Program-made: the position numbers and the translations under genes | Notes under the pieces: model-generated | What the model was told of the DNA's origin: nothing | The model's database searches: none | The model's input: only the letters and a program-made list of their open reading frames with translations | Part shown: positions 1 to 64,000 of the stretch, piece after piece | Position numbering within the stretch: position 1 is the stretch's first letter | How the letters are laid out: the number at the start of each line of letters is the position of its first letter | NCBI GenBank assembly: GCA_003820375.1 | Contig: RPQH01000001.1 | Location: 36,874-100,873, forward strand | From: Ignavibacteriota bacterium | GTDB lineage: Bacteria > Bacteroidota > Ignavibacteria > Tepidaquicellales > OLB5 | Direction: 5' to 3' | Length of the DNA stretch: 64,000 nucleotides

Positions 1-801
1 GGTATATTTATTCAAAAGAATTTTCATAAGTTTTCAAAAGATTCAGTTTATACAACTGATGGAAAATATGCATGGCGAAAAAAGTTAGGTAATACTCCAG
101 CGGAGGCATTTAAAAAGATTAAAGATGGCATTTTAAAGATAATAGCTTATACCCAGAACGCGAAGTTTGATAAAATTGACGAGGTAGAAGATATTTTTGC
201 AGGTGTTAGATGGAAAATAGCATATTTATATTCAAATAGAAGGTTATCTCCAATGTTCCAACTCGCTTTACTAAGAAAAATTGCAAAACATTATGGAATG
301 AAGAAATATGAAAAAGCTATGCATAGTGAATTGCAGATTTATATAATGAGACATAGACCAAACAATGTTAATGTATATGAATGGAGCGATGAAATGTGGA
401 CGAAATTCGGACCCAAGAAAAGGATAGGAATTTCTGATGCTGAAGCAGTGATAGAGGGATTTGAAGGTAATAAGAAAAAGGGCAAAGCTCATATATATAA
501 AGAACGAGATAATAAATTCAGAACAAAATATAGGAAAACTTACTCTGGTACTGTAAAATGTCCCGCATGCAATTTTGATCCGCAAAAAAAATACAGTTTA
601 AAAGATCCTAATAGGTTTTTAGAATTACATCATATTATTCCATTAAAATTTGTTGAGACAAAGACTAAAATTTCAGCAGATGATGTAACCCTGCTTTGCC
701 CAAATTGTCATAGAGCAATTCATAAAATGATGTCAAAAGAAAACCTAAAAAAAATCACTTTATTAGATTTTAAGAAAAGGTTGAAAAAGAAAGCAGCGTA
801 G
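1..801 (+). CDS. HNH endonuclease-domain protein (5' end lies upstream of the window)
   Basis: Frame 1 has no stop from nt 1, so the Met at 253 in the ORF track is internal. The C-terminus has CPACN ... LELHHIIPL ... CPNCHRAIH (CxxC + HH + CxxCH), the HNH zinc-finger nuclease signature. Confidence 0.7.
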   Translation, partial: GIFIQKNFHKFSKDSVYTTDGKYAWRKKLGNTPAEAFKKIKDGILKIIAYTQNAKFDKIDEVEDIFAGVRWKIAYLYSNRRLSPMFQLALLRKIAKHYGMKKYEKAMHSELQIYIMRHRPNNVNVYEWSDEMWTKFGPKKRIGISDAEAVIEGFEGNKKKGKAHIYKERDNKFRTKYRKTYSGTVKCPACNFDPQKKYSLKDPNRFLELHHIIPLKFVETKTKISADDVTLLCPNCHRAIHKMMSKENLKKITLLDFKKRLKKKAA

Positions 802-805
802 AAAA

Positions 806-1795
806 ATGTCGGAAAGTGACTCTAATAAAATGTTCATTTCGGAATTTACAGTTATAATAAATGATATAAAATTATTAATATCCAAAGGTCATCAAATGGA
901 TAGTAAAGATAAACACTTCTTAATGCAATCATTATATCTGCTTGAGACGAATATTGATAAAATTAAAAATGATTACAAATTACACAAATTAAATAATTCG
1001 GTTTCATCGGTATCTATTAAGAAAAGTTTTTTACGCAATTTACCGACCTTAAATGTTAATGATGAAAATACTTATCAATTTAAGGAATATTTTAATTCAG
1101 TTGAATATCAGTATTGGTTTTTGGTTTTTCTGTTACTAAATAATCAAAAAATTAGAGAAAACAACACTGATCTCCACAAAGTCATAGATGATTTTATAGA
1201 ACGAATAAAGGATGAAAGTTTTAATTATGAAGATATAGTAATGACGAAATCAGGAGCTACGAGATGCAAAACAAATTTAAGATTTACAGTTAATTCTCTC
1301 AGAGACGCAGGACTATTAAGCCGGCACGATAGAAATAATAAACGAAGTTGGTCTTTATCTTATATTGGCTTATTTGTTGCTCTGTCTATTTGTTTACATC
1401 CGGACCAAAGGCGAAACAATCCATTTGCAAAAAAAATACATAAACTGAATATTGATAACTGGATATTTGATGTCGACCCAGAATTGAATTGCAGAATACA
1501 AAAGCTAAGTAGTATAGAATACTTTAATAGTCTTGTAATACAACTTGAACTAGATTCATTAGAATTACCAAATCTAAAGAAGGGACCTGAAATATTTAAA
1601 GATGTATTTAAAATTTATCAAAGGACTGAAAATGATTTAAAAAAACGAATAAAAAATGAAGATGATATTAGAATAGAATTGGAACAATATTTTAAAAATT
1701 TAGATGAGAAATATGAATTGCAAGGCTTTATGGATGATGTATCACTGAAATTCAATGCCGAAGATTGGTTTAGAGATATTATTAATGTTTCTTAA
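806..1795 (+). CDS. hypothetical protein, co-oriented with and 4 nt downstream of the HNH gene
   Basis: 329-aa ORF with tight spacing to the upstream gene. No catalytic motif recognised. Confidence 0.45.
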   Translation: MSESDSNKMFISEFTVIINDIKLLISKGHQMDSKDKHFLMQSLYLLETNIDKIKNDYKLHKLNNSVSSVSIKKSFLRNLPTLNVNDENTYQFKEYFNSVEYQYWFLVFLLLNNQKIRENNTDLHKVIDDFIERIKDESFNYEDIVMTKSGATRCKTNLRFTVNSLRDAGLLSRHDRNNKRSWSLSYIGLFVALSICLHPDQRRNNPFAKKIHKLNIDNWIFDVDPELNCRIQKLSSIEYFNSLVIQLELDSLELPNLKKGPEIFKDVFKIYQRTENDLKKRIKNEDDIRIELEQYFKNLDEKYELQGFMDDVSLKFNAEDWFRDIINVS

Positions 1796-1830
1796 TTTTT
1801 TAAAATTATTACTAATAAAAAAACTTTTAT

Positions 1831-2799
1831 TTGAATAAATATAAACTCCCAAAATTAAAACCTGAATATACTGAGCTAGTTGATAGTATTATAAAGGATT
1901 TAGAAAACAACATAATACCTTGGCGAAAACCATGGTTTAGCAAACTCCCAGTAAATTTCAAAACCAAGAAGCAATATAGAGGAATTAATATTTTATTACT
2001 TCTTTCAGCTGCCCATAAAAAAGGTTTTGAATCACATTATTGGTTAACAGCAAACCAGGCATTTCACCTTGGTGGTAAGATAAAAAGCATTGAAGTAAAT
2101 AAAAATTCCAATATAATTTTAGCAAAGTGGAAACATAAGATAGTTAAAGATGAGCGAGGAAGACCCCAAAAGAAGATGTGGTTGATGATGCGATCTCATA
2201 AAATTTATAATTTAGAGCAAACAACTGGGGTAAGAAATAAGTATTATGATGGAAACACTCTATCATTATTTAACATAAATCAACAAGCTGAAGATGTTAT
2301 AAAATCATACAGAAATCCGCCTGTTTTTTCTTATTCACCAGATAGAGCATATTACATGCCATGTTTAGACCTTATAGGAATTCCAAAACTCGATCAATTC
2401 TATAGTCCAGAAGAGTATTATAGTACTTATTTTCATGAACTTATTCACTCTACTGGACATAAAAAAAGGTTAAATAGAAGTCTTTTTGCTAAAGTAATTA
2501 AGTTTGGAGATGAAGAGTATGCTAAAGAAGAATTAGTAGCGGAACTTGGGGCTGCATTTTTATCCAGTCATTGTGATTTTTTCAGTAAGACATGTAAAAA
2601 TTCTGGAGCATATTTAAAATCCTGGTTAAAAGTATTAAAAAGTGATAAAACATTTTTATTAAGTGCTACAAAGCATGCACAATTTGCTTGTGACTACATA
2701 ATTGAAGGGAAACCTCAAGAACAAGAAGATGTCAAAGATGAAGAGGAACAAAAAGGTTTGAAAGATGTAAAATTTACACAAGATATTGTCTTTAAGTAA
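1831..2799 (+). CDS. ardC: ArdC-like antirestriction protein (N-terminal ssDNA-binding DUF1738-type domain + zincin metallopeptidase)
   Basis: N-terminus IIPWRKPW...YRGINILLL...HYWLTANQA..GGKIK is typical of the ArdC N-domain. C-terminus has FHELIHSTGH (HExxH). The start codon is TTG. Confidence 0.75.
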   Translation: MNKYKLPKLKPEYTELVDSIIKDLENNIIPWRKPWFSKLPVNFKTKKQYRGINILLLLSAAHKKGFESHYWLTANQAFHLGGKIKSIEVNKNSNIILAKWKHKIVKDERGRPQKKMWLMMRSHKIYNLEQTTGVRNKYYDGNTLSLFNINQQAEDVIKSYRNPPVFSYSPDRAYYMPCLDLIGIPKLDQFYSPEEYYSTYFHELIHSTGHKKRLNRSLFAKVIKFGDEEYAKEELVAELGAAFLSSHCDFFSKTCKNSGAYLKSWLKVLKSDKTFLLSATKHAQFACDYIIEGKPQEQEDVKDEEEQKGLKDVKFTQDIVFK

Positions 2800-2984
2800 T
2801 AAAATAAGCTATAATTATGGAAAGGCATATTTTAATTTATTTATCATCTTTACTAATAATATATATACACGTGTTTATTTTCTTTTTTAAGAAAAATATA
2901 TTAATATCTTTAATAGCAAATCAACATATTTTATTTCTTCCTGGATCTTTCTGGTTATAAACAGATTGAAATAATACTAATCAT

Positions 2985-4535
2985 ATGCCTGAAAAAAATA
3001 TTCTAATAACAATGTGCGGTTTGACCCCGCAAGTGGTTTCTGAAACCTTGTATGCTTTTTCTGTAAGGGAAAATATTTCTATTGATGAGCTTTATATTCT
3101 TACTACAATAGAAGGGAAAAAATATGTTGATGGAGGTGAATTGTATGTCAGAGGCGACATTACTAAAATACCTTCGTTGGAAGATGAAATTAATAGGATG
3201 TGCCAATTATATAATGTAAGATTGCCAAATATAAAAGTTTTAACCGTAAAAGATGAAAACTTTGAAATTAATGATATCGATTCACCGGAGGCAAATGAGT
3301 TATTTCCTAATTTTATAATGAATTTAATTGGAGATTTATCAGCTCAAAAGAATGTGCGTCTCCACTGTTCATTATCAGGCGGCAGAAAAACTATGAGTGT
3401 AGCTATTGGTTTTGCAATATCTATGTTTGGGGGAGAAAATGACACTCTGACTCACGTACTGACAAGCAGAGAGTTTGAATTATCAAGCAAGTATTTTCCG
3501 GAAAACAAAGAAGAAGATGAGCAGTTAAAGATAAACTATTTTCCTTTTTTAAAGCTGAGAGACTGGATAGGGCAGGATGTATTAGAGAGGAACTACTCTA
3601 GTATTATTAAAAAAGCACAGAATAACATTGATATTATTTCCGGCAATTATGGAAAAAAATATGGATTGATTGGTGAATCAATGGCAATTAAAAAAGTTTA
3701 TAGACAGATAGAAATATATTCCAGGTTAACTAGTAATGTACTGATTACAGGTGAGAAAGGAACAGGGAAAAAAATTATTGCTAAAGCTTTACATAACTCT
3801 GCAAATAAAACAGAAGATTCTTTTATCCACATTAAATGCATTGATATAAAGGATACAGAAATTTCTGAACTGTTATGCAGTAGATTAACTAACACAACAT
3901 TGTTTTTTGAGGAAGTAGATTTATTATCTATAGGCTCACAAAATTATCTTTTAAATTTTATAAAAGCCAACGAAAATAATAACATAAGAATAATAACAGC
4001 TTGCAGCGCTGGAATTGAAAATGAATACAGTTGGGGTGGTTTTAATGCCGAGTTGCATAGATTATTAAATCAGTTGAACATATATATTCCACCATTAAAT
4101 GATAGAAGAGAAGATGTCTTACAAATTATAAAATATTACACTGAAAGGTATAATACAGAATTAAACCAACATATTAAATTTATTGGCATCGAATTATTGA
4201 GAATGCTTTTAGTTGCTAATTATAGAGGCGGTAATGTGCTTAACATAAGAAAATGGCTTAAAAAAATGATTGATGGGACAGGAAAGAGTAAATTAACAGT
4301 TATTGATCTAGATAAACTGGATTATGTTGAAAAAACTCACGTAATGTGGGGATTTCAAAAAATGGATAAAGATGTATCTAGTGAAGAAAAACTACTTCCA
4401 ATAAACGAGCTTGAGAGATTATTTTTTAGCCATGTAATTAGGAAGTTTGATAATGATTTCAGAGTTATTGCTAAAATTTTAAAACTATCAGATGAAAGTG
4501 TGAAAAATATTAGAGGTAGATTTTCAAATTCATAA
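2985..4535 (+). CDS. CARF (NE0113/CARF7-type) - AAA+ (sigma54-activator-like, GAFTGA loop absent) - Fis-type HTH regulator
   Basis: N-terminus ILITMCGLTPQVVSETLYAF and SLSGGRKTMS match the cas_NE0113 CARF signature. Walker A is GEKGTGKKIIAKALH and Walker B is TLFFEEVDLL. NQLNIYIPPLNDRREDVLQII is the bEBP sensor/R-finger block. The C-terminal part VIAKILKLSDESVKNIRGRF is an HTH. No GAFTGA lies between Walker A and B. Confidence 0.75.
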   Translation: MPEKNILITMCGLTPQVVSETLYAFSVRENISIDELYILTTIEGKKYVDGGELYVRGDITKIPSLEDEINRMCQLYNVRLPNIKVLTVKDENFEINDIDSPEANELFPNFIMNLIGDLSAQKNVRLHCSLSGGRKTMSVAIGFAISMFGGENDTLTHVLTSREFELSSKYFPENKEEDEQLKINYFPFLKLRDWIGQDVLERNYSSIIKKAQNNIDIISGNYGKKYGLIGESMAIKKVYRQIEIYSRLTSNVLITGEKGTGKKIIAKALHNSANKTEDSFIHIKCIDIKDTEISELLCSRLTNTTLFFEEVDLLSIGSQNYLLNFIKANENNNIRIITACSAGIENEYSWGGFNAELHRLLNQLNIYIPPLNDRREDVLQIIKYYTERYNTELNQHIKFIGIELLRMLLVANYRGGNVLNIRKWLKKMIDGTGKSKLTVIDLDKLDYVEKTHVMWGFQKMDKDVSSEEKLLPINELERLFFSHVIRKFDNDFRVIAKILKLSDESVKNIRGRFSNS

Positions 4536-4571
4536 AAAAACAATAAATTTATTAACAATTACCGCATAATT

Positions 4572-7163
4572 ATGCTGACACTAATTAATTACAATTCTAC
4601 AGCATCAGAAAACTTAAAACTAGAAGAAAATTTAGGTGAAAAAGTTACTCTGATTAACTATGAGAGTCTTTTTGAGTTTATTAATGCTGCCAAAGAATAT
4701 TCAGGCGTTGTGGAAGGTGTTATGTTTAACAGTAAAGATTTTATACTGAATGAAAGGGATGTAAAAATAATATTTGAAAATACACCTGCATTTTCATACG
4801 ATTTTATAAATGATGATAGTATAAATTTGAAACCTGTTCTAAATACAGGTATAATGCGAGAGCCCGTTGATATAGAATTAAATAAAATTGTTGATAAACT
4901 GGAGTTCATTCTAGTTAAAAATAAAATAACAAATACATATAGCAGCTCAGAATTCAGAGATGATTCATCAATAGTAATAAAAACATTAAAATCTCAGTTT
5001 GGAATATATTATACAGCGCAATTTGCTATTGAATTAATTTCTGTCTTTTTACCGGACCAAACTTTGGGAGTTAATGATTTATCAGACAGGAACTGGCATT
5101 TATCGCTTCTGAAATTCTTTTACAAGTTGTATCCTGAAGCTATTATAAGCATAAAATATGAAACTATAACTATAAACAACCTAAAGCAGGTAAAAGTATT
5201 TATTATAATATCATTATCTGGAAAGATAAAGGAAAAAACTATTTTGGAAGCCGGAAAAATAAAAGAATCTTTATTGGAGTTTTTCTATTCTTCCGGTGTA
5301 TATTTGGTATATGATTTAAGAATTGTAAAATCTAAAGAAGAGCTTGAAGCAGCAGTATATTTTATTGATTTACCTTTAAATATTACATCATATAAGTTAA
5401 AAATAAAAGAGAGTGTAAGTTTATTTTACAATGATATTATTAGTTCTGATAAAAAAGTTGAAAAAGAATTGTTAAATGCGCTATTTTTTACTAACCAATT
5501 ACTATATAGCTATGATAAATTGTTATCCATATTAACTGAACAACATGATGGCTCTGCATTTGTAATACATCTAAAGCCATTTACTCCGGAAAGTTATATA
5601 AAATCTCTGTCAAACGAGATTAAATATTTGAATAATCCTGAAATTAGAGAAACAGACAAAATAAATATTCTCGATAAACTTGAGTCTTCAATGTTTTTCA
5701 AAACAGTAGTTTTAATTTACAATAAACAGAATGAAGTGAGCAATACTTTAAAACATAATATAAATTCTGACTTATTCAATGCTGATCCTGGTTTTGAAAT
5801 AAATGAAGGTATAAATAACCCTGCTGATATTTTCAATTGTTTAATAAACAATTCAGAAATACCTGAAGAATTTGCAAATATATTTACAGCAGTAGAAGCC
5901 GCTTCATGTTTCCATTTACCATTCAGAACAAACTTTAAGCTTTCCGGTGTACAAAGTGAATTCAGCCGCTTTTCTTTTGTTCCGGCAGAACTTAGTACTG
6001 AAGGTACATTACTTGGCATCAAAAGAAGAGGGGAGCTTGTTATGGACATTAGGATAAAAGATAAAGATTTAAACAGTCACACATATATTATTGGACAGAC
6101 CGGTACCGGGAAATCAACGATGCTATATACAATGATTATGGACCAGATTGAAAATGATAAAGGAGTTCTAATTATTGATCCCAATCTGGATCTTTGTAAT
6201 AAAATTGCTGAGAATTTACCAGCACATAGGAAAAACGATATAATAATATTTGACCCGACTGAGGAAAAGTATCAACATAGAATAAACTTGCTTGAATATG
6301 ACATCAATTACCCTGCACAAAAATCCTTTATAATAAATGAACAGCTAAAAATTATAAATGATATTTATAATTTGAATATAACTGGCGGTCCTGTTTTCGA
6401 GCTTTATTTTACAAATGCGCTTCTTGCAGTTATGGAGAACAAGGGCAGTATTTTTGATGTTGTAAATTTCTTTTTATACACTGATAAACGAAAAGAAATA
6501 CTTGAAAACTGCAGCAATGTTGATGTTATAAACTTCTTTAACAATGCAAATCAAACAACAGGGGAGATATCATTTACAAACATTCTGTTTTATATAATCA
6601 GCAAGTTTACTCCTTATACTTTAAATGAATTTTTCAAGAATGTGTTTAACACATGTACAAGTGATATTAATTTCAGAGATATAATTGATAATAAAAAGAT
6701 ATTTTTAGCCAGGCTTCCTAAAGGCATTTTAGGTGATAAAGCAGCTCACTTCATGGGTATTATACTGGTAAACCGGTTTGTAATGGCAGCTCTTTCAAGA
6801 GCTAATATTCATGAGAAGGACAGACGGCAATTCTTTATGTATATAGATGAGTTTCAAAATTTTGTTTCTACCGATTCAGCAAATGCTTTAGCTGAAGCTA
6901 GAAAATATGGTTTAAGTATGATTCTTGCAAATCAAACAACTGCTCAAATTCCAAAAGAATTAAAAGAAATTATTATTGGAAATGTTGGCAATACTATATT
7001 CTTCAGAGCAGGAAGCCATGAGCTTTCAACAATTATGCCTTATATATTTACGGATTTTAAGGAAGATGATGTGTTGTATTTGCCCAATTACCAATGCATA
7101 GCCAAGCTGTTAGTTGATGGTAAACCTACAAAGCCATTTGTGTTTGAGACAGCAGTTATGTGA
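4572..7163 (+). CDS. FtsK/HerA/TraD-superfamily P-loop ATPase with a ~480-aa N-terminal region of unknown fold
   Basis: HTYIIGQTGTGKST (Walker A), FFMYIDEFQNF (Walker B) and ARKYGLSMILANQTTAQIP are typical of DUF87/HerA/TraD-like translocase ATPases. No N-terminal TM helices, so it is not a classical coupling protein. Confidence 0.65.
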   Translation: MLTLINYNSTASENLKLEENLGEKVTLINYESLFEFINAAKEYSGVVEGVMFNSKDFILNERDVKIIFENTPAFSYDFINDDSINLKPVLNTGIMREPVDIELNKIVDKLEFILVKNKITNTYSSSEFRDDSSIVIKTLKSQFGIYYTAQFAIELISVFLPDQTLGVNDLSDRNWHLSLLKFFYKLYPEAIISIKYETITINNLKQVKVFIIISLSGKIKEKTILEAGKIKESLLEFFYSSGVYLVYDLRIVKSKEELEAAVYFIDLPLNITSYKLKIKESVSLFYNDIISSDKKVEKELLNALFFTNQLLYSYDKLLSILTEQHDGSAFVIHLKPFTPESYIKSLSNEIKYLNNPEIRETDKINILDKLESSMFFKTVVLIYNKQNEVSNTLKHNINSDLFNADPGFEINEGINNPADIFNCLINNSEIPEEFANIFTAVEAASCFHLPFRTNFKLSGVQSEFSRFSFVPAELSTEGTLLGIKRRGELVMDIRIKDKDLNSHTYIIGQTGTGKSTMLYTMIMDQIENDKGVLIIDPNLDLCNKIAENLPAHRKNDIIIFDPTEEKYQHRINLLEYDINYPAQKSFIINEQLKIINDIYNLNITGGPVFELYFTNALLAVMENKGSIFDVVNFFLYTDKRKEILENCSNVDVINFFNNANQTTGEISFTNILFYIISKFTPYTLNEFFKNVFNTCTSDINFRDIIDNKKIFLARLPKGILGDKAAHFMGIILVNRFVMAALSRANIHEKDRRQFFMYIDEFQNFVSTDSANALAEARKYGLSMILANQTTAQIPKELKEIIIGNVGNTIFFRAGSHELSTIMPYIFTDFKEDDVLYLPNYQCIAKLLVDGKPTKPFVFETAVM

Positions 7164-7184
7164 ATTATAAAGAAATTATTATTA

Positions 7185-7559
7185 TCAATCTTCTATTAAT
7201 TGTTGATGTTTTTGTCTCAGAGTTTTAGCTAATTCATTTGCTGACTCTAGTGTTTTTGAAATTTTTTTACCTTCTAAACCTGCAAATATAGCAAAAGGCA
7301 AAAATACAACAATACCTAAAATTAATGCTAATGCATCATCTGATTGTCCTAATAGTGGTATAACATCTGGTATAAGATCTAATGGGCTTATAATATATAA
7401 AACTGAAATACCGGTTAAAGCAAATAAAGATTTACTGAAAACTTTATATAAAAAAGCTTTAATACCGCTGTCTTTCAAATTAAACAATATTAGCAGAGTA
7501 ATTATGATAATAGTAAAACAAATTAATATCCATTTACTAAATTCCCAAAAAGATTCCAT
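7185..7559 (-). CDS. DUF1232 (YkvA-like) small membrane protein
   Basis: SPLDLIPDVIPLLGQSDDALAL motif plus hydrophobic helices. Confidence 0.6.
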   Translation of the reverse strand: MESFWEFSKWILICFTIIIITLLILFNLKDSGIKAFLYKVFSKSLFALTGISVLYIISPLDLIPDVIPLLGQSDDALALILGIVVFLPFAIFAGLEGKKISKTLESANELAKTLRQKHQQLIED

Positions 7560-7731
7560 TTTTTAACCTCCAAAAATAAATTAAGAATATTCTTTTAGAT
7601 AATGATCAATTAATTCAACCTTCTTAAATTTTCTTATCTCCAAATAGCTTCAGTAATCAGTTTCTCCAAAGACTTGCTTTGACGATAAGCTGTATTTTAC
7701 TGTGGGTATTCGAAATCATTAAAGGATTATA

Positions 7732-7870
7732 CTCTTTTTCACTTCAAAATTTGTAAAAAATTCTTTATTTGGTAACTATTTACCTCTAAGTTATAATAAA
7801 ATAAGGCATCTGTCAAAACAGGCACTAAAAAAAGTTAAGTCTTAATAGAATAATGTATTTAACCAAAAAA
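7732..7870. repeat. Copy A of a ~140-bp direct repeat (partner at 36132-36271), just downstream of the last type III gene
   Basis: By-eye alignment: ctctttttcacYtcaaaatt..aactatttacctctaagttataataaaataaggcatctgtcaRaacaggcactaaaaaaagttaagtct.. Identity roughly 85-90%. Confidence 0.8.
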
Positions 7871-7910
7871 GTCATTTTCACTTAAAATCGTCACCAAACA
7901 TAATCCACAA

Positions 7911-10166
7911 TTATACATCTGTTGGTTTAGGAAGAATTGATCTGTTCTTAAACTCATTAATCTTTTTTCCTTTTGAATCTTTAACAACCTTTCCTTTTTC
8001 ATCTTTAAGCTCAATTTGCATATACCTTGTCTTTTCATTTTCTGGTCTATGATCGAAATCAAGTATTCTTCTTAGCTGCTTCATTCTTTCTACTTCCCAT
8101 AAATCATCGAAGTTATGCGTAGTGTTATCTTGTTCTAAAGTATTTAAAATAAATGTTGCAAATTCATCTTTATATTCATTTACTTTTTTCTGTGATAAGT
8201 GTTCTGTTTCATTTCCCCATTCAGCAAATAAATCATTATATCTATTTACTCTATTAGAGAGAAATAATATTGGAGTTATCCTAATAGATCCAAGTCCAAG
8301 TGGCTTTCCCATGCCAATTTTGTGACAGCATTCTGGTGGTAAATCCAGTGCGAAAAGCAATGCTCCTAGTTCTACGTTTGTTAAGTTTTCGAATCTAATT
8401 CTGCCTTTAAATGTTGCATTTTTAATAGGAGATATTTTTTGGGGATATTGAGTGCTGTGTTTTAATACTTCATCTTTCTTATCCTGTATCCATTGATTGT
8501 CTTCTTTGTGCCAATAGAGCTTATATCCTCTGATATTAGTATTATCATTATAAGTATTTCTCAGAAAAAGATCACCATATGGAGGAAATTTTTTTTGATC
8601 TGCTGTTTTATAGATTTGTTCTAAATAATGTTGAAATGTAGTTGGTTTCGGACTTGATAAAATTTGATGAAAATCCATTTCACTTTTTTGATTATTTCCA
8701 GAAAGTAGCGGAGCATCTTCAAAAAACACTCTACCTGCAAAATCTGCATCATTTCCAAACATCATTTCTGCAATATCAAATTTTTTAATATTATCTTTTT
8801 TGTTACTTTCTTCATCAACTTCAATTTCAAAATTACGAAGTTCATCAGGGATATGTTCTTTTAACGTCTTATTATATCCTAATCTAAAAAATCCATTATG
8901 ACCAAAACTAAATATATTGTTATCTTTTGTAATAAAAAAACATGGTACATCTTTAGATGTGTCTAATAAATCTAGAATATTTCCTTTTCTATTTATATCA
9001 TGATTGTGATTTCTTATTACTTCGTCTGGGATTTTATAATATGTTCCCTCTTCAGAAGTATCAGGGATATCTATTACCCATTGATATTTTTTGTCATTCA
9101 TTTTACCACTTGCTATCAAATATCCTGGTGTCTGATAATTACCTTGTCGGTTTTGCCTTAGACCATCAAGTTCTGCAAATCTTAGAGTTACTGTTCTCTT
9201 CCCCCCGTGAGGAAGATGGTCAGTTTCTGTTGAAGGATTGAAAAAAACTTTTATGAATTTATCATCTTCAATCTCAATAGGCGGAGTCCCTGAATTAGTT
9301 ATTTTATGTTTCCATCCATTATATATTGAAGGTGCTCTATATATTTTTTGAGAAGGATAAATTCTATAATCTTTATAACCAATTTTTTTCAATATACCTG
9401 CTTGAAACATATAAGTATGATTATTATTAACATCAACCATATGTTCAGTATATTGCTTTCTTAATACGCTCATATCTGCCAATGCTCTATAATACAATCT
9501 GTCATTTGAAAAATTTTTGAAATAACCATAAGAAATAATTTCTATTGTAGTTCTTATCATACCCCTTAAACTGCTGCCTGGGATTACTGGTTTAATACCT
9601 AATGGAGAATAAAACTTTGATGTTTTTTCAAAATATTTAATTAGCTCTTTGCTATTTAATAATTCTATCAAAGATTCATATTTTTCTTTTAATTCTTTTT
9701 TATTTTGATTTATTTTATTAGTTATTTCATCAATTTTAGTATTGATTACGTCAATCTCGTTTTTTTTATTACTTTTACTTTTTTCATTCTTCAACTTTTC
9801 GTTTTTATTTAGATCTTTTTCGAGCCTGTAAATAATTTTTTCAAGATGGTTAAATTTGCTTAAATTTATTTTAATCTTTTCAAATACTTCAAACCATTTT
9901 TTGTTATCATGGTTTCCCATAATGAAAATATTGCCTTTTGTATCAATATTTATGTCAATATAACCTGTTTTAAAATTTTCATTACAGTAATATTTATCAA
10001 ACTTATCATTACCAAAATAATAATTAGTAAAAACTACTTTTTCATTAAGTGGAATAAAATTATAAGGGGCACCGCAATAATTTTTATCATCTTTTACATC
10101 TTTTTGTGTTTCTATAGGATTCATTTGTGCTTTAAATAAATGGAAATCAACTGGTTTTTTTGACAT
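7911..10166 (-). CDS. Large RAMP protein, Cas7 with insertion (TIGR03986/all1473-like), type III-D signature subunit
   Basis: GAPYNFIPLNEKVV at the N-terminus, RAMP motif VIPGSSLRGMIRTTIE, glycine loop GMGKPLGLGSIRI. A ~90-aa K/E/N-rich coiled-coil insertion lies between the N-terminus and the RAMP core. Confidence 0.75.
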   Translation of the reverse strand: MSKKPVDFHLFKAQMNPIETQKDVKDDKNYCGAPYNFIPLNEKVVFTNYYFGNDKFDKYYCNENFKTGYIDINIDTKGNIFIMGNHDNKKWFEVFEKIKINLSKFNHLEKIIYRLEKDLNKNEKLKNEKSKSNKKNEIDVINTKIDEITNKINQNKKELKEKYESLIELLNSKELIKYFEKTSKFYSPLGIKPVIPGSSLRGMIRTTIEIISYGYFKNFSNDRLYYRALADMSVLRKQYTEHMVDVNNNHTYMFQAGILKKIGYKDYRIYPSQKIYRAPSIYNGWKHKITNSGTPPIEIEDDKFIKVFFNPSTETDHLPHGGKRTVTLRFAELDGLRQNRQGNYQTPGYLIASGKMNDKKYQWVIDIPDTSEEGTYYKIPDEVIRNHNHDINRKGNILDLLDTSKDVPCFFITKDNNIFSFGHNGFFRLGYNKTLKEHIPDELRNFEIEVDEESNKKDNIKKFDIAEMMFGNDADFAGRVFFEDAPLLSGNNQKSEMDFHQILSSPKPTTFQHYLEQIYKTADQKKFPPYGDLFLRNTYNDNTNIRGYKLYWHKEDNQWIQDKKDEVLKHSTQYPQKISPIKNATFKGRIRFENLTNVELGALLFALDLPPECCHKIGMGKPLGLGSIRITPILFLSNRVNRYNDLFAEWGNETEHLSQKKVNEYKDEFATFILNTLEQDNTTHNFDDLWEVERMKQLRRILDFDHRPENEKTRYMQIELKDEKGKVVKDSKGKKINEFKNRSILPKPTDV

Positions 10167-10179
10167 ATAAATTTCTCCT

Positions 10180-10752
10180 TTATTTCAATATTTTATTATT
10201 TTCATCAACAAATTCAACAAATCTGCAATCTACATACTCCGCCTGGTTATTCTCGTTATAGTCAATGTAATTATGTGTTTTAATTTTTATTCTCTTTTTT
10301 CTATCTTCTATAGATTTGTACTCATTAATTTCAAATTCAAACGGCAGCTTTAAATTTGTTCCTCTTGAATCTTCTAATGTTGAGTATCCAGCACATTTAG
10401 TTGCTCTTGTACCAAATAATACTTGATCAGCCACAACAATATCACATTCCTCACCTTCTTCATCAGTCCTTACTCTCCCTTTCCATTTCCCATCAGTTCT
10501 CCAGACTAAAAGCTCTTTATTCTTATTAAATATTCTCATTTTTTGTATGTATTTCAAATCTAATTGTTCATTATCGTAATTAATAAATTTACCACTTTCA
10601 TATTTCCCAATAATTACTTTATAATCTAAGTAGGTAATAAAATATCCCGTTTCATTATTACCAAATTCCTTTTTAATATCTTCAAGGTTTGCTACTTTTA
10701 TGGCTTTTGCTTCACTTTTTTTAGTGGTCAGATTTAAACCATTATATTCCAT
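10180..10752 (-). CDS. csx19: Small type III-D accessory subunit, Csx19-like (TIGR03984-like)
   Basis: Called on position only: between Cas7-2x and Cas7-insertion, as in III-D(v) operons, and on size (190 aa). No diagnostic motif read. Confidence 0.4.
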   Translation of the reverse strand: MEYNGLNLTTKKSEAKAIKVANLEDIKKEFGNNETGYFITYLDYKVIIGKYESGKFINYDNEQLDLKYIQKMRIFNKNKELLVWRTDGKWKGRVRTDEEGEECDIVVADQVLFGTRATKCAGYSTLEDSRGTNLKLPFEFEINEYKSIEDRKKRIKIKTHNYIDYNENNQAEYVDCRFVEFVDENNKILK

Positions 10753-10754
10753 TC

Positions 10755-12152
10755 TTATTCCTCCTTATAAACATTTAAAGCATCTAATAACGATTGAAGA
10801 TAATTTATATCCTCTTTCTCTAAATCGAGCTTTTTATTAATTATAATTTCTTTTATACCATCCGAAATTGTTGCTTCAATACCTTCCAATACACCTCTTC
10901 CAATGTTTTTTTCTCCTCCTATAGGAAGATCACCTGTCCACAAATCTTTTAGAATTAGTAACATTAATCCAGCTTCATAAGCTTTATCTCTTTTATAATT
11001 GCTTATCTTAATTGATACACGAATTGACTTTTCTTTTTCAGTCCCTTCTTCATTAAAAAGAGGCATTGATTCCATAAGGGCTCCTTTTATTGTTCCCCCA
11101 GTAAATCTGTCAATTTTTATTCTTGTCTGAATTTCTGCCTGACAATTATCTATCAAGTTTTCTTCAATTATGATTCTGCTCTTTGCTGAATTATCCTTTT
11201 CTTTTCCGTCTTTATCATATTGTTTTCCTTCTTTTACAAAACCAAACAAATTATCAATTATCTTTTCTGATTTACCATTAAATTTAGTATTTAAAATCTT
11301 TATGGCTCTGCTTCGTATTGCACCTCTTAAGCTTGTTCCAGGAAGTACATCTTTCCCACATGATTGAATATGGATAGCATCAGGCATCGTGGGGTCTGAT
11401 GGGTAACTTTTCACTATTAATGATGTTTTAACCTTAAACCACGCATCTATAGAAAACATATTTGTGTTCAAATTAAACTTTTCATTATAATCTTTTGTTA
11501 TGCCCTTTCCATTTTCATTTTTTAGCCACTTTATCACATCATTTTTTATTGAAAAATCATATACCTCAAGAAATGGGTCTATTAATTTAATTTTTCCTAA
11601 CCCGCTGGTTGTTTTACTTCCAATAGAAATATTACCTGCTTCTAACTCTGATTTAATTGTATTCATCAATTTAAGAAGAAATTTATAATTTTCTTCTTTA
11701 TAATCCACTATCATATTCAGATCAAATTTTATTCCTCTTTCAGCAATTTCAAAGTCAAACTTGGCTTCTTTAACAGTCATTCCGGTTTTAATGTCAATCT
11801 TAACACCTTCCCTAACAGATGTTAACTCATCAACAGGTACGGCGATTTCATCTATCACAAATAAATCACTGCATTTAATGCTGCTCTGTATTGAAGTTGA
11901 TTTGGTATTTACACCTTGGATTTTATGATATCCCCAGAACTTCGTTAATTCTTCCTTCTCCTTTTCGTCAGCATCATTAAAATTAATAAAGTAATGCCTT
12001 AAGACTCCAATAAAAGATGTTGCAGGTATAAAGGGTTTACCCGAACTATCTTTTAATATGTCTATATCAGTATTATTATCTTCACCGCTGCCAATGCGTA
12101 ATGGTGATAAAAGTTCAATCTTACCTGTTAGTTTTATTTTTCCCTTTTTCAT
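10755..12152 (-). CDS. cas7: Cas7-2x: fusion of two Csm3/Cmr4-type RAMP domains
   Basis: First RAMP: LLSPLRIGSGED..GKPFIPATSFIGVLRH. Second RAMP: GKDVLPGTSLRGAIRSRA. C-terminal G-loop: PIGGEKNIGRGVLEG. Confidence 0.75.
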   Translation of the reverse strand: MKKGKIKLTGKIELLSPLRIGSGEDNNTDIDILKDSSGKPFIPATSFIGVLRHYFINFNDADEKEKEELTKFWGYHKIQGVNTKSTSIQSSIKCSDLFVIDEIAVPVDELTSVREGVKIDIKTGMTVKEAKFDFEIAERGIKFDLNMIVDYKEENYKFLLKLMNTIKSELEAGNISIGSKTTSGLGKIKLIDPFLEVYDFSIKNDVIKWLKNENGKGITKDYNEKFNLNTNMFSIDAWFKVKTSLIVKSYPSDPTMPDAIHIQSCGKDVLPGTSLRGAIRSRAIKILNTKFNGKSEKIIDNLFGFVKEGKQYDKDGKEKDNSAKSRIIIEENLIDNCQAEIQTRIKIDRFTGGTIKGALMESMPLFNEEGTEKEKSIRVSIKISNYKRDKAYEAGLMLLILKDLWTGDLPIGGEKNIGRGVLEGIEATISDGIKEIIINKKLDLEKEDINYLQSLLDALNVYKEE

Positions 12153-12156
12153 GATG

Positions 12157-13698
12157 TTAATTAATTTTCTGTTTGCTCTTCTTTATTGCTTTTCTTAAAT
12201 TAGCAAAAAATGTAAGGAAATATGTCTTATATAAAGTAAATTTAAATTCATTATCATTTTCAGGTTCATAATAATTATACAAAGTTTCATTTTCAGCTTT
12301 CAAAACCTCTATTTCTTTACTCATTATAAAATCCCACAGATTGGATTTATCTGTTTTGCATTCTTTTAATTGCTCCATAGCTATATCTTTAAGTTCTTTT
12401 ATATAATTTTCCCTGAAGTTACTTTCACTATTTGCCGATTTAATAAATGATTCCAATCTTGAAACTAAAGATCCTTTTATTCTTTGATTCAGTTTCCCAT
12501 TATTTTTTCCTTCTATTGTTCTTACATCTTCAAGTGCTTTTAACTTTATTGTTCTGAGTGAATATTCCCGAATAGATTTTTTTATAATTTTTTGAGTGAT
12601 TTCAGGTATAACTTCTTTTTTTAATTCCTGTTCTGAAATCTTTGTTTCAGATGGTGAAAAAGGCTTCACAGTTGATATATCATTTTTTTGTAGTCCAAAT
12701 ATCACTTGACCAAATCCTTCAGCGCGTCGTTCTCCTATTCCATTTAACTGAAGTTCCTGAAGTTTATGCATATTCAATTCATTATCGGGTTTTAAGAGGA
12801 AACAAGATCCTGCTTTAAAACAGGTTTCTGATGGCTTCTTTAATCTCCATACTGACACATAATTTTCAATAAAATCTTTCTTTAAGTATGCTTTTTCAAT
12901 TTTTATATTTAAACCAATTTCTTCTAAATATTCTCTTAATGATTTTATATCTGTAGTTGAAAAGCCATTTTTATTGTATATAATTACATCTGATAAAAAA
13001 GTTAATGAAATCTCAGCTCTATCTTCTATATTTGTTTTTAATTCTTCAATAATATCACAAATTGAAAACTCAATTTCACCATACTGAGAATTTCTTGATC
13101 TGCCAATATAAAAATTGCTTTCATTTAAAAATATTTTTGCTATTTCTTCCAGGTTTCCTTTTTCATCTGAACTAATTTCACCTTTGAAAACCTGATCTTT
13201 ATCAATTGATTCATAGTTAAATATAATACCTTTTTTACTGCTGCCTGTGTCTTTATCTCTTTCATGATGGAAATTTATGCTTTTACTCACAGATGTCTTT
13301 TTGAAGGTCGTACTTTCTATAACTCCAAATCCTCTAATCATTTTTAATGGAACAACTGGTGTCGAATATAGTAATTCAATTGTTTCAGATTGTTTATTCT
13401 TTTTTTCTTTTATGGAAAAGGGAATAGGAATAAATTCTATATCTTCATTATATTCATTTTTTTGTGTAATGTAAGCATTCGAAAATCTCAACTTGCCTTT
13501 TAGAAACCAATCAAAGAAAATATCATTTTCATGTGCTTTACTATTTAGTTTGTTTTTTGCAATATATCTTCCTGCAAGCATACCAAGAACAGATGTGCCG
13601 GGAATATATTCATATGTAGTTACTGTGTTTCTTTCTCCGGATGACTTTGCAATTAGTAAAGGAGCTTTAGCTTTAATTTGATACTTCAGTTTGTACAT
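12157..13698 (-). CDS. csx10: Csx10 (Cas5-like RAMP) with a C-terminal all-helical extension that may replace a separate Cas11
   Basis: YEYIPGTSVLGMLAGRYI and LNGIGERRAEGFGQVIFG are Csx10-type motifs. The last ~170 aa are K/E-rich and helical, and no separate small-subunit gene is present. Confidence 0.6.
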   Translation of the reverse strand: MYKLKYQIKAKAPLLIAKSSGERNTVTTYEYIPGTSVLGMLAGRYIAKNKLNSKAHENDIFFDWFLKGKLRFSNAYITQKNEYNEDIEFIPIPFSIKEKKNKQSETIELLYSTPVVPLKMIRGFGVIESTTFKKTSVSKSINFHHERDKDTGSSKKGIIFNYESIDKDQVFKGEISSDEKGNLEEIAKIFLNESNFYIGRSRNSQYGEIEFSICDIIEELKTNIEDRAEISLTFLSDVIIYNKNGFSTTDIKSLREYLEEIGLNIKIEKAYLKKDFIENYVSVWRLKKPSETCFKAGSCFLLKPDNELNMHKLQELQLNGIGERRAEGFGQVIFGLQKNDISTVKPFSPSETKISEQELKKEVIPEITQKIIKKSIREYSLRTIKLKALEDVRTIEGKNNGKLNQRIKGSLVSRLESFIKSANSESNFRENYIKELKDIAMEQLKECKTDKSNLWDFIMSKEIEVLKAENETLYNYYEPENDNEFKFTLYKTYFLTFFANLRKAIKKSKQKIN

Positions 13699-14360
13699 TT
13701 TTTTTCAATATTTTTTAGATAATGATCATTTAAATTTATTTTTCCAAATAATATACATTCAATTTCACCAAATCCTCTGTTCCTTTTGGTGCCCATACTT
13801 CTCAAATTTGCACATGCTAATGATAATAATTCTATATAATCTTCTTCATTATTTTCAATACTAATTTCACAATAGAACTTATTATTCTTATTACAAACTC
13901 TGATTGTTCTTAATGAATTATTTTTTGCCTTACTATCTTCTATTGCTGTTTGATGCCTGATTGTTGTGAAATATTTCTCTACTTCTTCTCTTGGGATAAT
14001 TTCCGGATATTCTTTAATAAAGTACTTTAGGTATTTAAAATTTTCCTTGTAATCTTGGATATATAAGTTAGAAAAATAAACATAAGCTGGTTCTTTCTGT
14101 CCGGGACTGCCGAAAATTTTGTCGATTATTCCTGCATTATAAGTTATCTTGATGCCTGCTGAAATTAGCATATCAACTACCTCTTCAGCAGAATCCTTCA
14201 GTAATCCTTTTATCCTTTTTGCAGGTATATATGGTATTCCAGCTTCATCGAAATGGATATCACTGTCTATTATAGCGCCGCCTGTTTCACCGGAACCAAT
14301 TAATGTATCAGATTTTAGTGTGATTTCAAGTTTATATTTTTCCATTTTATTCAAGTTCAA
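13686..14360 (-). CDS. cas7: Cas7 (Csm3/Cmr4 family RAMP)
   Basis: LIGSGETGGAIIDSDIHFDEAGIPYIPAKRIKGLLKD and MGTKRNRGFGEIEC. Overlaps both neighbouring genes by 13-14 nt. Confidence 0.75.
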   Translation of the reverse strand: MNLNKMEKYKLEITLKSDTLIGSGETGGAIIDSDIHFDEAGIPYIPAKRIKGLLKDSAEEVVDMLISAGIKITYNAGIIDKIFGSPGQKEPAYVYFSNLYIQDYKENFKYLKYFIKEYPEIIPREEVEKYFTTIRHQTAIEDSKAKNNSLRTIRVCNKNNKFYCEISIENNEEDYIELLSLACANLRSMGTKRNRGFGEIECILFGKINLNDHYLKNIEKKCTN

Positions 14361-15840
14361 ATTTTGGGTAAAGTTCTGTGAGTTCTATCATGTCAAAATA
14401 TGGAGTTACATTATTTTGAAATAATGATTTAGAGTAATTATAATCTATATGGTAATTTGGTAGAGTTATACCTTTTGATTTTAACTGATTTAAAAATTCA
14501 TTCCCAATTTCTTTTTCACAGGTTAATACCTCTCTTAATTCTTTTATCTTAGATGAAGATAGAATTTGTTTTTCACTGGAGTCTTTCTTTATAAGTAAGC
14601 GAGTATTTTCTATTATTTTATCAAAATCATATATATCATTTTTATTCCTGCTCAATCTATAAGGTCTTATTAGCAAACATTTATCTTTAATCTTAAAATA
14701 TTTGTCTCTTATATCTTCAATAGGTGCAGATATCCCGGCATAGGCAATATGGAAATCTATCCAGGAACCTTCACTTCTACCTATATTCTTTCTAACAGAT
14801 TTAGCATTACCACATAACTCTTCTGCCAGGATGTAACCTTTATAGAAGGGGTATTTTTGTTTTATTATTGCTACGCCTGCACAAGCTGTTAATTTGCTTT
14901 CAATTTCAAATTTTTCAATAAATTTTTTTGCAAAATATATTCCTAACCTTCCATCGCAAACAAAGGTAATATCATCTCCACCAAGAATTATAGGTCTTAT
15001 TGGAATGAGTTTTTTATTATCCCAGCTTATTTCTTTTTCAATTTTCTCTTTTTCCTGTATTATAGTCTCTAATAAAAACTTAAAGGATTCTGTAACAGAA
15101 TCTTCTAAAATCTTAGATAGGTCTTTTATTTCTTTAAGGGTTTTACGTTTACCAAATTCTTCGCCAACTCCATTCCCATCAATATGCACAATAGCTATAT
15201 GGCTGTCTTCACCTTTGCTGCTGCCTAAATCCTCAAATTCCAGAGGAAAATCTAATTTACCTAAAACATCGTTAAAATCTCCAATAAATTTCAAATTAGC
15301 AGGTTCATAATAATTCAATTTTGTCTTTGCAATGGATGATATATAGTCTCCTTCTTCGCCTTCATCATGCTTTTCTTCGTACCATGATTCAGCGGAATAA
15401 CCGGTTCTTGGGCATTCTTCATTTATTCCATGAGAGGGGAGGGTAATAACCGGAACATATTTACCTTTATTCTCATCTAGTTTATTAAAAAGAGCTTCTT
15501 TAAACTCATTAAACTTTTCAGTATCATCTAAATCAATTGTTCCATCACTAATTGCACAAGCAATTGATACTCCGGGTGCTTTTATTAATAAGTCTCTTGT
15601 AAAGTTTTTTATAAATTTAATCGCTTCGCTTTTATCTTCAAAAAAAAGTAAAGCGTTCCCTCCACCTATATAACCAACTTTATCACAAATATATGTTCCA
15701 TCTTTATCAGCTTCTGTGATTTCTTCATATATATTGCTGATTATATAAGATGCACCTAGATTTTCCTTCAGCTTACTGCTCCCAAATACATATTGCTGAA
15801 TGGAGGTTGTGTCAAGTAATACGCCGTAATATTTTTTCAT
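14347..15840 (-). CDS. cas10: Compact Cas10 (497 aa) lacking an HD domain, with an intact GGDD cyclase palm
   Basis: HIAIVHIDGNGVGEEF (palm metal-binding strand) and PIILGGDDITFVCDG (GGDD). N-terminal GYIGGGNALLFF resembles a degenerate first palm. No H-D motif at the N-terminus. Confidence 0.75.
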   Translation of the reverse strand: MKKYYGVLLDTTSIQQYVFGSSKLKENLGASYIISNIYEEITEADKDGTYICDKVGYIGGGNALLFFEDKSEAIKFIKNFTRDLLIKAPGVSIACAISDGTIDLDDTEKFNEFKEALFNKLDENKGKYVPVITLPSHGINEECPRTGYSAESWYEEKHDEGEEGDYISSIAKTKLNYYEPANLKFIGDFNDVLGKLDFPLEFEDLGSSKGEDSHIAIVHIDGNGVGEEFGKRKTLKEIKDLSKILEDSVTESFKFLLETIIQEKEKIEKEISWDNKKLIPIRPIILGGDDITFVCDGRLGIYFAKKFIEKFEIESKLTACAGVAIIKQKYPFYKGYILAEELCGNAKSVRKNIGRSEGSWIDFHIAYAGISAPIEDIRDKYFKIKDKCLLIRPYRLSRNKNDIYDFDKIIENTRLLIKKDSSEKQILSSSKIKELREVLTCEKEIGNEFLNQLKSKGITLPNYHIDYNYSKSLFQNNVTPYFDMIELTELYPKFELE

Positions 15841-15841
15841 T

Positions 15842-17110
15842 TTATTTGATAAATTCTTTAATTTTTTTTAAGAAAATTTCTTTTCTTAGATCTTTTCTAC
15901 CCAAAACTAATATTTTTTTGCCCACACCAAGATCTGTTTCAAGTTCTTCTCCTAATAACTTTATATCAGATACACCTGATTCATGATGAGATATTTCTTC
16001 TTCCATAGTAGTTATTAAAATACTTTTTGCTTCTGAACCGCCAATTTGCTGGACTCTATGAATAACTTCAAAAGCCTTGCTCTTACATTCCGACTTATTT
16101 GAACTTGTTGTACAAGAAATTCCTATTAATTGGTATCCATTAATCCAAGCGACATCTAGTTGGAATCGTTCTGTGATGCCCTCTTTCTTCATTTTCCAAT
16201 CATGATAAACGTTCTTTGAGTTATCTTTTAGTAATTTATAAATAAACATTTCCAGCATAACTCCAGAAAAGAATTCTATTATTTCCTGTAACCTGGGATT
16301 ATATTCTAAACCTGTATTGAATTCTCCATTTGTTTTGAAAAAACGAATGTTGGGAGGTAATGTATTATTAATTTCTAATAGCTTTCCTTCTATTGTATAA
16401 AACTTAAATATTTCTTTTTTACTATTGAATGTTTCTTCACATACTAATTTAGAGTTTGCCATAAATGAATAAAAAAAATATTTTAAACTTTTATTTTCTT
16501 TTTTGTCACTTATTATAAAAAGTTTATCGGTATTATAACTTACCCACTCGCCATATAAATTTGCTGCTTTAAAAAAAATTTCTCGGTCATTATTTAGTCT
16601 TTTATAACTATGCAAAGAAATTAAATCTTTTAGTTCTATATCAATTTCTTTTCTTAAATCAATATAATCTAAATCTTTATCAGGATTAATTAATGCAAAT
16701 GTTCTTGCAGACAGATATGAGTAGCTTTTTTCTTTTACTTCCAAACTATTTATCCATTCATAAACAAAAATACCCATAACCTTTGTACCGCCGGTATAAT
16801 TGAGATGAATTCTATTTCCTAATTCTCTCTTTAAGTTATCGTTTAAATCATTTTTTAAAGTTTGTGCATTTTCTACATCTGTTAGGGGAATTAAATTAAT
16901 CTCACCTTTAAAATTTTTTGCAGTTTCATTTAGCACGCATTTAATGTTATCTGCATAATCTTTAGTGGATCTTTGATGATCTTCGGCTGAATACAACAGC
17001 CAAACATTTTTCAATTCGGGATTATTATCTATAATATACTTCGCTGTTACATAGTTGGGCAGGGGATTGGTGCCGATTAATAAGATTAGGTCAGTAAAGT
17101 TAAATCCCAT
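15842..17110 (-). CDS. CARF + PD-(D/E)xK-like nuclease fold protein (Card1/Can2, DUF1887-like)
   Basis: N-terminal DLILLIGTNPLPNYV Rossmann-like CARF start. C-terminal ERFQLDVAWINGYQLIGISCTTSSNKSECKSKAFEV..IGGSEAKSILIT resembles the DUF1887 nuclease core. First gene of the cas operon. Confidence 0.65.
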   Translation of the reverse strand: MGFNFTDLILLIGTNPLPNYVTAKYIIDNNPELKNVWLLYSAEDHQRSTKDYADNIKCVLNETAKNFKGEINLIPLTDVENAQTLKNDLNDNLKRELGNRIHLNYTGGTKVMGIFVYEWINSLEVKEKSYSYLSARTFALINPDKDLDYIDLRKEIDIELKDLISLHSYKRLNNDREIFFKAANLYGEWVSYNTDKLFIISDKKENKSLKYFFYSFMANSKLVCEETFNSKKEIFKFYTIEGKLLEINNTLPPNIRFFKTNGEFNTGLEYNPRLQEIIEFFSGVMLEMFIYKLLKDNSKNVYHDWKMKKEGITERFQLDVAWINGYQLIGISCTTSSNKSECKSKAFEVIHRVQQIGGSEAKSILITTMEEEISHHESGVSDIKLLGEELETDLGVGKKILVLGRKDLRKEIFLKKIKEFIK

Positions 17111-17483
17111 AAAATAAAAAATATTATTTGAATTTATGAATTGAAATTAATTACTTGGATGACTCTTTTGTAGTGTGCAGTTTATTTGTACATAATCAGA
17201 TTGATTTGCACTTTAGCTTCGGTTGTCATGTATTCCGGATTAATAACGAGTCTTCTTGTTGCTGATTTTTGAAAGTTATGGAATACAAAATGAGGGATAT
17301 AACTTTCGGCTATGACGCAATATATTATATAAATAAAGGAAAATCAACAACATATTTATGGTTATGGGTGAATTTTTTGATACGCAAATAAAATAAAGAA
17401 GTTTAAAAATCCCGTCTCTGAGTTTTAATAAAATAAAATTATTTCGAAAAATTGAATTAAGTTTTTCCGTAAGGGGGAGCTTC

Positions 17484-17799
17484 GTTTCGACAATCGGCTT
17501 ACGCCTCATTCATATTTTAACGCCGAAGTGATTTATAACAATTCAGAGGTCGCTGAGTTTCAATCGGCTTTCGCCTCATTCATATTTTAACCGTATCAAA
17601 GATACTCAAGGACAATGGCATAATGTTTCAATCGGCCTAAGCCTCATTCATATTTTAACGACTAACACCCCCAATTGTTATTAAATTAAATGAAGTTTCA
17701 ATCGGCCTAAGCCTCATTCATATTTTAACAACACGTCTATCGGATTACGAGATGTAGCGTTCGAGTTTCAATCGGCCTAAGCCTCATTTATATTTTAAC
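17484..17799 (-). CRISPR. CRISPR array 1: 5 repeats, 33-35 nt spacers
   Basis: Repeats start at 17484 (degenerate, 38 nt, gtttcGACaatcgg), 17557, 17625, 17695 and 17765. Plus-strand consensus is GTTTCAATCGGCCTAAGCCTCATTCATATTTTAAC. The reverse complement ends in ATTGAAAC, so the array is called minus-strand. The degenerate terminal repeat is at the low-coordinate end. Confidence 0.95.
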
Positions 17800-17881
17800 A
17801 GTACCCCTATTAACAGCTATATTTTAAAGGGGTTATAAGGGTATTTGCGAGCCTCGTTCTTTTTTACTGTCAAACATATGT

Positions 17882-17910
17882 AATTTAACCTGTTTTTTTA
17901 GTTTTGTCAA
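17882..17910 (-). promoter_or_regulatory. Putative leader promoter of array 1 (TTGACA-N17-TAAATT on the minus strand)
   Basis: Plus-strand tgtcaa at 17905-17910 and aattta at 17882-17887 with a 17-nt spacer. It lies ~80 nt upstream of the first repeat. The same architecture occurs beside array 4. Confidence 0.4.
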
Positions 17911-18373
17911 TACTTTTTAAGAGCTAAGTATATTAAAAATAAGGTGCCCCGAGGCATAAAGACTTACAAAAAAAGTTAAGTACCTTTATTTTTTAACACT
18001 TAGTCATAATTGGCTCCTTTTCTAAAATCTGGTTAGTAAACTTCATATCCTTTGTTTCCAGGTATCTCTATTTTTGCACCTAATCCTATCGCCTTATCAT
18101 AACAAGCATTGCAAATTGGGTAAATTCTAACTAAATCAGAATTCTTAGCAATCTTAACCAGACCTGAAATTATCGTTTTTAGTTTCTTTTTTACTAAACT
18201 TAATATTCCCTTTTATAGAAAATTGGATATAAATATAAAAAATACAAAGGTTTAACTTTAGTTAATCATTGGATATTACTTAATAATATATTAATTTTAT
18301 AAGAACTTAATCCTAATAATTTCAAAAATGACAGTATATTCTTATTAAGTAATTCCTAAATGTAATCAAAAAA

Positions 18374-21300
18374 ATGGAAAATAAATCAAAAAAGAAAATC
18401 TTAATATTTGATTATTATGAAAATATATTAAGATATTTAATGAAAAAATTAGGAGATATAAGGATACGATATGAGGTAATTTTTATAAAAATGAATAACG
18501 GAAAATCTGTATTAAAACAATTACAGGATCATGTACCCTCATTTGTTTTTTATCAGCCTTTTGATTTTTCTAGTATACTTGAACCCGATATGCAATTTCT
18601 TGAGAAATATATTCTTCCTTTTTTAAAAAATAAAAATTGTAATGTCTTATTTTACTATTATATTTATAATAAAAGTAATACGAGTGATATTGCGAATAAT
18701 GTTTATAATAAATTTCAATCTTTCATTCAGCAAAATGTTCATAAAAAAAACAATTCTAATATAAATTTTATTAATACGGCAGATTTCTACGTAAAGCCAA
18801 ATAAATCCAGCTCCAATTTAAAAACCGGGGAAAGTTATTTGGACTATCAACTTAAACGATTAGACTATCTCTATAAACCACTTAAAGAGAAGAATGATAA
18901 TGATAGACAAATAAATGATGAAGATTTGGTTGATGATATACACAATCCAATTAAAAATGATTATGCAGCTAATTTAGATAATGAATTACTTGATGAGTAT
19001 ACATCATTTATTTCAGATTTAATAACTGATTATATTTTACACTGTGATTATATAGATAATAAAGTAGAAGGATATTTCAATTTAGATAATTTAAAGTTTT
19101 TAAAATTTAAAAATCTTTATATTGATAAACTTAAAGACATACAAGTATTTAATGGTGATGAATATAATACTATAAAGTTATCTTTAGGGAAACTAACATT
19201 TTATGACCAAATGGGAAATCTATTGTTAGATATACCATATAAGAAATATTATAATAATTTAAATGCTTATGTAAAAGAACATAAATTATTAAAATATTTA
19301 TTTTCGGAAAATATAAATAGATATGAAAAAGGTAAAAATTATATATTTTATGAATTTTATTACTACAATGATGCAAATAAAATCACTTTAAAAATTAATA
19401 ATTGTTTTTATCGGATAAATTCTAAGACAAAAAATTTAGAAAATGCCGATGATATATTAAAAAAATGGCTGCGAATCTTATTTTCAGAAGTATATTACTT
19501 AAACTTCTATAACAAAGATCAAAATATATGGAATGAAATAAATATAAATGGAAATATAGTCAATAGCATTATTCAGCAAAGCAGTTCATTATATGGTGAA
19601 TCCCCATTTTATTTTGTTTTCTTTTTTGAAGAACTAGATATTGCCGGACAAAAAGGTACTGTAAACTATTGTTTATATAGTGATTCAGTACAAATTAATG
19701 CTCTACGTGGGAATCGTATTCCAATTAATGAAAATAATATCGAAGAATTTACAGATAGAATATATTCAGATATTCGTCCATTGATAATTTCAAGAGCTCA
19801 AGAATCGATATTCCCATTAATTAACAATCAAATCAGAAAATTAGCTGTTCAATCAGCAGTTTCATCAATCTTTGCTAGAAATTATTCTCACAACATTGGA
19901 GCTCACGTAGATAATAGAACTTATTATAATGATATAATTTTCAACTTAAATAATCTATATGGTGCAAAAGCAATAAATGATAACAGAAAACTAATTGATG
20001 TATGGATTCATTTAATGAAAGATTTAATGAAAAATTATTCAATTAAAAGGAATGAATTCCTTGCAGATTATCAGCACCCACCTAAAAATCTATTGCTCTA
20101 CGAAGATATTATACTTCCCTTTGTTGAAAATATGCTATTAATGAATAATATAGCATCAAGTGAAGATATAATGTATTTTAAAAATGGAAATTGCATTGAA
20201 AATAAGTTAAAAATAAAAGTAAATATAAACGGCAATGAGTTAAGTGCGCAATATCCTGATATGAGATGTATAGTAGATTGTGATGAATTGATAGAATATC
20301 CTGATCATTTTCCATATGTGTATTGTTATAAAGGGCTAAGTAATCCAAACAATTGCGAAATTGAAGATTTAACTAATATTTTAAAAACCAAAATCATACT
20401 GGGTAATGATATTGAAATAAGTATTACTAATGAACATGCTTTTTTCTCTATCTTAGAAAATATTATTAGAAACAGCTCAAAACATAATAAGAAAATATTA
20501 GAAGATGAATCAGAGTTACTAATCCAGATAAATGTTTATGATACAGATTTAGTAGATAATAAAAAGGATAATAATTTTTATCACGTAATTGTATATGATA
20601 ATATATCTGAAGCAAAATTATGTGATATATGGGAATTTAAAAGAACTATAGAAAGCTCAATAATTAATATTGAAACTGCCCAACTTGAACGAAAACAGCT
20701 TGGTATTAAAGATATGAAAATTAATGCTCATTTATTATGCTCCTCAGAAGAAATAAATGATGATATTTTAAAAAAATCTTTAGAAGTTGTTATTATAGAT
20801 AGATCAATCAAAGGTCCTGCAGAAATAATTTTTAATCCACTTCAATATCGAAATTATGATGAATTATTGAAAGATATAAAAGAACATTACTACGGAGATT
20901 TTGATATAGATAATTATAAATTTAGTTTTGGATACAAATTTAAACTACAGAAATCTAAAAAAATAATGTGGGTAGTTGGGAATGATTTAAAAATAGATGG
21001 AAAAGTAATAGACGAATTTCAGGAAAAAGGTGTTACCATTTTCTCCTATCAGGAAGATTTATCCAGTAACTTATCCAAAACAATAGCTTCGTATCAATTT
21101 ATTGTTTTCGAGAGAGAATATTTTAAGAATTTCAGCGATGAAGATTATATATCATTTGAAAGATGTTTAACTAAGCTGCCTTTCAGATTACTATTGAATA
21201 GTGAAGATGATGATTTTAATGAATATTTGAGTAAACTAATAAATTCAAGAAGAATACAACTGGTCAAAAATAAAATTCATTTTTTGGATTCTAACAATGA

Positions 21301-22132
21301 GCCTTATGATGTTTTTAGTATTTTAAAAGCATGTTGGATTAATTGGTTAGATAGATGGGATAATGGTAAAAGAATAAACTTAATCATCAGTGATAAAGAT
21401 AAGAGTAGTTATTTTAACCAGACTATCGGGAACGAGAAGTATAGTATTTTTCATGGAGATTATTCCAGCAAGGCTTTAAAACTAAATTATAATGAAAGAT
21501 ATGTAATATTTGACAGGCATGGTGATACACACTTTGATATTAAAAGTCAGTTGAAATGTTTCGAATTTGGTAATCTTTTTTATCAGACATATGAAAAAAA
21601 CAATGATGATTTTAATATTCTTAATCAATGTCAATTAAATGAGTTAAGTTATTATCAATTAATTGAAGCAGCATTGGTTAAAATTTTAATAGCTGATGAA
21701 AGATTATGTGCCTATATGAATGATAAACTTAATTCAATTAATACAAATTACAATATCATCAACGAGAACTATGAATTAAACTCACATGGGGCGGCTCTCA
21801 CTAATATTTTCTTTGTAAACTCATTAGAAAATAACATTATAAGCAAAACAAATGCTTCATATGCATGCTATATCAATAATGATAAAGTTACTTTTAATTT
21901 TTTAAATAAAGAAATCAAAACATATTTTGATTGTATTATAGTTCATAGAACATTTATTAATGAACATCTATTAAGAAATTTGAGAACAATAATTCCAAAT
22001 ATTATTATTACCTCCGGCGGGGGCTCAATTCAGAGAGATGAAAAGTATAAGTTTAAACCTTTAAGTCTTTTCCAGGGATTAACATCAAATCATTTCTCGA
22101 AAATAACATTAACAAAAAATGCTTTAACATAA
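18374..22132 (+). CDS. Giant (1252 aa) histidine-kinase-like GHKL ATPase protein with receiver-like flanks
   Basis: H-box-like AVSSIFARNYSHNIGAHV. N-box-like FFSILENIIRNSSKHNKK ~190 aa downstream. VIVYDNISEA and RKQLGIKDMKINAHLL at the G1/G2-box positions (degenerate). N-terminus KKILIFDYYENIL. C-terminus VKILIADERL...DCIIVHRTF...IIITSGGG...KFKPL resembles a (pseudo)receiver. Confidence 0.5.
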   Translation: MENKSKKKILIFDYYENILRYLMKKLGDIRIRYEVIFIKMNNGKSVLKQLQDHVPSFVFYQPFDFSSILEPDMQFLEKYILPFLKNKNCNVLFYYYIYNKSNTSDIANNVYNKFQSFIQQNVHKKNNSNINFINTADFYVKPNKSSSNLKTGESYLDYQLKRLDYLYKPLKEKNDNDRQINDEDLVDDIHNPIKNDYAANLDNELLDEYTSFISDLITDYILHCDYIDNKVEGYFNLDNLKFLKFKNLYIDKLKDIQVFNGDEYNTIKLSLGKLTFYDQMGNLLLDIPYKKYYNNLNAYVKEHKLLKYLFSENINRYEKGKNYIFYEFYYYNDANKITLKINNCFYRINSKTKNLENADDILKKWLRILFSEVYYLNFYNKDQNIWNEININGNIVNSIIQQSSSLYGESPFYFVFFFEELDIAGQKGTVNYCLYSDSVQINALRGNRIPINENNIEEFTDRIYSDIRPLIISRAQESIFPLINNQIRKLAVQSAVSSIFARNYSHNIGAHVDNRTYYNDIIFNLNNLYGAKAINDNRKLIDVWIHLMKDLMKNYSIKRNEFLADYQHPPKNLLLYEDIILPFVENMLLMNNIASSEDIMYFKNGNCIENKLKIKVNINGNELSAQYPDMRCIVDCDELIEYPDHFPYVYCYKGLSNPNNCEIEDLTNILKTKIILGNDIEISITNEHAFFSILENIIRNSSKHNKKILEDESELLIQINVYDTDLVDNKKDNNFYHVIVYDNISEAKLCDIWEFKRTIESSIINIETAQLERKQLGIKDMKINAHLLCSSEEINDDILKKSLEVVIIDRSIKGPAEIIFNPLQYRNYDELLKDIKEHYYGDFDIDNYKFSFGYKFKLQKSKKIMWVVGNDLKIDGKVIDEFQEKGVTIFSYQEDLSSNLSKTIASYQFIVFEREYFKNFSDEDYISFERCLTKLPFRLLLNSEDDDFNEYLSKLINSRRIQLVKNKIHFLDSNNEPYDVFSILKACWINWLDRWDNGKRINLIISDKDKSSYFNQTIGNEKYSIFHGDYSSKALKLNYNERYVIFDRHGDTHFDIKSQLKCFEFGNLFYQTYEKNNDDFNILNQCQLNELSYYQLIEAALVKILIADERLCAYMNDKLNSINTNYNIINENYELNSHGAALTNIFFVNSLENNIISKTNASYACYINNDKVTFNFLNKEIKTYFDCIIVHRTFINEHLLRNLRTIIPNIIITSGGGSIQRDEKYKFKPLSLFQGLTSNHFSKITLTKNALT

Positions 22133-22137
22133 TATAT

Positions 22138-22776
22138 ATGAGAAATATAATTTTCATTACAAGAGATTACGAAAATCAATACACTATTAAAGATGAATAT
22201 ACACACTTATGGAAAGCTGACGGTGAATCCAGTTTCTTTTCAATTGATTTAAACGATGATAAGATTTTAGTAATAAATGGACCAAAATTGTTTAAAACTT
22301 TGGATATTATGAAGAAAATTGAAACTTTATCTCACTATATTCCTAGGAATGAGGAAACAGGATTATTATATCATAGCCACACGCTTAATAATAGTCATTT
22401 AAATTTATCTTTGAAATTCTTAATGAAATTTGGTCATAGTGATGAATACTTTTATAATGGAATATATATACCTTTAGCTGAAAATAAAAACAATAAAGAA
22501 GTTGTTGTAAACTATTTTAATCAAATATGGGATATGTTTGACCCTGCATCTGAAATGGAATGTAAATTGAATGTACTATATAAATGTCTTGTTCCAGTGA
22601 AAGATACAAAGGAAATTGAGAGACTACCTGGCTGGAAAAAAATAAAAAATATTAAAATATCAAATAATGAAGAAGAAATATCAATAATTGATTACTTAAG
22701 AATCAATTTTACAAAAGATTCATTGGAATACGATGTTTTACTTACAAAACTTAGAGATATTGTTTTAAAGAATTAA
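22138..22776 (+). CDS. hypothetical protein (212 aa), 5 nt downstream of the kinase-like gene
   Basis: Tight operonic spacing. No convincing domain motif. Confidence 0.45.
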   Translation: MRNIIFITRDYENQYTIKDEYTHLWKADGESSFFSIDLNDDKILVINGPKLFKTLDIMKKIETLSHYIPRNEETGLLYHSHTLNNSHLNLSLKFLMKFGHSDEYFYNGIYIPLAENKNNKEVVVNYFNQIWDMFDPASEMECKLNVLYKCLVPVKDTKEIERLPGWKKIKNIKISNNEEEISIIDYLRINFTKDSLEYDVLLTKLRDIVLKN

Positions 22777-22900
22777 AATCTAACAAATGAGCTAAATTTA
22801 AAAAGTAATAAAATTGCTAGTTTTTGAACCCATTCGAAATTCATGAATAATAATATATATTAATAGAAAAGCTATTTTTAAATATTTAAATCAATCGAAA

Positions 22901-24889
22901 ATGAAAATATTAATAGTCGATGACAATGAAAATTTTGTGCGAAATGTTATTTATAAAATCAAAGAAACAGAATATTATAAAAATGCATCAAAGATATTTG
23001 ATGTAGATATTAATTATGAACATATTTATGTAAATACATTTTACGAGTTGAAGAACCGAATAACGTATGCAATTGAAAATGATAATACAATTATTCTAAT
23101 AAATGCGAATGTTATATTGAAAGATTATAGAAGACAGGATATGGCTGGAATTGAAATATTATATTATTTAAGGCTTGAACGAAGATTAAATTCTATTTTA
23201 ATATACTCTTTTGAGAGCATTAAAGATATAATTCGTAAATCCCCATACAATATTATTGCTTTAACAAAGTATACTTATCATTTAAGATTACCTATAAAAA
23301 CAGAAGAATTAAACAATTTATTCAATCAAATATCTAATGAACCTCAAATAAAATTATTTGAAGATTATAGACCATTTTTATTAATAGATACTATCAAACA
23401 AAAATTTGAAACACAAGATAAACATGAATTAGCCAATAAATTAGGTGCTTTAAATTGGGCAAATGCTTTTTTTGAAACTAAAGACATAGTAGAATTAGAA
23501 AGCATGAAAATACTGTTAAAATCAAAGCAGAAAAATATCCTTGAGAAAGATTTTCACAAATATATGTTACTCCTTAGTTTAACAAACAGTGAAAATCAAT
23601 ACATGTTAAATTATATAGGGGAAAGAGATAAGATTAGCAGTTTGTTTGAAAGCTTCAGTAAAGAGAGTAAGAGAAACTTTAAAATTTTATTTGTTGATGA
23701 CCATTGCGAAGACGGGGGATGGAGTTGCTTGTTAGAAAAAGTATTTGGAAAAAGCTGTGATTTAACATCTGTACCATCAGCTTTTGAAGCATACGAAAAA
23801 ATGGGATTAAAGGAAAATAAAAAACTTTTAATTGATTATGATCTCGTAATTCTTGACTTGAATTTGGATAAAGACCCATCGTCAACACCAATAAAACAAA
23901 GATCGGGCTATAAAGTATTAGAGTTTATTAGAGATTGTGATAAGAGTATACCGGTAATAATATTTACAGCATCTGAAAAAGCGAATAACATTTTGGAATT
24001 AGAGAATATTGGTATAAACGGATATTTATGCAAAACAATTTATGGTGACAAAACCCTTGATGAAGTTGAAAAACTTTATAATATTATTAATATAACCATT
24101 GAAAATATCTACATAAGAAATATTTGGAAATGTTTTATTGACTTTGAAAATAAAACGCGTTTCGTAAATAATAATTGGGAAGGTAACGAACTTGCATTTA
24201 ACTCGACTGTTAATATGTTATTCAAGTTATTTGAACTTTTGCTTTTGAAAACAAGGAATTTTAGAAAATCTGATAAAATATTTGACCAATTCATTATAAA
24301 CGCATTTATGATATTTGATAATATATTTTTAAAAGAATTATATGATATAGATGTTAGTACCATAGGGAGAAAAAAAGAAAAATTGTTTACAAAAGACGAT
24401 AGATATGGACCTTTCGGTAATTATATAAATTATATAAATGTTATTAGAAACAATATTGTACATAACAATTATGAGGCAAATATATATGATATGTTATTAG
24501 ATGCAGCTGTTTTAATGTATATACTTACATTAAATCCGGAATATTATTTTCGTGTTTTTCTTAATTATAAAGATGGACAAAATAGCTTGGATGGACTATA
24601 TAATAGCTCCCTCATTAAATCAATAAACCTATATCATAAGGAAAACGAAAAAGTAAAATTAAATACATCTTTAAGCAATGATAAGAGACGTATGTACATT
24701 AACTTCTTATGCGGATACCGAAATTCTATATACATTGATGTGAAAAATGAAAATTGGAAATATAAATGGATATTTGAGACAGAGTTATTTAGGGCAAATA
24801 ACCCTCTTAAATATATATGGCATGATTATATTATTAAAAAAATAACAAATTGCGAAATTGTGTTAGAACCTGTAAGTATTATGGAATAG
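22901..24889 (+). CDS. Tandem receiver protein (pseudo-REC + canonical REC) with a C-terminal HEPN-like domain
   Basis: REC1: MKILIVDDNENF, but the acceptor position reads IILINANV. REC2: FKILFVDDH, YDLVILDLNLD (acceptor Asp), IPVIIFTASEK (Thr), GINGYLCKT (Lys). The C-terminal helical region has INVIRNNIVHNNYE, an Rx4H HEPN-type motif. Confidence 0.6.
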   Translation: MKILIVDDNENFVRNVIYKIKETEYYKNASKIFDVDINYEHIYVNTFYELKNRITYAIENDNTIILINANVILKDYRRQDMAGIEILYYLRLERRLNSILIYSFESIKDIIRKSPYNIIALTKYTYHLRLPIKTEELNNLFNQISNEPQIKLFEDYRPFLLIDTIKQKFETQDKHELANKLGALNWANAFFETKDIVELESMKILLKSKQKNILEKDFHKYMLLLSLTNSENQYMLNYIGERDKISSLFESFSKESKRNFKILFVDDHCEDGGWSCLLEKVFGKSCDLTSVPSAFEAYEKMGLKENKKLLIDYDLVILDLNLDKDPSSTPIKQRSGYKVLEFIRDCDKSIPVIIFTASEKANNILELENIGINGYLCKTIYGDKTLDEVEKLYNIINITIENIYIRNIWKCFIDFENKTRFVNNNWEGNELAFNSTVNMLFKLFELLLLKTRNFRKSDKIFDQFIINAFMIFDNIFLKELYDIDVSTIGRKKEKLFTKDDRYGPFGNYINYINVIRNNIVHNNYEANIYDMLLDAAVLMYILTLNPEYYFRVFLNYKDGQNSLDGLYNSSLIKSINLYHKENEKVKLNTSLSNDKRRMYINFLCGYRNSIYIDVKNENWKYKWIFETELFRANNPLKYIWHDYIIKKITNCEIVLEPVSIME

Positions 24890-25100
24890 GCTATTTATTA
24901 TTTAAAAATATAGTATTTTTCCGGTCTTTAGCTGCATATCTTATTAGGCACTTCTATTATAACAACAGATGTTTGTTATCTACTTCAAAAATGACATTAT
25001 CAGTATAAAATAATTGTTAAGCTCAATTAAGTTGTTAAATTGCTTAAGATACATTCATTAAAAGGAAGGATGGGTAGGATTTTTAAAACATCTACAATAA

Positions 25101-27295
25101 ATTTCAATCTGCATTCGTCTCATTCATTTTAAAGCCAACATCATTTTCACAAACTAGCGGCTCCACTAACAAGTTTCAATCGGCATTCGCCTCATTCATG
25201 TAAAAAGGCAGATAAGACCACCGAAATCACAACAAAGAGAAGAGTTTCAATCGGCTATCGCCTCATTCATGTAAAAAGTTCAGCTTCAAAGATTGCTATC
25301 ACTTCCAACAAGGAGTTTCAATCGGCCTAAGCCTCATTCATATTTTAACTAAAAATAAACCCGAAAACGTAAAGGTTCATACTTACGGTTTCAATCGGCT
25401 TTCGCCTCATTCATGTAAAAAGCGAAAAGTCATCGTATCAAAGGGGTCAACCAAAGAGTTTCAATCGGCTTTCGCCTCATTCATGTAAAAAGACTTTGCA
25501 ATGACAAATGTTCAGGGAAGCTTCTATAAAGGTTTCAATCGGCTTTCGCCTCATTCATGTAAAAAGTCACCATATTCGGTGAATTCTGGGGAAATCGTAA
25601 ATTGAGTTTCAATCGGCTTTCGCCTCATTCATGTAAAAAGCCTTCAAGACTTCATAAACGATAACACCACAGTTTCAATCGGCTTTCGCCTCATTCATGT
25701 AAAAAGAAAGAATGCTGTTATCTCAGTAATAAATCCTGAGTTTCAATCGGCTTTCGCCTCATTCATGTAAAAAGACAAAACGTGTAATTGCCAATAAGTC
25801 CAAATCCAGGTTTCAATCGGCTTTCGCCTCATTCATGTAAAAAGGATGACCCATGAAGAAAAGATGAAAGAAATTGAGTTTCAATCGGCTTTCGCCTCAT
25901 TCATGTAAAAAGATATATTCTGAAAAGGTACAACCTATCATTAAAGTAGAGTTTCAATCGGCTTTCGCCTCATTCATGTAAAAAGGTTATTTCGCAATCA
26001 ACATATATTTTAATTAAGCGTTTCAATCGGCTTTCGCCTCATTCATGTAAAAAGTATCATTACTTATAATTGAACCAACTCCAAATTTTCTTAGGTTTCA
26101 ATCGGCTATCGCCTCATTCATGTAAAAAGAAATAGATACTGCTTATGTGAAAACCGGATACGTTTCAATCGGCTTTCGCCTCATTCATGTAAAAAGAATG
26201 AAGCTCAGCCACCTATTGTGGTTGAAAAAGAGTTTCAATCGGCTTTCGCCTCATTCATGTAAAAAGAACAGTTTCAACAGCCCGTGACTTATAACTACGG
26301 AGTTTCAATCGGCTTTCGCCTCATTCATGTAAAAAGTCATTTGGACAAGGCTGGACCACAGAGTTCAATTGCGGTACGTTTCAATCGGCTTTCGCCTCAT
26401 TCATGTAAAAAGGGGAGAGCAAAAGAATCGCAATCTCACTCGAGCGTTTCAATCGGCTTTCGCCTCATTCATGTAAAAAGGGGACAGAACCTGAAAAGGT
26501 TGATTTCATTCACTGGAGTTTCAATCGGCTATCGCCTCATTCATGTAAAAAGGGTAGTAAAACTGTCAACGCAGTTTGCCACAAAGGGGCAGTTTCAATC
26601 GGCTTTCGCCTCATTCATGTAAAAAGTCTTACTGATTACGCTACAAAAACGTATGTTGATGAGTTTCAATCGGCTTTCGCCTCATTCATGTAAAAAGGAG
26701 AAAAGGACAAGATTGAACGGAAAATTCGGATAATGAGTTTCAATCGGCTTTCGCCTCATTCATGTAAAAAGCTTTGAACTGGTATAACTTCAAATACATT
26801 TCACAAGAGTTTCAATCGGCCTTAGCCTCATTCATGTAAAAAGATATCAATTCCGAAACCCAGAGAAACCGTTGAACAGGGGGTTTCAATCGGCCTTAGC
26901 CTCATTCATGTAAAAAGCTGCACATAAAGGAGTATTTAATGAAATCAATTACGTTTCAATCGGCTTTCGCCTCATTCATGTAAAAAGTCTGATTTCGAAT
27001 ACGGCATGGTTACAATACACAGCGTTTCAATCGGCTTTCGCCTCATTCATGTAAAAAGATACAGAGATTGCGAAACATTCGGTTCGTACGCGGAGTTTCA
27101 ATCGGCCTTAGCCTCATGCATGTTTTAACTACGACTTTGTCGTAAACTTAAGCACCGATGAATACCGAGTTTCAATCGGCTTTCGCCTCATTCATGTTTT
27201 AACAACAGACCTGGTGCAAGCGGTAAGATAAATGCGTTTCAATCGGCTTTTCCTTAGATTCCGTCTTCAGCGGGAAGCCTCATTCAGTTTTCTGA
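25101..27295 (-). CRISPR. CRISPR array 2: 31 repeats, directly abutting the 3' end of cas6-RT
   Basis: Plus-strand consensus is GTTTCAATCGGCTTTCGCCTCATTCATGTAAAAAG (35 nt), with spacers ~32-39 nt. The first unit at 25101 is degenerate, and a further probable relic repeat lies at 25031-25064. The last three units (27087, 27159, 27236) are variants. The unit at 27236-27295 carries a 25-nt loop insertion and ends 8 nt from the cas6-RT stop. Confidence 0.95.
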
Positions 27296-27302
27296 TAATA
27301 AA

Positions 27303-28832
27303 TTAATGTAAATTTCTGTTTTTATCAATGATATATAAATCTTCACCATCCTTTATCAGCTTGCAGTTACCTGGCAGCATTTCATCAAGCCGGTCAAGGT
27401 AAAGATTTATGAGCATAGGATTTAGCATTCTATTATATGGAATACCTTCATATGATGTGACCATATTTCCTTCTATACAAACCGGCTGTGTTATCCATAC
27501 CCTTATCAGGTCACTTACCGGATCACCACCGAATAATGTTTCTATTCGCTCGTATAATACATCCTTATTAATATAGCTGTAGAAAGAGTCTATATCAATT
27601 TTATTATATTCGTAACCATTTTTTTCTGCTTCATCAAGCATCTTTAATGCTCCCTCTTTCGAAAACCCATTCCTGTAAAAAAATGAGCTTTCTCCTATAT
27701 ACTTATTTATCACGGGTTCAGCAATTTGTTTTACTGCCAGCTGAAGTGTTCTTTCTTCAAGATTAAATTCAGTATGAATGTTAATTCCATCATGTTCTTC
27801 AGTTATAGTACCGGTAAACGGTTTAGCTTCATATTTGCCTGTAATTACTTCATTGATTAAATTATCTAAATTCTCATTAATTTTTGAATTAAATTTCTTT
27901 ACTTTTAGTTTATCGCTAATTGTTAAGCTATTATCCGATGCCAATACTTTATAGGCATTCAAAACATTTTCTTTTTTGACTGCTTTTGCAAGAAATGTTT
28001 CATAAGGAGATAACTCGCTAACATTGTACCCGGGAATATTTGTAACTGAATTTTTTCCAAATCCAAAGGATGTATTATTTCCATTATTAATAAACTGTCC
28101 GAACCATAAAAGCAATTTTAAGTCTGCTGAAAGCTCAGCAGTAAATTTTACTTTGCCTGAAACTCCTCCAAGTGTTTTGGATGTATATGGCATATCAAGC
28201 CACATAAGGTTAATATAATTAACTGCACAGTGAAGAAATTCTAAAGAAGGGTCACATTCATCAACTGAATTGCCGCATAATATTGATAAGCGTTTTACTC
28301 TATAATATAATAGTTTTAAAAATTGTCTTATATCAAAATATTCCCGGTCAAAATATTTATGCCCGGGTACAGGATATTCTCTTACCATTCTTAATGGTGA
28401 CCTAAGCCATAGCTCATATTCTTCTTCACCTCCATCTGTAAAATCCGGTATAATTTCCGTTTTAATTTCAGTTATATCTTCTAATGTAAATATTCCTTCT
28501 ATGCTGTTCTCTTTCGGTATATAAGAAGAAATTGATTTTAGCTTGCTTTCAAGATGGTCAATAAAATAATCACCTGCATTTATTGCGGTAATTCCGAAGT
28601 TATAGCAATCTCCTGATTGGTAAGATGTTCTTCCTGATTCTACCGCATTAATGATAATATCCTCACCAAGCTTGTTAACGCCTCTTTTCATGGTTTTACA
28701 AATAAGGTCATAGAGCTTTGAGCCATGGAAGAAAAGAAAATTTACATCATTGTTAAATTTAATTGTGACTTTAAATCTTTTATATGAAATAGATTTAATT
28801 AGTTCTTTAACAGGAAAATTGAAGTGATTCAT
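27303..28832 (-). CDS. cas6: Cas6 fused to a truncated/degenerate reverse-transcriptase domain (no Cas1 part)
   Basis: The N-terminal ~265 aa end in the Cas6 G-rich loop FINNGNNTSFGFGKNS. The C-terminal part has RT motifs in order: LEERTLQLAVKQIAEPV (1), FFYRNGFSKEGALKML (2), NKIDIDSFYSYINKDVL (3/A), GIPYNRMLNPMLINLYLDRLD (4/B). It then reads LIKDGEDLYII where YxDD (5/C) is expected, and the protein stops 8 aa later. Confidence 0.7.
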   Translation of the reverse strand: MNHFNFPVKELIKSISYKRFKVTIKFNNDVNFLFFHGSKLYDLICKTMKRGVNKLGEDIIINAVESGRTSYQSGDCYNFGITAINAGDYFIDHLESKLKSISSYIPKENSIEGIFTLEDITEIKTEIIPDFTDGGEEEYELWLRSPLRMVREYPVPGHKYFDREYFDIRQFLKLLYYRVKRLSILCGNSVDECDPSLEFLHCAVNYINLMWLDMPYTSKTLGGVSGKVKFTAELSADLKLLLWFGQFINNGNNTSFGFGKNSVTNIPGYNVSELSPYETFLAKAVKKENVLNAYKVLASDNSLTISDKLKVKKFNSKINENLDNLINEVITGKYEAKPFTGTITEEHDGINIHTEFNLEERTLQLAVKQIAEPVINKYIGESSFFYRNGFSKEGALKMLDEAEKNGYEYNKIDIDSFYSYINKDVLYERIETLFGGDPVSDLIRVWITQPVCIEGNMVTSYEGIPYNRMLNPMLINLYLDRLDEMLPGNCKLIKDGEDLYIIDKNRNLH

Positions 28833-29033
28833 TTTGACAGTTATTGATTTTGAAATAATAACTTTGCTGGTTCAGATATGTTGCAGCTAAAAATTTCCTT
28901 CAAAAGCAGAAACGAAAAAGAAATTAGTTCAAGCAACTTCACAAATATAATCAAAGAAGATAAAAGTTTGTAACCGTTTTATTTTTCAATAATAATAAAA
29001 CCACAGATGAGAGGAAAAAGGGAGTATATAATT

Positions 29034-29182
29034 ATCGGTTTACGCTTACCTAAATTTAGAATTGTCGATTGTCAATTGCGAATTAAGAATTAATAAATAA
29101 TCAGCCGTTGCATAAGAATAAATAGAAAAACATAAACACACCATATCACACACCCCTTCTTCGGAGGGGATGGGGGAGGCTG
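29034..29182 (-). promoter_or_regulatory. Type-1 inter-array leader-like element, copy a (relic repeat + AATTNNN heptads + GC hairpin)
   Basis: The relic repeat is atcggtttacgc at 29034. Six heptads span 29053-29094. The conserved block aagaataaatagaaaaa..acaccatatcacacacccc is present. The hairpin CCCCTT-cttcg-GAGGGG lies at 29153-29169. It is homologous to 30011-30146. Confidence 0.5.
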
Positions 29183-29773
29183 CTCCTAATCGGCCTTAGC
29201 CTCATTCATATTTTAACATTATGAACGCTGGTTTTGCCAAAGTTTATGAGGAGTTTCAATCGGCTTTCGCCTCATTCATGTAAAAAGTCCAATACGGAGT
29301 ATCTGAATTAGCTCAAGAGGTTTCAATCGGCTTTCGCCTCATTCATGTAAAAAGTCCAATACGGAGTATCTGAATTAGCTCAAGAGGTTTCAATCGGCTT
29401 TCGCCTCATTCATGTAAAAAGAAAACACCAAGTTGAATAACAAACCCACATTACTGAGTTTCAATCGGCTTTCGCCTCATTCATGTAAAAAGACCTTCCA
29501 TGAAGATTATGGTTATATTCTCAGGAGTTTCAATCGGCTTTCGCCTCATTCATGTAAAAAGAATTATTGGACTTTTGTTGTTTATAGCAATTCGTTTCAA
29601 TCGGCTTTCGCCTCATTCATATTTTAACGCGGAAAATACGATGAGCATCCTACAGGCAATGAGGGAGTTTCAATCGGCCTTAGCCTCATTCATATCTTAA
29701 CGACCTTGTCGCAGGTATCACAGTTTCAGGATGGCAGGAGTTTCAATCGGCCTTAGCCTCATTTTATACAAAT
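29183..29773 (-). CRISPR. CRISPR array 3a: 9 repeats (mixed repeat families), includes a tandemly duplicated spacer
   Basis: Repeat starts: 29183 (5' end degenerate), 29253, 29320, 29387, 29458, 29527, 29594, 29667, 29739. The last diverges after ..cctcatt. Confidence 0.9.
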
Positions 29774-29841
29774 ATAATAAATTGAAAAACAACTTTACAT
29801 CACAGTAATCGTTTTCCCGCTAAAAGCGGGATCTTCGCTTT
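29774..29841 (-). promoter_or_regulatory. Type-2 inter-array leader-like element, copy a (AT-rich block + CCCGC hairpin)
   Basis: Sequence ..aatataataaattgaaaaacaactttacatcacagtaatcgttttCCCGCTaaaAGCGGGatcttcg.. Hairpin at 29816-29830. Homologous to 31403-31469. Confidence 0.5.
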
Positions 29842-30010
29842 GCTTCGACAATCGGCTTTCGCCTCATTCATGTAAAAGTCACCCATCAATTGCTTTCTAC
29901 ACCTTCAGGAAATCAGTTTCAATCGGCTTTCGCCTCATTCATGTAAAAAGCGGGCTGCTCTGTGGCAAAGATTCAATGTGGTCGCCGTTTCAATCGGTTT
30001 TCGCCTCATT
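29842..30010 (-). CRISPR. CRISPR array 3b: 3 repeats
   Basis: Repeats at 29842 (degenerate, gcttcGACaatcgg), 29916 and 29987. The last diverges after ..cctcatt. Confidence 0.85.
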
Positions 30011-30146
30011 TTCTCAATTGCGAATTTCGAATTGTGAATCTCGAATTGAGTATAAATAAAATAACGAGTCGGAGAAAAAGAATAAATAGAAAAATATAAA
30101 TACACCATATCACACACCCCTCCTTCGGAGGGGAAGGGGGAGGCTG
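30011..30146 (-). promoter_or_regulatory. Type-1 inter-array leader-like element, copy b
   Basis: The five heptads are aattgcg|aatttcg|aattgtg|aatctcg|aattgag at 30016-30050. The conserved block is present. The hairpin CCCCTC-cttcg-GAGGGG lies at 30117-30133. Confidence 0.5.
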
Positions 30147-31402
30147 TTCCTAATCGGCCTTAGCCTCATTCATGTAAAAAGTGCTGGCTGTTTCGATATA
30201 GCTAGTAATAATAGTGTTTCAATCGGCTTTCGCCTCATTCATGTAAAAAGAATGAGCAGTGACCAGGGGAATACCTTCTTTTCGGTGTTTCAATCGGCTT
30301 TCGCCTCATTAATGGTCAGATCTTAGTTACAAGTTTTACAGGTTTCAATCGGCTTTCGCCTCATTCATGTAAAAAGTTTGAGCACACAGGCACAGGAACT
30401 TCAAAATCTGAGCGTTTCAATCGACTTTCGCCTCATTCATGTAAAAAGCATCATCAGCCATCATATTCGTTAAATGACTTTTTCACAGAGTTTCAATCGG
30501 CTTTAGCCTCATTCATGTAAAAGGGTTTACCCTTAAACGCCAATGTCAATGTGTCAGAGTTTCAATCGGCTTTCGCCTCATTCATATTTTAACATGGTTA
30601 CGGGTGCGACAGCGGATAACTTTGCGTTTCAATCGGCCTTAGCCTCATTCATATTTTAACTGACGATTCATCCTTCATCAAGGATGACTTCTGTTTCAAT
30701 CGGCCTTTCCTTAGATCCCGTCTTCAGCGGGAAGCCTCATTCATATTTTAACGTGGAAGAAAAACAGACACCACCTCCAGTTACTTTGTTTCAATCGGCC
30801 TTAGCCTCATTCATATTTTAACTGATTCAATAAACTTTATGTCTCTTGGCAAACCGACTATTGGAGTTTCAATCGGCCTTAGCCTCATTCATATTTTAAT
30901 TAATGTTCCAATTCCAGTTTGCTTCGATATTAATGAGTTTCAATCGGCTTTCGCCTCATTCATGTAAAAAGAAGAAATTGCTAAAAAGTTGGACCTGGCC
31001 CGGTGTTTCAATCGGCTTTCGCCTCATTCATGTAAAAAGTTTGACAAGAAGTTTGCCAAAGGTACTGAGATAGATAAGTTTCAATCGGCTTTCGCCTCAT
31101 TCATGTTTTAACTGAATATGTAGTGATTACCAATACTGCCACCGGCGCAGTTTCAATCGGAGTTAGCCTCATTCATGTTTTAACGCAAAGAGACAGCCTG
31201 TGGTGGATATTTGATTCAAAGAGGTTTCAATCGGCCTTAACCTCATTCATATTTTAACTTTGGGCCGAAGTTGTAGGGTTACCATAGGATCAATGTTTCA
31301 ATCAGCCTTAGCCTCATTCATATTTTAACATAAACTTTGACACACGTAAGCCAAGCGAAAAGCAGATGTTTCAATCGGCCTTAGCCTCAATCTATGCAAA
31401 TA
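30147..31402 (-). CRISPR. CRISPR array 3c: 18 repeats (both repeat families, chimeras, one loop-insertion repeat, one truncated repeat)
   Basis: Repeat starts: 30147, 30216, 30287 (truncated after cctcatt), 30342, 30414, 30490, 30559, 30636, 30703 (60-nt insertion variant), 30788, 30866, 30937, 31005, 31078, 31150, 31224, 31295, 31368. Confidence 0.9.
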
Positions 31403-31507
31403 TAACAAATTGAAAAACAATTTTACATCACAGTAATCATTTTCCCGCCAAGGGCGGGATCTCTGCTTCGCTACGACAATCGGCTTTCGCCTCATTCAAT
31501 CAAAAAT
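31403..31507 (-). repeat. Type-2 leader-like element copy b plus an orphan degenerate repeat (31470-31507)
   Basis: Sequence aatataacaaattgaaaaacaattttacatcacagtaatcattttCCCGCCaagGGCGGGatctctg, then gctacGACaatcggctttcgcctcattcaat. Hairpin at 31444-31458. Confidence 0.6.
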
Positions 31508-31540
31508 ATGGAAATGTTTTATTAATTAAAATTATAAAAT

Positions 31541-32470
31541 CTATTTTATTAAAGCATCTGCCAAATTATAAGGAATTTTGCATGCCGGTATTCTTTTCCC
31601 TTTATTAAAACGTATTAATGGTCCTAACTCATATTCTGTTTTACTAATCCTTTTGTAAGATTTAGTTAAGACTGAATTAATTACATATAGCAGTTCAAGA
31701 TTACTTGAGCTAATTGCACCCATCCATTTAAGTGTCTCGCTTTTATCACGTGATACAATAATTACACAGTTACACTCATTCAATATTCTTTGGTTTTTCT
31801 TATCTATTTTGCCGCCGCAGTCAATAAATAAAATCTTCTTATTTTCAGAAGCAGTCTTTATACCTAAAACCGTTTCAGAGACAAATCCTTCGTCAAAAGC
31901 AGTTTTATATCTAAGAGTAGTGCCTAACTGTTCCGGTACATCATGGTACCAGTCACCTTCACCATCTGGACAAGCCCTTATTATATAGAAATATTTCTGA
32001 AAATTCTTCCACCCCCACCTTTTACTAAGCTTCAGAGAAAGAAGGTTAAGAAAAACGGATTTGCCGCTATGAGGCGGGCCCACAAAGGCAATTATTTTAT
32101 TTTTTCTTTTCCCGGGCTTTTTTTTTATCTTGTTTGTCGACTCATGAATTCCAAAATAATGTTTAATATCATCCAATGGAATTACATCTCCTGCTTGAGG
32201 GGATTTTGAATCATGCGATTGTACTACTATTGCTCCTTTACGCGGGTCAAACGTTGCAACCCACTTTGATATATGAAGAAGATGAACTAAATATGAAAAC
32301 AGCCAAACGGGAGATTTACCGGAAATAATTACACCTTTTGTATAATCAATTCCCTTTGGTAATTGGAGATTTCTTATATCCTCCGGGTCTAATAAGCCGT
32401 TCATTGTAATATCCAGAACCTGGAAATCTTTATTACCTTTAATTACTTTAAGTAAAATTTTTTTATTCAA
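31541..32470 (-). CDS. csx3: Csx3 (Crn3-type cA4 ring-nuclease fold) fused to a P-loop ATPase (Csx3-AAA)
   Basis: The N-terminal GVIISGKSPVWLFSYLVHLLHISKWVATFDPRKGAIVVQSHD closely parallels, from memory, the Csx3 core GVVISGRGPIWL...YDPRLGAVVVQSH. It is followed by IIAFVGPPHSGKSVF (Walker A) and ILFIDCGG (Walker B-like). Confidence 0.8.
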   Translation of the reverse strand: MNKKILLKVIKGNKDFQVLDITMNGLLDPEDIRNLQLPKGIDYTKGVIISGKSPVWLFSYLVHLLHISKWVATFDPRKGAIVVQSHDSKSPQAGDVIPLDDIKHYFGIHESTNKIKKKPGKRKNKIIAFVGPPHSGKSVFLNLLSLKLSKRWGWKNFQKYFYIIRACPDGEGDWYHDVPEQLGTTLRYKTAFDEGFVSETVLGIKTASENKKILFIDCGGKIDKKNQRILNECNCVIIVSRDKSETLKWMGAISSSNLELLYVINSVLTKSYKRISKTEYELGPLIRFNKGKRIPACKIPYNLADALIK

Positions 32471-33238
32471 TTATTCTTTACTTCTTCCTGTTAGAGTTTT
32501 TTCCAAAATAGAAGTACCCCCGCTTGTATATTCGAGTAAATTAATATTATACTTTTTAAAATACTCTGTCCAGTAAGTTTTTAATGCTGAATACTGGTCA
32601 GGGGGGAAATCCTGTATTACACCGGTATAAACAAACACTTTAGTTTTGGGAATCTCCATTGCTTCAGTTTTTTCTAAGAATCTTTCTGCATCCTTTGTAT
32701 TTCTAAGAGAGGTAAAATTGTACTTATCGGATTCCTGCACCATATCTGAAAAAAGAATAATGAGGTTTTCACAATCTTCGTTTTTATCATCAAGATATCT
32801 CCGGGTTTCTTTTAATGCTCCAATAATATCAGTTTTTTTACTAAGCTTTTCTCTGGAACTCAAGGCAGCATAATATAAGCTGTCAAAAGTCTTTATGAGG
32901 CTGTCTTTGCTTTCGTCAAATCTCCTTTTTTTAATTCTATCTTTTTGAGCAGGGGAATCCATATCTTTTTCATAACTATTTAAAGCAAAATCAATATGGT
33001 AAATTTCTGTAGCATTTGTCTGGCTGCCGTAATCGATCGGAAGAACAATCATTCTGTCAGTAAAACTCATTGATTTTACCACGTTGTTTTTAATAATATC
33101 TTTATATGATTCAATTACATTTTGAGGGATGCTTTTAGAAAAATCTACGAGGCAAATTATATTATATGTTTTTTCTTTTTTTCCGCATGAAAAGAAAAGA
33201 AACATTATTGAAATCAAAAACAATACTATTTTCTTCAT
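32471..33238 (-). CDS. vWA-domain lipoprotein
   Basis: Signal peptide with lipobox LFFSC. MIDAS-like CLVDFSKSI (DxSxS). IILFSDMVQES resembles the vWA hhhhTDG strand. The stop abuts the csx3-AAA start codon. Confidence 0.55.
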   Translation of the reverse strand: MKKIVLFLISIMFLFFSCGKKEKTYNIICLVDFSKSIPQNVIESYKDIIKNNVVKSMSFTDRMIVLPIDYGSQTNATEIYHIDFALNSYEKDMDSPAQKDRIKKRRFDESKDSLIKTFDSLYYAALSSREKLSKKTDIIGALKETRRYLDDKNEDCENLIILFSDMVQESDKYNFTSLRNTKDAERFLEKTEAMEIPKTKVFVYTGVIQDFPPDQYSALKTYWTEYFKKYNINLLEYTSGGTSILEKTLTGRSKE

Positions 33239-33265
33239 AATGATATAGGTTGTGCTGTTATTAAA

Positions 33266-34486
33266 TTATGCAGTTTGCAATTCTTTTTCCGGTATTTTTT
33301 CATCTGATTTATTTCCTGATTTTAAATCTTTTATTTCTTCTACGAGCTGTATTATAATTTCCTCATTTTTTCTTATTTCTTCCATTTTCTCTTTAATTGC
33401 ATCTGCATTTAAAATTCCATATTTAAACAATTTTTCATCAACACTTTGGATGGAATCATATTTGATATATACTGAATCATTTATAGAGAAACCCGGTTTT
33501 AATCGTTCTTTTTTATATTCTTCATGGAGCTTGTCTTTATTCTGGTCACACTCTAATTTGTATATTCTTCTGACATCAAGTACAAGCTGCCAGAATTTCT
33601 CGATAGTCTTTTTAATCTCATTATTAAATGTAGAAAGAAGGTTTTTTCTATTTTCATCATGCTCATGTATTTTAGTGACTGTTTCTCTCCACTTTTTCCA
33701 GAGCTTATACTTGAGTTTATTTGTAAATTGATTTCTTTTTACAAGTGCCATAAATATTCCTAAAGCAAAAGTAATTGCCATTGTGAGAATTGAAGCCCAA
33801 AACCCAATTCTTTCATTACTTTGTATCTCTTCTGCTGTATATCCTGTAGTATCGGTCTGCTCAAGAAAGTATATCCTGACAAGTCCTGCTGTTATTATAA
33901 TTAAAAAACTGACAGCAGTTAAAACATATCCAAGATTTCTTGTATCTTTGTAGTTTTTAAGTATGTGTTCAGATATTTTATTTTCTTCTTTCTTTTGCTG
34001 CATTTCACGGTATTTAAAATGAGTATCGAAAGAGTAATTAAGAACAACCATTACAACAGTTGCAAGGAATAACGCTAAAACAATTTTTAAAGCCTCTAAT
34101 TGGGGAGGAACAAAAACGGAAGCAGTCAAGTAATACAATCCGATTTCAGCAATTATAAACAAAGTTACTATAAAATAATAGAAGCGGTTTAAGCTTTTTA
34201 CTTTCTGAATTTCATATTCAGTAAATTCATAAGTATTTTTTTTATCCTGTTTGGTATTTTCCTCAATTACTTCAGTGCTTTTTAAAATTCCTTTTAGTTT
34301 ATTATATCTTTTTTGCATTCTTGAATATACATTCTGGAGCTTTTTCATATAAGCATCAGAATAATGAAGAATTTCATTAATAGCGTAAGTTTTCTGTTGT
34401 TTAACGGCAAGATCAACTTTGTTGGGGTCATTTTTTTGTCTTTTAAGTCGGAGCCTTCCGAAGAAATTTAATATCCAGTTTATCAT
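33266..34486 (-). CDS. 4-TM (two TM hairpins) membrane protein with long coiled-coil/helical cytoplasmic regions
   Basis: Four hydrophobic helices: FYYFIVTLFIIAEIGLYYL, IVLALFLATVVMVVL, LGYVLTAVSFLIIITAGLV and FWASILTMAITFALGIFMALV. They are flanked by K/E-rich helical segments. First gene of a 3-gene minus-strand operon. Confidence 0.55.
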   Translation of the reverse strand: MINWILNFFGRLRLKRQKNDPNKVDLAVKQQKTYAINEILHYSDAYMKKLQNVYSRMQKRYNKLKGILKSTEVIEENTKQDKKNTYEFTEYEIQKVKSLNRFYYFIVTLFIIAEIGLYYLTASVFVPPQLEALKIVLALFLATVVMVVLNYSFDTHFKYREMQQKKEENKISEHILKNYKDTRNLGYVLTAVSFLIIITAGLVRIYFLEQTDTTGYTAEEIQSNERIGFWASILTMAITFALGIFMALVKRNQFTNKLKYKLWKKWRETVTKIHEHDENRKNLLSTFNNEIKKTIEKFWQLVLDVRRIYKLECDQNKDKLHEEYKKERLKPGFSINDSVYIKYDSIQSVDEKLFKYGILNADAIKEKMEEIRKNEEIIIQLVEEIKDLKSGNKSDEKIPEKELQTA

Positions 34487-34775
34487 GGTTAATTAAAATT
34501 AGTTCTTGGAATATATGTGTGAATTTAATTATTAATCTATAAGGAATGTCAGTAAACGTACAGTCGTAATGATATAGCATCTATTTCTGAATAAGCCATA
34601 TGAACAATAACCTATGAACCAGAATAGAAGCAGTCAGGAAGTGAGAAAATTTGCTTCTTCTAAAGACAGGAAAAACAGTTAATTAAATATACATATTGGT
34701 AAAAAAATAAACAATGAAGATTAATGAGGCAGGATAATTTAAATTAATAGAAGAAGATGGATATGATCAAAGATA

Positions 34776-36062
34776 GTTTTCAATCGGCTTTCGCCTCATT
34801 CATGTAAAAAGTACAGTAGATTATCATATATAACGGTATGACGTTTCAATCGGCTTTTCTTTAGATCCCGTTTTTAGCGGGACGCCTCATTCATGTAAAA
34901 AGCACTTATAATGATATGCTGACAACTGTGAACTTTTAGTTTCAATCGGCTTTCGCCTCATTCATGTAAAAAGGAGATATGCCCTGGAGTAACACCGAGC
35001 TTACCGAGTTTCAATCGGCTTTCGCCTCATTCATTTAAAAAGTTATCAAGTAGAAATAGTTTCTATACTTGGCAAAGAAGAGTTTCAATCGGCTTTCGCC
35101 TCATTCATATAAAAAGGCAGTCGCAAAGCCAGGAGATGAAGCAGGAGCAGAAGAATGAGTTTCAATCGGCTTTCGCCTCAATCATGTAAAAAGACACAAA
35201 GACAATAAATTCAGGATAAAAGACCCCAAGTTTCAATCGGCTTTTCCTTAGATCCCGTCTTTAGCGGGACACCTCATTCATGTAAAAAGGAAGAAAATAT
35301 TGAACCAAGCTCTTCATTGCCTGAGTTTCAATCGGCTTTCGCCTCATTCATTTAAAAAGGACAAACTTCGTCCAGTTCGACATTCCAGAGGGAGTTTCAA
35401 TCGGCTTTCGCCTCATTCATGTAAAAAGTTCGTGTATGAAAAAACATTTAACAGGCCGGTCAACATGTTTCAATCGGCTTTCGCCTCATTCATGTAAAAA
35501 GTATAGGCGTATATTATACGAGCACACTAGACGGAGTTTCAATCGGCTTTCGCCTCATTCATGTAAAAAGGAAGAACGAAGCTCAGCCACCTATTGTGAT
35601 TGAGAGTTTCAATCGGCTTTCGCCTCATTCATGTAAAAAGAGACGAGTTCCACCATTCCGTTACATATAAATGGTTTCAATCGGCTTTCGCCTCATTCAT
35701 GTAAAAAGGTAAATAGCGAATCTACAACTAGCGCAAAGAGGTTTCAATCGGCTTTCGCCTCATTCATGTAAAAAGATGTTCCATTCAGTGAGAGATGATT
35801 TGCGCGAAATTGTTTCAATCGGCTTTCGCCTCATTCATGTAAAAAGTAACTGCAATCCATCCAAATATGATTTGCAAGAGTTTCAATCGGCTTTCGCCTC
35901 ATTCATGTAAAAAGTTATTTGTAATCGTGAATTCGTATTCTCAAAAAATCAGCGGTTTCAATCGGCTTTCGCCTCATTCATGTAAAAAGGAAGTCTTGGT
36001 TCTGACTCAGATTGGAATCTTAAGGGAGTTTCAATCGGCTTTCGCCTCATTCATGTAAAAAG
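34776..36062 (-). CRISPR. CRISPR array 4: 18 repeats; units nearest 36062 are identical, variants cluster at the low-coordinate end
   Basis: Repeat starts: 34776, 34843 (insertion variant), 34939, 35008, 35082, 35159, 35230 (insertion variant), 35325, 35394, 35467, 35536, 35606, 35674, 35741, 35812, 35880, 35955, 36028. Consensus is GTTTCAATCGGCTTTCGCCTCATTCATGTAAAAAG. Confidence 0.95.
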
Positions 36063-36131
36063 AGCGGGGTTGTAAGTATATTATATTTAGATAGTTTATA
36101 TACCCATTTTCTGACGGTGTACTTTTCAGGG

Positions 36132-36271
36132 CTCTTTTTCACCTCAAAATTAGTAATAAATTCTTAATATGTCAACTATTTACCTCTAAGTTATAATAAA
36201 ATAAGGCATCTGTCAGAACAGGCACTAAAAAAAAGTTAAGTCTCAATAAAATAAAGTACTTAACCAAAAAC
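36132..36271. repeat. Copy B of the ~140-bp direct repeat (partner at 7732-7870), between array 4 and the first integrase
   Basis: See copy A. This copy contains the array 4 promoter boxes. Confidence 0.8.
36147..36175 (-). promoter_or_regulatory. Putative leader promoter of array 4 (TTGACA-N17-TAATTT, extended TAATTTTG)
   Basis: Plus-strand tgtcaa at 36170-36175 and aaatta at 36147-36152 with a 17-nt spacer. It lies ~85 nt from the first repeat, the same layout as the array 1 leader. Confidence 0.4.
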
Positions 36272-36347
36272 AGCCTGTTTTACAAAAAACTGTCAGAAAA
36301 GCTACCTTTACTATTTAATATATAGCTATATAATTGTAAAAATATCT

Positions 36348-37607
36348 TTACAAGGTACTATACTTAATATTATTTATCTTCTCTCTCTCAATCTCAATAT
36401 CCGGATGCAAGTAACCGGATGTAGTTGCTATATCCGCATGACCTGCCATTTTTTGTGCGTTATCGAGAGATATTCCGTTGTGCAGCCAGTTTGTAAAACA
36501 TGTATGTCTGGTTGAATGAAAAACATATTGCCTCTTTGGAAAGCCAAGTTTCCTGATAACACTATTAAGGTAATGGCTTGCAGATTGCTTGTTATAAAGT
36601 TTGCCAAAGATGTAATTGTCTAAATTAAAGTTCTTCGAATTTACCATTTCATTATATAGAGCAAAAATAACTTCAAATACCTCTCGTGTTAGTATTACTT
36701 CACGGTTTTCATAGTCCTTAAGTGTAAAGCCAGGTTTATTTTCAACTCTTATGTATCCTTTTATTTCAAATTCATATTTTTGCCATTCTTCGTTTGTAGA
36801 TGATATATAAATTTTATATATGTCAAAAATCGTATGTCTATTAGAAAAGACAAAATCATTAAATTGAAGATGGAGTATTTCATCGAGTCTCATACCCGTA
36901 TTGAATGCTATAATTGCCACTGCTTTCATTTTAGGTCTTTTGATAGCATTTATGATTTTAGACGCATCACTGTTATTGAATATTCTTCTTGGCTTTTGTG
37001 GAATTGGCAGAGGTTCCAAATTATCGCAAGGATTATTAACCAGATAGTCATAAAATACTGCTTGCCGGAAAATATGATGTAAGTTACGCAAGTCTATATT
37101 TACAGAGACAGGGGAGATTGGCTCATTTGCTTGTCTATTTGATGACTCTTTAACATTTCGTCTATTCATGGTCTTACGCATGTTCTTAAATTTATTTATA
37201 TCATCAAAGCAGTACATGTTAATAGGTTTATTTCCTATGAACTCAAGAAAGTAGTTAATAGTAAGTCTGTAGTTGTTTCTGGTACCTTTACTATGGCTGT
37301 TTTGCATTTCCTTTATTATCAGCGATGCAAATTCTTTGAAATTTAATATGCATTTTCTATTATTTAATGAATCTGTTTTTACTTTAAAGGAATTCATGTA
37401 TTCCCGCAGCTTAGTTTTCGAATTTATCCAGGCAGGCGGCATATGATACTTTCTCACCTTTAGTAGATTTCCATTTAAATCAGTTTTCTCTTCGTACCAA
37501 TAGAAGCACATCTTTTTGCCAACAACAATATTATTGCCAAAGTCATCTTTTAAATATTTTCCATTATGACCTTTTTTATAAAGATTTCTTTTATATGTAT
37601 TAAACAT
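36348..37607 (-). CDS. Tyrosine recombinase/integrase (phage-integrase family)
   Basis: C-terminal catalytic block NTGMRLDEIL ... FHSTRHTCFTNWL ... AGHADIATTSGYLH (R...HxxR...Y). Confidence 0.85.
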   Translation of the reverse strand: MFNTYKRNLYKKGHNGKYLKDDFGNNIVVGKKMCFYWYEEKTDLNGNLLKVRKYHMPPAWINSKTKLREYMNSFKVKTDSLNNRKCILNFKEFASLIIKEMQNSHSKGTRNNYRLTINYFLEFIGNKPINMYCFDDINKFKNMRKTMNRRNVKESSNRQANEPISPVSVNIDLRNLHHIFRQAVFYDYLVNNPCDNLEPLPIPQKPRRIFNNSDASKIINAIKRPKMKAVAIIAFNTGMRLDEILHLQFNDFVFSNRHTIFDIYKIYISSTNEEWQKYEFEIKGYIRVENKPGFTLKDYENREVILTREVFEVIFALYNEMVNSKNFNLDNYIFGKLYNKQSASHYLNSVIRKLGFPKRQYVFHSTRHTCFTNWLHNGISLDNAQKMAGHADIATTSGYLHPDIEIEREKINNIKYSTL

Positions 37608-37764
37608 TAATTATTAATTGCTTGGTAAAAGTTAAAAGAAATTATTTTGCAATATTCCAAATCATATTGGAATAAATGTTTATTTAAGAATGATAATATA
37701 TTTAGTTTAAAGTTTACTTGAATATCATATTAAGATACTTTTATAGTATGATAAAATGTAAATC

Positions 37765-39024
37765 TTAAAGACTACTATATCTAATCTTATTAAACTTTTC
37801 TCTTTCAGCTTCAAAATCCGGATGTGCATAACCTACTGTTGTTAGCGGTGAAGCATGTCCTGCGATTGCTTGTACTGTATCTAAGGGAATGCCTGCATGC
37901 AGCATATTAGTCAATGCTGTATGTCTTGTACTGTGAAATACATATCTTCCGGCAGGAAACCCAAGTGAACGAATAACTTTATTTAGGTATTGGGATGCAG
38001 TATTTTTGTTCAATAAAGAGCCAAGTATGTAACCATTAAGGTTAAATACATTTGCATCAGCCATCTTTATATACTCTTCAAAAACAATTTCAAATACTTC
38101 CCAGATTAAAATGACGTTACGATTGTCGTGATCTTTTAGCGTGAAATTGGGCTTGTTTTCAATCTTTATATGGTCTAAAATACTCATGGCAAATTCCTTA
38201 AATTCATCAGGTGTACATGCTTTGAATCGTATGTAAATTGTTTGCCAGTGATAATCATCTTTGAATACAAAATCGTCAAACTGTAAATGCAGGATTTCAT
38301 TTAACCTCATTCCTGTATTTAATGCAATAATTGTAGCAATTTTCAATTTTGGTCTTTTTATAGCATTTAAAATGAGAGGAATATCTCTATTAGAAAAATT
38401 ACGTCTTGGTTTTTGAGCCACAATTTCATGAGTAACTTTGCTGCAGGGATTCTTCAGCATGTAACCTGAATTTACAGCTTCTTCAAATATATGATGCAAA
38501 TCCCTGAGCTCTATATTGACCGTGACAGGGGAGATAGGCTTGTAAGGTACATCCTTATTTTTAATGCATAAATTCGACATGACCTTTCTTAAATTTTTAA
38601 AATTAACAATGTCATCATATGTGTACATTTTGATCGGTTTATTACCTACCAGACTGATGAAATAACCGCAAGTACGTTGATATATGCTTTTTGTGCTTTT
38701 ACTGTAACCGTTTTCCATTCCCTTAATCAGGATATCTGTATATGATTTGAAATCCATTACTTCTGCGTTTTTAGGAATTGATGAGTCCGGGATAACATAG
38801 GTTTTAAGGTATTTATTTAAATCAGCTTTTGTTTTAACCCAGTCTGGCGGCATATGTGTTTTTTTCTCTTTTTTTAATTTACCGTCAGCAAACTTTTCTT
38901 CATACCAGTAAATTGAAAGCTGCTTTCTTAAAACAATATTTTTTCCATTGGCTTCTTTTAAATATTTTCCATCAGTTCCTTTTTTGAATATTTTTCTTAT
39001 GTAAGTATTAAATACTTTTTGCAT
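37765..39024 (-). CDS. Tyrosine recombinase/integrase, paralogue of the adjacent gene
   Basis: The catalytic block is NTGMRLNEIL ... FHSTRHTALTNML ... AGHASPLTTVGYAH. It is colinear with 36348-37607 over its full length. Confidence 0.85.
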   Translation of the reverse strand: MQKVFNTYIRKIFKKGTDGKYLKEANGKNIVLRKQLSIYWYEEKFADGKLKKEKKTHMPPDWVKTKADLNKYLKTYVIPDSSIPKNAEVMDFKSYTDILIKGMENGYSKSTKSIYQRTCGYFISLVGNKPIKMYTYDDIVNFKNLRKVMSNLCIKNKDVPYKPISPVTVNIELRDLHHIFEEAVNSGYMLKNPCSKVTHEIVAQKPRRNFSNRDIPLILNAIKRPKLKIATIIALNTGMRLNEILHLQFDDFVFKDDYHWQTIYIRFKACTPDEFKEFAMSILDHIKIENKPNFTLKDHDNRNVILIWEVFEIVFEEYIKMADANVFNLNGYILGSLLNKNTASQYLNKVIRSLGFPAGRYVFHSTRHTALTNMLHAGIPLDTVQAIAGHASPLTTVGYAHPDFEAEREKFNKIRYSSL

Positions 39025-39274
39025 AAAAGTTACTCCTCTTGGTAACCGGCTTTATAAAGCCATATACCATTATAATGTTTGAAAAAGTTGGGTGACACCC
39101 AGGGTGACACCTGAGACCTAATAAATTGTTAAATATATACTTGCATAATGCAAGTATAAAAATATTTGAGTTTGTAAATTTGTTATTCTATACAAATATA
39201 TCATATTTTTAATATAAATGCATAATGCAACAAATATTAATTTTCCGTTTTCGTCGTCTGAAAAGCCGTGTGTC

Positions 39275-39299
39275 GTCGGTTCAATTCCGGCCCTGTCCA
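39275..39299 (+). pseudogene. tRNA (or tmRNA) 3' fragment: T-arm + acceptor 3' strand only
   Basis: Reads GTCGG-TTCAATT-CCGGC-CCTGTCC-A. No matching 5' acceptor (GGACAGG), D-arm or anticodon arm could be found upstream on this strand. Confidence 0.5.
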
Positions 39300-39384
39300 C
39301 AACAAACACTATGGAAATGACATTTTTCTGTGGTGTTTTTTTATTTCCTGCCAAGAGGTTATACCATGGGTCATATCGGGAGGG

Positions 39385-39415
39385 CACGTTGCTTTACCAA
39401 CTGAGCTACCTGTCG
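39385..39415 (-). pseudogene. tRNA 5' fragment: acceptor 5' strand + D-arm only
   Basis: The minus strand reads cGACAGG-TA-GCTC-AGTTGGTA-AAGC-A.. and then cannot be folded into an anticodon or T arm. Confidence 0.45.
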
Positions 39416-39577
39416 AATCAATTATCTCCAATCCTACCGCAAACATTCTGCAAAAAAGGAGATAAACAATGTTTTTATCAAAAACGCATTACAAAAAGTA
39501 TTTTCAACTCCACTACCAAGATGAATACGGTAATATACACAAATATACCAAAATAAGTTTCATAAAGCATTAATAGA

Positions 39578-40099
39578 CTATTTTGGTATTCTTTTCTTTA
39601 TCAGGTTTATCTGCCCCCTGTGGTTGATTTCATCTTCAAAAACATGAAACCACAGGAAATAGTTATTAACGGGCTGATTGTTCCAAAAGGGAAATTCCTC
39701 ATATAGCCATTCATCGTTAACTGTTTTTAGCTTATCAAGGGTTTTATCTCTCATTGTTTTCATTTCATTGAGATAATACTCAAGGCTATAGCCTTTATAT
39801 TTATCCCAACCTTCTTTACCCATAACCGTTGAGGCATGCCACTCAGCATCTTCTTCGGGAGTCAGCTCTCTTTTCTCAAATGAATGCTTTTGAAAATAAA
39901 ATTCGGTTCCTGTAATGTGCATCAAAAGAGTACCGATAGTATTGGCTTTTTCATCAAGAATAAAATCAAGTTGTTGAGTAGTCAGTCCTTCAATTGCCCA
40001 AAGAGTTGTTTGCCTGGCATAATTCATCATTGAAACCAAGCGGCTTATCTCGGTGGTATAACCTTCAATATCAGTAATCAGAAAATCAGATTTTGCCAT
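39578..40099 (-). CDS. DinB-family (DinB_2) metal-dependent protein
   Basis: LLMHITGTEFYF ... WFHVFEDEINHRGQI histidine triad pattern. Confidence 0.65.
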   Translation of the reverse strand: MAKSDFLITDIEGYTTEISRLVSMMNYARQTTLWAIEGLTTQQLDFILDEKANTIGTLLMHITGTEFYFQKHSFEKRELTPEEDAEWHASTVMGKEGWDKYKGYSLEYYLNEMKTMRDKTLDKLKTVNDEWLYEEFPFWNNQPVNNYFLWFHVFEDEINHRGQINLIKKRIPK

Positions 40100-40427
40100 T
40101 TGTCATTATTAATTTGGAATCAAGCTTTACATACCCGTTGTATGCCAAACGGTATTTATTTCAATAAAGTTTTGAATGTTGTACCTTATCACTTAACCCA
40201 TGCAACTCAGGGAATATATTTAATTCTAAATGTTTGCCCTTTTGTTTTTTATTGGTGGCCCTTGCTATTCTTAACAGATTGGCCAAATAAATAATCTTAA
40301 AGCTGGATAAAAATGGCATAATAATTAAAAGAATTCTTACTGCTTGTAATATAGATTATGAAGCTAAATTCGTATATTAAATAATAAATCTTTTTGATAT
40401 AATTATATAACTCTTAATATACGAATT

Positions 40428-42664
40428 ATGAAAATTATCTGCACTTTACTTCTTGTTCTTTTTTTTTCTGTAAATTCTTATTCACAAACTGGTACTTACA
40501 CCTGGCTTCACCCTAAGCTTACAGCAGAACGTCTTAATGCTATTAATATTAATGGAGTTAATATATTCGTTGTTGGCAACGCAGGCGTTCTAATGATGAG
40601 TACAAACAGCGGCGCAAACTGGGTTTTTAAAAAAGTAAATGATACAACTTTTCATGATGTATTCTCAATTGGAAATGATGTTCATATTGCCGGTGGCAGT
40701 TATGATAACAGGTCAATACGCCATTATTCCAAATCAACTAACAACGGGGTAACTTTCACTTCTCTGACCCAAAACACAATTGTAACCCCCGGCGATACCC
40801 TGAATTTAAGAGCAGTGTATTTTACAGACGCCAACACCGGTTATATTGCAGGGGCAAGCGGCAAGATGTTCAGAACAACAAACGGTGGCTTGAACTGGGC
40901 TTCGGTTATAACGGGAGTTACCACAACCATTAATAAGCTTTATTTCCCGGCTTCAGGCACAGGAATGACAGGCTTTGCAATTGGCGGTTCAGGTGCAACA
41001 GCTTTTTTTCTTAAAACAATTAACGCAGGATTAAACTGGACTTCAACTACTTTATCAGCCAATCCCACCGGAAGTAATGCAACAACAATGCACTTCATTG
41101 ATGCTAACACCGGCTATATTGCAGGCGGCAGTTCTATATCTCCAATTACAACGGCTTTAAAAACTACCGATGGAGGTGCTTCATGGACTGTTTTTGATAT
41201 AGATGCTCTAAACCCTAATATCAGATATGAACTCTTCGGAGTATATGTGCTTAATGAAAATCTTGTTTATGCTGCTGGAGCCAATGGAAACATCATCCGG
41301 ACTACCGATGGCGGTGCTTCATGGCAAAAGCTTTTCCCTGAAAGTAACCTTGCTTATCAATCAGCTTACCTGACAGGTATGTCTTTCATAGGAAACACAG
41401 GATATATCAGCGGCGCGGGCGGTACAATCATAAAGGTGCAGGATACTTCCATCACGTTTATGTATGGTGAAATTATGAAACATGCTTACGATGTCCGCTT
41501 CTCAAAAACAGATTCGCTGCTCGGTTTCGTAGTAGGAGGTGGTCAACGTCAAAGCACAGGACAAACAGTTTATTACGCTTTGCTTGATAAAACCACTAAC
41601 GGCGGTGCAACTTGGACTCCTCAAATTCTTTCAAGCTCAAATATCATACTCAAAGGTATTGAAATGATTGATAACAATAACATCTGGGTTTGCGGAGATT
41701 CAGGAAAAGTTATGCGCACAACCAACAGCGGTAATTCCTGGGAATTAATTAATATAGGGGCAATTGAAAATTTAGAAGATATTCGTTTCAAAAATGCTTC
41801 AACCGGTTTCATTGGCGGTAACGGAAGAATTTTCCGTACTACTAACGGCGGTGCAAACTGGACTTTTTCAACTTTCACAGGCGGAACAAACGTGCGTGAA
41901 ATGGATATTACTCCAAACAGTACTATTGTTGCTGGTGTTAACGGTGCGTTCACCCAACGCTCTACAGATAACGGAGTAACATGGGTTTCAGCAACTGTGC
42001 CTAATTCCAATTACCCTCATAACGTTTATTTCTTAAATGATACATTAGGATGGGTTTGCGGATTGATTGCTAATATTGCAAGAACTACAAACGGTGGTAT
42101 ATCATGGACAGCACAAACCTCCGGAATATTTGCCGGTTCTCTTGATGGTGGAATGCATTTCTGGGACGTTAATAACGGCGCAGCCTGGGGTCTTACAGGA
42201 CTTGTACTTAGAACTACTAACGGGGGTGTTAACTGGTTCAAAACTTATCCATTCACACAAATGGGTGCACGCAATGTTTATTTTGCAAATAACAACCGCG
42301 GGTATATAACAACCGATATGGGCGGTTTGATGAGCTTTACTAATCTTATGACTTCGATTATTCAGGTCTCAACTGAAACTCCGAACGAGTTTAAGTTATG
42401 CCAGAATTATCCGAACCCGTTTAATCCTGTAACTAAAATTGTCTTTTCCATTCCTCCCTCGGGTGAGGCAAGGGGAGTGACTGATATTACCCTGAAGATT
42501 TATGATATCCTTGGAAGAGAAATTACACTCTTGTTAATGAAAAATTAAAGCCCGGTAATTATGAGGTTGAATGGAATGCTTCAAATTACCCAAGCGGAAT
42601 ATATTTTTATAAACTGATAAATGGTGAATACTATGAAACAAGAAAAATGGTTCTAATAAAATGA
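40428..42664 (+). pseudogene. BNR/Ycf48-like repeat secreted protein with a T9SS C-terminal sorting domain, interrupted by a 1-nt frameshift near 42533
   Basis: Signal peptide. About 12 TTNGG(A/L)NW repeats. NYPNPFNP...KIYDILGREITLL, then a stop at 42546. The +2 frame continues VNEKLKPGNYEVEWNASNYPSGIYFYKLINGEYYETRKMVLIK* to 42664, completing the domain seen intact at 58156 and 60807. Confidence 0.75.
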
Positions 42665-42745
42665 AGATTTTGTTTTTTTGGATAAGGTAAATATAATATA
42701 AAAAGGAGGCACATTGCTTCCTTTTTTATATTATATGGAAATAAA

Positions 42746-43079
42746 ATAGGTGAATGCAAACTGGGCAAAACTGATAAAAATGGTATTTCAGAAACAGATG
42801 TAAAGCTTTTACCGCAATATTGGAACAAGGGTTATGGCACAGAAATTAAAGCCGCATTAGTTAAATACCTGTTTGAAAATACTGATTGCAGGGGAGTGAA
42901 AGCAACTCCAAATAAGAAAAATATTGCTTCTCAAAAAATTGCAGGAATCAGTTGGAGCAAAAAGAGTGTCTGAAGGGAAATATGTTTTTCCTCAAAGTAT
43001 GAAATCATTTACTGTCGGCGTGGAATATTACAAATACATTGTATATAAAGATGATTGGGTGAAAAATAATTTAAAGTGA
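42746..43079 (+). pseudogene. GNAT (RimJ/RimL-like) acetyltransferase remnant: N-terminally truncated and frameshifted
   Basis: Reads IGECKLG..DVKLLPQYWNKGYGTEIKAALVKYLFENTDCRGVKATPNKKNIASQK. It then shifts frame at an A-run to LQESVGAKRVSEGKYVFPQS...VKNNLK*. There is no start codon and no N-terminal half. Confidence 0.55.
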
Positions 43080-43158
43080 AAAAATCCTAAAAAGCCATGT
43101 ACCACCATTTCAATTCCGACTCTGTCCTTTCTAACTTCTAACTTCTAACTTCTAACTT

Positions 43159-44694
43159 CTAACTAAATCCCATAACCGGTAAAATTATTCTCAATCCCAG
43201 CCATATCAGAAATCCCCCTGCAATATCAAATATAAATCCTGCTTTAATCATTTTCCGGATTGGTACAAGTCCTGTTCCGTAAACTATTGCATTGGGCGGA
43301 GTGGAAACAGGCAGCATAAATCCCCAGCTTGCTCCTAATGTTGCTCCCAATGCGGGAGGTATAGGATTCACACCTGCAGCTATTGCAATTGATATCATCA
43401 CAGGGATAACCATGTTCGCAGATGCTGTATTGGATGTTGCTTCGCTTACTATTATAGAGATAAATATTGAGGCAAGTGTAATACCCCATAACGATTCTGC
43501 TCCGCTAATATCTGTTAAGCTCTTGCCAATTACATCTGCAAGCTTTGTCTCGAACATTAATCCGCCAAGTGATAATCCGCCTCCGAATAGTAATATTGTT
43601 CCCCAGTTTATTTTGACTGCATCTTTCCATGTTATTGTAAATTTTCTCCCGCTCCAGTTTACAGGTAATAAAAACAGCAGTATTGCTCCAATCAATGCAG
43701 GCACAGCTTCTGGCATATACCTGTTGATTGATTTGAACTGTTCTGAATTTCCGCCGTAAATAACTGCAATTATTCCGGGGAGTATCCAGAGAAATACGGT
43801 TATCAGGAAAGCGGCCACTGTATTTACCTGACCCCTTGTCCATTTCCCAAGCTTTTTCTTTTCTACATCAATGAACTCATTGCTTCCTTCTATTACTTTC
43901 GCCTCCGGCTTGTTCAGATAATACATCAGCAAAAATAAAAATATGTACATGATTATAAGCATAGGTACTGCTATTGTCATCCACTGGAAAAAAGTAAAGC
44001 TGTAACCTGTGAATTTCTGTATCATTGCTATGCCTATTATATTGGGAGGTGTGCCGACCGGGGTTCCAATACCACCTGTAGATGATGCATAAGCAGCCAT
44101 CAGCATTAAACCCGTTCCGAAACCCATTTTACGCTTATCCTTCAAGGATGCTGTATATACGGATACTATACCTATACCTATTGGCATCATCATTGCAGTT
44201 GATGCTGTATTGCTTATCCACATTGATATAAAAGCACATATAAAACCGAAAACAAATAAAATTCTCGCTGTTTTACTTCCCACCCATTTCAGAGACATTA
44301 AGCTGTATGCAAAACGTTTATCCAGTCCATGAAGAGACATTGCTTTTGCAATCATAAAGCTTCCGATAAAAAGAAATATCAGCGGGTCAGCAAAGGGAGC
44401 AAATACCTGCTTTGCATCTCCGGCACCGAGCAATACACAGAGCACAGCACCAAGCAGTGCGGTAACCGGAATCGGCACCGGCTCTGTTACCCACCATATA
44501 ACAACAAATGCAATGACGGATGCAAGCACATGCGCACGGAAATCCAGGCTGCTAATGGGAATAAAATAAATTATTATTGCTGCAATGGGACCGAGGAAAA
44601 GTCCGATTATACTTCTTATCTTTTCGAACCTCTCTTCAGACGGAGTGATAACTTCCCGGAATTCTTCCGGTGGTTTATTTGAAGTTTCATGCAT
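43159..44694 (-). CDS. DASS/SLC13-family anion (di/tricarboxylate or sulfate):Na+ symporter
   Basis: Polytopic membrane protein with two SNT hairpin motifs (ISNTASTAMMMP, ATSNTASANMVIP). Confidence 0.75.
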   Translation of the reverse strand: MHETSNKPPEEFREVITPSEERFEKIRSIIGLFLGPIAAIIIYFIPISSLDFRAHVLASVIAFVVIWWVTEPVPIPVTALLGAVLCVLLGAGDAKQVFAPFADPLIFLFIGSFMIAKAMSLHGLDKRFAYSLMSLKWVGSKTARILFVFGFICAFISMWISNTASTAMMMPIGIGIVSVYTASLKDKRKMGFGTGLMLMAAYASSTGGIGTPVGTPPNIIGIAMIQKFTGYSFTFFQWMTIAVPMLIIMYIFLFLLMYYLNKPEAKVIEGSNEFIDVEKKKLGKWTRGQVNTVAAFLITVFLWILPGIIAVIYGGNSEQFKSINRYMPEAVPALIGAILLFLLPVNWSGRKFTITWKDAVKINWGTILLFGGGLSLGGLMFETKLADVIGKSLTDISGAESLWGITLASIFISIIVSEATSNTASANMVIPVMISIAIAAGVNPIPPALGATLGASWGFMLPVSTPPNAIVYGTGLVPIRKMIKAGFIFDIAGGFLIWLGLRIILPVMGFS

Positions 44695-44865
44695 ATATCT
44701 GTTGGAAATTTCAGTAAAATAAGAAAACTTTTAGTTATATAATGTATAAAATCTATATCACTTAAACTTATATGTATAAGTAAATTGAATAAAAATACAG
44801 TATAAACTATATTGCATTTATAATCTCACACTCCATTAAAAATTAATGTCAGTTAATTTTATGTT

Positions 44866-45675
44866 ATGAAAAAGACAATTGCAGCAATTCAGGAAAAAAC
44901 TGATGGTTCAAAAAGTAAGAAGCTCAAAAAGGATTTTAAAAAAGATTCAATAGGTCAGCAGTTCATTGAATTAACAAACTATGAAAATCTAAAAAAATCT
45001 GACCAGTCATTAAATAAACCCCAGCCTCCTCTTCAGCTTGAATATGACAAAAACTTATCTCTAATTGATTTACCGGAACCCGCTAACATTAATATAGAGA
45101 CTGCGGATTTACGGAATACAATTGAACAACGGAGAAGCATAAGAACCTATTCAGATATACCATTAACAATAAATGAACTGTCATATCTTTTATGGTGCAC
45201 ACAGGGTGTAAAAAAGAACATAAGAGGAATCGCAACGTTAAGAAATGTTCCGTCAGCAGGTGCACGCCATGCTTTTGAAACATATTTACTCATCAATAAT
45301 GTAGAAGGATTACTGCCCGGGTTATACAGGTATCTTGCACTTGAACATAAATTGATTTGTGTTTCCGGTGATGCAGAATTAGCTGACAGGATTTCTATTG
45401 CTTGTTTAGACCAAAATTTTATAAAAGCCAGCGCAGTTACTTTCTTCTGGATTGCTGTTCCGCAAAGAATGAACTGGCGGTACGGAGAAAGAGGATACAG
45501 ATATCTGTACCTTGATGCAGGACATGTTTGCCAGAATTTATATTTATGTGCAGAAACAATCAACTGCGGAACATGTGCAATAGCTGCATATAATGATAAT
45601 GAATTGAATAATATACTGGAACTCGACGGAAAGGAACAGTTCGTAATTTACCTGGCAACAGTTGGTAAGAAGTAA
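44866..45675 (+). CDS. SagB/ThcOx-type nitroreductase-fold dehydrogenase
   Basis: RRSIRTYSD and VPSAGARHAFETYLLI motifs. Confidence 0.65.
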   Translation: MKKTIAAIQEKTDGSKSKKLKKDFKKDSIGQQFIELTNYENLKKSDQSLNKPQPPLQLEYDKNLSLIDLPEPANINIETADLRNTIEQRRSIRTYSDIPLTINELSYLLWCTQGVKKNIRGIATLRNVPSAGARHAFETYLLINNVEGLLPGLYRYLALEHKLICVSGDAELADRISIACLDQNFIKASAVTFFWIAVPQRMNWRYGERGYRYLYLDAGHVCQNLYLCAETINCGTCAIAAYNDNELNNILELDGKEQFVIYLATVGKK

Positions 45676-45764
45676 ACCAATTCGCCATTACTTAATTAAA
45701 TTTTAAATGAAAAGGAGCTTTTGTAAGCTCCTTTTCATTTAAGAGAATCTCAATATTTAACTTT

Positions 45765-46241
45765 TTAAAATTTCGGTATCGGAATAATTTCATTAACATT
45801 TTTTTCATATTGTATATATTCATCTCCAAACTTTTCTTTTAGATAGTTATATTCAGCTTTAATCACGCACTTAAATACAAAGTACATTAATACTGCAGTT
45901 GTCAAAGCCAGCCATGAATTAATAAGCAGTGATATAGCAGGTATTATGAATACAATAAATGCTGAATAAAGGGGGTTCCGGCATAATGAATAAGGTCCTT
46001 TGGTTAACAGCTTTCCATTTTGAAATTCTTTTAATAAAGTTCTTGCAGATGAAATATAAAAAATTATTCCTAATATTAAAAGTATTGTGCCTAAAATGGT
46101 TGTTAAATTCCAGGGAATGAAATCCAGATTAAATATATTTGGATATAAATAGGATAATATTATTGTTAAGGCAAAGTACGGAAATGTTATTAATGCCATC
46201 TTTGGACCAATTCCCCACATTGACATATTTTGTGTAGCCAT
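45765..46241 (-). CDS. ICMT/PEMT-like membrane methyltransferase family protein
   Basis: The motif is LTKGPYSLCRNPLYSAF. The protein has 4 TM helices. Confidence 0.6.
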   Translation of the reverse strand: MATQNMSMWGIGPKMALITFPYFALTIILSYLYPNIFNLDFIPWNLTTILGTILLILGIIFYISSARTLLKEFQNGKLLTKGPYSLCRNPLYSAFIVFIIPAISLLINSWLALTTAVLMYFVFKCVIKAEYNYLKEKFGDEYIQYEKNVNEIIPIPKF

Positions 46242-46552
46242 GAGAGTTTTAATCTAAATTATGATTTGTTTATAACACTTATCTAAGTGTTAAATTTTAT
46301 GTAATATTTTTGATTACACAAATATATATTTTTAGTTAAATTTTATCTATGTAAAATATAACTAAGAGCACCTGAAGCAGAATTATAATATTCTATTATC
46401 GGATGTAAAAAATCTAATTATAAGGAATGTACAATAACTGCACAATTTTAGCTTTACCACTAAAATTATATTTTACAAAAGAATGCTTTATGAACACAAA
46501 TTAATTATTTTAATTATTATTTTTAGAGTACATTAGTTAATATCAAACTCTT

Positions 46553-49231
46553 ATGGCAATACAGTCGAAATTCAGAACTGAAGCGGAAAGAAAATCAACC
46601 AAAGATACAGATCACTTCACAGACAGGGAATTCTATAAAGAGCAGTTCAGGGTTGCATTTGAAAATAATCAAAATGATATACACAACTTACTGGTCTATT
46701 ATGGTGTGGGTGGTATAGGCAAAAGTGCATTAAGAAAAGAGATACAAAAAATTATAAGCGAGGAATTTAAAAGTGTTATATTTCAGAGCATTGATTTTGA
46801 TCTTAGTGTATACAGACAGGAAGAGACTGCACTTTATTATTTGAGAAAAAACTTTAAAGATAGTGCTAAGATATCGTTTCCTACATTTGATATTGCCTAT
46901 GCAGTTTATTGGCAGAAGATCCATCCTAACACACCTCTTACAAAAGAATCATTATCACTTCTGGAGGACAGCAGTATTGTAATGAGCCTGATATCTACAC
47001 TTGGACAGATACCATTAGTAGGACTGATTCCCGGAATTACCAAAACTATTATTAAAAGTACCAAAAAGCTTCAGGAATGGTGGACTAAAAGAGGGCAGAA
47101 AGATTTATATAATCTTCCTCAATTGGAAGCAAAAGATATACTGGTCCGTCTGCCGATGTTTTTTGCTTCCGACCTTAAAGAACATATAAGAGAAAATAAT
47201 TCCAGATGTGTTATTCTTTTTGATACATATGAGGCATTGTGGGAGAATGTCAAATCTGAGAGTAGTTTCTTTTTATTCGATGAGTGGATAAGAGAGTTGG
47301 TGTCAGAGCTTCCGGAACCGCTCTGGATATTTTTCGGAAGGGAAAGGCTTAGATGGAGTGAATTAGATATGGAATGGGAGCAGTATATTAAACAGCATCT
47401 TATTGGAGGATTAACTGAAACGGATTCTAAACAGCTTCTTTGCTCATACAATATTATTAATGAAAATATTCAGAATATTATAGCTAAAGCAAGTGAAGGA
47501 GTGCCCTATTACCTTGATCTTGCAGTCGATCAGTATAATCAGATAAAGAATAATTTAAAAAAAGAGCCTGAAGAAAGTGATTTCGCTGTAACACAGAATG
47601 ATGTACTTTCCAGATTTTTAAAGTATCTTGATAAAAATGAAATTGAGACCCTGAAAGTACTATCGGTAGCAAGGAAATGGAATGCGGAAATATTTGCTCT
47701 GTTAATAGACAGGTTTCAAACCGGTTACCCGGTTACAGCTTTGAATGAACTGGCAAGGTTTTCATTCATTCAATTCAATGAACAGAAAAACAGTTATAGA
47801 ATTAATACCCTGATGGCTGAGGGTCTTAAGACAAAAATGGAAGATCAAATAAAGACCCAAATTCATAAATGCCTGTTTAAATATTATAAAGAAATACTTG
47901 AAAAGCTGGATACGAAAAATATAACGGCTGAAGCAAGCAGTGCACTTAATGAGGCGTTCTACCATGGGAAAAGAGTTTTTGGCATAGCTGAATTTACTGA
48001 ATGGTTTTATAAAATTTTTCATAACTTCAGTGAAGCAGGAAAATGGAGAGAGCTTACTCCGTTAATGGAGGATCTTTCTGAGATTATCTTTCAGCAAAAA
48101 GGAAATGACAGTTTGCTATATGCAGAAAGCCTTAATAAAACTGCAGCTCTGCTCATACAGTTATTTCAGCTTGATAGAGCTGAAAACATGCTTCAGACTG
48201 CTTTAGAAATTTACGAAAAGACAGGAAATTCAAATGAACTGGGTGTATCATCTGTAACCACCAATCTTGCAAAGCTGTTTAAAGAATCAGGAAAATATGA
48301 AGAAGCAATTAAACTATATAATAAAAATATTGACTTATTCAGAAGCTTAGGGTTATCAGATAATGAAAAATATGCTGAACTTTTAGATAATCTAGGTTCA
48401 GTTTTGAGAGATAGCGGAAGGTATAATGATGCTATTGAAACACATGAAAAAGCGTTGGAGTTAAAGAAAAGAATATTCGGAGAGAAACATCAGGAATGTG
48501 CAAGGACTGTAAACAATAAAGCTATCACATACGCAATCATGAATGATAAAAAAATGGCTAAGCGTATGTTTGAGGAAGCACTGAGTATTACTGAGAAGGT
48601 GTATAATTCTAAACATCCATTATATGCTGCTATAATAACTAATCTTGGAAGTATTTATTTTGATGAAGGTCAGTACGAAAAAGCTTTAGAATTTGGTAAA
48701 CTGGCCCTGGAAATTAAAGCGGAAATTTATGGGGAAAACCATACGGTATATGGAACATCGCTGGGTAATATTGGAAGTGCTTACCAGAGGATAGGAGAAT
48801 ATGAAAAATCATTGGAATGCCATAAAAGAGAAATGGAAATTTTCAAAAAGTTGTGCGGAACATCTCATTACAATTACCTCTTCAGCATCTCTAATATTGC
48901 CGTTGTATATATATCGTTAAAACAATATTACAATTGCCTGTCAGTTTGCAAAGAAATTAGAGAGATTGGGATTGACATCAGAGATTTTAATAAGGAGTTG
49001 TATGCTCTAATTTTCAGCTGTGAAATAAAAGCTTATCAAGAAACAGGTGAATATGAAAATGCCATAACTGCATGCGAAGATTATATTGAACTAATGACTG
49101 ATAAGACTGTAGAGACATCAGTAATACCATATTTAGAAACCTGTAATGATATAATTAATATCTACGAACAAACAGGCAAGGCAAAGGAAGCAGAAGATTT
49201 AAGAAGGAAGATTTCAGACAATAATCTATGA
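46553..49231 (+). CDS. STAND-type P-loop NTPase with C-terminal TPR (KLC-like) repeats
   Basis: LLVYYGVGGIGKSAL Walker A ~45 aa from the N-terminus. CVILFDTYEALW Walker B. C-terminal repeated ..Y.EA...Y.KAL.I......G..H.. TPR units. Confidence 0.7.
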   Translation: MAIQSKFRTEAERKSTKDTDHFTDREFYKEQFRVAFENNQNDIHNLLVYYGVGGIGKSALRKEIQKIISEEFKSVIFQSIDFDLSVYRQEETALYYLRKNFKDSAKISFPTFDIAYAVYWQKIHPNTPLTKESLSLLEDSSIVMSLISTLGQIPLVGLIPGITKTIIKSTKKLQEWWTKRGQKDLYNLPQLEAKDILVRLPMFFASDLKEHIRENNSRCVILFDTYEALWENVKSESSFFLFDEWIRELVSELPEPLWIFFGRERLRWSELDMEWEQYIKQHLIGGLTETDSKQLLCSYNIINENIQNIIAKASEGVPYYLDLAVDQYNQIKNNLKKEPEESDFAVTQNDVLSRFLKYLDKNEIETLKVLSVARKWNAEIFALLIDRFQTGYPVTALNELARFSFIQFNEQKNSYRINTLMAEGLKTKMEDQIKTQIHKCLFKYYKEILEKLDTKNITAEASSALNEAFYHGKRVFGIAEFTEWFYKIFHNFSEAGKWRELTPLMEDLSEIIFQQKGNDSLLYAESLNKTAALLIQLFQLDRAENMLQTALEIYEKTGNSNELGVSSVTTNLAKLFKESGKYEEAIKLYNKNIDLFRSLGLSDNEKYAELLDNLGSVLRDSGRYNDAIETHEKALELKKRIFGEKHQECARTVNNKAITYAIMNDKKMAKRMFEEALSITEKVYNSKHPLYAAIITNLGSIYFDEGQYEKALEFGKLALEIKAEIYGENHTVYGTSLGNIGSAYQRIGEYEKSLECHKREMEIFKKLCGTSHYNYLFSISNIAVVYISLKQYYNCLSVCKEIREIGIDIRDFNKELYALIFSCEIKAYQETGEYENAITACEDYIELMTDKTVETSVIPYLETCNDIINIYEQTGKAKEAEDLRRKISDNNL

Positions 49232-49824
49232 AAAAAGTCATATTAATTGGCGGTGCACCGTTTACAGGCAAATCTACACTTGCAAGGGAACTTGCTGCAA
49301 AATTCAATTATGCGTGTATTTCAACTGATGATTTAGGAACAGCAGTTAAAGCTATATCACCGGACCCTGCTTTCAATCCAATGAAAGATTTACCGCATTG
49401 GAAGTACTATCAGGAACATACAGTCCAGGAACTATTTGATCATACTATTCTCTACCATCAAAAGTTAATGCCTTCTGTTAAAGCTGTGATTGAGGGACAT
49501 TCAAAAACCGGTTATCCAGCGGTTATTGAAGGGTGGGCTTTGTACCCGGATTGGGTTGACTCATTGCCTTATGAAAATATTGATTCGCTGTGGTTAACCG
49601 CCTCAAAAGTTATTTTGAAAACCAGAGTTCTTGCCGATAAATTATTTTATTCAGATGTCCCTGACCCGGATATTTTTATAAATCATTATTCTGAAAGAAA
49701 CGTTTGGCTTAATAAGAAAATAGAGGCAGATGCAAAATCTCTTGGTATGAAAATAATTGAAATAGATTCAAACACTGACCGTGAAAATCTTTTATTAAAT
49801 GCCTGTAAACAGTTACAAACCTAA
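49228..49824 (+). CDS. P-loop kinase-like ATPase (AAA_33 / 2-phosphoglycerate-kinase-like)
   Basis: ILIGGAPFTGKSTLAREL Walker A. The start overlaps the STAND gene stop (ATGA). Confidence 0.55.
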   Translation: MKKVILIGGAPFTGKSTLARELAAKFNYACISTDDLGTAVKAISPDPAFNPMKDLPHWKYYQEHTVQELFDHTILYHQKLMPSVKAVIEGHSKTGYPAVIEGWALYPDWVDSLPYENIDSLWLTASKVILKTRVLADKLFYSDVPDPDIFINHYSERNVWLNKKIEADAKSLGMKIIEIDSNTDRENLLLNACKQLQT

Positions 49825-49999
49825 TATTAAATATTTTTTAACATGAAGCAAATTTAATCTCAACACTTATTACTCGCATATCATTAGTTCCTGTATTTTT
49901 TAAAAACATGCAAGTCAAAGGTTCTGAATTGAAACTATTTCCAAAATAAACCGTCTAAAATAATATAAAATTATTTGTATAATTTCTTCAATAGAATAA

Positions 50000-50884
50000 T
50001 TGAATCAAAAAAATAACTTGATTCGAAATTTTATAGTCATGTACACACTAAAAAATACCTCAAAGCAGATAATCACGTTTATAGCTGTCACAATAATTAT
50101 ATCAACCGGAATATTTATATGGATGTTTAATGGTGCTAAAAATAATACCATAGCAGTATTAATAATGATGTGGACACCGGGAATTTCTGCAATAATTACT
50201 TCTTTGATTTATAAAGAAAAAATTAGTGATTTTGGCTGGAAACCGGGAAAAATGCGTTTTTTAATTTATGCTTATATATTGCCATTAGTTGTTTCTCTTA
50301 TTGCATATGGATTTACCTGGCTGAGCGGTTTTGCTGAATTCACAGCAAGTGCAGTTGTAAATTACAAATGGGCGAAATTGCTTGGCTTTGAACTGCCTGC
50401 ACCTTTTTTTATTGGAGTATTTTCTAAAATGTCATTAGGATTCATGTTAACTTGTGTTGTTGTATTAGGTGAAGAAATTGGATGGAGCGGTTTTTTAACA
50501 CCTAAGCTTTTAAAATTATATTCCATACCTGTTGTATCTATATTCATTGGAATTTTCTGGTCTGTTTGGCACTATCCGGCTATAATCGGAGGATTTTATG
50601 GACAAGGGACTCCATTGTGGATTTCTTTACCGGGATTTACTTTAGTATTAACGGGTTTATCATTTGTAAGAACTGTGCTGGTACAAAAATCAAAAAGTCT
50701 ATGGACCGGTGTTGTTCTTCATTCAAGCAGCAATATTATATTAATGGGTATGTTCTACGAAATGACAGTTCACAAAGGATATGCTGCATATATTGTTTCG
50801 GAAACGGGAATATTCACAGGTATTGTATTTGTTATTATATCATTAATATTTATAAAATTTCAAAAACATTTGACCTATGCATAA
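50000..50884 (+). CDS. CPBP-family (CAAX/Abi) intramembrane glutamic protease
   Basis: VLGEEIGWSGF (EExxxR-like), FWSVWHYP and VVLHSSSNI motifs in a multi-TM protein. The ORF-track start is TTG; an ATG at 50039 (MYTLKN) is an alternative. Confidence 0.65.
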   Translation: MNQKNNLIRNFIVMYTLKNTSKQIITFIAVTIIISTGIFIWMFNGAKNNTIAVLIMMWTPGISAIITSLIYKEKISDFGWKPGKMRFLIYAYILPLVVSLIAYGFTWLSGFAEFTASAVVNYKWAKLLGFELPAPFFIGVFSKMSLGFMLTCVVVLGEEIGWSGFLTPKLLKLYSIPVVSIFIGIFWSVWHYPAIIGGFYGQGTPLWISLPGFTLVLTGLSFVRTVLVQKSKSLWTGVVLHSSSNIILMGMFYEMTVHKGYAAYIVSETGIFTGIVFVIISLIFIKFQKHLTYA

Positions 50885-50896
50885 ATAGTAAACAGA

Positions 50897-52357
50897 TTAA
50901 TGAATTGGATCAATCTCAATAGAACTTTTTTCTGTTAGCCGCTTTGCCATACCGTTAAATACAAAAAAGTGAAAAGGCCAAACAAAGTACCAATATAGCC
51001 TCCCTGCTAATCCTTTTGGCCTGAAAGTTGCAGTTTGCACAAGCTTACTTTCTTTATTTTTCTTTACAATTTTAAATTCCAGCCATGCTTCACCGGGTAA
51101 TTTCATTTCAGCATATAACAAAAGGCGCATATCTTTTTTATCAGCGGCTAATACTCTCCAATAATCGAGCGCATCGCCGGGATTTATAATATTCTGATTT
51201 GTTCTGCCGTGTCTCAATCCAACTCCGCCAACAAGTTTATCCAGGAATCCGCGTATTTTCCAGAGAAAGTTTGCGTAATACCATCCGTGTTTTCCGCCAA
51301 GACTCCATATTTTTTCAAGCACTAACTCAGGCGATGTTTGTATTTCCTTTTCTCTTTTATCTATAAAACATCCTTCAACAGGTACACTTATGCAGCTTGA
51401 TAAAATTATTCCCTTTGAACCCGATGCAAGTGAATCCTTCCAGCTTGAAACTACCTCGTTCTGTTCAATTTTAGTAAATGCCATTTTAACTGCATCTTTA
51501 TAGCTTATTGGTGTAATGCCAAGCATATTTTGTAATTCCGGGTTATTGAAATCTCTTGCAATAATTTCTACCTTCATACTATTAACCAGATTTACTGCAA
51601 GCTTATAAGAGGTAGATGTTACAAAGTAAAGCCAGTATGAAGACAGTTTTGGTGTCATCACAGGTAATGTTATTATGTATCTCTTAAGACCTCTTACCTC
51701 GGCAAATTTTAAAAGCATCTGCTTATATGTTAAAATATCCGGTCCTCCAATATCAAAATCCCTGTTGTATGTTTTTTCATTTAGTATTACCCCGGTCAGG
51801 TATTGCAGTACATTGCGGATTGCAACCGGTTGATGTTTTGTATTAAGCCATTTTGGAGTAATCATTACAGGCAATTTTTCCACAAGGTCACGAATAATTT
51901 CAAATGAGGCACTTCCTGAGCCGAGTATAATACCTGCCCTTAAAACAGTTAATGGAATCCCGGATTGCTTCAAAACTTCCTCTGTTCTTTTTCTTGAACT
52001 TAGATGGCGTGATAGCTTTTTTTCATTTGATATTCCGCTAAGATAAATAATTTGCTTTGCCCCTGAATCCTTGATAAACTTTATGAAATTTTCCGCTGAA
52101 TGTTTTTCCATTTCTTCAAAAGAACCGACATTTGATGCCATAGAATGTATCAGATAATAAGCAGCGTCAGTATCCTCCGGGATTTTGTTTTCGTCTATTT
52201 CATTTAAAAAATCAACTTCAATAATTTCAGTATTTGGAATTTGTCTAAAACGGCTTTTATCCCTGACACAGCAAATAACGTAATGACCTAATTCAAGTAG
52301 CTGAGGAAGCAGTCTTTTTCCTATATATCCATTTGCACCGGTTAATAATATTCTCAT
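50897..52357 (-). CDS. NAD(P)-binding SDR/NmrA-like protein with a C-terminal DUF2867-like domain
   Basis: MRILLTGANGYIGKRLL Rossmann motif. Confidence 0.65.
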   Translation of the reverse strand: MRILLTGANGYIGKRLLPQLLELGHYVICCVRDKSRFRQIPNTEIIEVDFLNEIDENKIPEDTDAAYYLIHSMASNVGSFEEMEKHSAENFIKFIKDSGAKQIIYLSGISNEKKLSRHLSSRKRTEEVLKQSGIPLTVLRAGIILGSGSASFEIIRDLVEKLPVMITPKWLNTKHQPVAIRNVLQYLTGVILNEKTYNRDFDIGGPDILTYKQMLLKFAEVRGLKRYIITLPVMTPKLSSYWLYFVTSTSYKLAVNLVNSMKVEIIARDFNNPELQNMLGITPISYKDAVKMAFTKIEQNEVVSSWKDSLASGSKGIILSSCISVPVEGCFIDKREKEIQTSPELVLEKIWSLGGKHGWYYANFLWKIRGFLDKLVGGVGLRHGRTNQNIINPGDALDYWRVLAADKKDMRLLLYAEMKLPGEAWLEFKIVKKNKESKLVQTATFRPKGLAGRLYWYFVWPFHFFVFNGMAKRLTEKSSIEIDPIH

Positions 52358-52585
52358 TTATTGCTGTTATAAATTATCCGTTTAGTAAATTCCACTGACC
52401 TTTATATATTCATTATAATTTTAGTAACCATGAATACTATAACGGAATTCCAGTACTGACTGTGTTAAATAGGAACTTTAATATGAAAATAGTTCAGTTA
52501 TATTATTTTTCAAATTTATTAAACGAACGTAAATTAAAACTTTTTAATTATCATATAAATATTCGGAAATTAATACCTGTTTAAA

Positions 52586-55261
52586 ATGGCAATACGTTCA
52601 AAATTCAGAGCTGAAACGGAACGTGCATCAATCAAAAGTGTAAACCATTTCACCGATAGAGTATTCTATATGGAGCAGTTTCGCAAAGCATTTGAGGCTA
52701 ATCTGTATGATGTTCATAATATACTTGTTTATTACGGAGTGGGAGGTATTGGGAAAAGCTCTTTAAAAAAAGAGATACAAAAATACATTAAAGAGAATCA
52801 CAGCGGGGCAATCACTGAAAGTATTGATCTTGACCTCAGTGTTTACAGGCAGGAAGAAACTGCATTATACTACCTTAGGAAAAATTTAAAAGATAAATAC
52901 AAAATTTCTTTTCCAACTTTTGATATTGCTTATGCGGTTTACTGGCAAAAAACTCATCCTAATACTTCGCTGACAAAAGAAAATTTAACGTTGTTCGATG
53001 ATAGCAGTATTGTAGTAAGTCTTGTCTCAACTTTGGGAAGTATTCCGTTAGTTGGTCTGTTACCCGGATTATCAAAAGCAATTTATAAAAGCAGCAAAGT
53101 TCTTAAAGAATGGTGGACAAAAAGAGGACAAAAGGAACTGTACAACCTCCCTGAACTGGAAGCAAAGGATATTTTGCTCCGCCTACCGGTATATTTTGCT
53201 TCTGACTTGAAGGAACACATCAGGAAAAATAACTCCCAATGCATTTTACTTATAGATACATATGACGCATTATGGGAGAATATAAAAACGGAAGAAAATT
53301 ATTTTCTTGTTGATGAATGGGTAAGAGAACTTGTTTCGGAACTGCCCGAACCACTTTGGATTTTCTTCGGCAGGGAGAAACTCAGGTGGAGTGAATTGAA
53401 CAGTGAATGGGAACAATATATCAAGCAGCATCTTATCGGGGGATTATCGGAAATAGATTCGAAACGGCTTCTTAGTTCTTATAATATTTATAATGAAGAT
53501 ATCCGGAATATTATTGTTAAAGCGAGTGAAGGCGTACCTCATTATATCGACCTTGCAGTGGACCAATATTACCAGATAAAAAACAATCACAACAGAGAAC
53601 CTGAAGAAAAGGACTTTGCAAAGACCCAGCAGGAAGTATTGACCAGGTTTTTGAGATATCTGGATAAAAATGAGATTGAGACTCTGAAAGTCCTTTCAAT
53701 TGCCAGAAGGTGGGATAGTGAGATATTTTCCTTATTAATTGATAAATTCAATACAGGATATCCCATTACAGCATTGAAAAGTTTTACAAGGTTTTCATTT
53801 GTGAAACACGATGAGGATAATAATTCTTATTCCATACATAAATTAATGAATGAAGGGCTACATTCTTTAATAAACGAAAACATTAAAACAAAGATCCATA
53901 AATATCTTTTTGATTATTATAATAATGAACTTAATGCTATAGATGTTAAAAATGTTACTTTTAAAACATATACGTCATTTATTGAGGCGTTTTATCATGG
54001 TAAGAATATTTTAACCACTGAAGAATTGACGGATTGGTTTTATAAAAAAATGAGTGTATTCAGTGAAGCTGCAAAATGGAAAGAACTAATTCCACTGACT
54101 GAGGAAATTGTATACATTACGGAAAAATCATTTGGTAACAAAAGTCTTGAATATGCAAATGCTTTAGAAAAAATTTGTTTACTTTACAATATAATTGGAC
54201 AATATGCTAAATCGGAAAAACTGCTAATAGAAGCACTTAATATATTCAGGCAAAAGAAGCTTGATAACACTCCGAAAGTGATAATAATTCTAAGGGAATT
54301 AGCATTTATTTTATCTGAATCAGCAAAATTTGAAGAAGCTATTAAGCTTTACAAAAAATCCGGTGAAATATTGGAAAAAAATGACATGAAAGTAAGCCCG
54401 GGATATGCAGATATTCTTGGCAATATTGGAAAAATCCTTGGCAGTACGGGTAGGTTTAAGGAAGCTATAAAATTGAATGAAGAAGCTTTGGATATAAGAA
54501 GGATATGTTATGGTGAAAACCATACTTCTATTGCGATGTCAATGAATAGTCTTGGAATTTTATATTACCTGCTAAATGATTTTGATAAGGCATTAGATTT
54601 TTATGACAAAGCTTTAAATATCTGCAAATCTGCGTTGGGTGAAGAACATCCCTTGTATGCATCTATTATAAATAATAAAGCAATAATTTTCAGCCAGAGA
54701 AAACAGAATGATATTGCATTAAGCTTATTTGATAAAGTGGCTGAAATAAAAAAAAATATATATGGCGATCAGCACCCAAATTACGGAGAGATATTAGGCA
54801 ATTTAGGAGTAACAAATTATTTTATTGGAAATTACGAAAAAGCATTATTCTATCTTGAAAAAGAAAAAGAAATAGAACTAAAATATTTTGGTACAAAGCA
54901 TTGGAAATACATTTTCACTACCAGGGATATTGCTGCAGTTTATTACCGCTTAAAACAGTATGATAAATGCCTTTCAGTTTGCTTCGAGATTGATGAAAAT
55001 AGTATTAAGGAACATAATAAAGATGTGTATTCGGAATTATTGTTTTTAAAAATAATATCATATAAAGAAACAGGTAAGTATGAGAAAGCACTTCCTTTAT
55101 GTGATTCTTACATTGAACTGCCGGACGAATTAATTAAAAAAAATATTACAGATTACGATGCTGATATTTTGAATGAAATAATATTTATTTATGAAAAACA
55201 AGGTCTGTCAATTAAGGCAGAAAAGTTAAGAGAGAGATTTTCAATTAAAGCTCTTACATAA
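52586..55261 (+). CDS. STAND-type P-loop NTPase with TPR repeats, paralogue of 46553-49231
   Basis: Colinear with the first copy from MAI(Q/R)SKFR to the C-terminus. It has the same Walker A/B blocks (ILVYYGVGGIGKSSL, CILLIDTYDALW). Confidence 0.7.
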   Translation: MAIRSKFRAETERASIKSVNHFTDRVFYMEQFRKAFEANLYDVHNILVYYGVGGIGKSSLKKEIQKYIKENHSGAITESIDLDLSVYRQEETALYYLRKNLKDKYKISFPTFDIAYAVYWQKTHPNTSLTKENLTLFDDSSIVVSLVSTLGSIPLVGLLPGLSKAIYKSSKVLKEWWTKRGQKELYNLPELEAKDILLRLPVYFASDLKEHIRKNNSQCILLIDTYDALWENIKTEENYFLVDEWVRELVSELPEPLWIFFGREKLRWSELNSEWEQYIKQHLIGGLSEIDSKRLLSSYNIYNEDIRNIIVKASEGVPHYIDLAVDQYYQIKNNHNREPEEKDFAKTQQEVLTRFLRYLDKNEIETLKVLSIARRWDSEIFSLLIDKFNTGYPITALKSFTRFSFVKHDEDNNSYSIHKLMNEGLHSLINENIKTKIHKYLFDYYNNELNAIDVKNVTFKTYTSFIEAFYHGKNILTTEELTDWFYKKMSVFSEAAKWKELIPLTEEIVYITEKSFGNKSLEYANALEKICLLYNIIGQYAKSEKLLIEALNIFRQKKLDNTPKVIIILRELAFILSESAKFEEAIKLYKKSGEILEKNDMKVSPGYADILGNIGKILGSTGRFKEAIKLNEEALDIRRICYGENHTSIAMSMNSLGILYYLLNDFDKALDFYDKALNICKSALGEEHPLYASIINNKAIIFSQRKQNDIALSLFDKVAEIKKNIYGDQHPNYGEILGNLGVTNYFIGNYEKALFYLEKEKEIELKYFGTKHWKYIFTTRDIAAVYYRLKQYDKCLSVCFEIDENSIKEHNKDVYSELLFLKIISYKETGKYEKALPLCDSYIELPDELIKKNITDYDADILNEIIFIYEKQGLSIKAEKLRERFSIKALT

Positions 55262-55327
55262 AAAGGGGAGTGCTGTAACAATTTTGAGGAATTTTCCAGA
55301 TAGTTATATTGGAATTTTATGAAGTTA

Positions 55328-55477
55328 TTATTTATCCTTCCACAAGAAGTACTTCTTTAATTCATAGAACTTTACTTCTGCTTTTAATTCCCACCCCCAT
55401 TTTTCATAGAGCTTTACATTATTTTCATTTGCAGTATCTATCATAATGCCTTTTGCCTCTGGAATTAAGTCATTCAT
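55328..55477 (-). pseudogene. C-terminal fragment (49 codons) of a GNAT gene, paralogous to the 3' end of 58205-58810
   Basis: The fragment translates MNDLIPEAKGIMIDTANENNVKLYEKWGWELKAEVKFYELKKYFLWKDK*. The intact gene reads PEAQGILIDTANENNVKLYEKWGWELKAAVDFYQIKKYFLWKDKI*. Confidence 0.7.
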
Positions 55478-55858
55478 CTTTTAAAAATTAGTGATATCTA
55501 TTATTAACTGATAATATAAATTAAGAAGTTAGAGCAATTACAAATGGTATTTCATTAATTTCTAATATTACGACCTTTCTTTACCTATTTACAATATTAA
55601 TACTAAGATTAGCTCAAGAAATTATGGATTTTTTTTATGACAACTTTATTGAGCTAAACATTTGAGAAAACATTTCTTTGAAACTTAATATAAGTAAATA
55701 CTAGTCTTATTTAATCGGATTTTAAGAAAATTTCTCTTTGACTTAATAATAACCAAAAGCTTAGATTTGTAAATTATCATAATAAATCAAGTAATAATTA
55801 GATAAATAAATCGTAAAACAATATTTTATATAAACTTTCTTAAAATGGAGAAATAAAT

Positions 55859-58156
55859 ATGAGTAAAATCTTCAGTAACCTGTCAATTTTATGTTTGACC
55901 ATTATTATTTCAGCAAACTTATTTTCACAGCAGGATGTGCCTATACCCGGAAATACAGCACCAATATCGGAGATATTTTATAGTAACACCACAATACAGC
56001 AAATTAAACAGCCTATAAGCTTCTTTCAATTTACAGCTGAGCAGTGGAGGGCAAAAGTGGATTCCATATGGGGACCCGGTTTACCAACTACAACTAAGCT
56101 TCAGATATTCGATGCTTTCTGGAATAAGATAGATTCTTCGTTTGCCTGTTTTCATGATATTCCAGATAACTGGCTTGCATTAAAAAACCAGTACAGGTCT
56201 GAAGTTGCAGCCGGGGTAAGCAAAGGCAGGTTTGCTGCTATTATGAATGTACTTGCTCTTTCGTTAAAGGATCTTCATACTAACCCGTATGATAAGACAT
56301 TGTTTGCAACTTTGCCGGTTACTCCGGGAATGCCATTTCTCTATATTGGAGGATCAGGTACAATTACTCATATTGGCTTCGGTTTAACACCTATGCCTGA
56401 TAGTTCTTTACTGGTATATAAAGTAATTCCAAACCATCCTCTAGGCATACAACCCGGTGATATAGTGCTGGGATACGATGGGATTCCATGGAAAATCCTT
56501 GTTTATCAGTTGCTGGATTATCAACTGCCTTTTGGTGGACCTATAGGCAGCAGCCCAAGCGCTTTTACACACAATTTGTTATCGGCTGCAGGAAGAAACA
56601 GACACCTCTTCAATAATATTGATATTATAAAGTATTCAACAGGTGATACTGTTCATTTATCCACGGCTTCACTTTATGGCTTACCTTCCTTATTCTGTGA
56701 TGAACAGATGGATATTGCCGGAGTTCCAAAACCCGATTATAATGCAGGACAGTATGTATCATATGGAATAATGCAGGGAACAAACATCGGCTACATTTAC
56801 GGCTTGCAATGGACAGGCAATGCAGGTCAGCAATTTTATAATGCTGTACAGGCATTAATGCAAACCGACGGTTTAATTATAGATTTCAGGTCAAACTTCG
56901 GCGGTAATATGTTTCTTAGTGATTCAGCATTGAAAGTACTTTTTACATCGTCAATGCTAACAATTGACTGGGGAAGACGGACAAGTCCATCCAATCATTT
57001 ACAAATGACGCTTAATAATGTTTCCTCAAATTATAAAATTAAAGGTACACCTCCGGGATATTTAAAACCGATAGCAGTACTAACCGGACCCGGAGCCGGA
57101 AGCTCAGGTGACCAGGTTGCATTCAGAATGAAATTTCACCCGCGTGTGAAATTTTTCGGCAAACCTACAAACGGAGCTTTTAACAGCCCTGTATCACTTA
57201 ACCTACATGCTGACTGGCAATGCACTTATTCTCCGGTTGATGCCTTTGACATGGCTGCTAATAAATACCTCACTCATCTGGAATCTACTGTTGACCAGAA
57301 TGTTTGGCTGACAAAAGACGGGGTTGCCCAGGGAAGAGATGATGTTGTTGAAGCTGCCGTTACTTGGTTAAATCTTTTTTCGGGTACAGGAACAACGTTG
57401 CTAACAGATAATGCAGAGGGTGGATTTGGTAAATGGGTTACAAACCAGGGATGGAATGTAATTAAAAGCAATGCACATTCACCTGTTTACTCCTTTACGG
57501 AAAGCCCAAAGGGTAATTATAAAAATGGTGCAGATAATTCATTAACTCTGAAAAATTCAATCAATGTATCTTCTTACGATGCAGTTATTTTGAGTTTCTG
57601 GCATAAATATGCTACACAAACAGACAGGGATTTTTGCAGAGTTGAAGTCTCATCAAATAATGGTACAACATGGCAACAGGCAGTAAGCTATTCTGGTACA
57701 GTGAGTACATTACATGAGTGTAGAATTGATATAACAAGATATGCAAACCACTCCTCAAGCTTAAAAATCAGGTTCAGATTAACTGCCGATGCCAGCACAA
57801 ATGCCGATGGCTGGTATGTGGATGATATCGTAATGACCGGCTACAATTATGGAGGACAAGCTCCGTTTACATCAGATAATAATGGTAATCCGCAAAAGTA
57901 TTCTCTTTCACAGAATTATCCCAATCCGTTTAATCCTGCAACAAAGATTAACTATTCGTTAGCAGTTAACGGATTAGTGTCAATAAAGATATATGACATA
58001 CTTGGAAGAGAAGTAAAGCAATTAGTTAATGAAGTACAAAATGCAGGACAGTATAATATTGAATGGAATGCTTCTGACTATCCGAGCGGTGTGTATTTCT
58101 ATAGAATTGAATCAGGCAGTTTTAGTGAAACAAAAAAGATGATGCTGATAAAGTAG
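55859..58156 (+). CDS. Secreted S41-like peptidase-domain protein with a T9SS C-terminal sorting domain
   Basis: Signal peptide. LTGPGAGSSGDQVAF resembles the S41 serine block. C-terminal NYPNPFNPATKINYSL...SGVYFYRIE..ETKKMMLIK. Confidence 0.55.
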   Translation: MSKIFSNLSILCLTIIISANLFSQQDVPIPGNTAPISEIFYSNTTIQQIKQPISFFQFTAEQWRAKVDSIWGPGLPTTTKLQIFDAFWNKIDSSFACFHDIPDNWLALKNQYRSEVAAGVSKGRFAAIMNVLALSLKDLHTNPYDKTLFATLPVTPGMPFLYIGGSGTITHIGFGLTPMPDSSLLVYKVIPNHPLGIQPGDIVLGYDGIPWKILVYQLLDYQLPFGGPIGSSPSAFTHNLLSAAGRNRHLFNNIDIIKYSTGDTVHLSTASLYGLPSLFCDEQMDIAGVPKPDYNAGQYVSYGIMQGTNIGYIYGLQWTGNAGQQFYNAVQALMQTDGLIIDFRSNFGGNMFLSDSALKVLFTSSMLTIDWGRRTSPSNHLQMTLNNVSSNYKIKGTPPGYLKPIAVLTGPGAGSSGDQVAFRMKFHPRVKFFGKPTNGAFNSPVSLNLHADWQCTYSPVDAFDMAANKYLTHLESTVDQNVWLTKDGVAQGRDDVVEAAVTWLNLFSGTGTTLLTDNAEGGFGKWVTNQGWNVIKSNAHSPVYSFTESPKGNYKNGADNSLTLKNSINVSSYDAVILSFWHKYATQTDRDFCRVEVSSNNGTTWQQAVSYSGTVSTLHECRIDITRYANHSSSLKIRFRLTADASTNADGWYVDDIVMTGYNYGGQAPFTSDNNGNPQKYSLSQNYPNPFNPATKINYSLAVNGLVSIKIYDILGREVKQLVNEVQNAGQYNIEWNASDYPSGVYFYRIESGSFSETKKMMLIK

Positions 58157-58204
58157 ATTCTGTAAAGAACCGGGAAATGTTCCCGGTTCTTTATATTATA
58201 TAAT

Positions 58205-58810
58205 CTATATTTTATCTTTCCATAAAAAATATTTTTTAATCTGATAGAAATCCACTGCTGCTTTTAATTCCCATCCCCATTTTTCATAGAGCTTTACGTT
58301 ATTCTCATTTGCAGTATCAATTAAAATTCCTTGTGCCTCAGGAAATTTATTACACTCATTGATTAAGAATTTATTTAATGTCCTGCCAATTCCGTGTTTT
58401 CTGAAATTTTTGCTTACAGCCAGTTCATTTCCATAAAGATATTCTCCGTCAGGTTCATAGCCGCCGAGTCGTGCAAACTCGCCAATGTAATTCATCCTTG
58501 AATCATTTGCTTTCTCTCTCATTTTAGTTATGGATTCAATCATTTGTTCGCCCCATTCGTAGCTATCGGGAGTTGTGTATATAGTTACTCCGGCAAGTTC
58601 ATTGTTAGCAAAGGCACCTTTAAGAGTTAAGTTGAGCTTAGGAACCATATCATTAACAACAAATTCATACATTATCCGGGTTTGCCTTTTTCTTATTTCA
58701 TCTTCAGAAAAAGCGAATACAAATAAAGGGTCATCGAAAAATGCTTCAGCGAATATACTGATAGCATCATTAATTTTATCTGCAGGTATATCTTTAATTA
58801 CAATTTCCAT
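58205..58810 (-). CDS. GNAT family N-acetyltransferase
   Basis: AVSKNFRKHGIGRTLNKFL (acetyl-CoA-binding R/Q-x-x-G-x-G/A motif). Confidence 0.75.
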   Translation of the reverse strand: MEIVIKDIPADKINDAISIFAEAFFDDPLFVFAFSEDEIRKRQTRIMYEFVVNDMVPKLNLTLKGAFANNELAGVTIYTTPDSYEWGEQMIESITKMREKANDSRMNYIGEFARLGGYEPDGEYLYGNELAVSKNFRKHGIGRTLNKFLINECNKFPEAQGILIDTANENNVKLYEKWGWELKAAVDFYQIKKYFLWKDKI

Positions 58811-58819
58811 ACTTGAGTT

Positions 58820-59602
58820 TTATAATTCCAAACAAGCTTCAACTGCAAACCAAAACAAATTTTCTCTAACATCTGTTCTGGTTGTATATTGTCTTGAATC
58901 CCATTCATCGCAGCTCACATCATCTCCTCCGTAAAGTAATTGTGCAAATTTTATTTTTCTGAATTGAGCAACAGCAAAAAATGCCGCTGTCTCCATTTCT
59001 ACTGTAATGCAGCCCTCATTTCTTCTCAATATTACTTTCTTTGGTGTTTCTCTGTAATAAGCATCTGTTGTCCATGTTTTCCCTGTTATATATTTACAAC
59101 TGTGTTTATCAAGAGTTCTGATTAAAGCATCAACTGCTTCCTTGTTTGCACATGCCTCTCTTCCAGGGGGCATATAATGATATGAAGTGCCTTCATCCCT
59201 GACTGCCGAAACAGGTATTATAACATGTCCGACTGCAATATCTTTATTTAAAACTCCTGCACCACCACATGCAATGAACTTAGTGCATCCCAAAGCTATT
59301 ACTTCTTCAGTTATGCCGGCTGCAAGAGGAGCTCCAATACCCGGGTGAAAAACGGTAATCTTTTTACCCTGGAATTCAAGTTCGTAAACAGGATGCGGTC
59401 CTATTTCAGAATAAATATTTATTATCAATTTCAACTTACCTGAATTATCAAGCTTTTCAAATACTTCTCTGAAAAAACATATTACAGCATGTTCTGGTAT
59501 ATTGATTTTCTTAATCTTCCCGGATGGCTCAATAACAGCAGGAATTGAATCATCAAATTCGAGAATTGGAAATTCTTTATTTAATGTAATATCTTCATTC
59601 AT
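58820..59602 (-). CDS. PNP/UDP-family nucleoside phosphorylase
   Basis: GIGAPLAAGITEEV and ITVEMETAAFFAVAQF motifs. The start is moved to the internal ATG at 59602 (MNEDITL), which has AGGAG 6 nt upstream. The ORF-track start at 59704 would overlap the divergent promoter region. Confidence 0.7.
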   Translation of the reverse strand: MNEDITLNKEFPILEFDDSIPAVIEPSGKIKKINIPEHAVICFFREVFEKLDNSGKLKLIINIYSEIGPHPVYELEFQGKKITVFHPGIGAPLAAGITEEVIALGCTKFIACGGAGVLNKDIAVGHVIIPVSAVRDEGTSYHYMPPGREACANKEAVDALIRTLDKHSCKYITGKTWTTDAYYRETPKKVILRRNEGCITVEMETAAFFAVAQFRKIKFAQLLYGGDDVSCDEWDSRQYTTRTDVRENLFWFAVEACLEL

Positions 59603-59709
59603 AGGATGCTCCTCATGATTTTTTATCCTAATATACTGTAAAATTAGATTGATATAATTTAAAATATTTGTAATATTATTCAAATACCAAAAAATTTTCA
59701 GCAAAGTTT

Positions 59710-60807
59710 ATGAAAACAAAACTACTTGTTATAACCATCTTTATTTCTTTAATATTTTTATTCAGCTTTAATACATTTTCAGGACCAAGAAACATTACGA
59801 TAGAATTTTCCACCGGCACATGGTGCGGGTTCTGTCCGTGCGGAGAAAGAATTGCAGACAGCATACTTGTTACATATCCGAATACAGTTGTTATCGGATA
59901 TCACAGCGGCGGAAATGACCCGTTTGTAAATTTCCCCGGTACCCAAATTTTCGGAATGATGGGCTATACTGCTTCTCCTACTGCCTGTATCAATAGAATG
60001 AATCATCCCGGTAATTCTACTCATCCTTATATGTCAAGAGGGTTGTGGAAAGCACGTGTGACAGAACTATATACTACTATGCCAACCTCATCTGTTGATA
60101 TTGTTTTGACAGCTAAAAATTATAATTCTACAACAAGGGAATTATCGGTTACATTAAATGCAACTGCATCACAAACTTTGACAGGGCAGTATAAGATACA
60201 TTACATTATTACTGAAGATAATGTAGTATATGTTCAAAACCACTACCCTGAATGCGGTTACAACGGTTATGACAGTAACTATGTTCATAAGTGGATTCCA
60301 AGAGCTATAACAAACGGAGTAGCAGGAGAAATACTGAACAGCGGGGGAGTGTGGAATCAAAATCAGACTTTCACAAAAAATATGTCTTACATACTGGGCA
60401 GCACTTGGAATGCTAATAATTGTAAATTTTTAGCTATAGTTTATAAAGATTCTTCCGAAGGAATATTTGCATCTGTTGTTCAGCAGGCAGTTAAGCAGTT
60501 GATTACACAACCATTGGGGATTTCAAATGAAAAATATATTCCGGAAGAGTTTTCACTTTCACAAAATTATCCCAATCCATTTAACCCAACAACTAATATC
60601 AAATTCTCATTGCCGCAAGATACAAAAGGAAGCTTGAAGATATATGACATGCTTGGAAACGTAGTTGCCGTATATTTTGACGGATTCATGAAAGCAGGTT
60701 CATATAATGCAGAGGTTGATGCAGGCAGTTGGGCTAGCGGAGTATATTTTTATAAACTTTCAACACCGGAGTTTACTCAGACAAAGAAGATGATGCTTAT
60801 CAAATAG
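59710..60807 (+). CDS. Thioredoxin-fold (Omp28-related-like) secreted protein with a T9SS C-terminal sorting domain
   Basis: The protein has a signal peptide and the motif GTWCGFCPCG (CxxC). The C-terminus reads NYPNPFNPTTNIKFSL...SGVYFYKLS...TKKMMLIK. Confidence 0.6.
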   Translation: MKTKLLVITIFISLIFLFSFNTFSGPRNITIEFSTGTWCGFCPCGERIADSILVTYPNTVVIGYHSGGNDPFVNFPGTQIFGMMGYTASPTACINRMNHPGNSTHPYMSRGLWKARVTELYTTMPTSSVDIVLTAKNYNSTTRELSVTLNATASQTLTGQYKIHYIITEDNVVYVQNHYPECGYNGYDSNYVHKWIPRAITNGVAGEILNSGGVWNQNQTFTKNMSYILGSTWNANNCKFLAIVYKDSSEGIFASVVQQAVKQLITQPLGISNEKYIPEEFSLSQNYPNPFNPTTNIKFSLPQDTKGSLKIYDMLGNVVAVYFDGFMKAGSYNAEVDAGSWASGVYFYKLSTPEFTQTKKMMLIK

Positions 60808-60846
60808 TGAAATGGTGAGATAGTAAAATAGTAATAAAAGTGTTCT

Positions 60847-61224
60847 GTACTGTCAGTGTCACTCAAGAAGATTTACATAGGTAATGATATACAAAACTTA
60901 AAGGTAAAAGTTTCATTAATAAGAAGATAGAGGACACTGACAGAATAAGAAAGATCTCCATTAACACTATGGTTTAATTTTCTTTACGCCAAAGATGTTT
61001 ATACTTCTAAACCACTAATTGAAATTACAAGAATTCTTAATATAAATGGTCAAAGAACTCTTGCAGTACTATAGCTCTTCGGTAATTGAAGATTAAAAAC
61101 AATGGGCTAATTATAAATCTCCTTTTTCTCTCAGTGTCCTCTTTTTTCTTACTTATAAAATATTTCTTATCGGAAATAAATCAGTTATCTTTATCTAGAG
61201 CATCTTGAGTGACACTGACAGTAC
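60847..61224. mobile_element. MITE-like ~380-bp element bounded by 22-nt perfect terminal inverted repeats, with a second inner inverted pair
   Basis: 60847-60868 gtactgtcagtgtcactcaaga is the reverse complement of 61203-61224. The inner copies are gaggacactgacag at 60930-60943 and ctcagtgtcctc at 61130-61141. There is no ORF inside. Confidence 0.5.
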
Positions 61225-61989
61225 GCAATTCCCGGGTTATTTGTGAAGGGGAAAATAAAGATTATCTATAACTTCTCATTCTTAATTCTTTGCGGTCTTC
61301 ACAGCTTTGCGTGGTTGTACACCGGAAAAAATCAAAGTTGGGGTCAAAACAGAGCTAAGTTGGGTTCAAGTTGTGTCGGAGTTGGGGTCAAGTTGGCATC
61401 AAGTTGGGTCATCGTTTTCCAAAAACAGGGGTTAACTTATTGCAGTATAAGAAGTTAGCTCTGTCAAATTCACCGGGATGCTATGAATAAAATGGCGATT
61501 TTGAGCCGGAATCGCTAATTTTTCATCAAAATAAAACTTCACTATATCATTAACTAAAATAGCTATATGAATTTATAATATTGAATATTTTGTCGCTATT
61601 GTTGGAGAGTTAAAGTGATACTTAAAGGTATTTCCGGTTTATTTTTTCCGCATTCCGGTCTAATCACATATTGATTTTTCTTACTTCTAACCTCTGACAT
61701 CTAACTTCTTATAATTGTAAATCCTGCTAAAATTGACGGGATTGCCACGCTTCGCTCGCAATTGTGCTTAATATCCAAACTATTTTTATATAAAACTTGA
61801 CAATGAATAATCACTATATTAAATTATATTGATGGTGCTTATATAGCAGTATAAGCTAAAGCAACCGTTCTTTGTTAATATCGTTATTAGTTAAAGCTTG
61901 TCGTAACATTGCTGTTAAATGCTTCTAACGGATTTGGTTAGATTTTGAAAGGTTCAAAAAAATATGTACTGAAAAGTGCACTATCGTGC

Positions 61990-63369
61990 TCAGTGCATCT
62001 TCCCTCTTGAAATTGATGCAAAAATCCCAATAAAGCATAAAAAGCTAAACAAACCAAAGGCTATCCTGGCACTTGATATAAACGTTTCACTTATTTGCGG
62101 AGAAATCTCTGCTTTGCCTATTAATACAGAGAAGATTACAATAACAATTCCCATGCTGAACATCTGTCCTATCAATCTCATAGATGCAAGAGTGGATGAG
62201 GCTACACCATAATACCTTTTATCGACCGAACCCATTATTGCATTCATATTTGGTGAAGAAAAGAGTGCAAAGCCAATTCCAAGCACAGCAAGGTTTATAA
62301 CTATAATATAATATGGGAAGTTTGCGGTCAGAAAAACAAAAACCAGAAGGCATATAGTTATAAGTCCCATACCGGTTGAAGCAACATGCTGCGGCTCATA
62401 TTTATCGGATAAACGTCCTGTAAGAGGGGAGAACAATGCCATCATTAATGGCTGTGTGACAAGAATTAACCCGGCATCCTGTGGTGATAACAACTTTACA
62501 TGCTGTAAATATAAACTCATTAAAAAACTGATTGCGGAAGTTGCACTGTAATTTATTAATGCAGCTATATTGGAAAATGTAAATATTTTGTTTGATAAAA
62601 ACAATCTTGCATTAAAAACAGCATTTGATTTTTCTTTCTCGTACCTGAAAAAATAAAATAAACCGGCTAAACCTATTATAAGAAGAATATAACCATTTAC
62701 TTTAGGTAAAAAAGTGAAACCAAGCATTAATGAAATCAATGATAATACGTATATTAATGAGCCTGCTGTATCGAATCGTTCGCGTACATCTTCTTTCCAT
62801 TCAAACTTCAGCTTTAACCATGTAAAGAATATTAAAACGATTCCCAAAATCAGAGTGATATAGAATATATAACGCCATCCGATTGTTTGTGTTATAAATC
62901 CTCCGATAAAAGGACCGGTTGAAAGGCCAATGTAAACAGAGGCAACATTAATGCCGATAACTTTACCCCTCTGATTCGGCGGAAAAGCAGAGACAAGAAT
63001 TGCAGTGGAAGTTGTAAATATCATTGAAGAGCCAACACCCTGCAAACCCCTGAAGATAAGCAGCAACTCACCTGAATTTGCTATACCGCAAAGAAATGAG
63101 CCAAAAGTGAATATTATTATTCCAATTTTAAAGAATTTCACTCTTCCGTACATATCGGAAAGCTTACCGACCGGAACAAGGAAAACAGCACTTGTTAATA
63201 AGTAAGAAGTTGCAAACCAGCTTAATAAAACGGCACTCACATTAAATTCTTTTCCAATGGCTGGAAGTGCGACATTAATGGATGAACCCATGAATGCAGT
63301 CATAAAGGCAGTAACAGTTGCAATAATCAGAATAGAGGTTTTGGAACCGTTCTCAGTATTATTGTTCAT
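61990..63369 (-). CDS. MFS transporter, DHA2/EmrB-like (14-TMS drug:H+ antiporter family)
   Basis: GKLSDMYGRVK (MFS motif A-like) and ~14 hydrophobic segments. Confidence 0.75.
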   Translation of the reverse strand: MNNNTENGSKTSILIIATVTAFMTAFMGSSINVALPAIGKEFNVSAVLLSWFATSYLLTSAVFLVPVGKLSDMYGRVKFFKIGIIIFTFGSFLCGIANSGELLLIFRGLQGVGSSMIFTTSTAILVSAFPPNQRGKVIGINVASVYIGLSTGPFIGGFITQTIGWRYIFYITLILGIVLIFFTWLKLKFEWKEDVRERFDTAGSLIYVLSLISLMLGFTFLPKVNGYILLIIGLAGLFYFFRYEKEKSNAVFNARLFLSNKIFTFSNIAALINYSATSAISFLMSLYLQHVKLLSPQDAGLILVTQPLMMALFSPLTGRLSDKYEPQHVASTGMGLITICLLVFVFLTANFPYYIIVINLAVLGIGFALFSSPNMNAIMGSVDKRYYGVASSTLASMRLIGQMFSMGIVIVIFSVLIGKAEISPQISETFISSARIAFGLFSFLCFIGIFASISRGKMH

Positions 63370-63474
63370 AATATGTATGCAATCTACAAAATTATGAAAA
63401 GAAAAGTTCGGATAAAATGAAAATGCGGAAGGTCAATCTATATTATTTTGTCAATAAAGAAATGTATAGCTGAA

Positions 63475-63894
63475 TTACTTAATAAACTCTAAAATTTTTT
63501 CTGAATTTCTTGTATCCAATTTATTGTTTCTTGATTTTATTTCAATAAGTACATCATCGATTTTGCCATTGAGATGTTTTTTCATATTTCTGAACATACT
63601 TCCGGTAGCAAGCTTGTATGTAGTGAAGAGTCCTACTTTTTTATTTTTCAAATCCGGTAATGTATTAGCAAACTCAATCCAAACTTTTTCAGGGTGCTGC
63701 AAAATCAAGAATAAGCCGCTTGTCCAGCAGCCGAGAAAGATGTAATCTGCATTAAGTACATCATCATTTTTGGATTCAATTATTGATACAGCTTTAGCAT
63801 CAATATTATTTTCATTTAAGAAATTGCTGATGTTTTCAGCAAATGATTTTGTCTTTCCTGTTTTACTGTTATAAATAACAAGAGCTTTCTTCAT
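63475..63894 (-). CDS. Flavodoxin-like protein
   Basis: MKKALVIYNSKTGKTKSFAENI (FMN phosphate-binding loop, S/T-x-T-G-x-T). Confidence 0.65.
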   Translation of the reverse strand: MKKALVIYNSKTGKTKSFAENISNFLNENNIDAKAVSIIESKNDDVLNADYIFLGCWTSGLFLILQHPEKVWIEFANTLPDLKNKKVGLFTTYKLATGSMFRNMKKHLNGKIDDVLIEIKSRNNKLDTRNSEKILEFIK

Positions 63895-64000
63895 TTATGA
63901 TAGAGTTTATTTGTCGAGGCGTAATACAAATTGAATAATAAATAACTCAAATTTCAATACAAAATACCCGGTTGAAAGGTAATAAAAAAATGAGTAAATT

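Follow-up and report, generated by a model that had tools for sequence, protein, structure and literature searches.

A rare CARF5/NE0113 regulator with a degenerate bEBP-type AAA+ domain, encoded next to a HerA/FtsK-superfamily ATPase in a type III CRISPR island

The regulator, the ATPase and their type III island

The stretch of DNA analysed here, 64,000 nucleotides long and referred to as the window, comes from an Ignavibacteria-like genome and carries a type III CRISPR island. Within this island, two open reading frames lie side by side as the original prediction had described them: a regulator of 516 aa (2985-4535, + strand), made up of a CARF5/NE0113 sensor, a degenerate bEBP-type AAA+ domain and a probable Fis-type HTH, and a soluble ATPase of 863 aa (4572-7163, + strand), in which an orphan N-terminal region precedes a P-loop domain of the T4CP/HerA-FtsK superfamily. 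All of the motifs quoted for the two proteins are present, namely CGLTPQVVSETLYAF, SGGRKTMS and ISELLCSRLTNTTLFFEEVD in the regulator and GQTGTGKST and YIDEFQNF in the ATPase. The genes are separated by a 36-nt gap (4536-4571) that holds neither a terminator-like site nor a -24/-12 match; since they also share a strand, co-transcription is likely. The proposal to look for sigma-54 promoters in the gap and the island led nowhere, as the -24/-12 scan returned 20 matches versus 21 expected, thus no enrichment, with none intergenic in the island and none suitably placed. Likewise, a search for an operator, a target promoter or a shared motif for the regulator identified none, and no repeated operator-like motif common to the regulator promoter and the cas promoters was found.

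The island encodes further components of type III signalling, all on the minus strand. The presumed source of cOA is a Cas10-like subunit of 497 aa (14347-15840), which matches Cas10-Cmr2_palm2 and is predicted to be cyclase-competent from its GGDD motif ('ILGGDDITF' in the translation). A Card1/Can2-like CARF nuclease (15842-17110; CARF_Card1, E 1e-10, and a Card1_endonuc match) is the second predicted cOA receptor of the island, and a Csx3 fusion protein with a Crn3-type ring nuclease domain is encoded at 31541-32470 (Cas_csx3, E 2.5e-24). The presence of a GGDD Cas10, a Card1-like nuclease and Csx3 in one locus fits cA4 signalling.

An intact CARF sensor on a degenerate AAA+ domain

The CARF domain of the regulator (residues ~4-220; 2994-3644, +) had been called NE0113-type, and the profiles agree: Cas_NE0113 matches residues 14-177 (E 1.6e-21), TIGR02584 clears its cutoff of 80.65 with 118.6 bits, and PADLOC CARF5 matches with an E of 3.7e-43. 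Both signature motifs, GLTPQ..ET and CSLSGGRKTMS, are intact, and the columns G12, T14, P15, Q16, E20, T21, C128, S129, G132, G133, R134, K135, M137 and S138 are invariant across nine aligned family members. By sequence, the CARF part is closest to NE0113 proteins of 340-370 aa, whose C-terminal domain is weakly similar to SarA/MarR in a profile search. A PDB profile search with the CARF returned the small ring nuclease 7z55, Cad1 and Crn1 Sso2081, so that the closest CARFs of solved structure are Cad1 and ring nucleases that bind cA4; TIGR02584 is listed by NCBIfam as a ring nuclease. Membership of this family suggests a cOA ligand for the regulator.

The AAA+ domain (residues ~225-445; 3657-4319, +) was delimited by Pfam matches and by alignment with eight canonical bEBPs. 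The predicted AAA+ core is borne out by a full match to Sigma54_activ_2 (PF14532; residues 229-371, E 5e-25), the canonical PF00158 aligning at profile positions 1-66 of 168 only. The absence of GAFTGA, first read from the sequence alone, persists in the alignment, where a 17-residue deletion takes out the entire L1/GAFTGA hairpin; a second deletion of 10 residues, new beyond the original prediction, corresponds to the pre-sensor-I (L2) loop. Walker A is intact (GEKGTGKK). Elsewhere the catalytic elements are substituted: Walker B carries D to E, sensor I reads ACS for ATN, both Arg fingers are lost (FREDLYYRLN to FNAELHRLLN) and sensor II reads GNVLNIRK for GNVRELEN. The best PDB match is VpsR (7v2b, E 3.6e-20), in a continuous alignment over residues 225-430. 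The evidence for the predicted HTH is weaker: Pfam gives no HTH match in the regulator, residues ~470-510 (4392-4514, +) align with bEBP C-terminal HTHs, and the full-length NCBIfam models DhaR and LuxO align through residues ~501-502, which together point to a probable Fis-type HTH.

Three groups of known regulators resemble this protein in part. RtcR and the RtcR-like PspF1/PspF2 proteins likewise join a CARF sensor, an NtrC-type AAA+ domain and a C-terminal HTH (PMC4012209), the layout originally noted for the regulator, in which the HTH is probable. The PADLOC models RtcR_PspF2, RtcR and RtcR_PspF1 match it at residues ~225-399 only, that is, in the AAA+ part. RtcR, however, is a genuine sigma-54 activator with a divergent CARF type and no CRISPR link, whereas the present regulator carries a CARF5/NE0113 domain, lacks GAFTGA, the L2 loop and the catalytic residues, and is encoded within a type III island. 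VpsR also lacks GAFTGA and has a non-consensus Walker B; it is without ATPase activity, activates sigma-70 RNAP and responds to the cyclic nucleotide c-di-GMP (PMC6158489). It shares both losses with the regulator but has a REC sensor in place of the N-terminal CARF, and the L1 deletion of the regulator is larger than that of VpsR, with L2 gone too. Other atypical sigma-70-dependent bEBPs are TyrR, HupR, NtrX, PhhR and HsfA. Among CARF factors, Csa3a reportedly switches on both CRISPR-Cas genes and genes of DNA repair (PMC5587795), which offers a precedent for herA/nurA control by such a factor. Csa3/NE0113 CARF-wHTH factors couple a CARF to DNA binding in CRISPR loci, as predicted for the regulator; they differ in having a winged helix instead of a probable Fis-type domain, and no AAA+ domain between sensor and DNA-binding domain. 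Csa3 is reported to bind cA4 (PMC8699464, PMC8844856).

The regulator has no full-length homologue in a search of 5.8 billion proteins, and being a singleton without orthologues it cannot draw on conservation to back a function. The only other CARF5-bEBP fusion found, at locus L152 (metagenome contig Ga0078972_1008092, 1874-3625; Cas_NE0113 E 1e-34, Sigma54_activat and HTH), adjoins a CRISPR-like repeat and a Cas6-like gene. Unlike the regulator, it keeps GAFTGA and the pre-sensor-I loop (PF00158 match 3-164 of 168). The two are 27% identical overall and 25% identical in the AAA+ domain, a level of similarity seen with ordinary bEBPs as well; the fusions may therefore have independent origins.

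The ATPase and its signalling cluster

The P-loop of the ATPase places it near the TrwB/VirD4/TraD coupling proteins and HerA/FtsK: Walker A lies at residues 508-516, Walker B at D759/E760, and TrwB_AAD_bind, TraG-D_C and DUF87 each match inside residues 490-820, with further matches to VirD4-like models. Scores against conjugation equivalogs all fall far under the cutoffs (for example 42 versus 250 bits). Unlike type IV coupling proteins, the ATPase has no TM helix (maximum KD19 1.54 versus 3.18 in CPR relatives) and no T4SS or relaxase context. HerA/NurA are co-evolving accessory genes of type III systems (PMC6546367), but the ATPase gives no match to the HerA HAS-barrel, and NurA is absent. 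Its best PADLOC match is Mad8 of the MADS defence system (E 4.8e-17, residues 478-820 against profile positions 3-260 of 314), a short protein lacking the 480-aa N-terminus; the other seven proteins scanned with PADLOC matched no other mad model, apart from a weak mad8 hit (E 0.0023) in the P-loop region of the regulator.

The ATPase domain (residues ~435-860; 5874-7151, +) has at least 561 DUF8128-type relatives at 33-41% identity, mostly from Patescibacteria; P0122 is 36% identical. Relatives on plasmids bear the annotation 'type IV secretion system DNA-binding domain-containing protein'; 80 of 90 are on non-mobilizable plasmids, and the one inspected has CHAT/TPR genes as neighbours. What sets the ATPase apart from the DUF8128-ATPase family is its N-terminal ~370 aa, which bear no relation to DUF8128. 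Residues 1-372 (4572-5687, +) have no Pfam match, and the AlphaFold model of the N-terminal region has a pLDDT of 33. The original prediction of a 480-aa N-terminus of unknown nature holds in that HMMER, run exhaustively over 1.84 billion representatives, found a single relative of residues 1-480; it does not hold for residues 373-484 (5688-6023, +), which resemble the C-terminal part of DUF8128, a CPR family (hhalign 85%, E 6e-6), so that the truly uncharacterised stretch is ~1-370.

Residues ~132/175 to 372 are shared only with P0123, encoded at locus L002, to which the ATPase is 33% identical across residues 175-604 (BLASTP). P0123 consists of a REC domain, the same middle region and the same ATPase domain. 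Residues 1-175 of the window ATPase show no REC similarity (hhalign 0.1%, versus 98.9% for the canonical REC of P0123). The neighbours of P0123 are homologues of three window genes, p1252, p212 and p662 (18374-24889), which lie 11 kb from the ATPase in the same island. The signature gene of the cluster, p1252 (18374-22132, +), has homologues in L002, L083 and L086. Its H-box-like FARNYSHNIGAHV, N-box-like SILENIIRNSSKHNK and G2-like LGIKDMKINA motifs tentatively suggest a histidine-kinase-like protein, a resemblance that falls short of statistical support: Pfam and PDB sequence searches gave no match, and the best fold matches of its AF2 model (pLDDT 47), namely the hybrid kinase ShkA, CheA P4 and REC domains, are non-significant. 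Its small conserved partner p212 (22138-22776, +) has weak homologues in L086 (E 1.6e-5) and L002, in each case after that of p1252. The third gene, p662 (22901-24889, +), encodes a double-REC protein (Pfam Response_reg at 286-386; hhalign REC 93% for residues 1-150 and 98% for 250-400) with an uncharacterised C-terminal domain bearing one RNxxxH motif, and its homologue is L002 13824-15989. The L002 cluster, fragmented by frameshifts, is REC/kinase-like and holds neither ArdC nor HNH; in L083, a TrwB/TraG-D_C ATPase lies 7 kb from the p1252 homologue. Most likely, the window ATPase belongs to this rare, uncharacterised signalling cluster and is not a dedicated CRISPR partner.

The pairing of regulator and ATPase, in turn, recurs in no other genome examined, the outcome that the original prediction had named as refuting it. 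No CARF regulator lies within 10 kb of the ATPase in 80 ATPase-family loci, nor does the ATPase family co-occur with NE0113 across 80 NE0113 loci. L002, the locus of the only close ATPase relative, has no CARF regulator, and the L152 fusion has no T4CP-like ATPase neighbour. The sole link between the two proteins is operon adjacency in one genome.

A sigma-54-independent reading and its rivals

The intact CARF, the loss of GAFTGA, the lack of a sigma-54 promoter signal and the GGDD Cas10 make a cOA-responsive, sigma-54-independent transcription factor reasonable, as one half of the original proposal had it. We tentatively favour, at somewhat less than even confidence, a regulator of this kind that is co-transcribed with, and possibly controls, an ATPase borrowed from the histidine-kinase-like/REC cluster. 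The CARF5/NE0113 domain would bind the Cas10 product, most likely cA4, and may slowly cleave it. Binding would alter the oligomeric state or geometry of the degenerate AAA+ domain, which probably still binds ATP but would neither hydrolyse it nor engage sigma-54, and this change would shift how the C-terminal HTH sits on DNA. The parallels are atypical bEBPs such as VpsR, TyrR and NtrX-type proteins, and the CARF-wHTH factor Csa3.

A rather less probable account is that the CRISPR-Cas locus itself is what the protein regulates, in the manner of Csa3 and with or without ring nuclease activity; it would tune cas, array or adaptation genes and/or degrade cA4, the ATPase being an incidental neighbour. 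NE0113-family CARF proteins with wHTH-like domains are predicted direct transcription regulators (PMC4012209), their C-terminal domain is weakly SarA/MarR-like, and the ring nuclease name of TIGR02584, the 7z55 and Sso2081 matches, the ATPase-free CRISPR setting of L152 and the missing synteny all fit. Against it stand the likely co-transcription with the ATPase, the position of the cas operon and arrays on the strand opposite to the pair, and the want of an operator-like motif joining the promoters; a Csx3-type ring nuclease, moreover, already exists in the island.

So degenerate an AAA+ domain might just as well be decaying, and a recent, lineage-specific domain shuffle with no regulatory role would suit a singleton with five catalytic elements lost, two loops deleted and an HTH that Pfam misses. 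We regard this as unlikely: the 516-aa frame is intact, conservation is complete in the CARF motifs and Walker A, the deletions are clean, in-frame and exactly at the sigma-54-contact loops, and functional atypical bEBPs such as VpsR show the same pattern of loss.

Slightly harder to uphold is that the pair is cargo of an integrated element, with the ATPase as its DNA translocase or coupling-type motor and the regulator as its type III sensor. An HNH endonuclease and an ArdC-N/MPTase-PolyVal protein are encoded immediately upstream of the regulator, two tyrosine integrases (36348-39024) are followed by chromosomal genes, GC is 0.23-0.31 across 1-26 kb versus 0.31-0.40 further right in the window, and the ATPase matches coupling-protein models. 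Yet the window contains no relaxase or T4SS genes, and the missing N-terminal TM helix, the low equivalog scores, the mostly non-mobilizable plasmid relatives and the ArdC- and HNH-free L002 cluster all argue otherwise. The other half of the original proposal, a cOA-activated, ATP-driven remodeller acting on the ATPase or another protein and not on DNA, is very improbable, for although Walker A is intact and Csx3-AAA and other sensor-AAA fusions have been proposed as allosterically controlled ATPases (PMC6546367), the AAA+ domain has lost both pore/contact loops and carries substitutions in Walker B Asp, sensor I, the Arg fingers and sensor II, and VpsR, the closest solved relative, is inactive as an ATPase.

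Returning to the transcription factor, we envision that it probably controls its own operon. Since the sister-locus ATPase carries a REC domain that is absent here, where a CARF regulator lies upstream, cOA-dependent transcription may have replaced phosphorylation as the input to the ATPase, a rewiring that a comparison of two loci, one of them frameshifted, would suggest. Taken together, the regulator is very rare, and the CRISPR alarm molecule is probably its signal for turning genes on or off independently of sigma-54.

CARF domain and AAA+ core of the regulator

The regulator gene (2985-4535, plus strand, 516 aa) and the ATPase gene that follows it (4572-7163, plus strand, 863 aa) are both real open reading frames, and the motifs that the original prediction quoted are present in their translations. 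The regulator begins with an NE0113-type CARF domain, as had been proposed: it scores 118.6 bits on TIGR02584 against a curated cutoff of 80.65, Cas_NE0113 (PF09623) matches residues 14-177 (E = 1.6e-21; 77.6 bits against a cutoff of 23), and PADLOC CARF5 models match at E = 3.7e-43, the CARF5 assignment being one by PADLOC model names. In an alignment with the eight nearest relatives, the columns of the pocket motifs after strand 1 (GLTPQ..ET) and strand 4 (CSLSGGRKTMS) are invariant; the pocket is intact, and the degeneracy that had been considered a possible objection is not seen. Searching the PDB with a profile of the CARF alignment retrieved the small ring nuclease 7z55, the CARF-deaminase Cad1 and Crn1/Sso2081, and the strand-4 motif aligns with GGRKGMS of 7z55 and GGYKTIS of Cad1. 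Judged by these features the domain looks functional, and on family grounds its ligand is most likely cA4, one of the cyclic oligoadenylates (cOA).

The AAA+ part is more degenerate than the original prediction recognised. The short sigma-54-interaction model PF14532 matches end to end in the central part of the protein, and the match to the canonical PF00158 is confined to profile positions 1-66 of 168. When aligned with eight canonical bacterial enhancer-binding proteins (bEBPs) taken from a homology search, the regulator lacks the whole L1 hairpin, including GAFTGA, through a 17-residue deletion, so that the reported absence of this loop stands under a proper alignment; a second deletion of 10 residues, which had escaped the first reading, removes the pre-sensor-I (L2) loop. 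Of the hydrolysis elements, Walker A (GEKGTGKK) is preserved. The Asp of Walker B is replaced by Glu (FFEEVD); sensor I has changed from ATN in bEBPs to ACS; the Arg-finger segment FREDLYYRLN has become FNAELHRLLN, so both arginines are lost; and sensor II has gone from GNVRELEN to GNVLNIRK, an Arg-to-Leu exchange. Among solved structures the closest relative is VpsR (7v2b, E = 3.6e-20), and its alignment with the regulator is continuous through the region in which canonical bEBPs fall into two pieces. VpsR is an atypical bEBP without GAFTGA and with a non-consensus Walker B; it is inactive as an ATPase and responds to c-di-GMP by activating sigma-70 RNA polymerase (PMC6158489). The bEBP-type AAA+ fold, the missing GAFTGA and the non-consensus Walker B are common to VpsR-type bEBPs and the regulator, whereas the N-terminal domain is a receiver (REC) domain in the former and CARF in the latter.

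The C-terminal HTH, also part of the original prediction, is weakly supported. Alignment with bEBP HTHs and full-length DhaR/LuxO models, which reach residue ~501, point to such a domain, presumably of the Fis type (HTH_8); the Pfam search gave no HTH match. A scan for sigma-54 (-24/-12) promoters, which had been proposed as a check, used TGGCAC-N5-TTGCW with up to 2 mismatches and returned 20 matches against 21.2 expected, that is, no enrichment, and none of the matches fell in the intergenic regions of the island within 1-25 kb. A search for operator-like k-mers or palindromes shared across the island's intergenic regions yielded AT-rich noise alone. The regulator differs from a sigma-54 activator in GAFTGA, in the L2 loop, in the completeness of the hydrolysis apparatus and in a -24/-12 target promoter.

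A CARF domain combined with an NtrC-type AAA+ domain and an HTH has been reported for RtcR and its RM-associated relatives (PMC4012209). The regulator is unlike RtcR: it scores 59.7 bits on NF038308 against a cutoff of 650, in the AAA+ region alone, and the PADLOC RtcR models cover only residues 225-399, with no RtcR-type CARF detected. The PADLOC CARF_AAA_HTH models, RtcR and RtcR_PspF types by name, likewise matched it solely in the AAA+ region.

The CARF-AAA+-HTH layout of RtcR, bEBPs without GAFTGA and CARF transcription factors are all already known. What is new is a CRISPR-type CARF5 domain joined to a bEBP scaffold stripped of its sigma-54 and hydrolysis features, in a type III island. 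In a search of 5.8 billion proteins the regulator found only itself at full length, followed by NE0113 proteins of 340-370 aa that match the CARF part and then by ordinary NtrC-type response regulators that match the AAA+-HTH part. A metagenome scan seeded with CARF motifs returned 490 relatives; among the 80 loci inspected, a single one, L152 (Ga0078972_1008092), extends CARF5 with an AAA+ domain. The CARF5-bEBP fusion has been seen once here and once elsewhere, there in GAFTGA-positive form. The L152 protein (1874-3625, plus strand, 583 aa) combines Cas_NE0113 (E = 1e-34), PF00158 (positions 3-164 of 168) and a C-terminal HTH, and both GAFTGA and the pre-sensor-I loop are intact. Its identity to the regulator is 27% across the whole protein and 25% within the AAA+ domain, no closer than that of ordinary bEBPs, and shared descent of the two fusions is therefore unsupported. 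Beside the L152 gene lie a CRISPR-like repeat with a 75-nt period (4145-4332) and a Cas6-like gene (5070-5870, minus strand), and the locus contains more TGGCAC-N5-TTGC-like matches than expected (8 against 2.7). A palindromic element of 44-45 nt recurs there at 3886-3990 and 6273-6370.

The ATPase and its relatives

The ATPase gene is separated from the regulator gene by 36 nt with no terminator-like site, and the two are probably co-transcribed. All recognisable domains of the protein lie inside residues 490-820: TrwB_AAD_bind (PF10412, 37.8 bits against 20.5), TraG-D_C (PF12696, 30.2 against 22) and DUF87 (28.1 against 23.2, residues 493-545 only). It differs from HerA, since PADLOC HerA models reach the P-loop alone, no HAS barrel was matched and there is no NurA. 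The coupling proteins VirD4, TraD and TrwB have an N-terminal transmembrane (TM) anchor, whereas the ATPase has no TM helix; its highest 19-residue Kyte-Doolittle mean is 1.54, with the peak within the ATPase domain. The best conjugation equivalog reaches 42 bits against a cutoff of 250, and the window holds no relaxase or T4SS genes. In the PADLOC defence library the best match is Mad8 of MADS (E = 4.8e-17); the seven other proteins scanned with PADLOC nearby include no further mad gene, apart from a weak mad8 match to the regulator's P-loop (E = 0.0023).

In species-representative genomes the P-loop domain (~435-860) has at least 561 relatives, which are 33-41% identical to it. Those listed are overwhelmingly from Patescibacteria and carry an N-terminal TM helix and a DUF8128 region, a label that comes from a precomputed Pfam call on the Patescibacteria-type relative P0122, was not reproduced by our own hmmscan, and was extended to the other loci through similarity to P0122. 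This TM-DUF8128 family is extremely common in Patescibacteria/CPR genomes (L003-L082, besides the larger set of matches). Plasmid-borne relatives, at 23-30% identity, bear the annotation [quoted passage not shown], and 80 of the 90 sit on plasmids that are non-mobilizable. In the one such locus inspected, on plasmid p131_1 of Bradyrhizobium sp. 131 (L087; NZ_CP064708.1, 143-158 kb), the relative of the ATPase domain sits among CHAT-domain/TPR genes and not in a T4SS, a context that hints at recruitment of this ATPase clade into conflict-type systems.

The N-terminal 480 residues had been described as unknown. A domain model search indeed found no known-domain match in them, but residues 373-484 show similarity to the last part of DUF8128; the match is limited to these residues, and a divergent DUF8128 spanning the entire N-terminus is not supported. 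An exhaustive HMMER search gave P0123 (GCA_016702925.1, locus L002) as the sole relative of residues 1-480. P0123 is 33% identical to the ATPase over residues 175-604, two neighbouring frameshifted fragments extend the match to the C-terminus, and a canonical REC domain (Pfam E = 2.3e-11) occupies the place of the first ~175 residues of the window ATPase. A pseudo-receiver at the N-terminus of the latter is not supported: compared with a REC profile by hhalign, it scores 0.1%, and P0123 scores 98.9%. AlphaFold2, run on residues 1-493 with the sole homologue as input, gave a pLDDT of 33.

The type III island and a putative kinase-like gene cluster

The island has genes for a GGDD-containing Cas10-like subunit, a Card1/Can2-like CARF nuclease, several RAMP proteins (one of them TIGR03986), a Csx3 fusion (31541-32470, minus strand, 309 aa) and, in its right part, a Cas6 fusion (27303-28832, minus strand, 509 aa) whose C-terminal half has no assigned domain. 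It contains at least four CRISPR arrays and, as read from its genes, can produce signal. A mini array of five repeats (17490-17800) lies directly upstream of the Card1-like gene. Read on the plus strand, its repeat differs at the 3' end, with ...CATATTTTAAC in place of ...CATGTAAAAAG; the variant also occurs sporadically in other arrays, for example at 25304, 30527 and 30834. A direct repeat of ~140 nt is present in three copies (7732-7869, 17911-17985 and 36132-36270), of which the first and third are 92% identical and the second, at 17.9 kb, is more diverged. These copies were considered as att sites of a type III cassette inserted between the ATPase and p1252, and this was rejected on their array-end positions: two copies lie just past the leader-proximal ends of arrays whose repeats finish in ...ATTGAAAC on the minus strand, and the repeats are thus leader-like. 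The 7.8-kb copy is an orphan ahead of a DUF1232 membrane-protein gene (7185-7559, minus strand). Two tandem tyrosine integrases (36348-39024, minus strand) mark the right edge of the CRISPR island, and past ~39 kb the genes are chromosomal, including those for T9SS-sorted proteins. GC content is 0.23-0.31 across 1-26 kb, below that further right in the window.

The locus of P0123 offers a second view of the genes around the ATPase. L002 has no CARF regulator; the ATPase is flanked on one side by homologues of p1252 and p212 and on the other by a PP2C phosphatase (12763-13779) and a homologue of p662 (13824-15989), with a 604-aa gene (16194-18008) that has no Pfam match and is REC-like by eye only. 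Frameshifts break up each of the ATPase, p1252 and p212 homologues of L002 (JADJDB010000001.1, 777-799 kb) into two or three ORFs, which could reflect real decay or errors in a long-read assembly of AT-rich sequence. In the window, p1252 (18374-22132), p212 (22138-22776) and p662 (22901-24889), all on the plus strand, lie 11 kb from the ATPase, beyond the minus-strand type III operon. A first metagenome scan found no relatives of p1252; protein searches found four, in a handful of metagenome contigs only. Besides the window gene, the family is represented at L002 5268-7845, L083 9263-12451 and L086 3959-6671. ABC-transporter genes flank the cluster in these three loci, and the 61-kb contig L083 carries, 7 kb upstream of its p1252 homologue, a soluble TrwB/TraG-D_C ATPase distinct from that of the window.

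The p1252 protein has motifs resembling the histidine-kinase H-box and the GHKL N and G2 boxes. In L002, L083 and L086 the H-box-like segment forms the C-terminus of a distinct upstream ORF, which adjoins the following one or overlaps it, and in the window both parts are fused, with an extra ~480 aa in front; the family C-terminus carries a conserved HRTY...ITSGGG...F-x-P motif. Pfam and PDB sequence/profile searches gave no match, and the top fold matches of a model (pLDDT 47) were the hybrid kinase ShkA, CheA-P4 and REC, all non-significant (E >= 0.008). For these reasons we call p1252 kinase-like only tentatively. In p662 a REC domain is found by Pfam (E = 6.7e-11) and a second by hhalign; p662 and its L002 homologue each have two REC domains and a single C-terminal RNxxxH (residue 516, or 678 in L002), and their C-termini do not align. 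The one RNxxxH motif makes the C-terminal region of p662 possibly reminiscent of HEPN RNases. We know of no prior description of a cluster of kinase-like, REC and T4CP-like ATPase genes; poorly supported as it is, it may be a conflict or signalling system of Ignavibacteria-like bacteria.

Pairing, alternative readings and meaning

The original prediction treated the regulator and the ATPase as a functional pair, and named absence of synteny elsewhere as evidence against it. No regulator relative was found within 10 kb at any of 80 ATPase-family loci, no ATPase relative within 6 kb at any of 80 NE0113 loci, and no T4CP-type ATPase beside L152, the sole other CARF5-bEBP fusion found; with L002 lacking the CARF regulator, the two genes are not syntenic in other loci, and the pairing is not supported, on a comparison that comes down to essentially one informative relative per gene.

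The regulator itself is most likely a cOA-sensing, sigma-54-independent transcription factor, which keeps the first half of the original "transcription factor or remodeller". Its catalytically dead AAA+ domain would serve as a ligand-controlled oligomerisation scaffold linking the CARF sensor to the HTH, and by analogy the protein would be VpsR-like in its AAA+ part and Csa3-like in its logic. It may control the operon that it probably shares with the ATPase. Known cOA outputs of type III systems are mostly enzymes or pores that the ligand activates directly, and to our knowledge the transcriptional ones have so far been Csa3-type CARF-wHTH factors. A precedent is the CARF factor Csa3a, reportedly tied to CRISPR-Cas and DNA repair genes in a paper that also names HerA and NurA (PMC5587795).

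A Csa3-like regulator of the CRISPR locus, with its adjacency to the ATPase incidental, is the closest rival, and one to which the synteny counts above speak directly; the short gap without a terminator-like site lies on the other side. Alternatively, both genes might be cargo of the island or of a mobile element. Directly upstream of the regulator, 253-2799 encodes an HNH endonuclease, a 329-aa protein and an anti-restriction-type ArdC-N + MPTase-PolyVal protein, neighbours that suggest a mobile-element ancestry of the island's left end. The regulator could also be a decaying fusion, a reading that has the two deletions in its AAA+ part on one side and the invariant pocket columns on the other. 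An active AAA+ remodeller is least likely, because the loops are deleted and the catalytic residues lost.

With the regulator taken as a cOA-dependent transcription factor, comparison of the window with L002 suggests a change of input: the ATPase would have lost its REC domain and gained a CARF regulator upstream, moving from phosphorylation to cOA-dependent transcription. The fullest form of this proposal couples type III signalling to a separate phosphorelay-type conflict system made of p1252, p212, p662 with its possible HEPN-like end and the soluble T4CP-like ATPase; the ATPase, without REC, would now stand under a new cA4-sensing, sigma-54-independent AAA+ factor, and Cas10 activation would reach a DNA/RNA-translocase effector arm. 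We regard this whole chain as improbable, a speculation well short of an even chance. If it were true, it would represent a transcriptional cOA output feeding a second defence system.

For annotation, present evidence does not justify carrying the regulator-ATPase "pair" forward as a CRISPR accessory module, and the comparison with L002 points to a rare cluster of kinase-like, REC and T4CP-like ATPase genes. The GAFTGA form in L152 and the stripped form in the window would be a natural pair for studying how a CARF signal passes through an AAA+ oligomer, and with CARF5 on a bEBP scaffold the cOA-dependent transcription factors would gain a second class.

Follow-up and report, generated by a model that had tools for sequence, protein, structure and literature searches.

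A complete and probably functional type III-D CRISPR interference module of the Synechocystis III-Dv lineage in an Ignavibacteriota bacterium

The closest described relative of the locus analysed here is the type III-Dv system of Synechocystis sp. PCC 6803 (sll7067-sll7063; PDB 8S9T/U/V/X), in which Cas7 is fused to Cas5-Cas11 in one 791-aa protein, RNA is cut at three sites, and a truncated Cas10 of 558 aa, already solved and assayed, makes cyclic oligoadenylate (cOA) that activates Csx1; its helpers are Csx1 and Csm6 (Schwartz et al. 2024, PMC11026444). The type III-D system of Thermoanaerobacter brockii uses TbrCan2 (PDB 8Q3Y-8Q44), a cA4-specific ancillary nuclease that binds only cA4; its residue E341 is a metal ligand, and the E341A mutant served as the inactive form (PMC10783487). 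Type III-D1, as in Saccharolobus SsoCsm (PDB 8BMW), encodes each Cas7 as a single domain, keeps Cas11 separate and has a Cas10 of 829 aa, with neither a Cas7-2x fusion nor an INS-bearing Cas7. Type III-D2 (Cas7x3, Cas7-5, Cas10, CorA) has three fused Cas7 domains, no Csx19, no Cas11 domain on Cas5 and a GGDE motif, and makes SAM-AMP and SAM-AMP2 (Mitsuda et al. 2026, PMC13294483). Type III-E Cas7-11 (gRAMP) consists of one polypeptide and has no Cas10, Cas5 or Csx19.

The window, a 64,000-nt stretch of an Ignavibacteriota genome (contig RPQH01000001.1), holds seven minus-strand genes at 17110..7911 in the order can2, cas10, cas7, csx10/cas5 with a Cas11-like tail, cas7-2x, csx19 and cas7-insertion (Table 1). 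The six open reading frames from cas10 onward that a preliminary description had listed were all found. Profile E-values across the operon, obtained with three HMM libraries (including Pfam, PADLOC and TIGR models), range from 1e-37 to 1e-139, showing that these ORFs are not chance. Start and stop codons had been said to overlap between several genes; the 13-nt overlap of cas7 and csx10 is certain, a 14-nt overlap of cas10 and cas7 exists only with the cas7 TTG start, and the remaining junctions are gaps of 1-13 nt. Since no intergenic gap exceeds 13 nt, the operon has no free-standing cas11, as previously noted.

Table 1. Coordinates of features in the window.
Feature	Position	Strand	Description
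small CRISPR array	17487..17799	+	5 repeats, beside operon; all five end in ATTTTAAC
fragmented main CRISPR arrays	25101..36062	+	74 more repeats, most of which end in GTAAAAAG
cas6-RT	28832..27303		interrupts main arrays
csx3-AAA cassette	34486..31541		interrupts main arrays
can2	17110..15842	-	CARF + PD-(D/E)xK ancillary nuclease, 422 aa; first operon gene, ends 1 nt before cas10
cas10	15840..14347	-	497 aa; HD-less large subunit: Palm1, linker, Palm2 with GGDD, helical C-terminal domain
GGDD cyclase motif	14971..14982	-	Cas10 residues 287-290; translation checked directly
stand-alone cas7	14345..13686 (ATG) or from 14360 (TTG)	-	219 aa or 224 aa; predicted catalytic D27
csx10/cas5 with Cas11-like helical tail	13698..12157	-	513 aa
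Cas11-like helical tail	12633..12160	-	residues 356-513 of csx10 product
cas7-2x	12152..10755	-	two fused Cas7 domains, 465 aa; predicted catalytic D29, D258
csx19	10752..10180	-	small protein, 190 aa
cas7-insertion	10166..7911	-	TIGR03986 RAMP, 751 aa
K/E/N-rich helical hairpin	9905..9621	-	Cas7-insertion residues 88-182, beta1-alpha1 loop

As first proposed, the operon is subtype III-D, a reading shared by profile HMMs, sequence matches in PDB and two AlphaFold models of good confidence: the scores for Csx19 (TIGR03984) and TIGR03986 both exceed the curated cut-offs, and the operon also encodes a Csx10-type Cas5 and a Cas10 with no HD domain. The nearest solved structure is, again as suggested earlier, the Synechocystis III-Dv complex 8S9T, whose chains C, A and E are the best matches for Cas10, the Cas5-tail protein and Cas7-insertion (by sequence and by fold, with 8s9v_A also on top by fold for the Cas5-tail protein). 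The two systems have the same domain set in the same order (HD-less GGDD Cas10, Cas7, Cas5(Csx10), Cas11-like, Cas7-2x, Csx19 and a TIGR03986 Cas7 with INS), and their catalytic aspartates and basic residues align. The analysis itself shows which genes are present, the families they belong to, their folds and the conserved state of the catalytic residues. The same gene order, can2 included, was seen repeatedly across many phyla among 80 loci retrieved. We are confident that the locus, whose gene arrangement is the commonest in the Synechocystis III-Dv lineage, is a complete and probably functional III-D interference module belonging to that lineage.

Stand-alone Cas7 matched Pfam RAMPs (E 5.6e-18) and PADLOC Cas7_IIId PDLC02113 (E 3.4e-43), and also positions 1-192 of the fused-type Cas5_IIId profile PDLC02091. 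Residues 2-504 of the csx10 product aligned to positions 215-704 of the 709 in that same profile (E 8e-67); PDLC02090 matched as well (E 2.5e-65), and TIGR02674 Csx10 matched under its equivalog cut-off (E 2e-27). Foldseek searches with the AlphaFold model of this protein (pLDDT 90.3) returned the Cas7-Cas5-Cas11 chains 8s9v_A and 8s9t_A on top (E 1e-28, ~565 aligned columns), followed by Cmr3/Csm4; homology to the Csx10-type Cas5 of III-D1 (8bmw_M) was also found. The tail is all-helical in the model over residues 356-512, and in a 65-sequence alignment residues 360-500 are collinear with Synechocystis 617-766, its Cas11 domain, with K503 at the position of R769 (K or R in 55 of the 65). A tail-only profile gave no sequence-level match in PDB, and it is fold and collinearity that suggest a Cas11-like identity. 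Cas7-2x matched Pfam RAMPs over two stretches (E 3.6e-36) and Cas7_IIId PDLC02111 (E 2.2e-109), and Csx19 matched TIGR03984 (E 3e-37; 127.9 bits vs a cut-off of 35) and PADLOC Csx19 (E 1.8e-42). The predicted catalytic aspartates are conserved: Cas7 D27 corresponds to Synechocystis D26 (D in 76/76 sequences), Cas7-2x D29 to D33 (59/65), and D258 is D in 62/65.

The gene upstream of cas10 is a Can2 orthologue belonging to the operon. Its product matched PADLOC CARF4--CARF_PDDEXK over the full length (E 9e-93), Pfam CARF_Card1 (42.2 bits) and TbrCan2 (PDB 8q3y, E 1.8e-39 over residues 4-372), and 47 of 65 related loci have a homologue immediately upstream of their cas10. A near-identical homologue of TbrCan2 in Thermoanaerobacter sp. 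A7A (701 bits) is likewise directly upstream of a same-family Cas10, in a locus where Cas7-Cas5-tail is one fused 732-aa gene rather than split. The active-site motif (E287, Q317-x-D319, S332-x-T334-T335-S336, K345) keeps the E...D-SxTTS-K elements of TbrCan2, with Q for the first E of its ExD motif. This residue, Q317, occupies the position of E341 and is Q in 6 of 38 family members; it may alter Can2 activity.

The arrays comprise 79 repeats, all oriented the same way and separated by spacers of mostly 31-43 nt, with two distinct 8-nt tags and mixed repeat variants. Cas6-RT is without its Cas1 part, no cas1 or cas2 was seen in the window, and the adaptation module looks decayed. Could the entire module be a decaying remnant, its effector or signalling arm non-functional and only arrays and ORFs persisting? 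The truncated Cas6-RT, the missing cas1 and cas2, the fragmented, variant-bearing arrays, Can2 Q317 and the absence of a TP.YIRD motif from Cas7-insertion would all fit, but we consider this very improbable, as the seven operon ORFs are all unbroken, lie close together and match their family profiles at full length, and catalytic residues are kept in Cas10 and three Cas7 domains. The presence of Q at the Can2 position in five other genomes suggests a tolerated variant, and the Synechocystis Cas7-insertion lacks catalytic function too.

Cas10 residues 7-494 aligned to positions 5-460 of the 462-position PADLOC Cas10d profile PDLC02057 (E 5.7e-122), with further matches to Pfam Cas10-Cmr2_palm2 (residues 215-352) and PDB 8s9t_C (E 7.7e-25). 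The GGDD motif, reported as intact, is so; it aligns with Synechocystis G306-D309, and its columns hold G 71, G 79, D 79 and D 79 times among 79 aligned family members. The palm residues, whose possible degeneracy had been raised, are conserved in the family alignment, as is a C-terminal K/R pair. The absence of an HD domain also held: the protein opens directly with the Palm1 motif (residues 5-31), and its lone HD dipeptide, H158-D159, sits in a non-conserved loop. With these palm residues, and with a CARF-AAA+ protein and a Csx3-AAA protein in the window besides Can2, active nucleotide signalling is a fair inference, as had been argued. Because the characterised Thermoanaerobacter Can2, from a same-family locus, is cA4-activated, the likely order by analogy is target RNA binding, then cA4, then Can2. 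It is very improbable that this Cas10 makes SAM-AMP or SAM-AMP2 instead of cOA, as its similarly compact counterpart in the sister variant III-D2 was shown to do (PMC13294483). In both variants Cas10 is compact, its C-terminal domain is Cas11-like and the terminal Cas7 carries an INS; however, no CorA match was found among the ORFs scanned in the CRISPR island, the operon does not have the III-D2 architecture (Cas7x3, Cas7-5, no Csx19), its motif is GGDD vs GGDE, the conserved partner Can2 is a CARF protein whose characterised orthologue binds only cA4, and the nearest solved relative makes cOA.

For the functional, cOA-signalling module, we infer stoichiometry, cleavage sites and signal identity as follows. 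Going by the homologous complex 8S9T, Cas10, Cas7, Cas5-Cas11, Cas7-2x, Csx19 and Cas7-insertion would each be present once, assembled on one fixed-length crRNA that carries an 8-nt repeat-derived 5' tag; the nearby Cas6-RT protein would release this crRNA from the arrays through its Cas6 domain. Once the crRNA has paired with a complementary transcript, that transcript would be cut at three sites by the predicted catalytic residues Cas7 D27 and Cas7-2x D29 and D258, helped by basic residues in the Cas11-like tail and in the C-terminal domain of Cas10 (K433, R436). A non-self 3' flank would turn on the Cas10 palm domains to make cOA, most likely cA4, which would bind the co-transcribed Can2 dimer at its CARF domains and activate its nuclease towards DNA and RNA in single-stranded form; elsewhere in the island, the CARF-AAA+ and Csx3-AAA proteins probably answer to, or degrade, the same signal.

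The preliminary description had called this Cas10 unusually small and the operon a less-fused relative of III-Dv. Cas7 is indeed a gene separate from Cas5-Cas11, and Cas10 is 61 aa shorter than that of Synechocystis (24% identical), but 74 full-length relatives span 467-645 aa (median 521.5), and 1396 database proteins match at E <= 1e-5, the best 120 nearly all of 474-584 aa; no fewer than 581 species-representative genomes encode a relative. The split layout dominates, in 68 of 75 scorable related loci vs 7 fused. A distinct evolutionary intermediate with a new minimal, cyclase-only large subunit, as might be read from a Cas10 ~330 aa shorter than III-D1 8bmw_K (to which its Palm2 matches), a match to just the Palm2 part of the Csm1 model (474-689 of 753) and the unfused Cas7, is scarcely credible against these counts, the end-to-end Cas10d match and the truncated Synechocystis enzyme, and as a novelty claim is already refuted; the alignments do not show this Cas10 to lack any domain that the 480-560-aa relatives have. 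The operon is ordinary: in its family, which spans hundreds of species, a short Cas10 and partly unfused subunits are usual.

All that sets it apart is a helical hairpin of ~95 aa in Cas7-insertion, a protein that lacks the ~110-aa N-terminal domain of its Synechocystis counterpart. This protein matched TIGR03986 (E 1.3e-106; 358 bits vs a cut-off of 161) and PADLOC PDLC02114 (E 7.8e-139), and its AlphaFold model (pLDDT 79.3) retrieved 8s9t_E on top (E 7e-19), then III-E Cas7-11, whose Cas7.4 matches the C-terminal Cas7 and INS (sequence E 6e-12, fold E 2e-18). The ~90-aa coiled-coil segment described earlier is real, with helices at 88-130, 135-170 and 173-182 in the model, but it is not the insertion that names the III-Dv subunit, as the canonical INS domain is further along, at about residues 223-500. 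The distance from PYNF to IPGSSLRG is 161 aa here and 52-141 aa (median 73) in 55 homologues, and for most of the segment the other 57 sequences have no aligned residue; it is a lineage-specific expansion of the beta1-alpha1 loop. The same protein has GN.FIMG in place of the near-invariant TP.YIRD motif; the Cas7-insertion of Synechocystis is itself non-catalytic.

An ORF reading of the window placed seven closely spaced genes on the minus strand, with products of, in order, 422, 497, 224 (219 from the ATG), 513, 465, 190 and 751 aa that correspond to can2, cas10, cas7, csx10/cas5 with a helical tail, cas7-2x, csx19 and cas7-insertion. The preliminary description gave the last six genes and their lengths correctly but did not include in the operon the upstream 422-aa gene, which stops 1 nt short of cas10. 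It also reported overlaps between several genes, for which only the 13 nt shared by cas7 and csx10 are certain; a second overlap exists only with a TTG start of cas7, and the rest are gaps (1, 1, 4, 2 and 13 nt in the operon). Between 7100 and 18400, neither promoter-like sites (77 vs 65.9 +/- 9.1) nor terminator-like sites (4 vs 3.6) were in excess over shuffled sequence, and such a scan says little about an AT-rich organism that probably does not follow the sigma-70 consensus.

Profile HMMs for the TIGR03984, TIGR03986, Csx10 and Cas10 families uphold the assignment of this operon to subtype III-D. Csx19 scored 127.9 bits against NCBIfam TIGR03984 (cut-off 35) and matched the PADLOC Csx19 model at E 1.8e-42, while Cas7-insertion scored 358.3 bits against TIGR03986 (cut-off 161.35) and matched the large PADLOC Cas7_IIId model at E 7.8e-139. 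The csx10 product reached E 2e-27 and 96 bits against TIGR02674, under the 177-bit equivalog cut-off, and was matched as a Csx10-type Cas5 by 11 PADLOC Cas5_IIId models (best E 8e-67); in Foldseek its Cas5 fold matched the Cas5 domains of Cmr3, Csm4 and 8S9T, the III-Dv effector complex of Synechocystis sp. PCC 6803 and the nearest solved relative. All seven operon genes received full-length PADLOC matches, including Cas10 to Cas10d PDLC02057 (E 5.7e-122, residues 7-494 on 5-460 of 462 positions), the stand-alone Cas7 to Cas7_IIId (E 3.4e-43), Cas7-2x to the double Cas7_IIId (E 2.2e-109) and the 422-aa product to CARF-PD-DExK (E 9e-93). When PDB sequences were searched, the best matches were 8S9T chain C for Cas10, 8S9T chain A for the Cas5 protein and III-E Cas7-11 for the large Cas7, which also matched 8S9T chain E. 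The operon has the four III-D features that were checked, namely a Csx10-type Cas5, Csx19, a TIGR03986 RAMP and a III-D-clade Cas10 without an HD domain.

At the sequence level the operon adds a new member to a widespread system type that has been characterised both structurally and biochemically. Since publications already cover this type, its short Cas10, its structure and its signalling partner, the operon carries little weight as a discovery. The earlier observation is confirmed with small corrections; the case for III-D and for active signalling holds, but the claims of an exceptional Cas10 and a rare intermediate layout do not. Modest by-products are a count of split versus fused forms at the Cas7|Cas5 junction and the recognition of Can2 as the habitual partner of this clade.

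Cas10, at 497 aa, had been called unusually small, yet it lies within the 467-645 aa range (median 521.5) of 74 full-length relatives from 80 related III-D loci that were fetched. A word-indexed search returned 1396 proteins at E <= 1e-5, and nearly all of the best 120 were 474-584 aa long with coverage of 98-100%; when each species was represented by a single genome, at least 581 genomes were found to carry a Cas10 relative. The closest relatives share 52-55% identity with the window protein, and the Synechocystis Cas10 is 558 aa. A variable Palm1 loop of ~25 aa (alignment columns 58-82), absent from the window protein and its nearest relatives, is the main reason why it falls at the short end of the range. 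It is ~330 aa shorter than the 829-aa III-D1 Cas10 in 8BMW, and of the Csm1 model it matched the Palm2 part only. The absence of an HD domain was described correctly, as the protein starts with Palm1 and its one HD dipeptide sits in a variable loop; loss of this domain is a truncation already described for III-Dv Cas10 (PMC11026444). GGDD is intact, with its four columns kept in 71, 79, 79 and 79 of 79 sequences, and the palm, checked for degeneracy, is intact as well: across 25 diverse relatives there is no variation at D10, I14, Q15, G29, S31, G59-G61, H219-N223, G287-D290, K327, K329 or R436.

The 513-aa csx10 product was modeled by AlphaFold (pLDDT 90.3) as a beta-rich, two-lobed body to about residue 346 followed by an all-helical bundle at 356-512 that is itself modeled with high pLDDT. 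Its top four Foldseek matches were Synechocystis Cas7-Cas5-Cas11 chains (E ~1e-28, ~565 columns in the full-length alignment to 8s9t_A), with Cmr3, Csm4 and type VII Cas5 among the lower matches. In a 65-sequence alignment that included fused forms and Synechocystis, residues 360-500, in the tail, were collinear with 617-766, the Cas11 domain, of the Synechocystis protein. K503 aligned with an arginine that belongs to cleavage site 2 in Synechocystis, R769 (PMC11026444), in a column that holds K or R in 55/65 sequences. A profile built from the tail only (A2, 38 sequences) found no Cas11 among PDB sequences, its best match being ribosome-recycling factor at chance level (E 0.057); the Cas11 label therefore rests on fold and collinear position. 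The stand-alone cas11 reported as absent is indeed absent, and a Cas11-like domain is instead predicted to be fused to Cas5, as in III-Dv.

In the window, Cas7 (219 aa) and Cas5-tail (513 aa) are each encoded by their own ORF, in contrast to the single Cas7-Cas5-Cas11 protein of Synechocystis. On PADLOC model PDLC02091, which was built from fused proteins and has 709 positions, Cas7 covered 1-192 and Cas5-tail 215-704, an alignment that identifies the two as halves of what is a single gene elsewhere. When the ORFs of the 80 related loci were compared with the window proteins, the junction was split at 68 loci and fused at 7, and 5 loci ended too early to score. This less-fused layout had been viewed as a rare intermediate, but it is the form found at 68 of the 75 scorable species-level loci, so the Synechocystis arrangement is the exception. 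Cas5-tail proteins had a median length of 509 aa at the related loci, and a database search returned 224 relatives, often labelled Csx10 by JGI, of which the best 120 were mostly ~495-550 aa with full coverage. Fused loci fell in at least four separate places on a neighbour-joining Cas10 tree that is crude and indicative only, and fusion or fission at this junction seems to have recurred.

Residues aligned with the Synechocystis RNA cleavage sites are largely kept. The stand-alone Cas7 has D27 at the position of Synechocystis D26 (D in 76/76). Cas7-2x contains two RAMP stretches by Pfam and, as a III-Dv double fusion should, two aspartates: D29, which aligns with Synechocystis D33 and is kept in 59/65 sequences, and D258 in a P-D motif of the second domain, kept in 62/65. 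Cas10 K433 and R436 align with Synechocystis H487 and R490, which assist cleavage site 3 (PMC11026444). The plasmid list of that study names D487 in Cas10 and D678 and D769 in Cas7-5-11, whereas the native residues are H487, R678 and R769; we use the latter naming because the native sequence and the results text agree. The Synechocystis III-Dv complex is defined by one copy of each subunit, a fixed 37-nt crRNA and three cleavage sites, and by analogy three RNA cleavage sites would be expected in the window complex.

An AlphaFold model of Cas7-insertion (pLDDT 79.3) matched 8s9t_E best in Foldseek (E 7e-19), followed by Cas7.4-INS of Cas7-11. Residues 192-234 and 502-630 aligned with Synechocystis 189-233 and 528-675, leaving a beta-rich block of ~270 aa between them, so placed that the INS domain typical of III-Dv spans approximately residues 223-500. 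The ~90-aa coiled-coil segment noticed earlier in this protein is present at 88-182 but is not the INS insertion of the family. The model predicts two helices here (88-130 and 135-170) that form a hairpin inserted after strand beta1 and before the IPGSSLRG helix. No other feature of the operon is lineage-specific: the distance from PYNF to IPGSSLRG is 161 aa in the window vs a median of 73 (range 52-141) in 55 homologues, an alignment of 57 relatives offers no counterpart for most of the segment, and in the closest relatives this position is taken by a charged loop of 45-50 aa. Just ahead of the hairpin, GN.FIMG replaces the near-invariant TP.YIRD, and the protein also lacks an N-terminal domain of ~100 aa present in many relatives, so that hairpin and both losses coincide. 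In Synechocystis, this N-terminal domain is not visible in the cryo-EM map (PMC11026444) and Cas7-insertion itself is non-catalytic. We think it rather improbable that the hairpin has a role of its own, for example as a partner-docking arm or as a lid on the crRNA 3' seed that alters target admission; it may instead be a neutral low-complexity expansion. Elsewhere in the family, Cas7-insertion relatives of 1040-1139 aa occur at two of the fetched loci (L019, 15732-19151; L048, 8342-11464), a database relative (P0348) carries ABC/SMC-type ATPase Pfam domains at its C-terminus, and two anammox-related genomes (Kuenenia, Loosdrechtia) have a tandem TIGR03986 Cas7-insertion pair after csx19 (L013, 16317-20910; L063, 16272-20979).

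The 422-aa protein that the preliminary description did not count in the operon is, as judged from its sequence, Can2. It matched the structure of the Thermoanaerobacter brockii enzyme TbrCan2 (8q3y) over residues 4-372 at E 1.8e-39, while its score against Pfam Card1_endonuc was 21.1 bits, under the 26.4 cut-off. TbrCan2 is described as a type III-D ancillary nuclease that binds only cA4, cuts single-stranded DNA and RNA with Mn2+, and has the active-site motif E-ExD-SxTTS-K (PMC10783487). The window protein combines an N-terminal CARF with a C-terminal PD-(D/E)xK domain and keeps E287, D319, S332, T334, T335 and K345 of this motif, except that Q317 (16160-16162) replaces the first E of ExD, the metal-binding E341 of TbrCan2. 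Q also occupies this position in 5/37 relatives (loci L009, L018, L022, L053 and L067).

A Can2 homologue lies directly upstream of cas10 in 47/65 related loci; this Cas10 clade is thus habitually paired with Can2, which supports cA4 as its usual signal. At one of these loci (L058), from Thermoanaerobacter sp. A7A, a Can2 near-identical to TbrCan2 (701 bits) is directly upstream of a Cas10 of the same family. Synechocystis III-Dv produces cOA upon encountering cognate RNA (PMC11026444). Taken together with the Can2 evidence, this makes cA4 the most likely signal of the window Cas10, and cA4 would activate Can2 as expected from TbrCan2 biochemistry. SAM-AMP, considered in view of the 2026 study of III-D2, is an unlikely signal, since the motif is GGDD, the partner is Can2 and none of the island ORFs that were scanned matched CorA. 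The sister variant III-D2, which makes SAM-AMP, has Cas7x3 and Cas7-5, GGDE and a CorA partner and lacks Csx19 (PMC13294483), whereas the window system has Csx19, GGDD and Cas7 fused twofold only. The case for active signalling stands, with a conserved GGDD palm and a Can2 partner both consistent with it, and the three sensor classes reported in the window are present as Can2, a CARF (TIGR02584) fused to AAA+, and Csx3-AAA.

Features of the CRISPR island in the window
Feature	Position	Strand	Remark
CARF (NE0113-type) + sigma-54-type AAA+ fusion, 516 aa	2985-4535	+	TIGR02584 118.6 bits, above cut-off
863-aa protein after CARF-AAA+ gene	pair spans 2985-7163	+	C-terminal half VirD4/TraD/HerA-like ATPase
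DUF1232 membrane protein	7559..7185		downstream of the operon
III-D operon	17110..7911	-	seven genes
CRISPR array adjoining the operon	17487-17799		5 repeats
Low-GC (0.23-0.25) gene trio	18374-24889	+	between two CRISPR arrays
Big CRISPR arrays	25101-36062
Cas6-reverse transcriptase fusion, 509 aa	27303-28832	-	ends right at CRISPR array
Arrays with both repeat variants intermixed	29253-31507
Csx3-AAA protein, 309 aa	32470..31541	-	part of three-gene cassette 31541-34486
Two adjacent tyrosine integrase paralogues, 419 aa each	36348-39024	-	right edge of CRISPR island

[quoted passage not shown] In the array adjoining the operon each of the five repeats ends in ATTTTAAC, and most repeats of the big arrays end in GTAAAAAG; the corresponding candidate crRNA tags are AUUUUAAC vs GUAAAAAG, and the repeat stem occurs as GGCTTTCGCC vs GGCCTAAGCC or GGCCTTAGCC. 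A single effector is visible in the window. The Cas6-reverse transcriptase lacks the Cas1 domain known from Cas6-RT-Cas1 proteins, and neither cas1 nor cas2 was seen within the window; relatives of this fusion are located near 15/80 related III-D loci.

Two sets of neighbouring genes were considered as further parts of the system. The DUF1232 protein, a candidate membrane effector, was set aside because it is found at only 1/80 related loci. The low-GC trio, which encodes a 1252-aa protein, a 212-aa protein and then a 662-aa protein with a REC domain, is not part of the III-D system either, since the 1252-aa gene and the two downstream of it are absent near all 80 related loci. The 1252-aa protein has no family in Pfam, NCBIfam or PADLOC, and the 212-aa protein is also uncharacterised. 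At E <= 1e-3 the 1252-aa protein matched 397 representative relatives, one of which gave a sub-threshold HATPase_c match, and its conserved core lies at about residues 480-1200. The three genes may form a module of two-component-like type that serves defence or regulation.

The left flank of the island contains HNH and ArdC-like genes, located upstream of the CARF-AAA+ gene, as well as the VirD4/TraD-like gene, whose C-terminal half also resembles the PADLOC model 'mad8'. Beyond the integrases at the right edge are higher-GC, housekeeping-type genes. The HNH, ArdC-like and VirD4-like genes together with the two integrases suggest that the island may lie on an integrated mobile element.

The Csx3-AAA gene shares its cassette with two genes whose products have no Pfam, PADLOC or NCBIfam family: one is a 406-aa protein for which four TM helices are predicted, the other a predicted lipoprotein of 255 aa carrying a DxSxS (VDFSKS) vWA-like motif. 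Together the three genes may be a membrane-associated accessory module that has not yet been described. It adjoins III-D operons in two other genomes (L007, 6961-9822; L016, 13686-17155), with weaker copies at L023 and L027, and at L007 it is located immediately upstream of cas10, replacing can2.

Follow-up and report, generated by a model that had tools for sequence, protein, structure and literature searches.

The 64-kb window analyzed here is part of a 115-kb contig of an Ignavibacteria-type MAG. It holds a type III-D effector operon, six CRISPR arrays with near-identical repeats and a gene that joins a Cas6 domain to part of an RT, which we refer to as the stub. The features discussed below are the following, in coordinates of the window.

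7911-17110, minus strand: type III-D effector operon encoding a Card1-like CARF nuclease, Cas10 (497 aa), RAMPs, Csx19 and the TIGR03986 RAMP
17486-17800, minus strand: array A0, four repeats and a degenerate terminal repeat (GCCGATTGTCGAAAC...)
17801-18035, minus strand: stop codon of the cas2 remnant (18033-18035), then the A0 leader of 233 nt (17801-18033)
18036-18200, minus strand: cas2 remnant (HMM, tblastn) covering approximately Cas2 residues 37-92; no start codon, N-terminal ~36 codons gone, natural stop kept
18374-24889, plus strand: three-gene cassette (1252 aa; 212 aa; 662 aa with a receiver domain), GC 24.7%, between the two stumps (the stub gene and the cas2 remnant)
25101-27295, minus strand: array A1, 31 repeats in the orientation of the stub gene, no leader, degenerate terminal repeats at the low-coordinate end
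27236-27295, minus strand: first A1 repeat, a 60-nt 'long' variant with a 25-nt hairpin inserted in the repeat loop and a divergent 5' end
27296-27302, minus strand: 7-nt junction TTTATTA between the stop codon of the stub gene (27303-27305) and the first A1 repeat
27303-28832, minus strand: cas6-RT stub gene, 509 aa, starting at ATG
27315-27989, minus strand: RT fingers and palm through motif C of the stub protein (about aa 282-506)
28023-28832, minus strand: Cas6 domain of the stub protein (about aa 1-270)
29253-31400, minus strand: arrays A2, A2b and A3, upstream of the stub gene, same repeat and orientation, units segmentally duplicated
34777-36347, minus strand: array A4, 19 repeats (34777-36063), and a leader-like region (36064-36347)

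Assignment of the effector operon to type III-D is based on matches to TIGR03984 (Csx19, E 3e-37) and to the TIGR03986 RAMP (E 1e-106), together with a Cas10 palm2 domain, several RAMPs and the six arrays. The stub protein combines a RAMP/ferredoxin-like fold, a G-rich loop, a conserved histidine and family HMM scores above threshold, as is characteristic of Cas6. Pfam PF10040 (Cas6) matches residues 145-260 (E 7e-8; 33.5 bits against a cut-off of 25), the PADLOC Cas6 models and NCBIfam cas_cas6 likewise match, and both the conserved histidine (H36) and the G-loop GNNTSFGFGKN, the latter already recognized in an earlier note on this DNA, are in place. In a fold comparison the model of the stub matches Cas6 structures 6DD5, 5YI6 and 3PKM. 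The stub is also the sole Cas6 match in the window, as judged from the 48 longest, largely non-overlapping, of its 52 ORFs of at least 100 aa. The exact protein was absent from scans of GTDB-representative and JGI data.

The earlier note described RT motifs in canonical order after Cas6, without motifs 6-7 and the thumb, and the profile matches bear this out: TIGR04416 aligns stub residues 287-487 with model positions 1-203 of 353 (E 9e-22), and the stub covers positions 3-219 of 263 in the PADLOC RT model and 21-233 of 617 in the PADLOC RT-Cas1 model Cas1_IIIb. What is left is the N-terminal part of a group-II-intron-type RT, comprising the region of motifs 1-5; the ORF ends about 10 residues past motif C in the alignment with full-length relatives, short of a complete RT with motifs 1-7 and thumb. 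In the AF2 model (pLDDT 83.7, pTM 0.85) the chain ends after the motif-C beta-hairpin. We rejected a group II intron RT/maturase as the identity of the stub, as the TIGR04416 match, over model positions 1-203 only, reaches 77.7 bits where the cut-off is 300, and positions 17000-36500 contain no Rfam intron match; in the same interval Rfam matched neither CRISPR-DR nor any other family.

The two parts of the protein have fared very differently. The stub retains 18 of 19 conserved Cas6 columns versus 25 of 44 conserved RT columns, and the latter score is lower than that of every one of 96 full-length relatives (mean 40.8, minimum 31). Catalytic and dNTP-binding residues are among those replaced (PQG to PYN, YADD to DGED), and R351, R365, R392 and R494 are all changed; the sequence that the earlier note had flagged in place of YxDD does align, as KDGEDLYII, at the RYxDDFVxL position of full-length relatives. 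The RT-to-Cas6 identity ratio between the stub and its nearest relative is 0.65, compared with a mean of 1.32 (sd 0.17, minimum 0.74) in 371 full-length pairs. The RT remnant thus evolves faster than the Cas6 part and, judging from the residues replaced, the RT is catalytically degenerate and inactive, in agreement with the proposal that Cas6 was kept while the RT died. In the Thiomicrospira complex structure, active-site mutations in RT and Cas1 left Cas6 processing unaffected (PMC8102632), and a dead RT therefore need not impair Cas6.

An exhaustive search returned 1968 homologues of the stub. Nearly all homologues are Cas6-RT-Cas1 fusions of ~930 aa, with cas2, a leader and a same-strand array located behind the fusion gene. 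The top matches, of ~930 aa, align over query residues 1-505, and the best of them is P0006 (932 aa, 43% identity). In Ignavibacteria and Melioribacter relatives the order is cas6-RT-cas1 (~935 aa), cas2 (91 aa) and a leader, after which comes an array on the same strand with repeats ending in GATTGAGAC. Aligning the protein to these fusions, as had been suggested as a way to locate the breakpoint, showed that the stub corresponds end to end, from residue ~8, to residues 1-506 of the ~930-aa proteins, so that ~425 codons are missing, namely those for RT motifs 6-7, for the thumb and for the whole of Cas1. The stub thus has the N-terminal Cas6 homology of the fusions but neither the C-terminal Cas1 nor an adjacent intact cas2. 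These data support the view that the stub descends by truncation from a Cas6-RT-Cas1 fusion and is not a natively short protein.

We considered the possibility that the remainder of RT-Cas1 lies nearby in another frame or ORF and that the enzyme is still active. A relative (L038) provides a model for this: its gene carries a frameshift ~23 codons past motif C, and the remaining coding sequence and cas2 come next. In the window, however, the array begins 7 nt past the stop codon, the PQG and YADD motifs are lost, and tblastn in six frames, for which P0006 and the C-terminal parts of the 96 full-length relatives served as queries, found no RT C-terminus and no Cas1. Pfam Cas1 likewise matched none of the 48 ORFs described above. 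These searches uphold the report that cas1 is lacking from the window and refute a split or frameshifted gene here, leaving that reading with practically no probability.

It had also been reported that no cas2 is visible, and proposed that a deletion between RT motif C and the array removed the rest of the RT, cas1, cas2 and the leader. Our data do not agree with either statement. An HMM built from relatives' Cas2 detects the 5'-truncated cas2 remnant at 18036-18200 with E 2.5e-14, and tblastn gives 38-42% identity to relatives' Cas2 and 49% to the Cas2 of the closest relative's locus. The stub follows the same rank order, with 43% identity to the closest relative versus 33-34% to others. (The match to Pfam Cas2, to model positions 40-73 of 74, is below the cut-off at E 0.007.) The A0 leader contains a block, ACTTAACTTTTT, that recurs behind cas2 in the closest relative and also ahead of array A4. 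Two stumps of the adaptation operon are therefore present, 9.1 kb apart, with array A1 and the three-gene cassette between them. Because the 3' half of cas2, the 233-nt leader and A0 survive, the rearrangement was not a simple deletion into the array, and the presence of A1 and three plus-strand genes between the stumps requires at least two events. The rearrangement may have been either a replacement, or a duplication followed by deletions. It may have broken up a single operon, or removed part of each of two tandem units. A 13-nt direct repeat flanks the three-gene cassette and is marginal as a mobile-element end in DNA this AT-rich.

The repeats of the arrays have an invariant 3' end, GATTGAAAC, and a 3-bp hairpin located 9 nt from the 3' terminus, features that are indirectly in line with sequence-specific cleavage at 8 nt from that terminus. 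The orientation of A1 was inferred from relatives and from array termini. Transcription of the arrays from the plus strand was considered and rejected because: (i) the arrays of relatives are on the same strand and end in GATTGAGAC; (ii) read on the minus strand, every array finishes with a truncated repeat and a GC hairpin; and (iii) the leader-like regions of A0 and A4 are located at the high-coordinate ends. Two observations had suggested the opposite orientation, namely the variant repeats that adjoin the gene and a duplicated 115-nt block that precedes A2 and A3 on the plus strand. With regard to the junction, the earlier note had correctly placed the stop codon and the first repeat but gave their spacing as 8 nt, where it is 7 nt. 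Similarly, it was right that this repeat is atypical and bears an insertion, but '3'-divergent' holds on the plus strand only; on the transcribed minus strand it is the 5' end that diverges and the 3' GATTGAAAC is intact. The long form is also not unique to this junction, which has one of four copies in the arrays of the window. Given that A1 is on the same strand and there is no room for a terminator after the stub gene, co-transcription is plausible; counts in a promoter/terminator scan were at the level of shuffled sequence. The repeats that immediately follow the gene are of variant types, the long form and a GTTAAAA form, which makes processing of the first A1 units uncertain.

A junction of this kind might in principle be chimeric, if short-read assembly of the MAG had joined unrelated sequences at CRISPR repeats and so placed an array beside a partial gene. 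CRISPR arrays are prone to misassembly, the window has six with near-identical repeats, and the single exact copy of the protein on record comes from the same MAG data. On the other hand, the junction joins unique sequence on the gene side to a repeat that is itself a variant, 19 of 44 conserved RT positions are changed, which assembly cannot produce, and equivalent stubs occur in independent assemblies on contigs that include ones of 1.5 Mb, 211 kb and 84 kb. We therefore consider an artefact very improbable.

At least eight other truncated derivatives lie inside contigs (P0021/L006, P0007, P0061/L082, P0064/L083, P0056/L084, P0031/L107, P0147/L106 and P0067/L104), most with a different nearest full-length relative. 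Their end points fall either behind Cas6, at 261-276 aa, or near motifs B-C, at 481-539 aa, and, like the stub in the window, they adjoin a type III operon, an array or both. In the flanking DNA, available for all but P0007, no cas1 was found downstream, and in five cases (L006, L082, L084, L106 and L107) the stub adjoins an array without cas1. On the P0007 contig a 3.9-kb gene-free stretch follows the stub. L082 resembles the window in having an array between the stub and a remnant, in that case the Cas1 C-terminal part. The earlier note held that widespread intact homologues of the same length with a conserved C-terminus would indicate a genuine short family. Same-length homologues do exist, but in the six proteins tested (P0021, P0007, P0061, P0064, P0056 and the window protein) the C-termini are not conserved and each has a different nearest full-length relative, which means convergent truncation and not a monophyletic short family; these are independent events. 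All six have conserved Cas6 columns and degenerate RT motifs. The window stub is one of the two most degenerate in the RT (25 of 44, compared with 24 of 44 in P0056) and has the lowest RT-to-Cas6 identity ratio. In 80 genome loci, a clean stub, an internal deletion and a frameshift were each seen once near motif C, and 12 complete metagenome relatives yielded none; these unbiased samples are too small to claim a mutational hot spot after motif C.

The derivatives also bear on the idea that the RT stub is under selection for a non-catalytic role, as a pseudo-enzyme scaffold that stabilizes Cas6 or aids RNA binding, such that Cas6-pseudoRT would be a functional architecture. Seven contig-internal stubs end within 481-539, around or just after motifs B-C, and six of these have six different nearest full-length relatives. 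The window stub has lost about half of the expected identity in its RT, yet ~230 codons are free of stops and frameshifts. Where it departs from conserved RT positions, 10 of the 19 substitutions are conservative, and core residues remain. The AF2 model of the stub is compact, was predicted with confidence and stops precisely at the end of the motif-C hairpin, and in 7KFT the Cas6 domain is packed closely against the RT. However, the Cas6-only forms P0147 (261 aa) and P0067 (276 aa) exist next to arrays, so the RT stub is not universally needed. In addition, the stubs chosen for verification were biased to lengths near 500-540 aa, and other short matches end at many positions. We regard a selected non-catalytic role as possible but rather unlikely.

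The scenario that we favor, and consider quite probable, is that the stub is the N-terminal stump of cas6-RT-cas1 in a type III-D locus whose adaptation module has decayed, with Cas6 retained as the crRNA maturase. Conservation suggests that the 509-aa protein would still be a Cas6 endoribonuclease. It would cut pre-crRNA within each repeat, 8 nt from the 3' end, so that a ATTGAAAC 5' tag remains, and the resulting crRNAs would feed the type III-D effector. Read-through from the stub gene is the probable source of A1 transcripts, and the arrays would be frozen unless another Cas1-Cas2 is encoded elsewhere in the genome. Our reasoning for the persistence of the stub is that Cas6 is encoded only within the fusion gene, so that selection for interference would keep the 5' part of this gene open after adaptation is lost.

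The locus provides a view of what becomes of a three-domain fusion (maturase, RT, integrase) when one activity is still needed: Cas6 would be kept by interference while the RT decays and Cas1-Cas2 vanish. As a speculative and rather doubtful generalization, Cas6-RT-Cas1 genes that lose adaptation may erode repeatedly to a few stable end points (~270 aa, after Cas6; ~480-540 aa, after the RT palm hairpin), with Cas6-pseudoRT a selected, functional maturase that uses its inactive RT fingers and palm as a scaffold, or as a platform for RNA binding, in crRNA processing. The recurrence of an array between stumps, in the window and in L082, might mean that array-mediated recombination is the usual route of loss, for example by unequal crossing-over between flanking arrays or by spacer-protospacer recombination after uptake of a self-derived spacer; a search for self-targeting spacers, which would be a clue to the latter, gave chance-level matches only. 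Independent natural truncations also map the parts of the Cas6-RT lobe that can be removed, which is useful for engineering a minimal Cas6 or RT-Cas1 recorders. They carry a warning for annotation as well: the window stub is recorded plainly as 'Cas6' in the database, and the P0007 stub is labelled 'retron-type RT' in its record.

With regard to known systems, the stub locus is not a new defence mechanism; the same decay, which took place independently in several other bacteria, makes it informative but not a new kind of system. Over residues 1-506 the stub is colinear with the Thiomicrospira (7KFT/7KFU) and Marinomonas mediterranea MMB-1 fusions, and 7KFT is its best PDB match both by sequence (E 5e-20) and by fold (TMq 0.73; Cas6-RT lobe). 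The setting is also shared, in that the known fusions are likewise accompanied by a type III effector operon and same-strand arrays with repeats ending in ATTGA(A/G)AC. Unlike the known fusions, the stub has no RT motifs 6-7, thumb, RT-Cas1 linker helix or Cas1, its RT catalytic and dNTP-binding residues are replaced, and cas2 is a start-less 3' fragment 9 kb away. Cas6 and RT without Cas1 were recorded in passing in a 2017 survey of CRISPR-associated RTs (PMC5541045, Table 1 footnote). The domain content in that record is the same, but it was not analyzed there, whereas in the present case the RT, in addition, breaks off after motif C and is degenerate, and what remains of the missing partner has been mapped. 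Finally, the stub has PF10040, cas_cas6, the conserved histidine and the G-rich loop in common with stand-alone Cas6 of type I and III systems, and the repeat, as with stand-alone Cas6, bears a small hairpin positioned 9 nt before the 3' end; the stub differs from them in carrying a presumably inactive RT appendage of ~235 aa and in its descent from the fused Cas6 lineage.

The 509-aa Cas6-RT product is best interpreted as the remains of an RT-Cas1 adaptation module that has decayed but kept its maturase. Its gene, hereafter the stub, is:

27303..28832, minus strand: cas6-RT stub gene, a 509-aa ORF

The Cas6 domain lies above the curated Pfam cut-off (PF10040, aa 145-260, E 7e-8), and aa 287-487 match positions 1-203 of 353 in the NCBIfam group II intron RT model (E 9e-22); the PADLOC RT and RT-Cas1 models are covered over positions 3-219 of 263 and 21-233 of 617, respectively. 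Past the stop codon (27303-27305) there are only 7 nt before a 60-nt CRISPR repeat variant (27236-27295), which is unit 1 of a 31-repeat array (A1). An earlier note, made from the sequence only, had described the ORF, its Cas6 and partial RT domains and the repeat just past the stop, and these tools agree with it.

Exhaustive HMMER searching against 1.8 billion representative proteins returned 1968 homologues of the stub. The best are almost all ~930 aa and are Cas6-RT-Cas1 fusions; their first ~505 residues align with stub residues ~8-506, the top match being P0006 (932 aa, 43% identity). In the alignment with full-length relatives the stub ends ~10 residues past RT motif C, where the relatives read RYxDDFVxLCKS and the stub reads KDGEDLYIIDKN, and the final secondary-structure elements of its AlphaFold model (pLDDT 83.7, pTM 0.85) are both strands of the motif-C hairpin.

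The two halves of the stub have fared differently. We scored the stub at 63 positions with at least 80% conservation across 96 full-length homologues. It keeps 18 of the 19 Cas6 positions (family mean 17.4) and 25 of 44 RT columns (mean 40.8, sd 2.6, minimum 31 among the 96), counts that were reproduced with a second, different alignment. The RT positions lost include R351, R365, R392, S471 and R494; the motif A FD and the first Asp of YxDD are gone, and PQG has become PYN (Q466 and G467 lost). Identity to the nearest relative is 49% in the Cas6 part and 32% in the RT part, an RT/Cas6 ratio of 0.65, as against a mean of 1.32 and never less than 0.74 among 371 pairs of full-length proteins with comparable Cas6 divergence. 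Because conserved RT residues are lost and motifs 6-7 and the thumb are missing, RT activity is very unlikely.

Short homologues do exist, and the stub could in principle belong to a genuine short family. Those whose genomic context was checked are:

P0021 (locus L006), 511 aa: on a Melioribacteraceae contig of 1.5 Mb; ~35 nt past the stop lies a degenerate repeat; a cas1 or cas2 remnant was looked for and not found
P0007, 529 aa: on a 22.9-kb contig; follows a type III operon, then a 3.9-kb gene-free stretch
P0061 (L082), 525 aa: preceded by a Cmr operon; downstream are a gene, a first array, a Cas1 C-terminal remnant of 66 aa and another array
P0064 (L083), 499 aa: contig-internal; no cas1 downstream up to the contig end
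P0056 (L084), 539 aa: ~250 nt, then an array
P0031 (L107), 481 aa: then a 33-repeat array
P0147 (L106), 261 aa, Cas6 only: followed by a 44-repeat array
P0067 (L104), 276 aa, Cas6 only: followed by a Cas2-containing ORF

Six stubs (the first five listed and the window protein) were tested. Cas6 conservation ranges from 15 to 19 of the 19 columns and RT conservation from 24 to 39 of the 44. Motif B, motif C or both are degenerate in all six, and their nearest full-length relatives are six different proteins. The short homologues are truncations that arose convergently; they do not form a monophyletic group sharing a conserved C-terminus. In L082 (6001-10900) the array between stub and Cas1 remnant repeats the window's interrupted layout. 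Truncated derivatives are a minority: 80 species-representative genome loci, most with the Cas6-fused form, yielded one clean stub, one internal deletion (residues ~505-780; L020, 10001-12331) and one fusion gene with only a frameshift (L038), and no stub occurred among 12 complete metagenome relatives found by Cas6-based patterns.

In Ignavibacteria/Melioribacter loci (L001, L003, L004, L005, L040, L044 and L081) effector genes precede cas6-RT-cas1 (~935 aa) and cas2 (91 aa), after which a leader (a few hundred nt) runs into a same-strand array. In the window, tblastn queries made from the C-terminal halves of the 96 full-length relatives found no RT C-terminus or Cas1 anywhere in the 64 kb, bearing out the earlier note on cas1. 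Its statement that cas2 is also absent has to be revised: an HMM of the relatives' Cas2 detects a remnant (E 2.5e-14) spanning Cas2 residues ~37-92, which terminates at the homologous stop codon and is without a start codon or N-terminal part. Pfam Cas2 matches it only under the cut-off (model positions 40-73 of 74, E 0.007). The remnant shares 49% identity with the Cas2 beside P0006 and 38-42% with other relatives' Cas2, and stub identity ranks the relatives alike (43% to P0006 vs 33-34%). Past its leader come array A0 and a type III-D effector operon (Card1-like CARF nuclease, Cas10, RAMPs, Csx19 and a TIGR03986 RAMP). The relevant features are:

18036-18212, minus strand: extent of the Cas2 HMM hit to the cas2 remnant
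after the cas2 remnant, minus strand: 233-nt leader, with a conserved block common to the post-cas2 region of L081 and the upstream region of array A4
18374-24889, plus strand: co-oriented three-gene cassette (1252, 212 and 662 aa)

The Cas10 (14347-15840, minus strand) is short, at 497 aa; Cas10 models align with it just over their second palm domain, and both the HD domain and the first palm domain may be absent.

The two stumps together lack ~1.4 kb, namely the RT C-terminus, cas1 and the 5' portion of cas2, and the site now holds 9.1 kb, comprising A1 (25101-27295) and the cassette. The feature singled out in the earlier note is real, but a single deletion into the array does not account for this layout. 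Either a single operon was possibly interrupted and partly replaced, or two tandem units, arising by unequal crossing-over among many same-sense arrays, may each have lost a part. The cassette genes have no Pfam, NCBIfam or PADLOC match except a receiver domain in the third. Their GC content is 24.7% (29-32% in neighbouring genes), and a 13-nt direct repeat, TTCAAAAATGACA, marginal in AT-rich DNA, flanks them at 18321-18333 and 24984-24996; this may be an accessory cassette inserted inside the type III locus.

The arrays and the stub gene appear to be co-oriented. This reading is drawn from three observations: (i) relatives' repeats end in GATTGAGAC, with the array on the strand of the fusion gene; (ii) read on the minus strand, that of the stub gene, the window repeats have GATTGAAAC as their 3' end, invariant in all ~80; and (iii) every window array has, on the minus strand, a truncated repeat at its end and then a GC-rich hairpin. 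No terminator-like site was found in the 7 nt between the stub stop and A1.

The arrays have other peculiarities. Across 17557-36063 two repeat classes (CTTTTTACAT... and GTTAAAATAT...), differing only in the first 10 nt of the transcribed strand, are intermixed inside single arrays; the hairpin loop is GAAA or TAAG. Four 60-nt repeats (27236-27295, 30693-30752, 34843-34902, 35230-35289) carry an inserted 25-nt hairpin (TCCCGC-loop-GCGGGA) within the loop of their GGC/GCC stem and are otherwise normal repeats, and a similar motif follows truncated terminal repeats near 29830-29870 and 31440-31480; the insert could be a small palindromic element, or else a terminator hairpin that repeats have captured. 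Segmental duplications (29095-29209/30059-30173, 115 nt, 90% identity; 29734-29877/31362-31505, 144 nt, 88%) show that A2 and A3 were duplicated along with their flanking DNA and that repeated reshuffling has affected the locus. One A2 spacer is duplicated in tandem (29288-29319 and 29355-29386, 100% identity), and A1 and A4 have a near-identical spacer (25/26 nt; 26197-26231 and 35571-35605).

Other features of the wider locus are:

253-7163, plus strand: HNH protein, ArdC-like zincin, CARF-sigma54 AAA+ regulator (Cas_NE0113 + Sigma54_activ) and 863-aa HerA/TraG-like ATPase (PADLOC mad8), flanking the effector operon
31541-34486, minus strand, between arrays: Csx3-AAA fusion (309 aa), then two genes without family match (255 and 406 aa)
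36348-39024, minus strand: two tandem tyrosine-recombinase (phage integrase) genes directly adjoining the leader side of A4

The first of these regions looks like a defence or mobile island.

The window has 52 ORFs of at least 100 aa; the 48 longest, which overlap little, were searched, and among them the stub gives the only Cas6 match. We favor a scenario in which it still acts as the Cas6 of the locus and would process transcripts of all six arrays, with A1 presumably expressed by read-through from the stub gene; spacer acquisition would have ended, unless adaptation genes exist beyond the window. The RT part may be required as a scaffold or may simply be tolerated. Constraint is suggested by end points that cluster at 481-539 aa and by an ORF that has stayed open although its sequence has diverged heavily; the Cas6-only derivatives and a biased choice of the short homologues to verify weigh against a strong claim.

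The closest known system is Thiomicrospira Cas6-RT-Cas1 (7KFT), the best PDB match of the stub by sequence (E 5e-20) and the best fold match of its model (Foldseek TMq 0.73). Cas6 processing by the Thiomicrospira enzyme is unchanged by RT and Cas1 active-site mutations (PMC8102632), so Cas6 need not suffer from a dead RT. A decayed RT-Cas1 module with retained Cas6 is of a known kind and recurs in nature, and the literature barely notes it.

Follow-up and report, generated by a model that had tools for sequence, protein, structure and literature searches.

A 25-nucleotide hairpin within the loops of four CRISPR repeats of a type III-D locus

Four of the approximately 78 CRISPR repeats in the window (the whole 64-kb stretch of DNA analysed here) are 60 nt long, whereas ordinary repeats have 35 nt. 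The extra 25 nt, TCYTTAGATYCCGTYTTYAGCGGGA, lie between loop bases 3 and 4 (GGC YTT^M GCC), giving a loop of 29 nt. The insert entered pre-existing repeats at one exact position of the GGC/GCC loop, with the same orientation in the four units, and the number of different repeat variants affected is at least two and probably three. A sequence-only reading that preceded this analysis had given the same loop length and had taken the original loop to be replaced; the length stands, but the loop is interrupted and not exchanged. We give roughly even chances to the view that the 25 nt represent a discrete, portable palindromic nano-element resembling REP and SDR sequences, which entered the repeat loop on at least two to three separate occasions.

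Hairpin-bearing repeats and their uninterrupted counterparts

The first hairpin-bearing repeat (27236-27295, + strand), with insert TCCTTAGATTCCGTCTTCAGCGGGA at 27251-27275 (+), is the leader-side terminal unit of the array at 25101-27295. It has a TTT^A loop, one T.G position in the hairpin stem (TTCCG/CGGGA) and a degenerate tail that adjoins the stop of a truncated cas6-RT gene. The second (30693-30752, +), with insert TCCTTAGATCCCGTCTTCAGCGGGA at 30708-30732 (+), lies among a run of B-type repeats and has a CTT^A loop; it had previously been placed at 30703-30762, which is 10 nt off, while the coordinates given for the other three units were correct. The third (34843-34902, +), with insert TCTTTAGATCCCGTTTTTAGCGGGA at 34858-34882 (+), is an A-type repeat with a TTT^C loop and the second unit counted from the distal end of array 34777-36062. 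The fourth (35230-35289, +), with insert TCCTTAGATCCCGTCTTTAGCGGGA at 35245-35269 (+), is also A-type and carries ACC in place of GCC. The four repeats constitute family D4. Outside the insert, GTTTCAATCGGC and the downstream GCCTCATTCA are intact except for the ACC of unit 35230 and the degenerate tail and T.G stem of unit 27236, so that the earlier statement that stem and tag region are untouched holds in general and fails for these two units.

The insert consists of a GC stem of 5-6 bp, a T-rich loop of 7 nt and a short 5' tail, and its four copies differ from each other at just 1-3 positions. Spacers beside the four 60-nt units are unique and of normal length, and none is common to any two units. 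Hairpin-bearing repeats are never neighbours of one another and their positions are irregular.

Exhaustive excision of 25 nt from the long units, followed by comparison of the remainder with uninterrupted repeats, gave the best placement at offset 15. After excision, unit 30693 showed 0 mismatches to its B-type neighbours 30626 and 30788, unit 34843 showed 0 mismatches to the 41-copy A repeat, and unit 35230 showed a single mismatch (GCC to ACC). Clean excision was thus seen in two repeat variants, those with TTTC and CTTA loops, and each of the three interrupted loop contexts (TTT^C, CTT^A and TTT^A) is also present as an uninterrupted repeat. A gap placed by MAFFT after GCCT cost mismatches, and the placement obtained by exhaustive excision was more parsimonious. 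The borders of the insert are unambiguous, and the comparison of filled and empty repeats revealed no target-site duplication at them. The paralogous repeats show a unit within the SDR size range of 21-27 nt inserted into otherwise conserved sequence; since the search for relatives sharing this repeat gave none, the comparison concerns paralogous empty sites and no orthologous one. Uninterrupted repeats have at least seven different loop sequences, and the insert was probably tolerated in the loop because this is the sole freely varying part of the repeat core.

Five CRISPR arrays, transcribed from the - strand, are located at 25101-27295, 29190-29775, 29849-30021, 30147-31402 and 34777-36062. 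They have regular conserved repeats, unique spacers and adjacent cas genes, as is characteristic of a type III-D array, and contain 74 spacers of 31-43 nt and one unit with a 20-nt spacer. All repeats are co-oriented and end in ATTGAAAC, the 8-nt tag. Repeat variants A and B are mixed as mosaics within the arrays, which are broken up by cas6-RT', csx3-AAA and two unknown genes. The type III-D effector operon (7911-17110, - strand) encodes Cas7_IIId, Csx19, RAMPs, Cas10d and a Card1-like CARF nuclease; Csx3-AAA and Cas6-RT' are encoded elsewhere in the window. The Cas6-RT fusion gene (27303-28832, -; Cas6 at residues 18-264, RT at 282-506) is 3'-truncated within the RT part and lacks the Cas1 part, and it provides the sole Cas6 domain in the window. 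It adjoins the first repeat of array 25101-27295 at a deletion junction (27295/27303). Neither cas1 nor cas2, and hence no intact adaptation module, was found in the window, so the arrays are probably no longer renewed. Two tyrosine recombinase genes of the integrase family lie beside the leader (36348-39024). Among the 30 ORFs scanned, no Pfam match to a transposase (RAYT, IS200-type; Y1_Tnp) was obtained; the window has about 20 more ORFs of 100 aa or longer. The source sequence is a metagenome-assembled genome (MAG).

Copies of the hairpin inside and outside the window

With up to 3 mismatches allowed, AGATCCCGNNTTNAGCGGGA matches the 64 kb at exactly 6 sites, where 0.01 would be expected, namely 4 on the + strand in repeat loops and 2 on the - strand at array ends. 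The latter pair had been noticed from the sequence as an inverted core, which was recovered here as AGATCCCGCTTTTAGCGGGA (29815-29834, -) and AGATCCCGCCCTTGGCGGGA (31443-31462, -) within the paralogous type-2 inter-array elements 29734-29877 and 31362-31505 (family D5; 88% identity). On the crRNA strand, the core at 29815-29834 comes directly after a degenerate terminal repeat (..GCCGATTGTCGAAGC). The compensatory difference reported between the two inverted copies (CCCGCT..AGCGGG versus CCCGCC..GGCGGG) is present, its basis being two sequences only. A third copy of this type-2 module of the array ends, now decayed (TTTTTCCGTAAGGGGGAGCTTCGTTTCGAC followed by AATCGGC), was located at 17455-17500 (-), at the distal end of a small array beside the cas operon. 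Outside CRISPR DNA, 0 copies were found in about 57 kb of the window even with relaxed patterns, so that the window gives no instance of dispersal within the source genome. Absence of the motif elsewhere in the genome had been named in advance as an argument against a mobile insert, and within the window this absence is what we observed.

Folded as DNA, the isolated 25-mer reached -4.9 to -5.2 kcal/mol with z-scores of -2.5 to -3.7 in three of the four inserts; the degraded insert at 27251 did not fold into a hairpin like the other three (z of just -0.8). In minimum-energy RNA folds of the 60-nt units, which the sequence-only reading had suggested, the GGC/GCC closing stem was kept in 4/4 units, with one closing pair a G.U wobble in unit 35230 and with a different pairing in place of the inner hairpin in unit 27236; ensemble frequencies of these folds were low (0.07-0.29) and their z-scores were not significant. 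The predicted folds give weak support to the idea that Cas6 may still recognise the stem base.

Searches of Rfam 15 in gathering and E-value modes produced no match at any hairpin of the window or of the external loci. The loop of the opposite strand, CTGAAGA, resembles a Phe anticodon loop; ARAGORN found no tRNA at the hairpins, and we therefore treated the resemblance as coincidence and discarded a tRNA-like origin. The loop copies lack a U-tract or T-run on both strands, and a terminator scan returned 8 terminators against 7.3 expected from shuffles; an intrinsic terminator role of the loop copies was rejected. The 29815 copy alone was flagged as terminator-like, on the + strand (antisense to crRNA).

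External matches were retrieved with a pattern built from the window, and their identity inside the pattern is therefore partly forced. A 20-mer identical to the hairpin core forms the centre of a family of repeats dispersed between genes, GTCGA-AGATCCCGTCTTYAGCGGGA-TTGG, whose hosts among the matches listed are mostly Desulfobacterota; the 20-mer is also present in a few Bacteroidota and Ignavibacteriales MAGs. The two commonest variants, the exact 20-mers AGATCCCGTCTTCAGCGGGA and AGATCCCGTCTTTAGCGGGA, account for 21 and 25 of the 116 genome-collection matches listed, and at least 50 of the matches listed belong to the family with unforced conserved flanks (GTCGA 76-96%, TTGG 46-74%). Most of the external copies listed lie between genes, in any orientation with respect to their neighbours; such copies are embedded in larger genome-specific repeats and flanked by short tandem heptamer-like repeats. 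A second subfamily, with the window's own 5' tail (cTTTAGATCCCG..GGGA), was found in 8 metagenome contigs, 0 of them in a CRISPR array; on L119, the one contig of this subfamily that was tested, an encoded protein was 95-98% identical to Desulfobacterales MAG proteins. In the MAGs of Bacteroidota and Ignavibacteriales (loci L016, L018, L021, L034 and L040), the copies have different flanks. The loop copies of the window are without the GTCGA tag of the external family, and a common 'TC' 5' end was not counted because it requires a gap.

None of the 126 external loci from the genome and metagenome scans contains a CRISPR array, and a CRISPR-repeat origin of the external family was rejected on this ground. 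The metagenome scan revealed no second case of a loop-interrupted repeat, and the viral contigs scanned had 0 matches to the hairpin and to the repeat, either with or without the insert. The closest Cas7-like homologues have just about 50% identity, and three related III-D loci have different repeats or no array. In the literature, we found no published description of insertions within CRISPR repeats and, in its text, no literal match to the hairpin sequence.

Origin of the insert

Every copy in the window is CRISPR-associated, and in three arrays the array-end copy follows a degenerate terminal repeat at a conserved position. These observations, together with the double compensatory change that keeps the stem and the terminator-like 29815 copy on the + strand, would suit a selected functional module: a protein-binding site, a processing or insulating array-end signal copied into repeats (punctuating the pre-crRNA or blocking antisense transcription), or a recombinase core site with 5-bp arms and a 7-nt asymmetric centre. 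As an RNA signal, however, the module would be incoherent, since loops and trailers carry the hairpin on opposite strands; neither strand of the loop copies has a U-tract, and the terminator count does not exceed that of shuffles. Moreover, the hairpin occupies just 4 of about 78 repeats at irregular positions, and its core is also dispersed between genes where no CRISPR array is nearby. The recombinase-site version has the two adjacent integrase-family genes (36348-39024) in its favour, but all repeats are co-oriented, with no sign of past inversion between the inverted sites, and this version was dropped. We regard a functional module as unlikely, although it deserves some weight.

The inserts share orientation and site and differ at 1-3 positions only, which would also be expected if a single insertion had afterwards spread between repeats and between arrays through homologous recombination or gene conversion. 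The arrays are indeed recombinogenic, as indicated by hybrid units within the A/B mosaics, by the duplication of array modules (D5, D6) and of a spacer unit, and by the deletion junction 27295/27303. Against this, the bases at -3 (T/C) and +1 (C/A) of the insert are of the recipient repeat's own type in every case, so that both ends of a conversion tract would need to fall within 0-2 nt of the insert. The four units have no neighbouring spacer in common, and there are no adjacent hairpin-bearing pairs, though block transfer or copying of leader-proximal repeats would give pairs. Identity by descent from a single duplication, the other finding that was to count against mobility, does not describe the four units. 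We consider spread by recombination, which was one of two options in the sequence-only reading, quite unlikely. Hardly any credence is left for an assembly artefact or chance similarity, since, liable as the CRISPR arrays of a MAG are to chimeric assembly, the four copies have 1-3 private substitutions, unique spacer contexts and two repeat variants, the motif is present 6 times against 0.01 expected, and the identical core recurs in independent assemblies. Mis-integration by Cas1-Cas2 was likewise judged improbable and rejected, since neither the repeat nor the target is duplicated and the insert is shorter than the spacer range.

The other option, a palindromic insertion element in the repeat loop, is better supported by the exact excision, the unique spacers and the dispersed external core. 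Against this mobile reading stand the restriction of the hairpin to CRISPR DNA within the window, the missing GTCGA tag of the loop copies, the lack of a transposase match among the ORFs scanned, the lack of an orthologous empty site and the partly forced identity of the external matches; four copies in one orientation could also have been inherited. In a mobile scenario, the insertion events would have been independent and site- or structure-directed, and an enzyme supplied in trans, with no gene in the window, is likely to have acted on an extruded or single-stranded repeat hairpin. Neither the presumed Cas6 cut site, which on the crRNA strand lies 7 nt downstream of the insert, nor the 8-nt tag would be affected. 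The inverted array-end copies may be older members of the hairpin family within duplicated trailer/leader modules, and the uniform orientation of the loop copies, antisense to crRNA, might reflect either strand-specific insertion or selection against a forward hairpin in pre-crRNA.

If insertion took place in this way, very small palindromic mobile elements would be able to target CRISPR repeats specifically, which would constitute a new route of array decay or sabotage and a natural experiment on loop expansion tolerated by Cas6 and a type III-D system. It would also provide rare filled-versus-empty-site evidence that hairpins of REP/SDR size (about 25 nt) move as discrete units, and kinship with the conserved Desulfobacterota hairpin family would offer a handle for finding the mobilising enzyme. 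Should the locus be in decay, its adaptation module broken and the hairpins no more than inert scars, they would be a mere curiosity. A more far-reaching and very doubtful version holds that a trans-mobilised nano-element of about 24-25 nt, among the smallest mobile DNAs, is common to Desulfobacterota and the FCB group and structure-specific for small hairpin loops including those of CRISPR repeats; the enlarged Cas6 stem-loop could then disable neighbouring crRNAs, amounting to selfish erosion or mobile-element sabotage of arrays.

Comparison with known small elements

SDR4-6 of Nostoc/Anabaena, reportedly presented by Elhai et al. in 2008, are said to be very small mobile repeated elements of 21-27 nt. 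SDRs sit among STRR heptamers. The insert falls in the same size class and, like them, interrupts conserved paralogous sequence with no obvious target duplication, and the external hairpin copies lie among tandem heptamer-like repeats as SDRs do among STRR heptamers. The phyla are different, however, and the likeness to SDR4-6 concerns size and mode of insertion. We know of no description of SDR insertion into CRISPR repeat loops.

REP families comprise sequences of 20-40 bp with GTAG tags that degenerate to GTMG and nested loop palindromes, some with GGC/GCC termini (PMC3733652), and the GTAG/CGTC-tagged members are thought to be mobilised by RAYT transposases (PMC3733652; PMC3116915). The insert resembles them as a GC-rich palindrome of 25 nt, within the 20-40 bp class, that has the stem-loop typical of REPs; the external family does so by its intergenic location, either orientation, position inside larger mosaic repeats and a 5' GTCG tag within the GTMG degeneracy. 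In contrast to REPs, the window copies have no GTAG/CGTC tag (TCYTT lies 5' of the core in loop copies, and GCGA or CAGAG in trailer copies), the insert stem has just 5-6 bp with a 7-nt loop, no RAYT gene was present among the ORFs scanned, and the copies are located inside CRISPR repeats at one fixed site and are not extragenic-dispersed within 64 kb.

Non-autonomous elements that interrupt CRISPR arrays are known from Anabaena, where a 134-nt MITE splits the array CR_6/CR_7 (bioRxiv 10.1101/2020.04.14.041012), and from euryarchaeal CRISPR loci with a 132-bp MITE (PMC4390879; bioRxiv 10.1101/2020.04.14.041012). The insert shares this behaviour, but the known MITE and IS cases are single events of more than 100 nt with terminal inverted repeats that split arrays, whereas here 25 nt interrupt each of four repeats at an identical nucleotide, leave no target-site duplication and preserve the repeat-spacer register. 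The 25-nt insert accordingly does not show the combination of terminal inverted repeats and target-site duplication, usually in 50-500 bp, by which MITEs are recognised. IS1397 and ISKpn1, as cited in PMC3116915, insert specifically into the loops of palindromic units (REP/BIME). They differ from the insert as full-length IS3-family elements encoding a transposase and directed at REP, not at a CRISPR repeat, and they share with it a hairpin loop as specific insertion target.

The CRISPR-Cas locus carrying the insert

A type III-D effector module lies at 7911-17110 on the minus strand (Cas7_IIId, Csx19, RAMPs, Cas10d and a Card1-type CARF nuclease), and one repeat, which reads GTTTCAATCGGC-loop-GCCTCATTCAT-tail on the plus strand, is common to six CRISPR arrays (17490-17800, 25101-27295, 29190-29775, 29849-30021, 30147-31402 and 34777-36062). 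The repeat ends 3′ on the minus strand in ATTGAAAC, the usual 8-nt tag, the low-coordinate array ends consist of degenerate units, and an AT-rich leader lies beyond 36062, which together place array transcription on the minus strand; a weak Rfam CRISPR-DR match on that strand is consistent with this. Two repeat variants were found interleaved within arrays, A (GGCTTTCGCC...GTAAAAAG, with a TTTC loop in 52 repeats) and B (GGCCTTAGCC...ATATTTTAAC, with a CTTA loop), together with A/B hybrids and the minor loops CTAA, TATC, ATTC and TTTA. Such mosaic arrays (25101-36062 and 17490-17800) suggest fusion or recombination between arrays of two related systems.

A Cas6-RT fusion gene (27303-28832, minus strand) stops within the RT and lacks the Cas1 part, and its stop codon directly adjoins repeat 1 of the array at 25101-27295, a hairpin-bearing and tail-degenerate unit; the 27295/27303 junction looks like a deletion junction. 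Since this gene is truncated and neither cas1 nor cas2 was found within the window, the locus is a rearranged array complex in which spacer acquisition has probably ceased, leaving the arrays frozen. We also observed a perfectly duplicated repeat-spacer unit (29288-29386), a unit of just 55 nt whose repeat is truncated and whose spacer measures 20 nt (30287-30341), and two spacers of different arrays (26197 and 35571) that have 21 nt in common, overlapping one protospacer.

Four repeats interrupted in the loop

The sequence-only reading had described four 60-nt repeats with a hairpin in the loop. All four were confirmed, at 27236, 30693, 34843 and 35230, the start of the second having been wrongly given as 30703. 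The insert reads TCYTTAGATYCCGTYTTYAGCGGGA. In an exhaustive excision test, every possible 25-nt block was removed and what remained was compared with each of the 26 distinct repeats that lack an insert. The best excision point was offset 15 (GGC-YTT^M-GCC), at which unit 34843 showed 0 mismatches to the 41-copy A repeat, unit 30693 showed 0 mismatches to its B-type neighbours at 30626 and 30788, and unit 35230 showed 1 mismatch (GCC to ACC). Excision at offset 14 likewise left 30693 with 0 mismatches, to a CTAA-loop variant, a one-base ambiguity in which offset 15 is favoured because both neighbouring repeats match it. Unit 27236 has a degenerate tail, and its loop context TTT^A was found uninterrupted at 30490. 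Any shift of the insert boundaries in A-type units created mismatches, and no duplicated flank indicating target duplication was found at the insert. Placement of the gap elsewhere in the repeat with MAFFT cost mismatches. As had been claimed, the tag region is untouched: the putative Cas6 cut site and the tag are intact, the crRNA strand reading the insert and then AAAGCCG^ATTGAAAC.

When folded in isolation, the 25-mers form hairpins (z −2.5 to −3.7), with the exception of the degraded copy at 27251. In the 60-nt units, the outer GGC/GCC pairing expected by the earlier reading appeared in the MFE fold of all four, but with low probability throughout. A different pairing takes the place of the inner hairpin in the 60-nt RNA of unit 27236, and a G.U wobble forms one closing pair in that of 35230.

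Hairpin copies at array ends and in other genomes

With up to 3 mismatches, the core motif occurs six times in the 64 kb, versus 0.01 expected: four times in repeat loops on the plus strand and twice on the minus strand (29815-29834 and 31443-31462), where inverted copies had been located in type 2 inter-array elements. Relaxed hairpin searches of the window yielded nothing further except one decayed copy at about 17465, none of the copies in the window lies outside CRISPR DNA, and the whole window holds just four perfect GC-rich hairpins with a stem of at least 6 bp. Both minus-strand copies lie inside paralogous type 2 modules (29734-29877 and 31362-31505, 88% identical). Along the crRNA strand, each module begins with a degenerate terminal repeat (..GCCGATTGTCGAAGC), followed by the hairpin, a promoter-like AT-rich stretch and the first repeat of the next array, which is degenerate at its 5′ end. 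The compensatory difference noted between them (CT..AG to CC..GG) is present (n = 2). The type 2 hairpin and the loop inserts have in common AGAT, the stem, a T-rich loop and a trailing A, but not the flanks. A decayed type 2 version closes the small array (17455-17500), and type 1 modules (29095-29209 and 30059-30173, 90% identical) have the same layout with an unrelated hairpin, CCCCTYCTTCGGAGGGG, whose loop is UUCG-like on the plus strand. Collectively, the type 2 copies, the decayed version and the type 1 hairpin modules thus mark array-end hairpins as an old feature of the locus. In a related III-D locus (L128, 19816-20330), a 44-repeat array has at its leader end three isolated repeats whose 3′ ends are altered, spaced 195-267 nt apart, a repeated leader-like module reminiscent of the window's multi-array layout.

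When 185,579 species genomes were scanned with the pattern AGATYCCGYYYTYRGCGGGA, more than 118 loci matched. Among the matches listed, 66 have no conserved flanks and look like unrelated hairpins or terminators, and 50, with the loops TCTTCAG or TCTTTAG, are exact window 20-mers and form one family, whose GTCGA-core-TTGG flanks are conserved outside the search pattern and so unforced by it. This family, GTCGA-AGATCCCGTCTTYAGCGGGA-TTGG, is found in Desulfobacterota MAGs (e.g. L059 2851-2870, L056, L093 and L077). About 38 of the 47 tagged matches listed are labelled Desulfobacterota or Deltaproteobacteria; those labelled Anaerolineales or Bacteroidales have flanks in common with them and may be mis-binned. 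Differently flanked copies occur in Bacteroidota (L016, L018, L021 and L034) and in an Ignavibacteriales MAG (L040), there directly after an ABC-permease stop. In the tagged family, sampled by pattern, GAAGA on the 5′ side is the complement of the loop TCTTY, which gives overlapping palindromes.

The family is present in several copies per genome (genome-scan loci L002-L118, metagenome contigs L119-L126), mostly intergenic and in every orientation relative to adjacent genes, with no CRISPR arrays near the copies. They sit within larger repeats specific to each genome, often between short tandem heptamer-like motifs that differ by genome (ttggaat, ctggata, aacttga, cctgaaa, ttcgata). A tandem heptamer without the hairpin, (TTCTAAC)x5, lies in the window at 43129-43164, at the 3′ end of a Na/sulfate symporter gene. 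A metagenome scan with the 5′ tail of the window's hairpin (YTTAGAT...GGGA) returned eight contigs, all belonging to one dispersed family (..cctgacTTTAGATCCCG..CGGGAttcgatattcgatattc) and none with the hairpin in a CRISPR repeat; a protein encoded on L119 is 95-98% identical to Desulfobacterales MAG proteins. No copy was found in the viral contigs scanned, no Rfam family matches the hairpin, and our literature search found neither the literal insert sequence nor a published description of a 25-nt element in four repeats at one nucleotide.

The CRISPR-only distribution within the window and the conserved trailer position would fit a selected structural signal or recombinase site. Such a role is hard to reconcile with loop and trailer copies on opposite strands, the lack of U-tracts, an irregular distribution over 4 of 78 repeats, and non-CRISPR copies in other genomes.

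Origin of the interrupted repeats

Two loop positions discriminate A from B repeats, one 3 nt before the insert (T/C) and the other directly after it (C/A). In all four units both match the type of the repeats around them, so that a gene-conversion tract carrying the insert would have to stop 0-2 nt from it at either end. The spacers beside the four units are all unique and of normal length, and hairpin-bearing repeats are never adjacent to one another, whereas neighbouring pairs would be expected if a leader-proximal repeat had been copied or blocks transferred. From these three observations we infer that the insert entered separately at least twice, and probably three times, each time at the same nucleotide and in the same orientation. 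Of the two origins proposed earlier, a palindromic insertion element is the better; spread of a single hairpin-bearing repeat by recombination is contradicted by the flanking marker bases. An artefact is excluded for practical purposes.

The insert is a palindromic repeat of very small size whose target is unusual and precisely defined, and it is most economically explained as a REP/SDR-like nano-element that is palindromic and portable. REPs measure 20-40 bp, carry GTAG tags degenerating to GTMG, can contain palindromes nested in the loop and are believed to depend on mobilisation in trans (PMC3733652); mobility has been proposed for cyanobacterial SDRs of 21-27 nt (Elhai 2008, as cited in PMC3116915), and MITE insertions inside CRISPR arrays provide a precedent (PMC4390879, bioRxiv 10.1101/2020.04.14.041012). 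Against a nano-element, every copy in the window is confined to CRISPR DNA and the loop copies lack the tag; no candidate mobilising enzyme was found among the window ORFs scanned, and the empty sites are paralogous repeats, no orthologous one having been found. Entry would involve an enzyme whose substrate is the GGC-loop-GCC hairpin in extruded or single-stranded form, and the loop would tolerate the insert because no other part of the repeat core varies freely. Demonstration of mobility, or of an effect on crRNA maturation, would raise the interest of the element.

The CRISPR-Cas region, with 25-30% GC versus 32-40% in the right flank, may be an integrative or conjugative island. Speculatively, this integrase-flanked, low-GC island could have gained the element in a host where the element was active, the CRISPR repeats being its only abundant small hairpins, which would explain the restriction to CRISPR DNA. 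On one side (1-7163) are encoded an HNH protein, an ArdC-like antirestriction/metallopeptidase, a CARF-sigma54-type ATPase (Cas_NE0113) and a TraG/VirD4-like coupling protein, and on the other two tandem tyrosine integrases (36348-39024). Inside the region, large ORFs at 18374-22132 (1252 aa), 22138-22776 (212 aa), 32471-33238 (255 aa) and 33266-34486 (406 aa) had no Pfam or PADLOC match, the product of the last appearing membrane-bound from its sequence. The related III-D loci L130 (97-2020) and L131 (76-1790) carry, upstream of cas6 and around a GIY-YIG gene, at least 13 copies of a tandem repeat with 105/73-nt units (TGCAGGCGGTCGGGAATGACAAGG...), which is not an ordinary CRISPR array because the 'spacer' sequence is common to its units.
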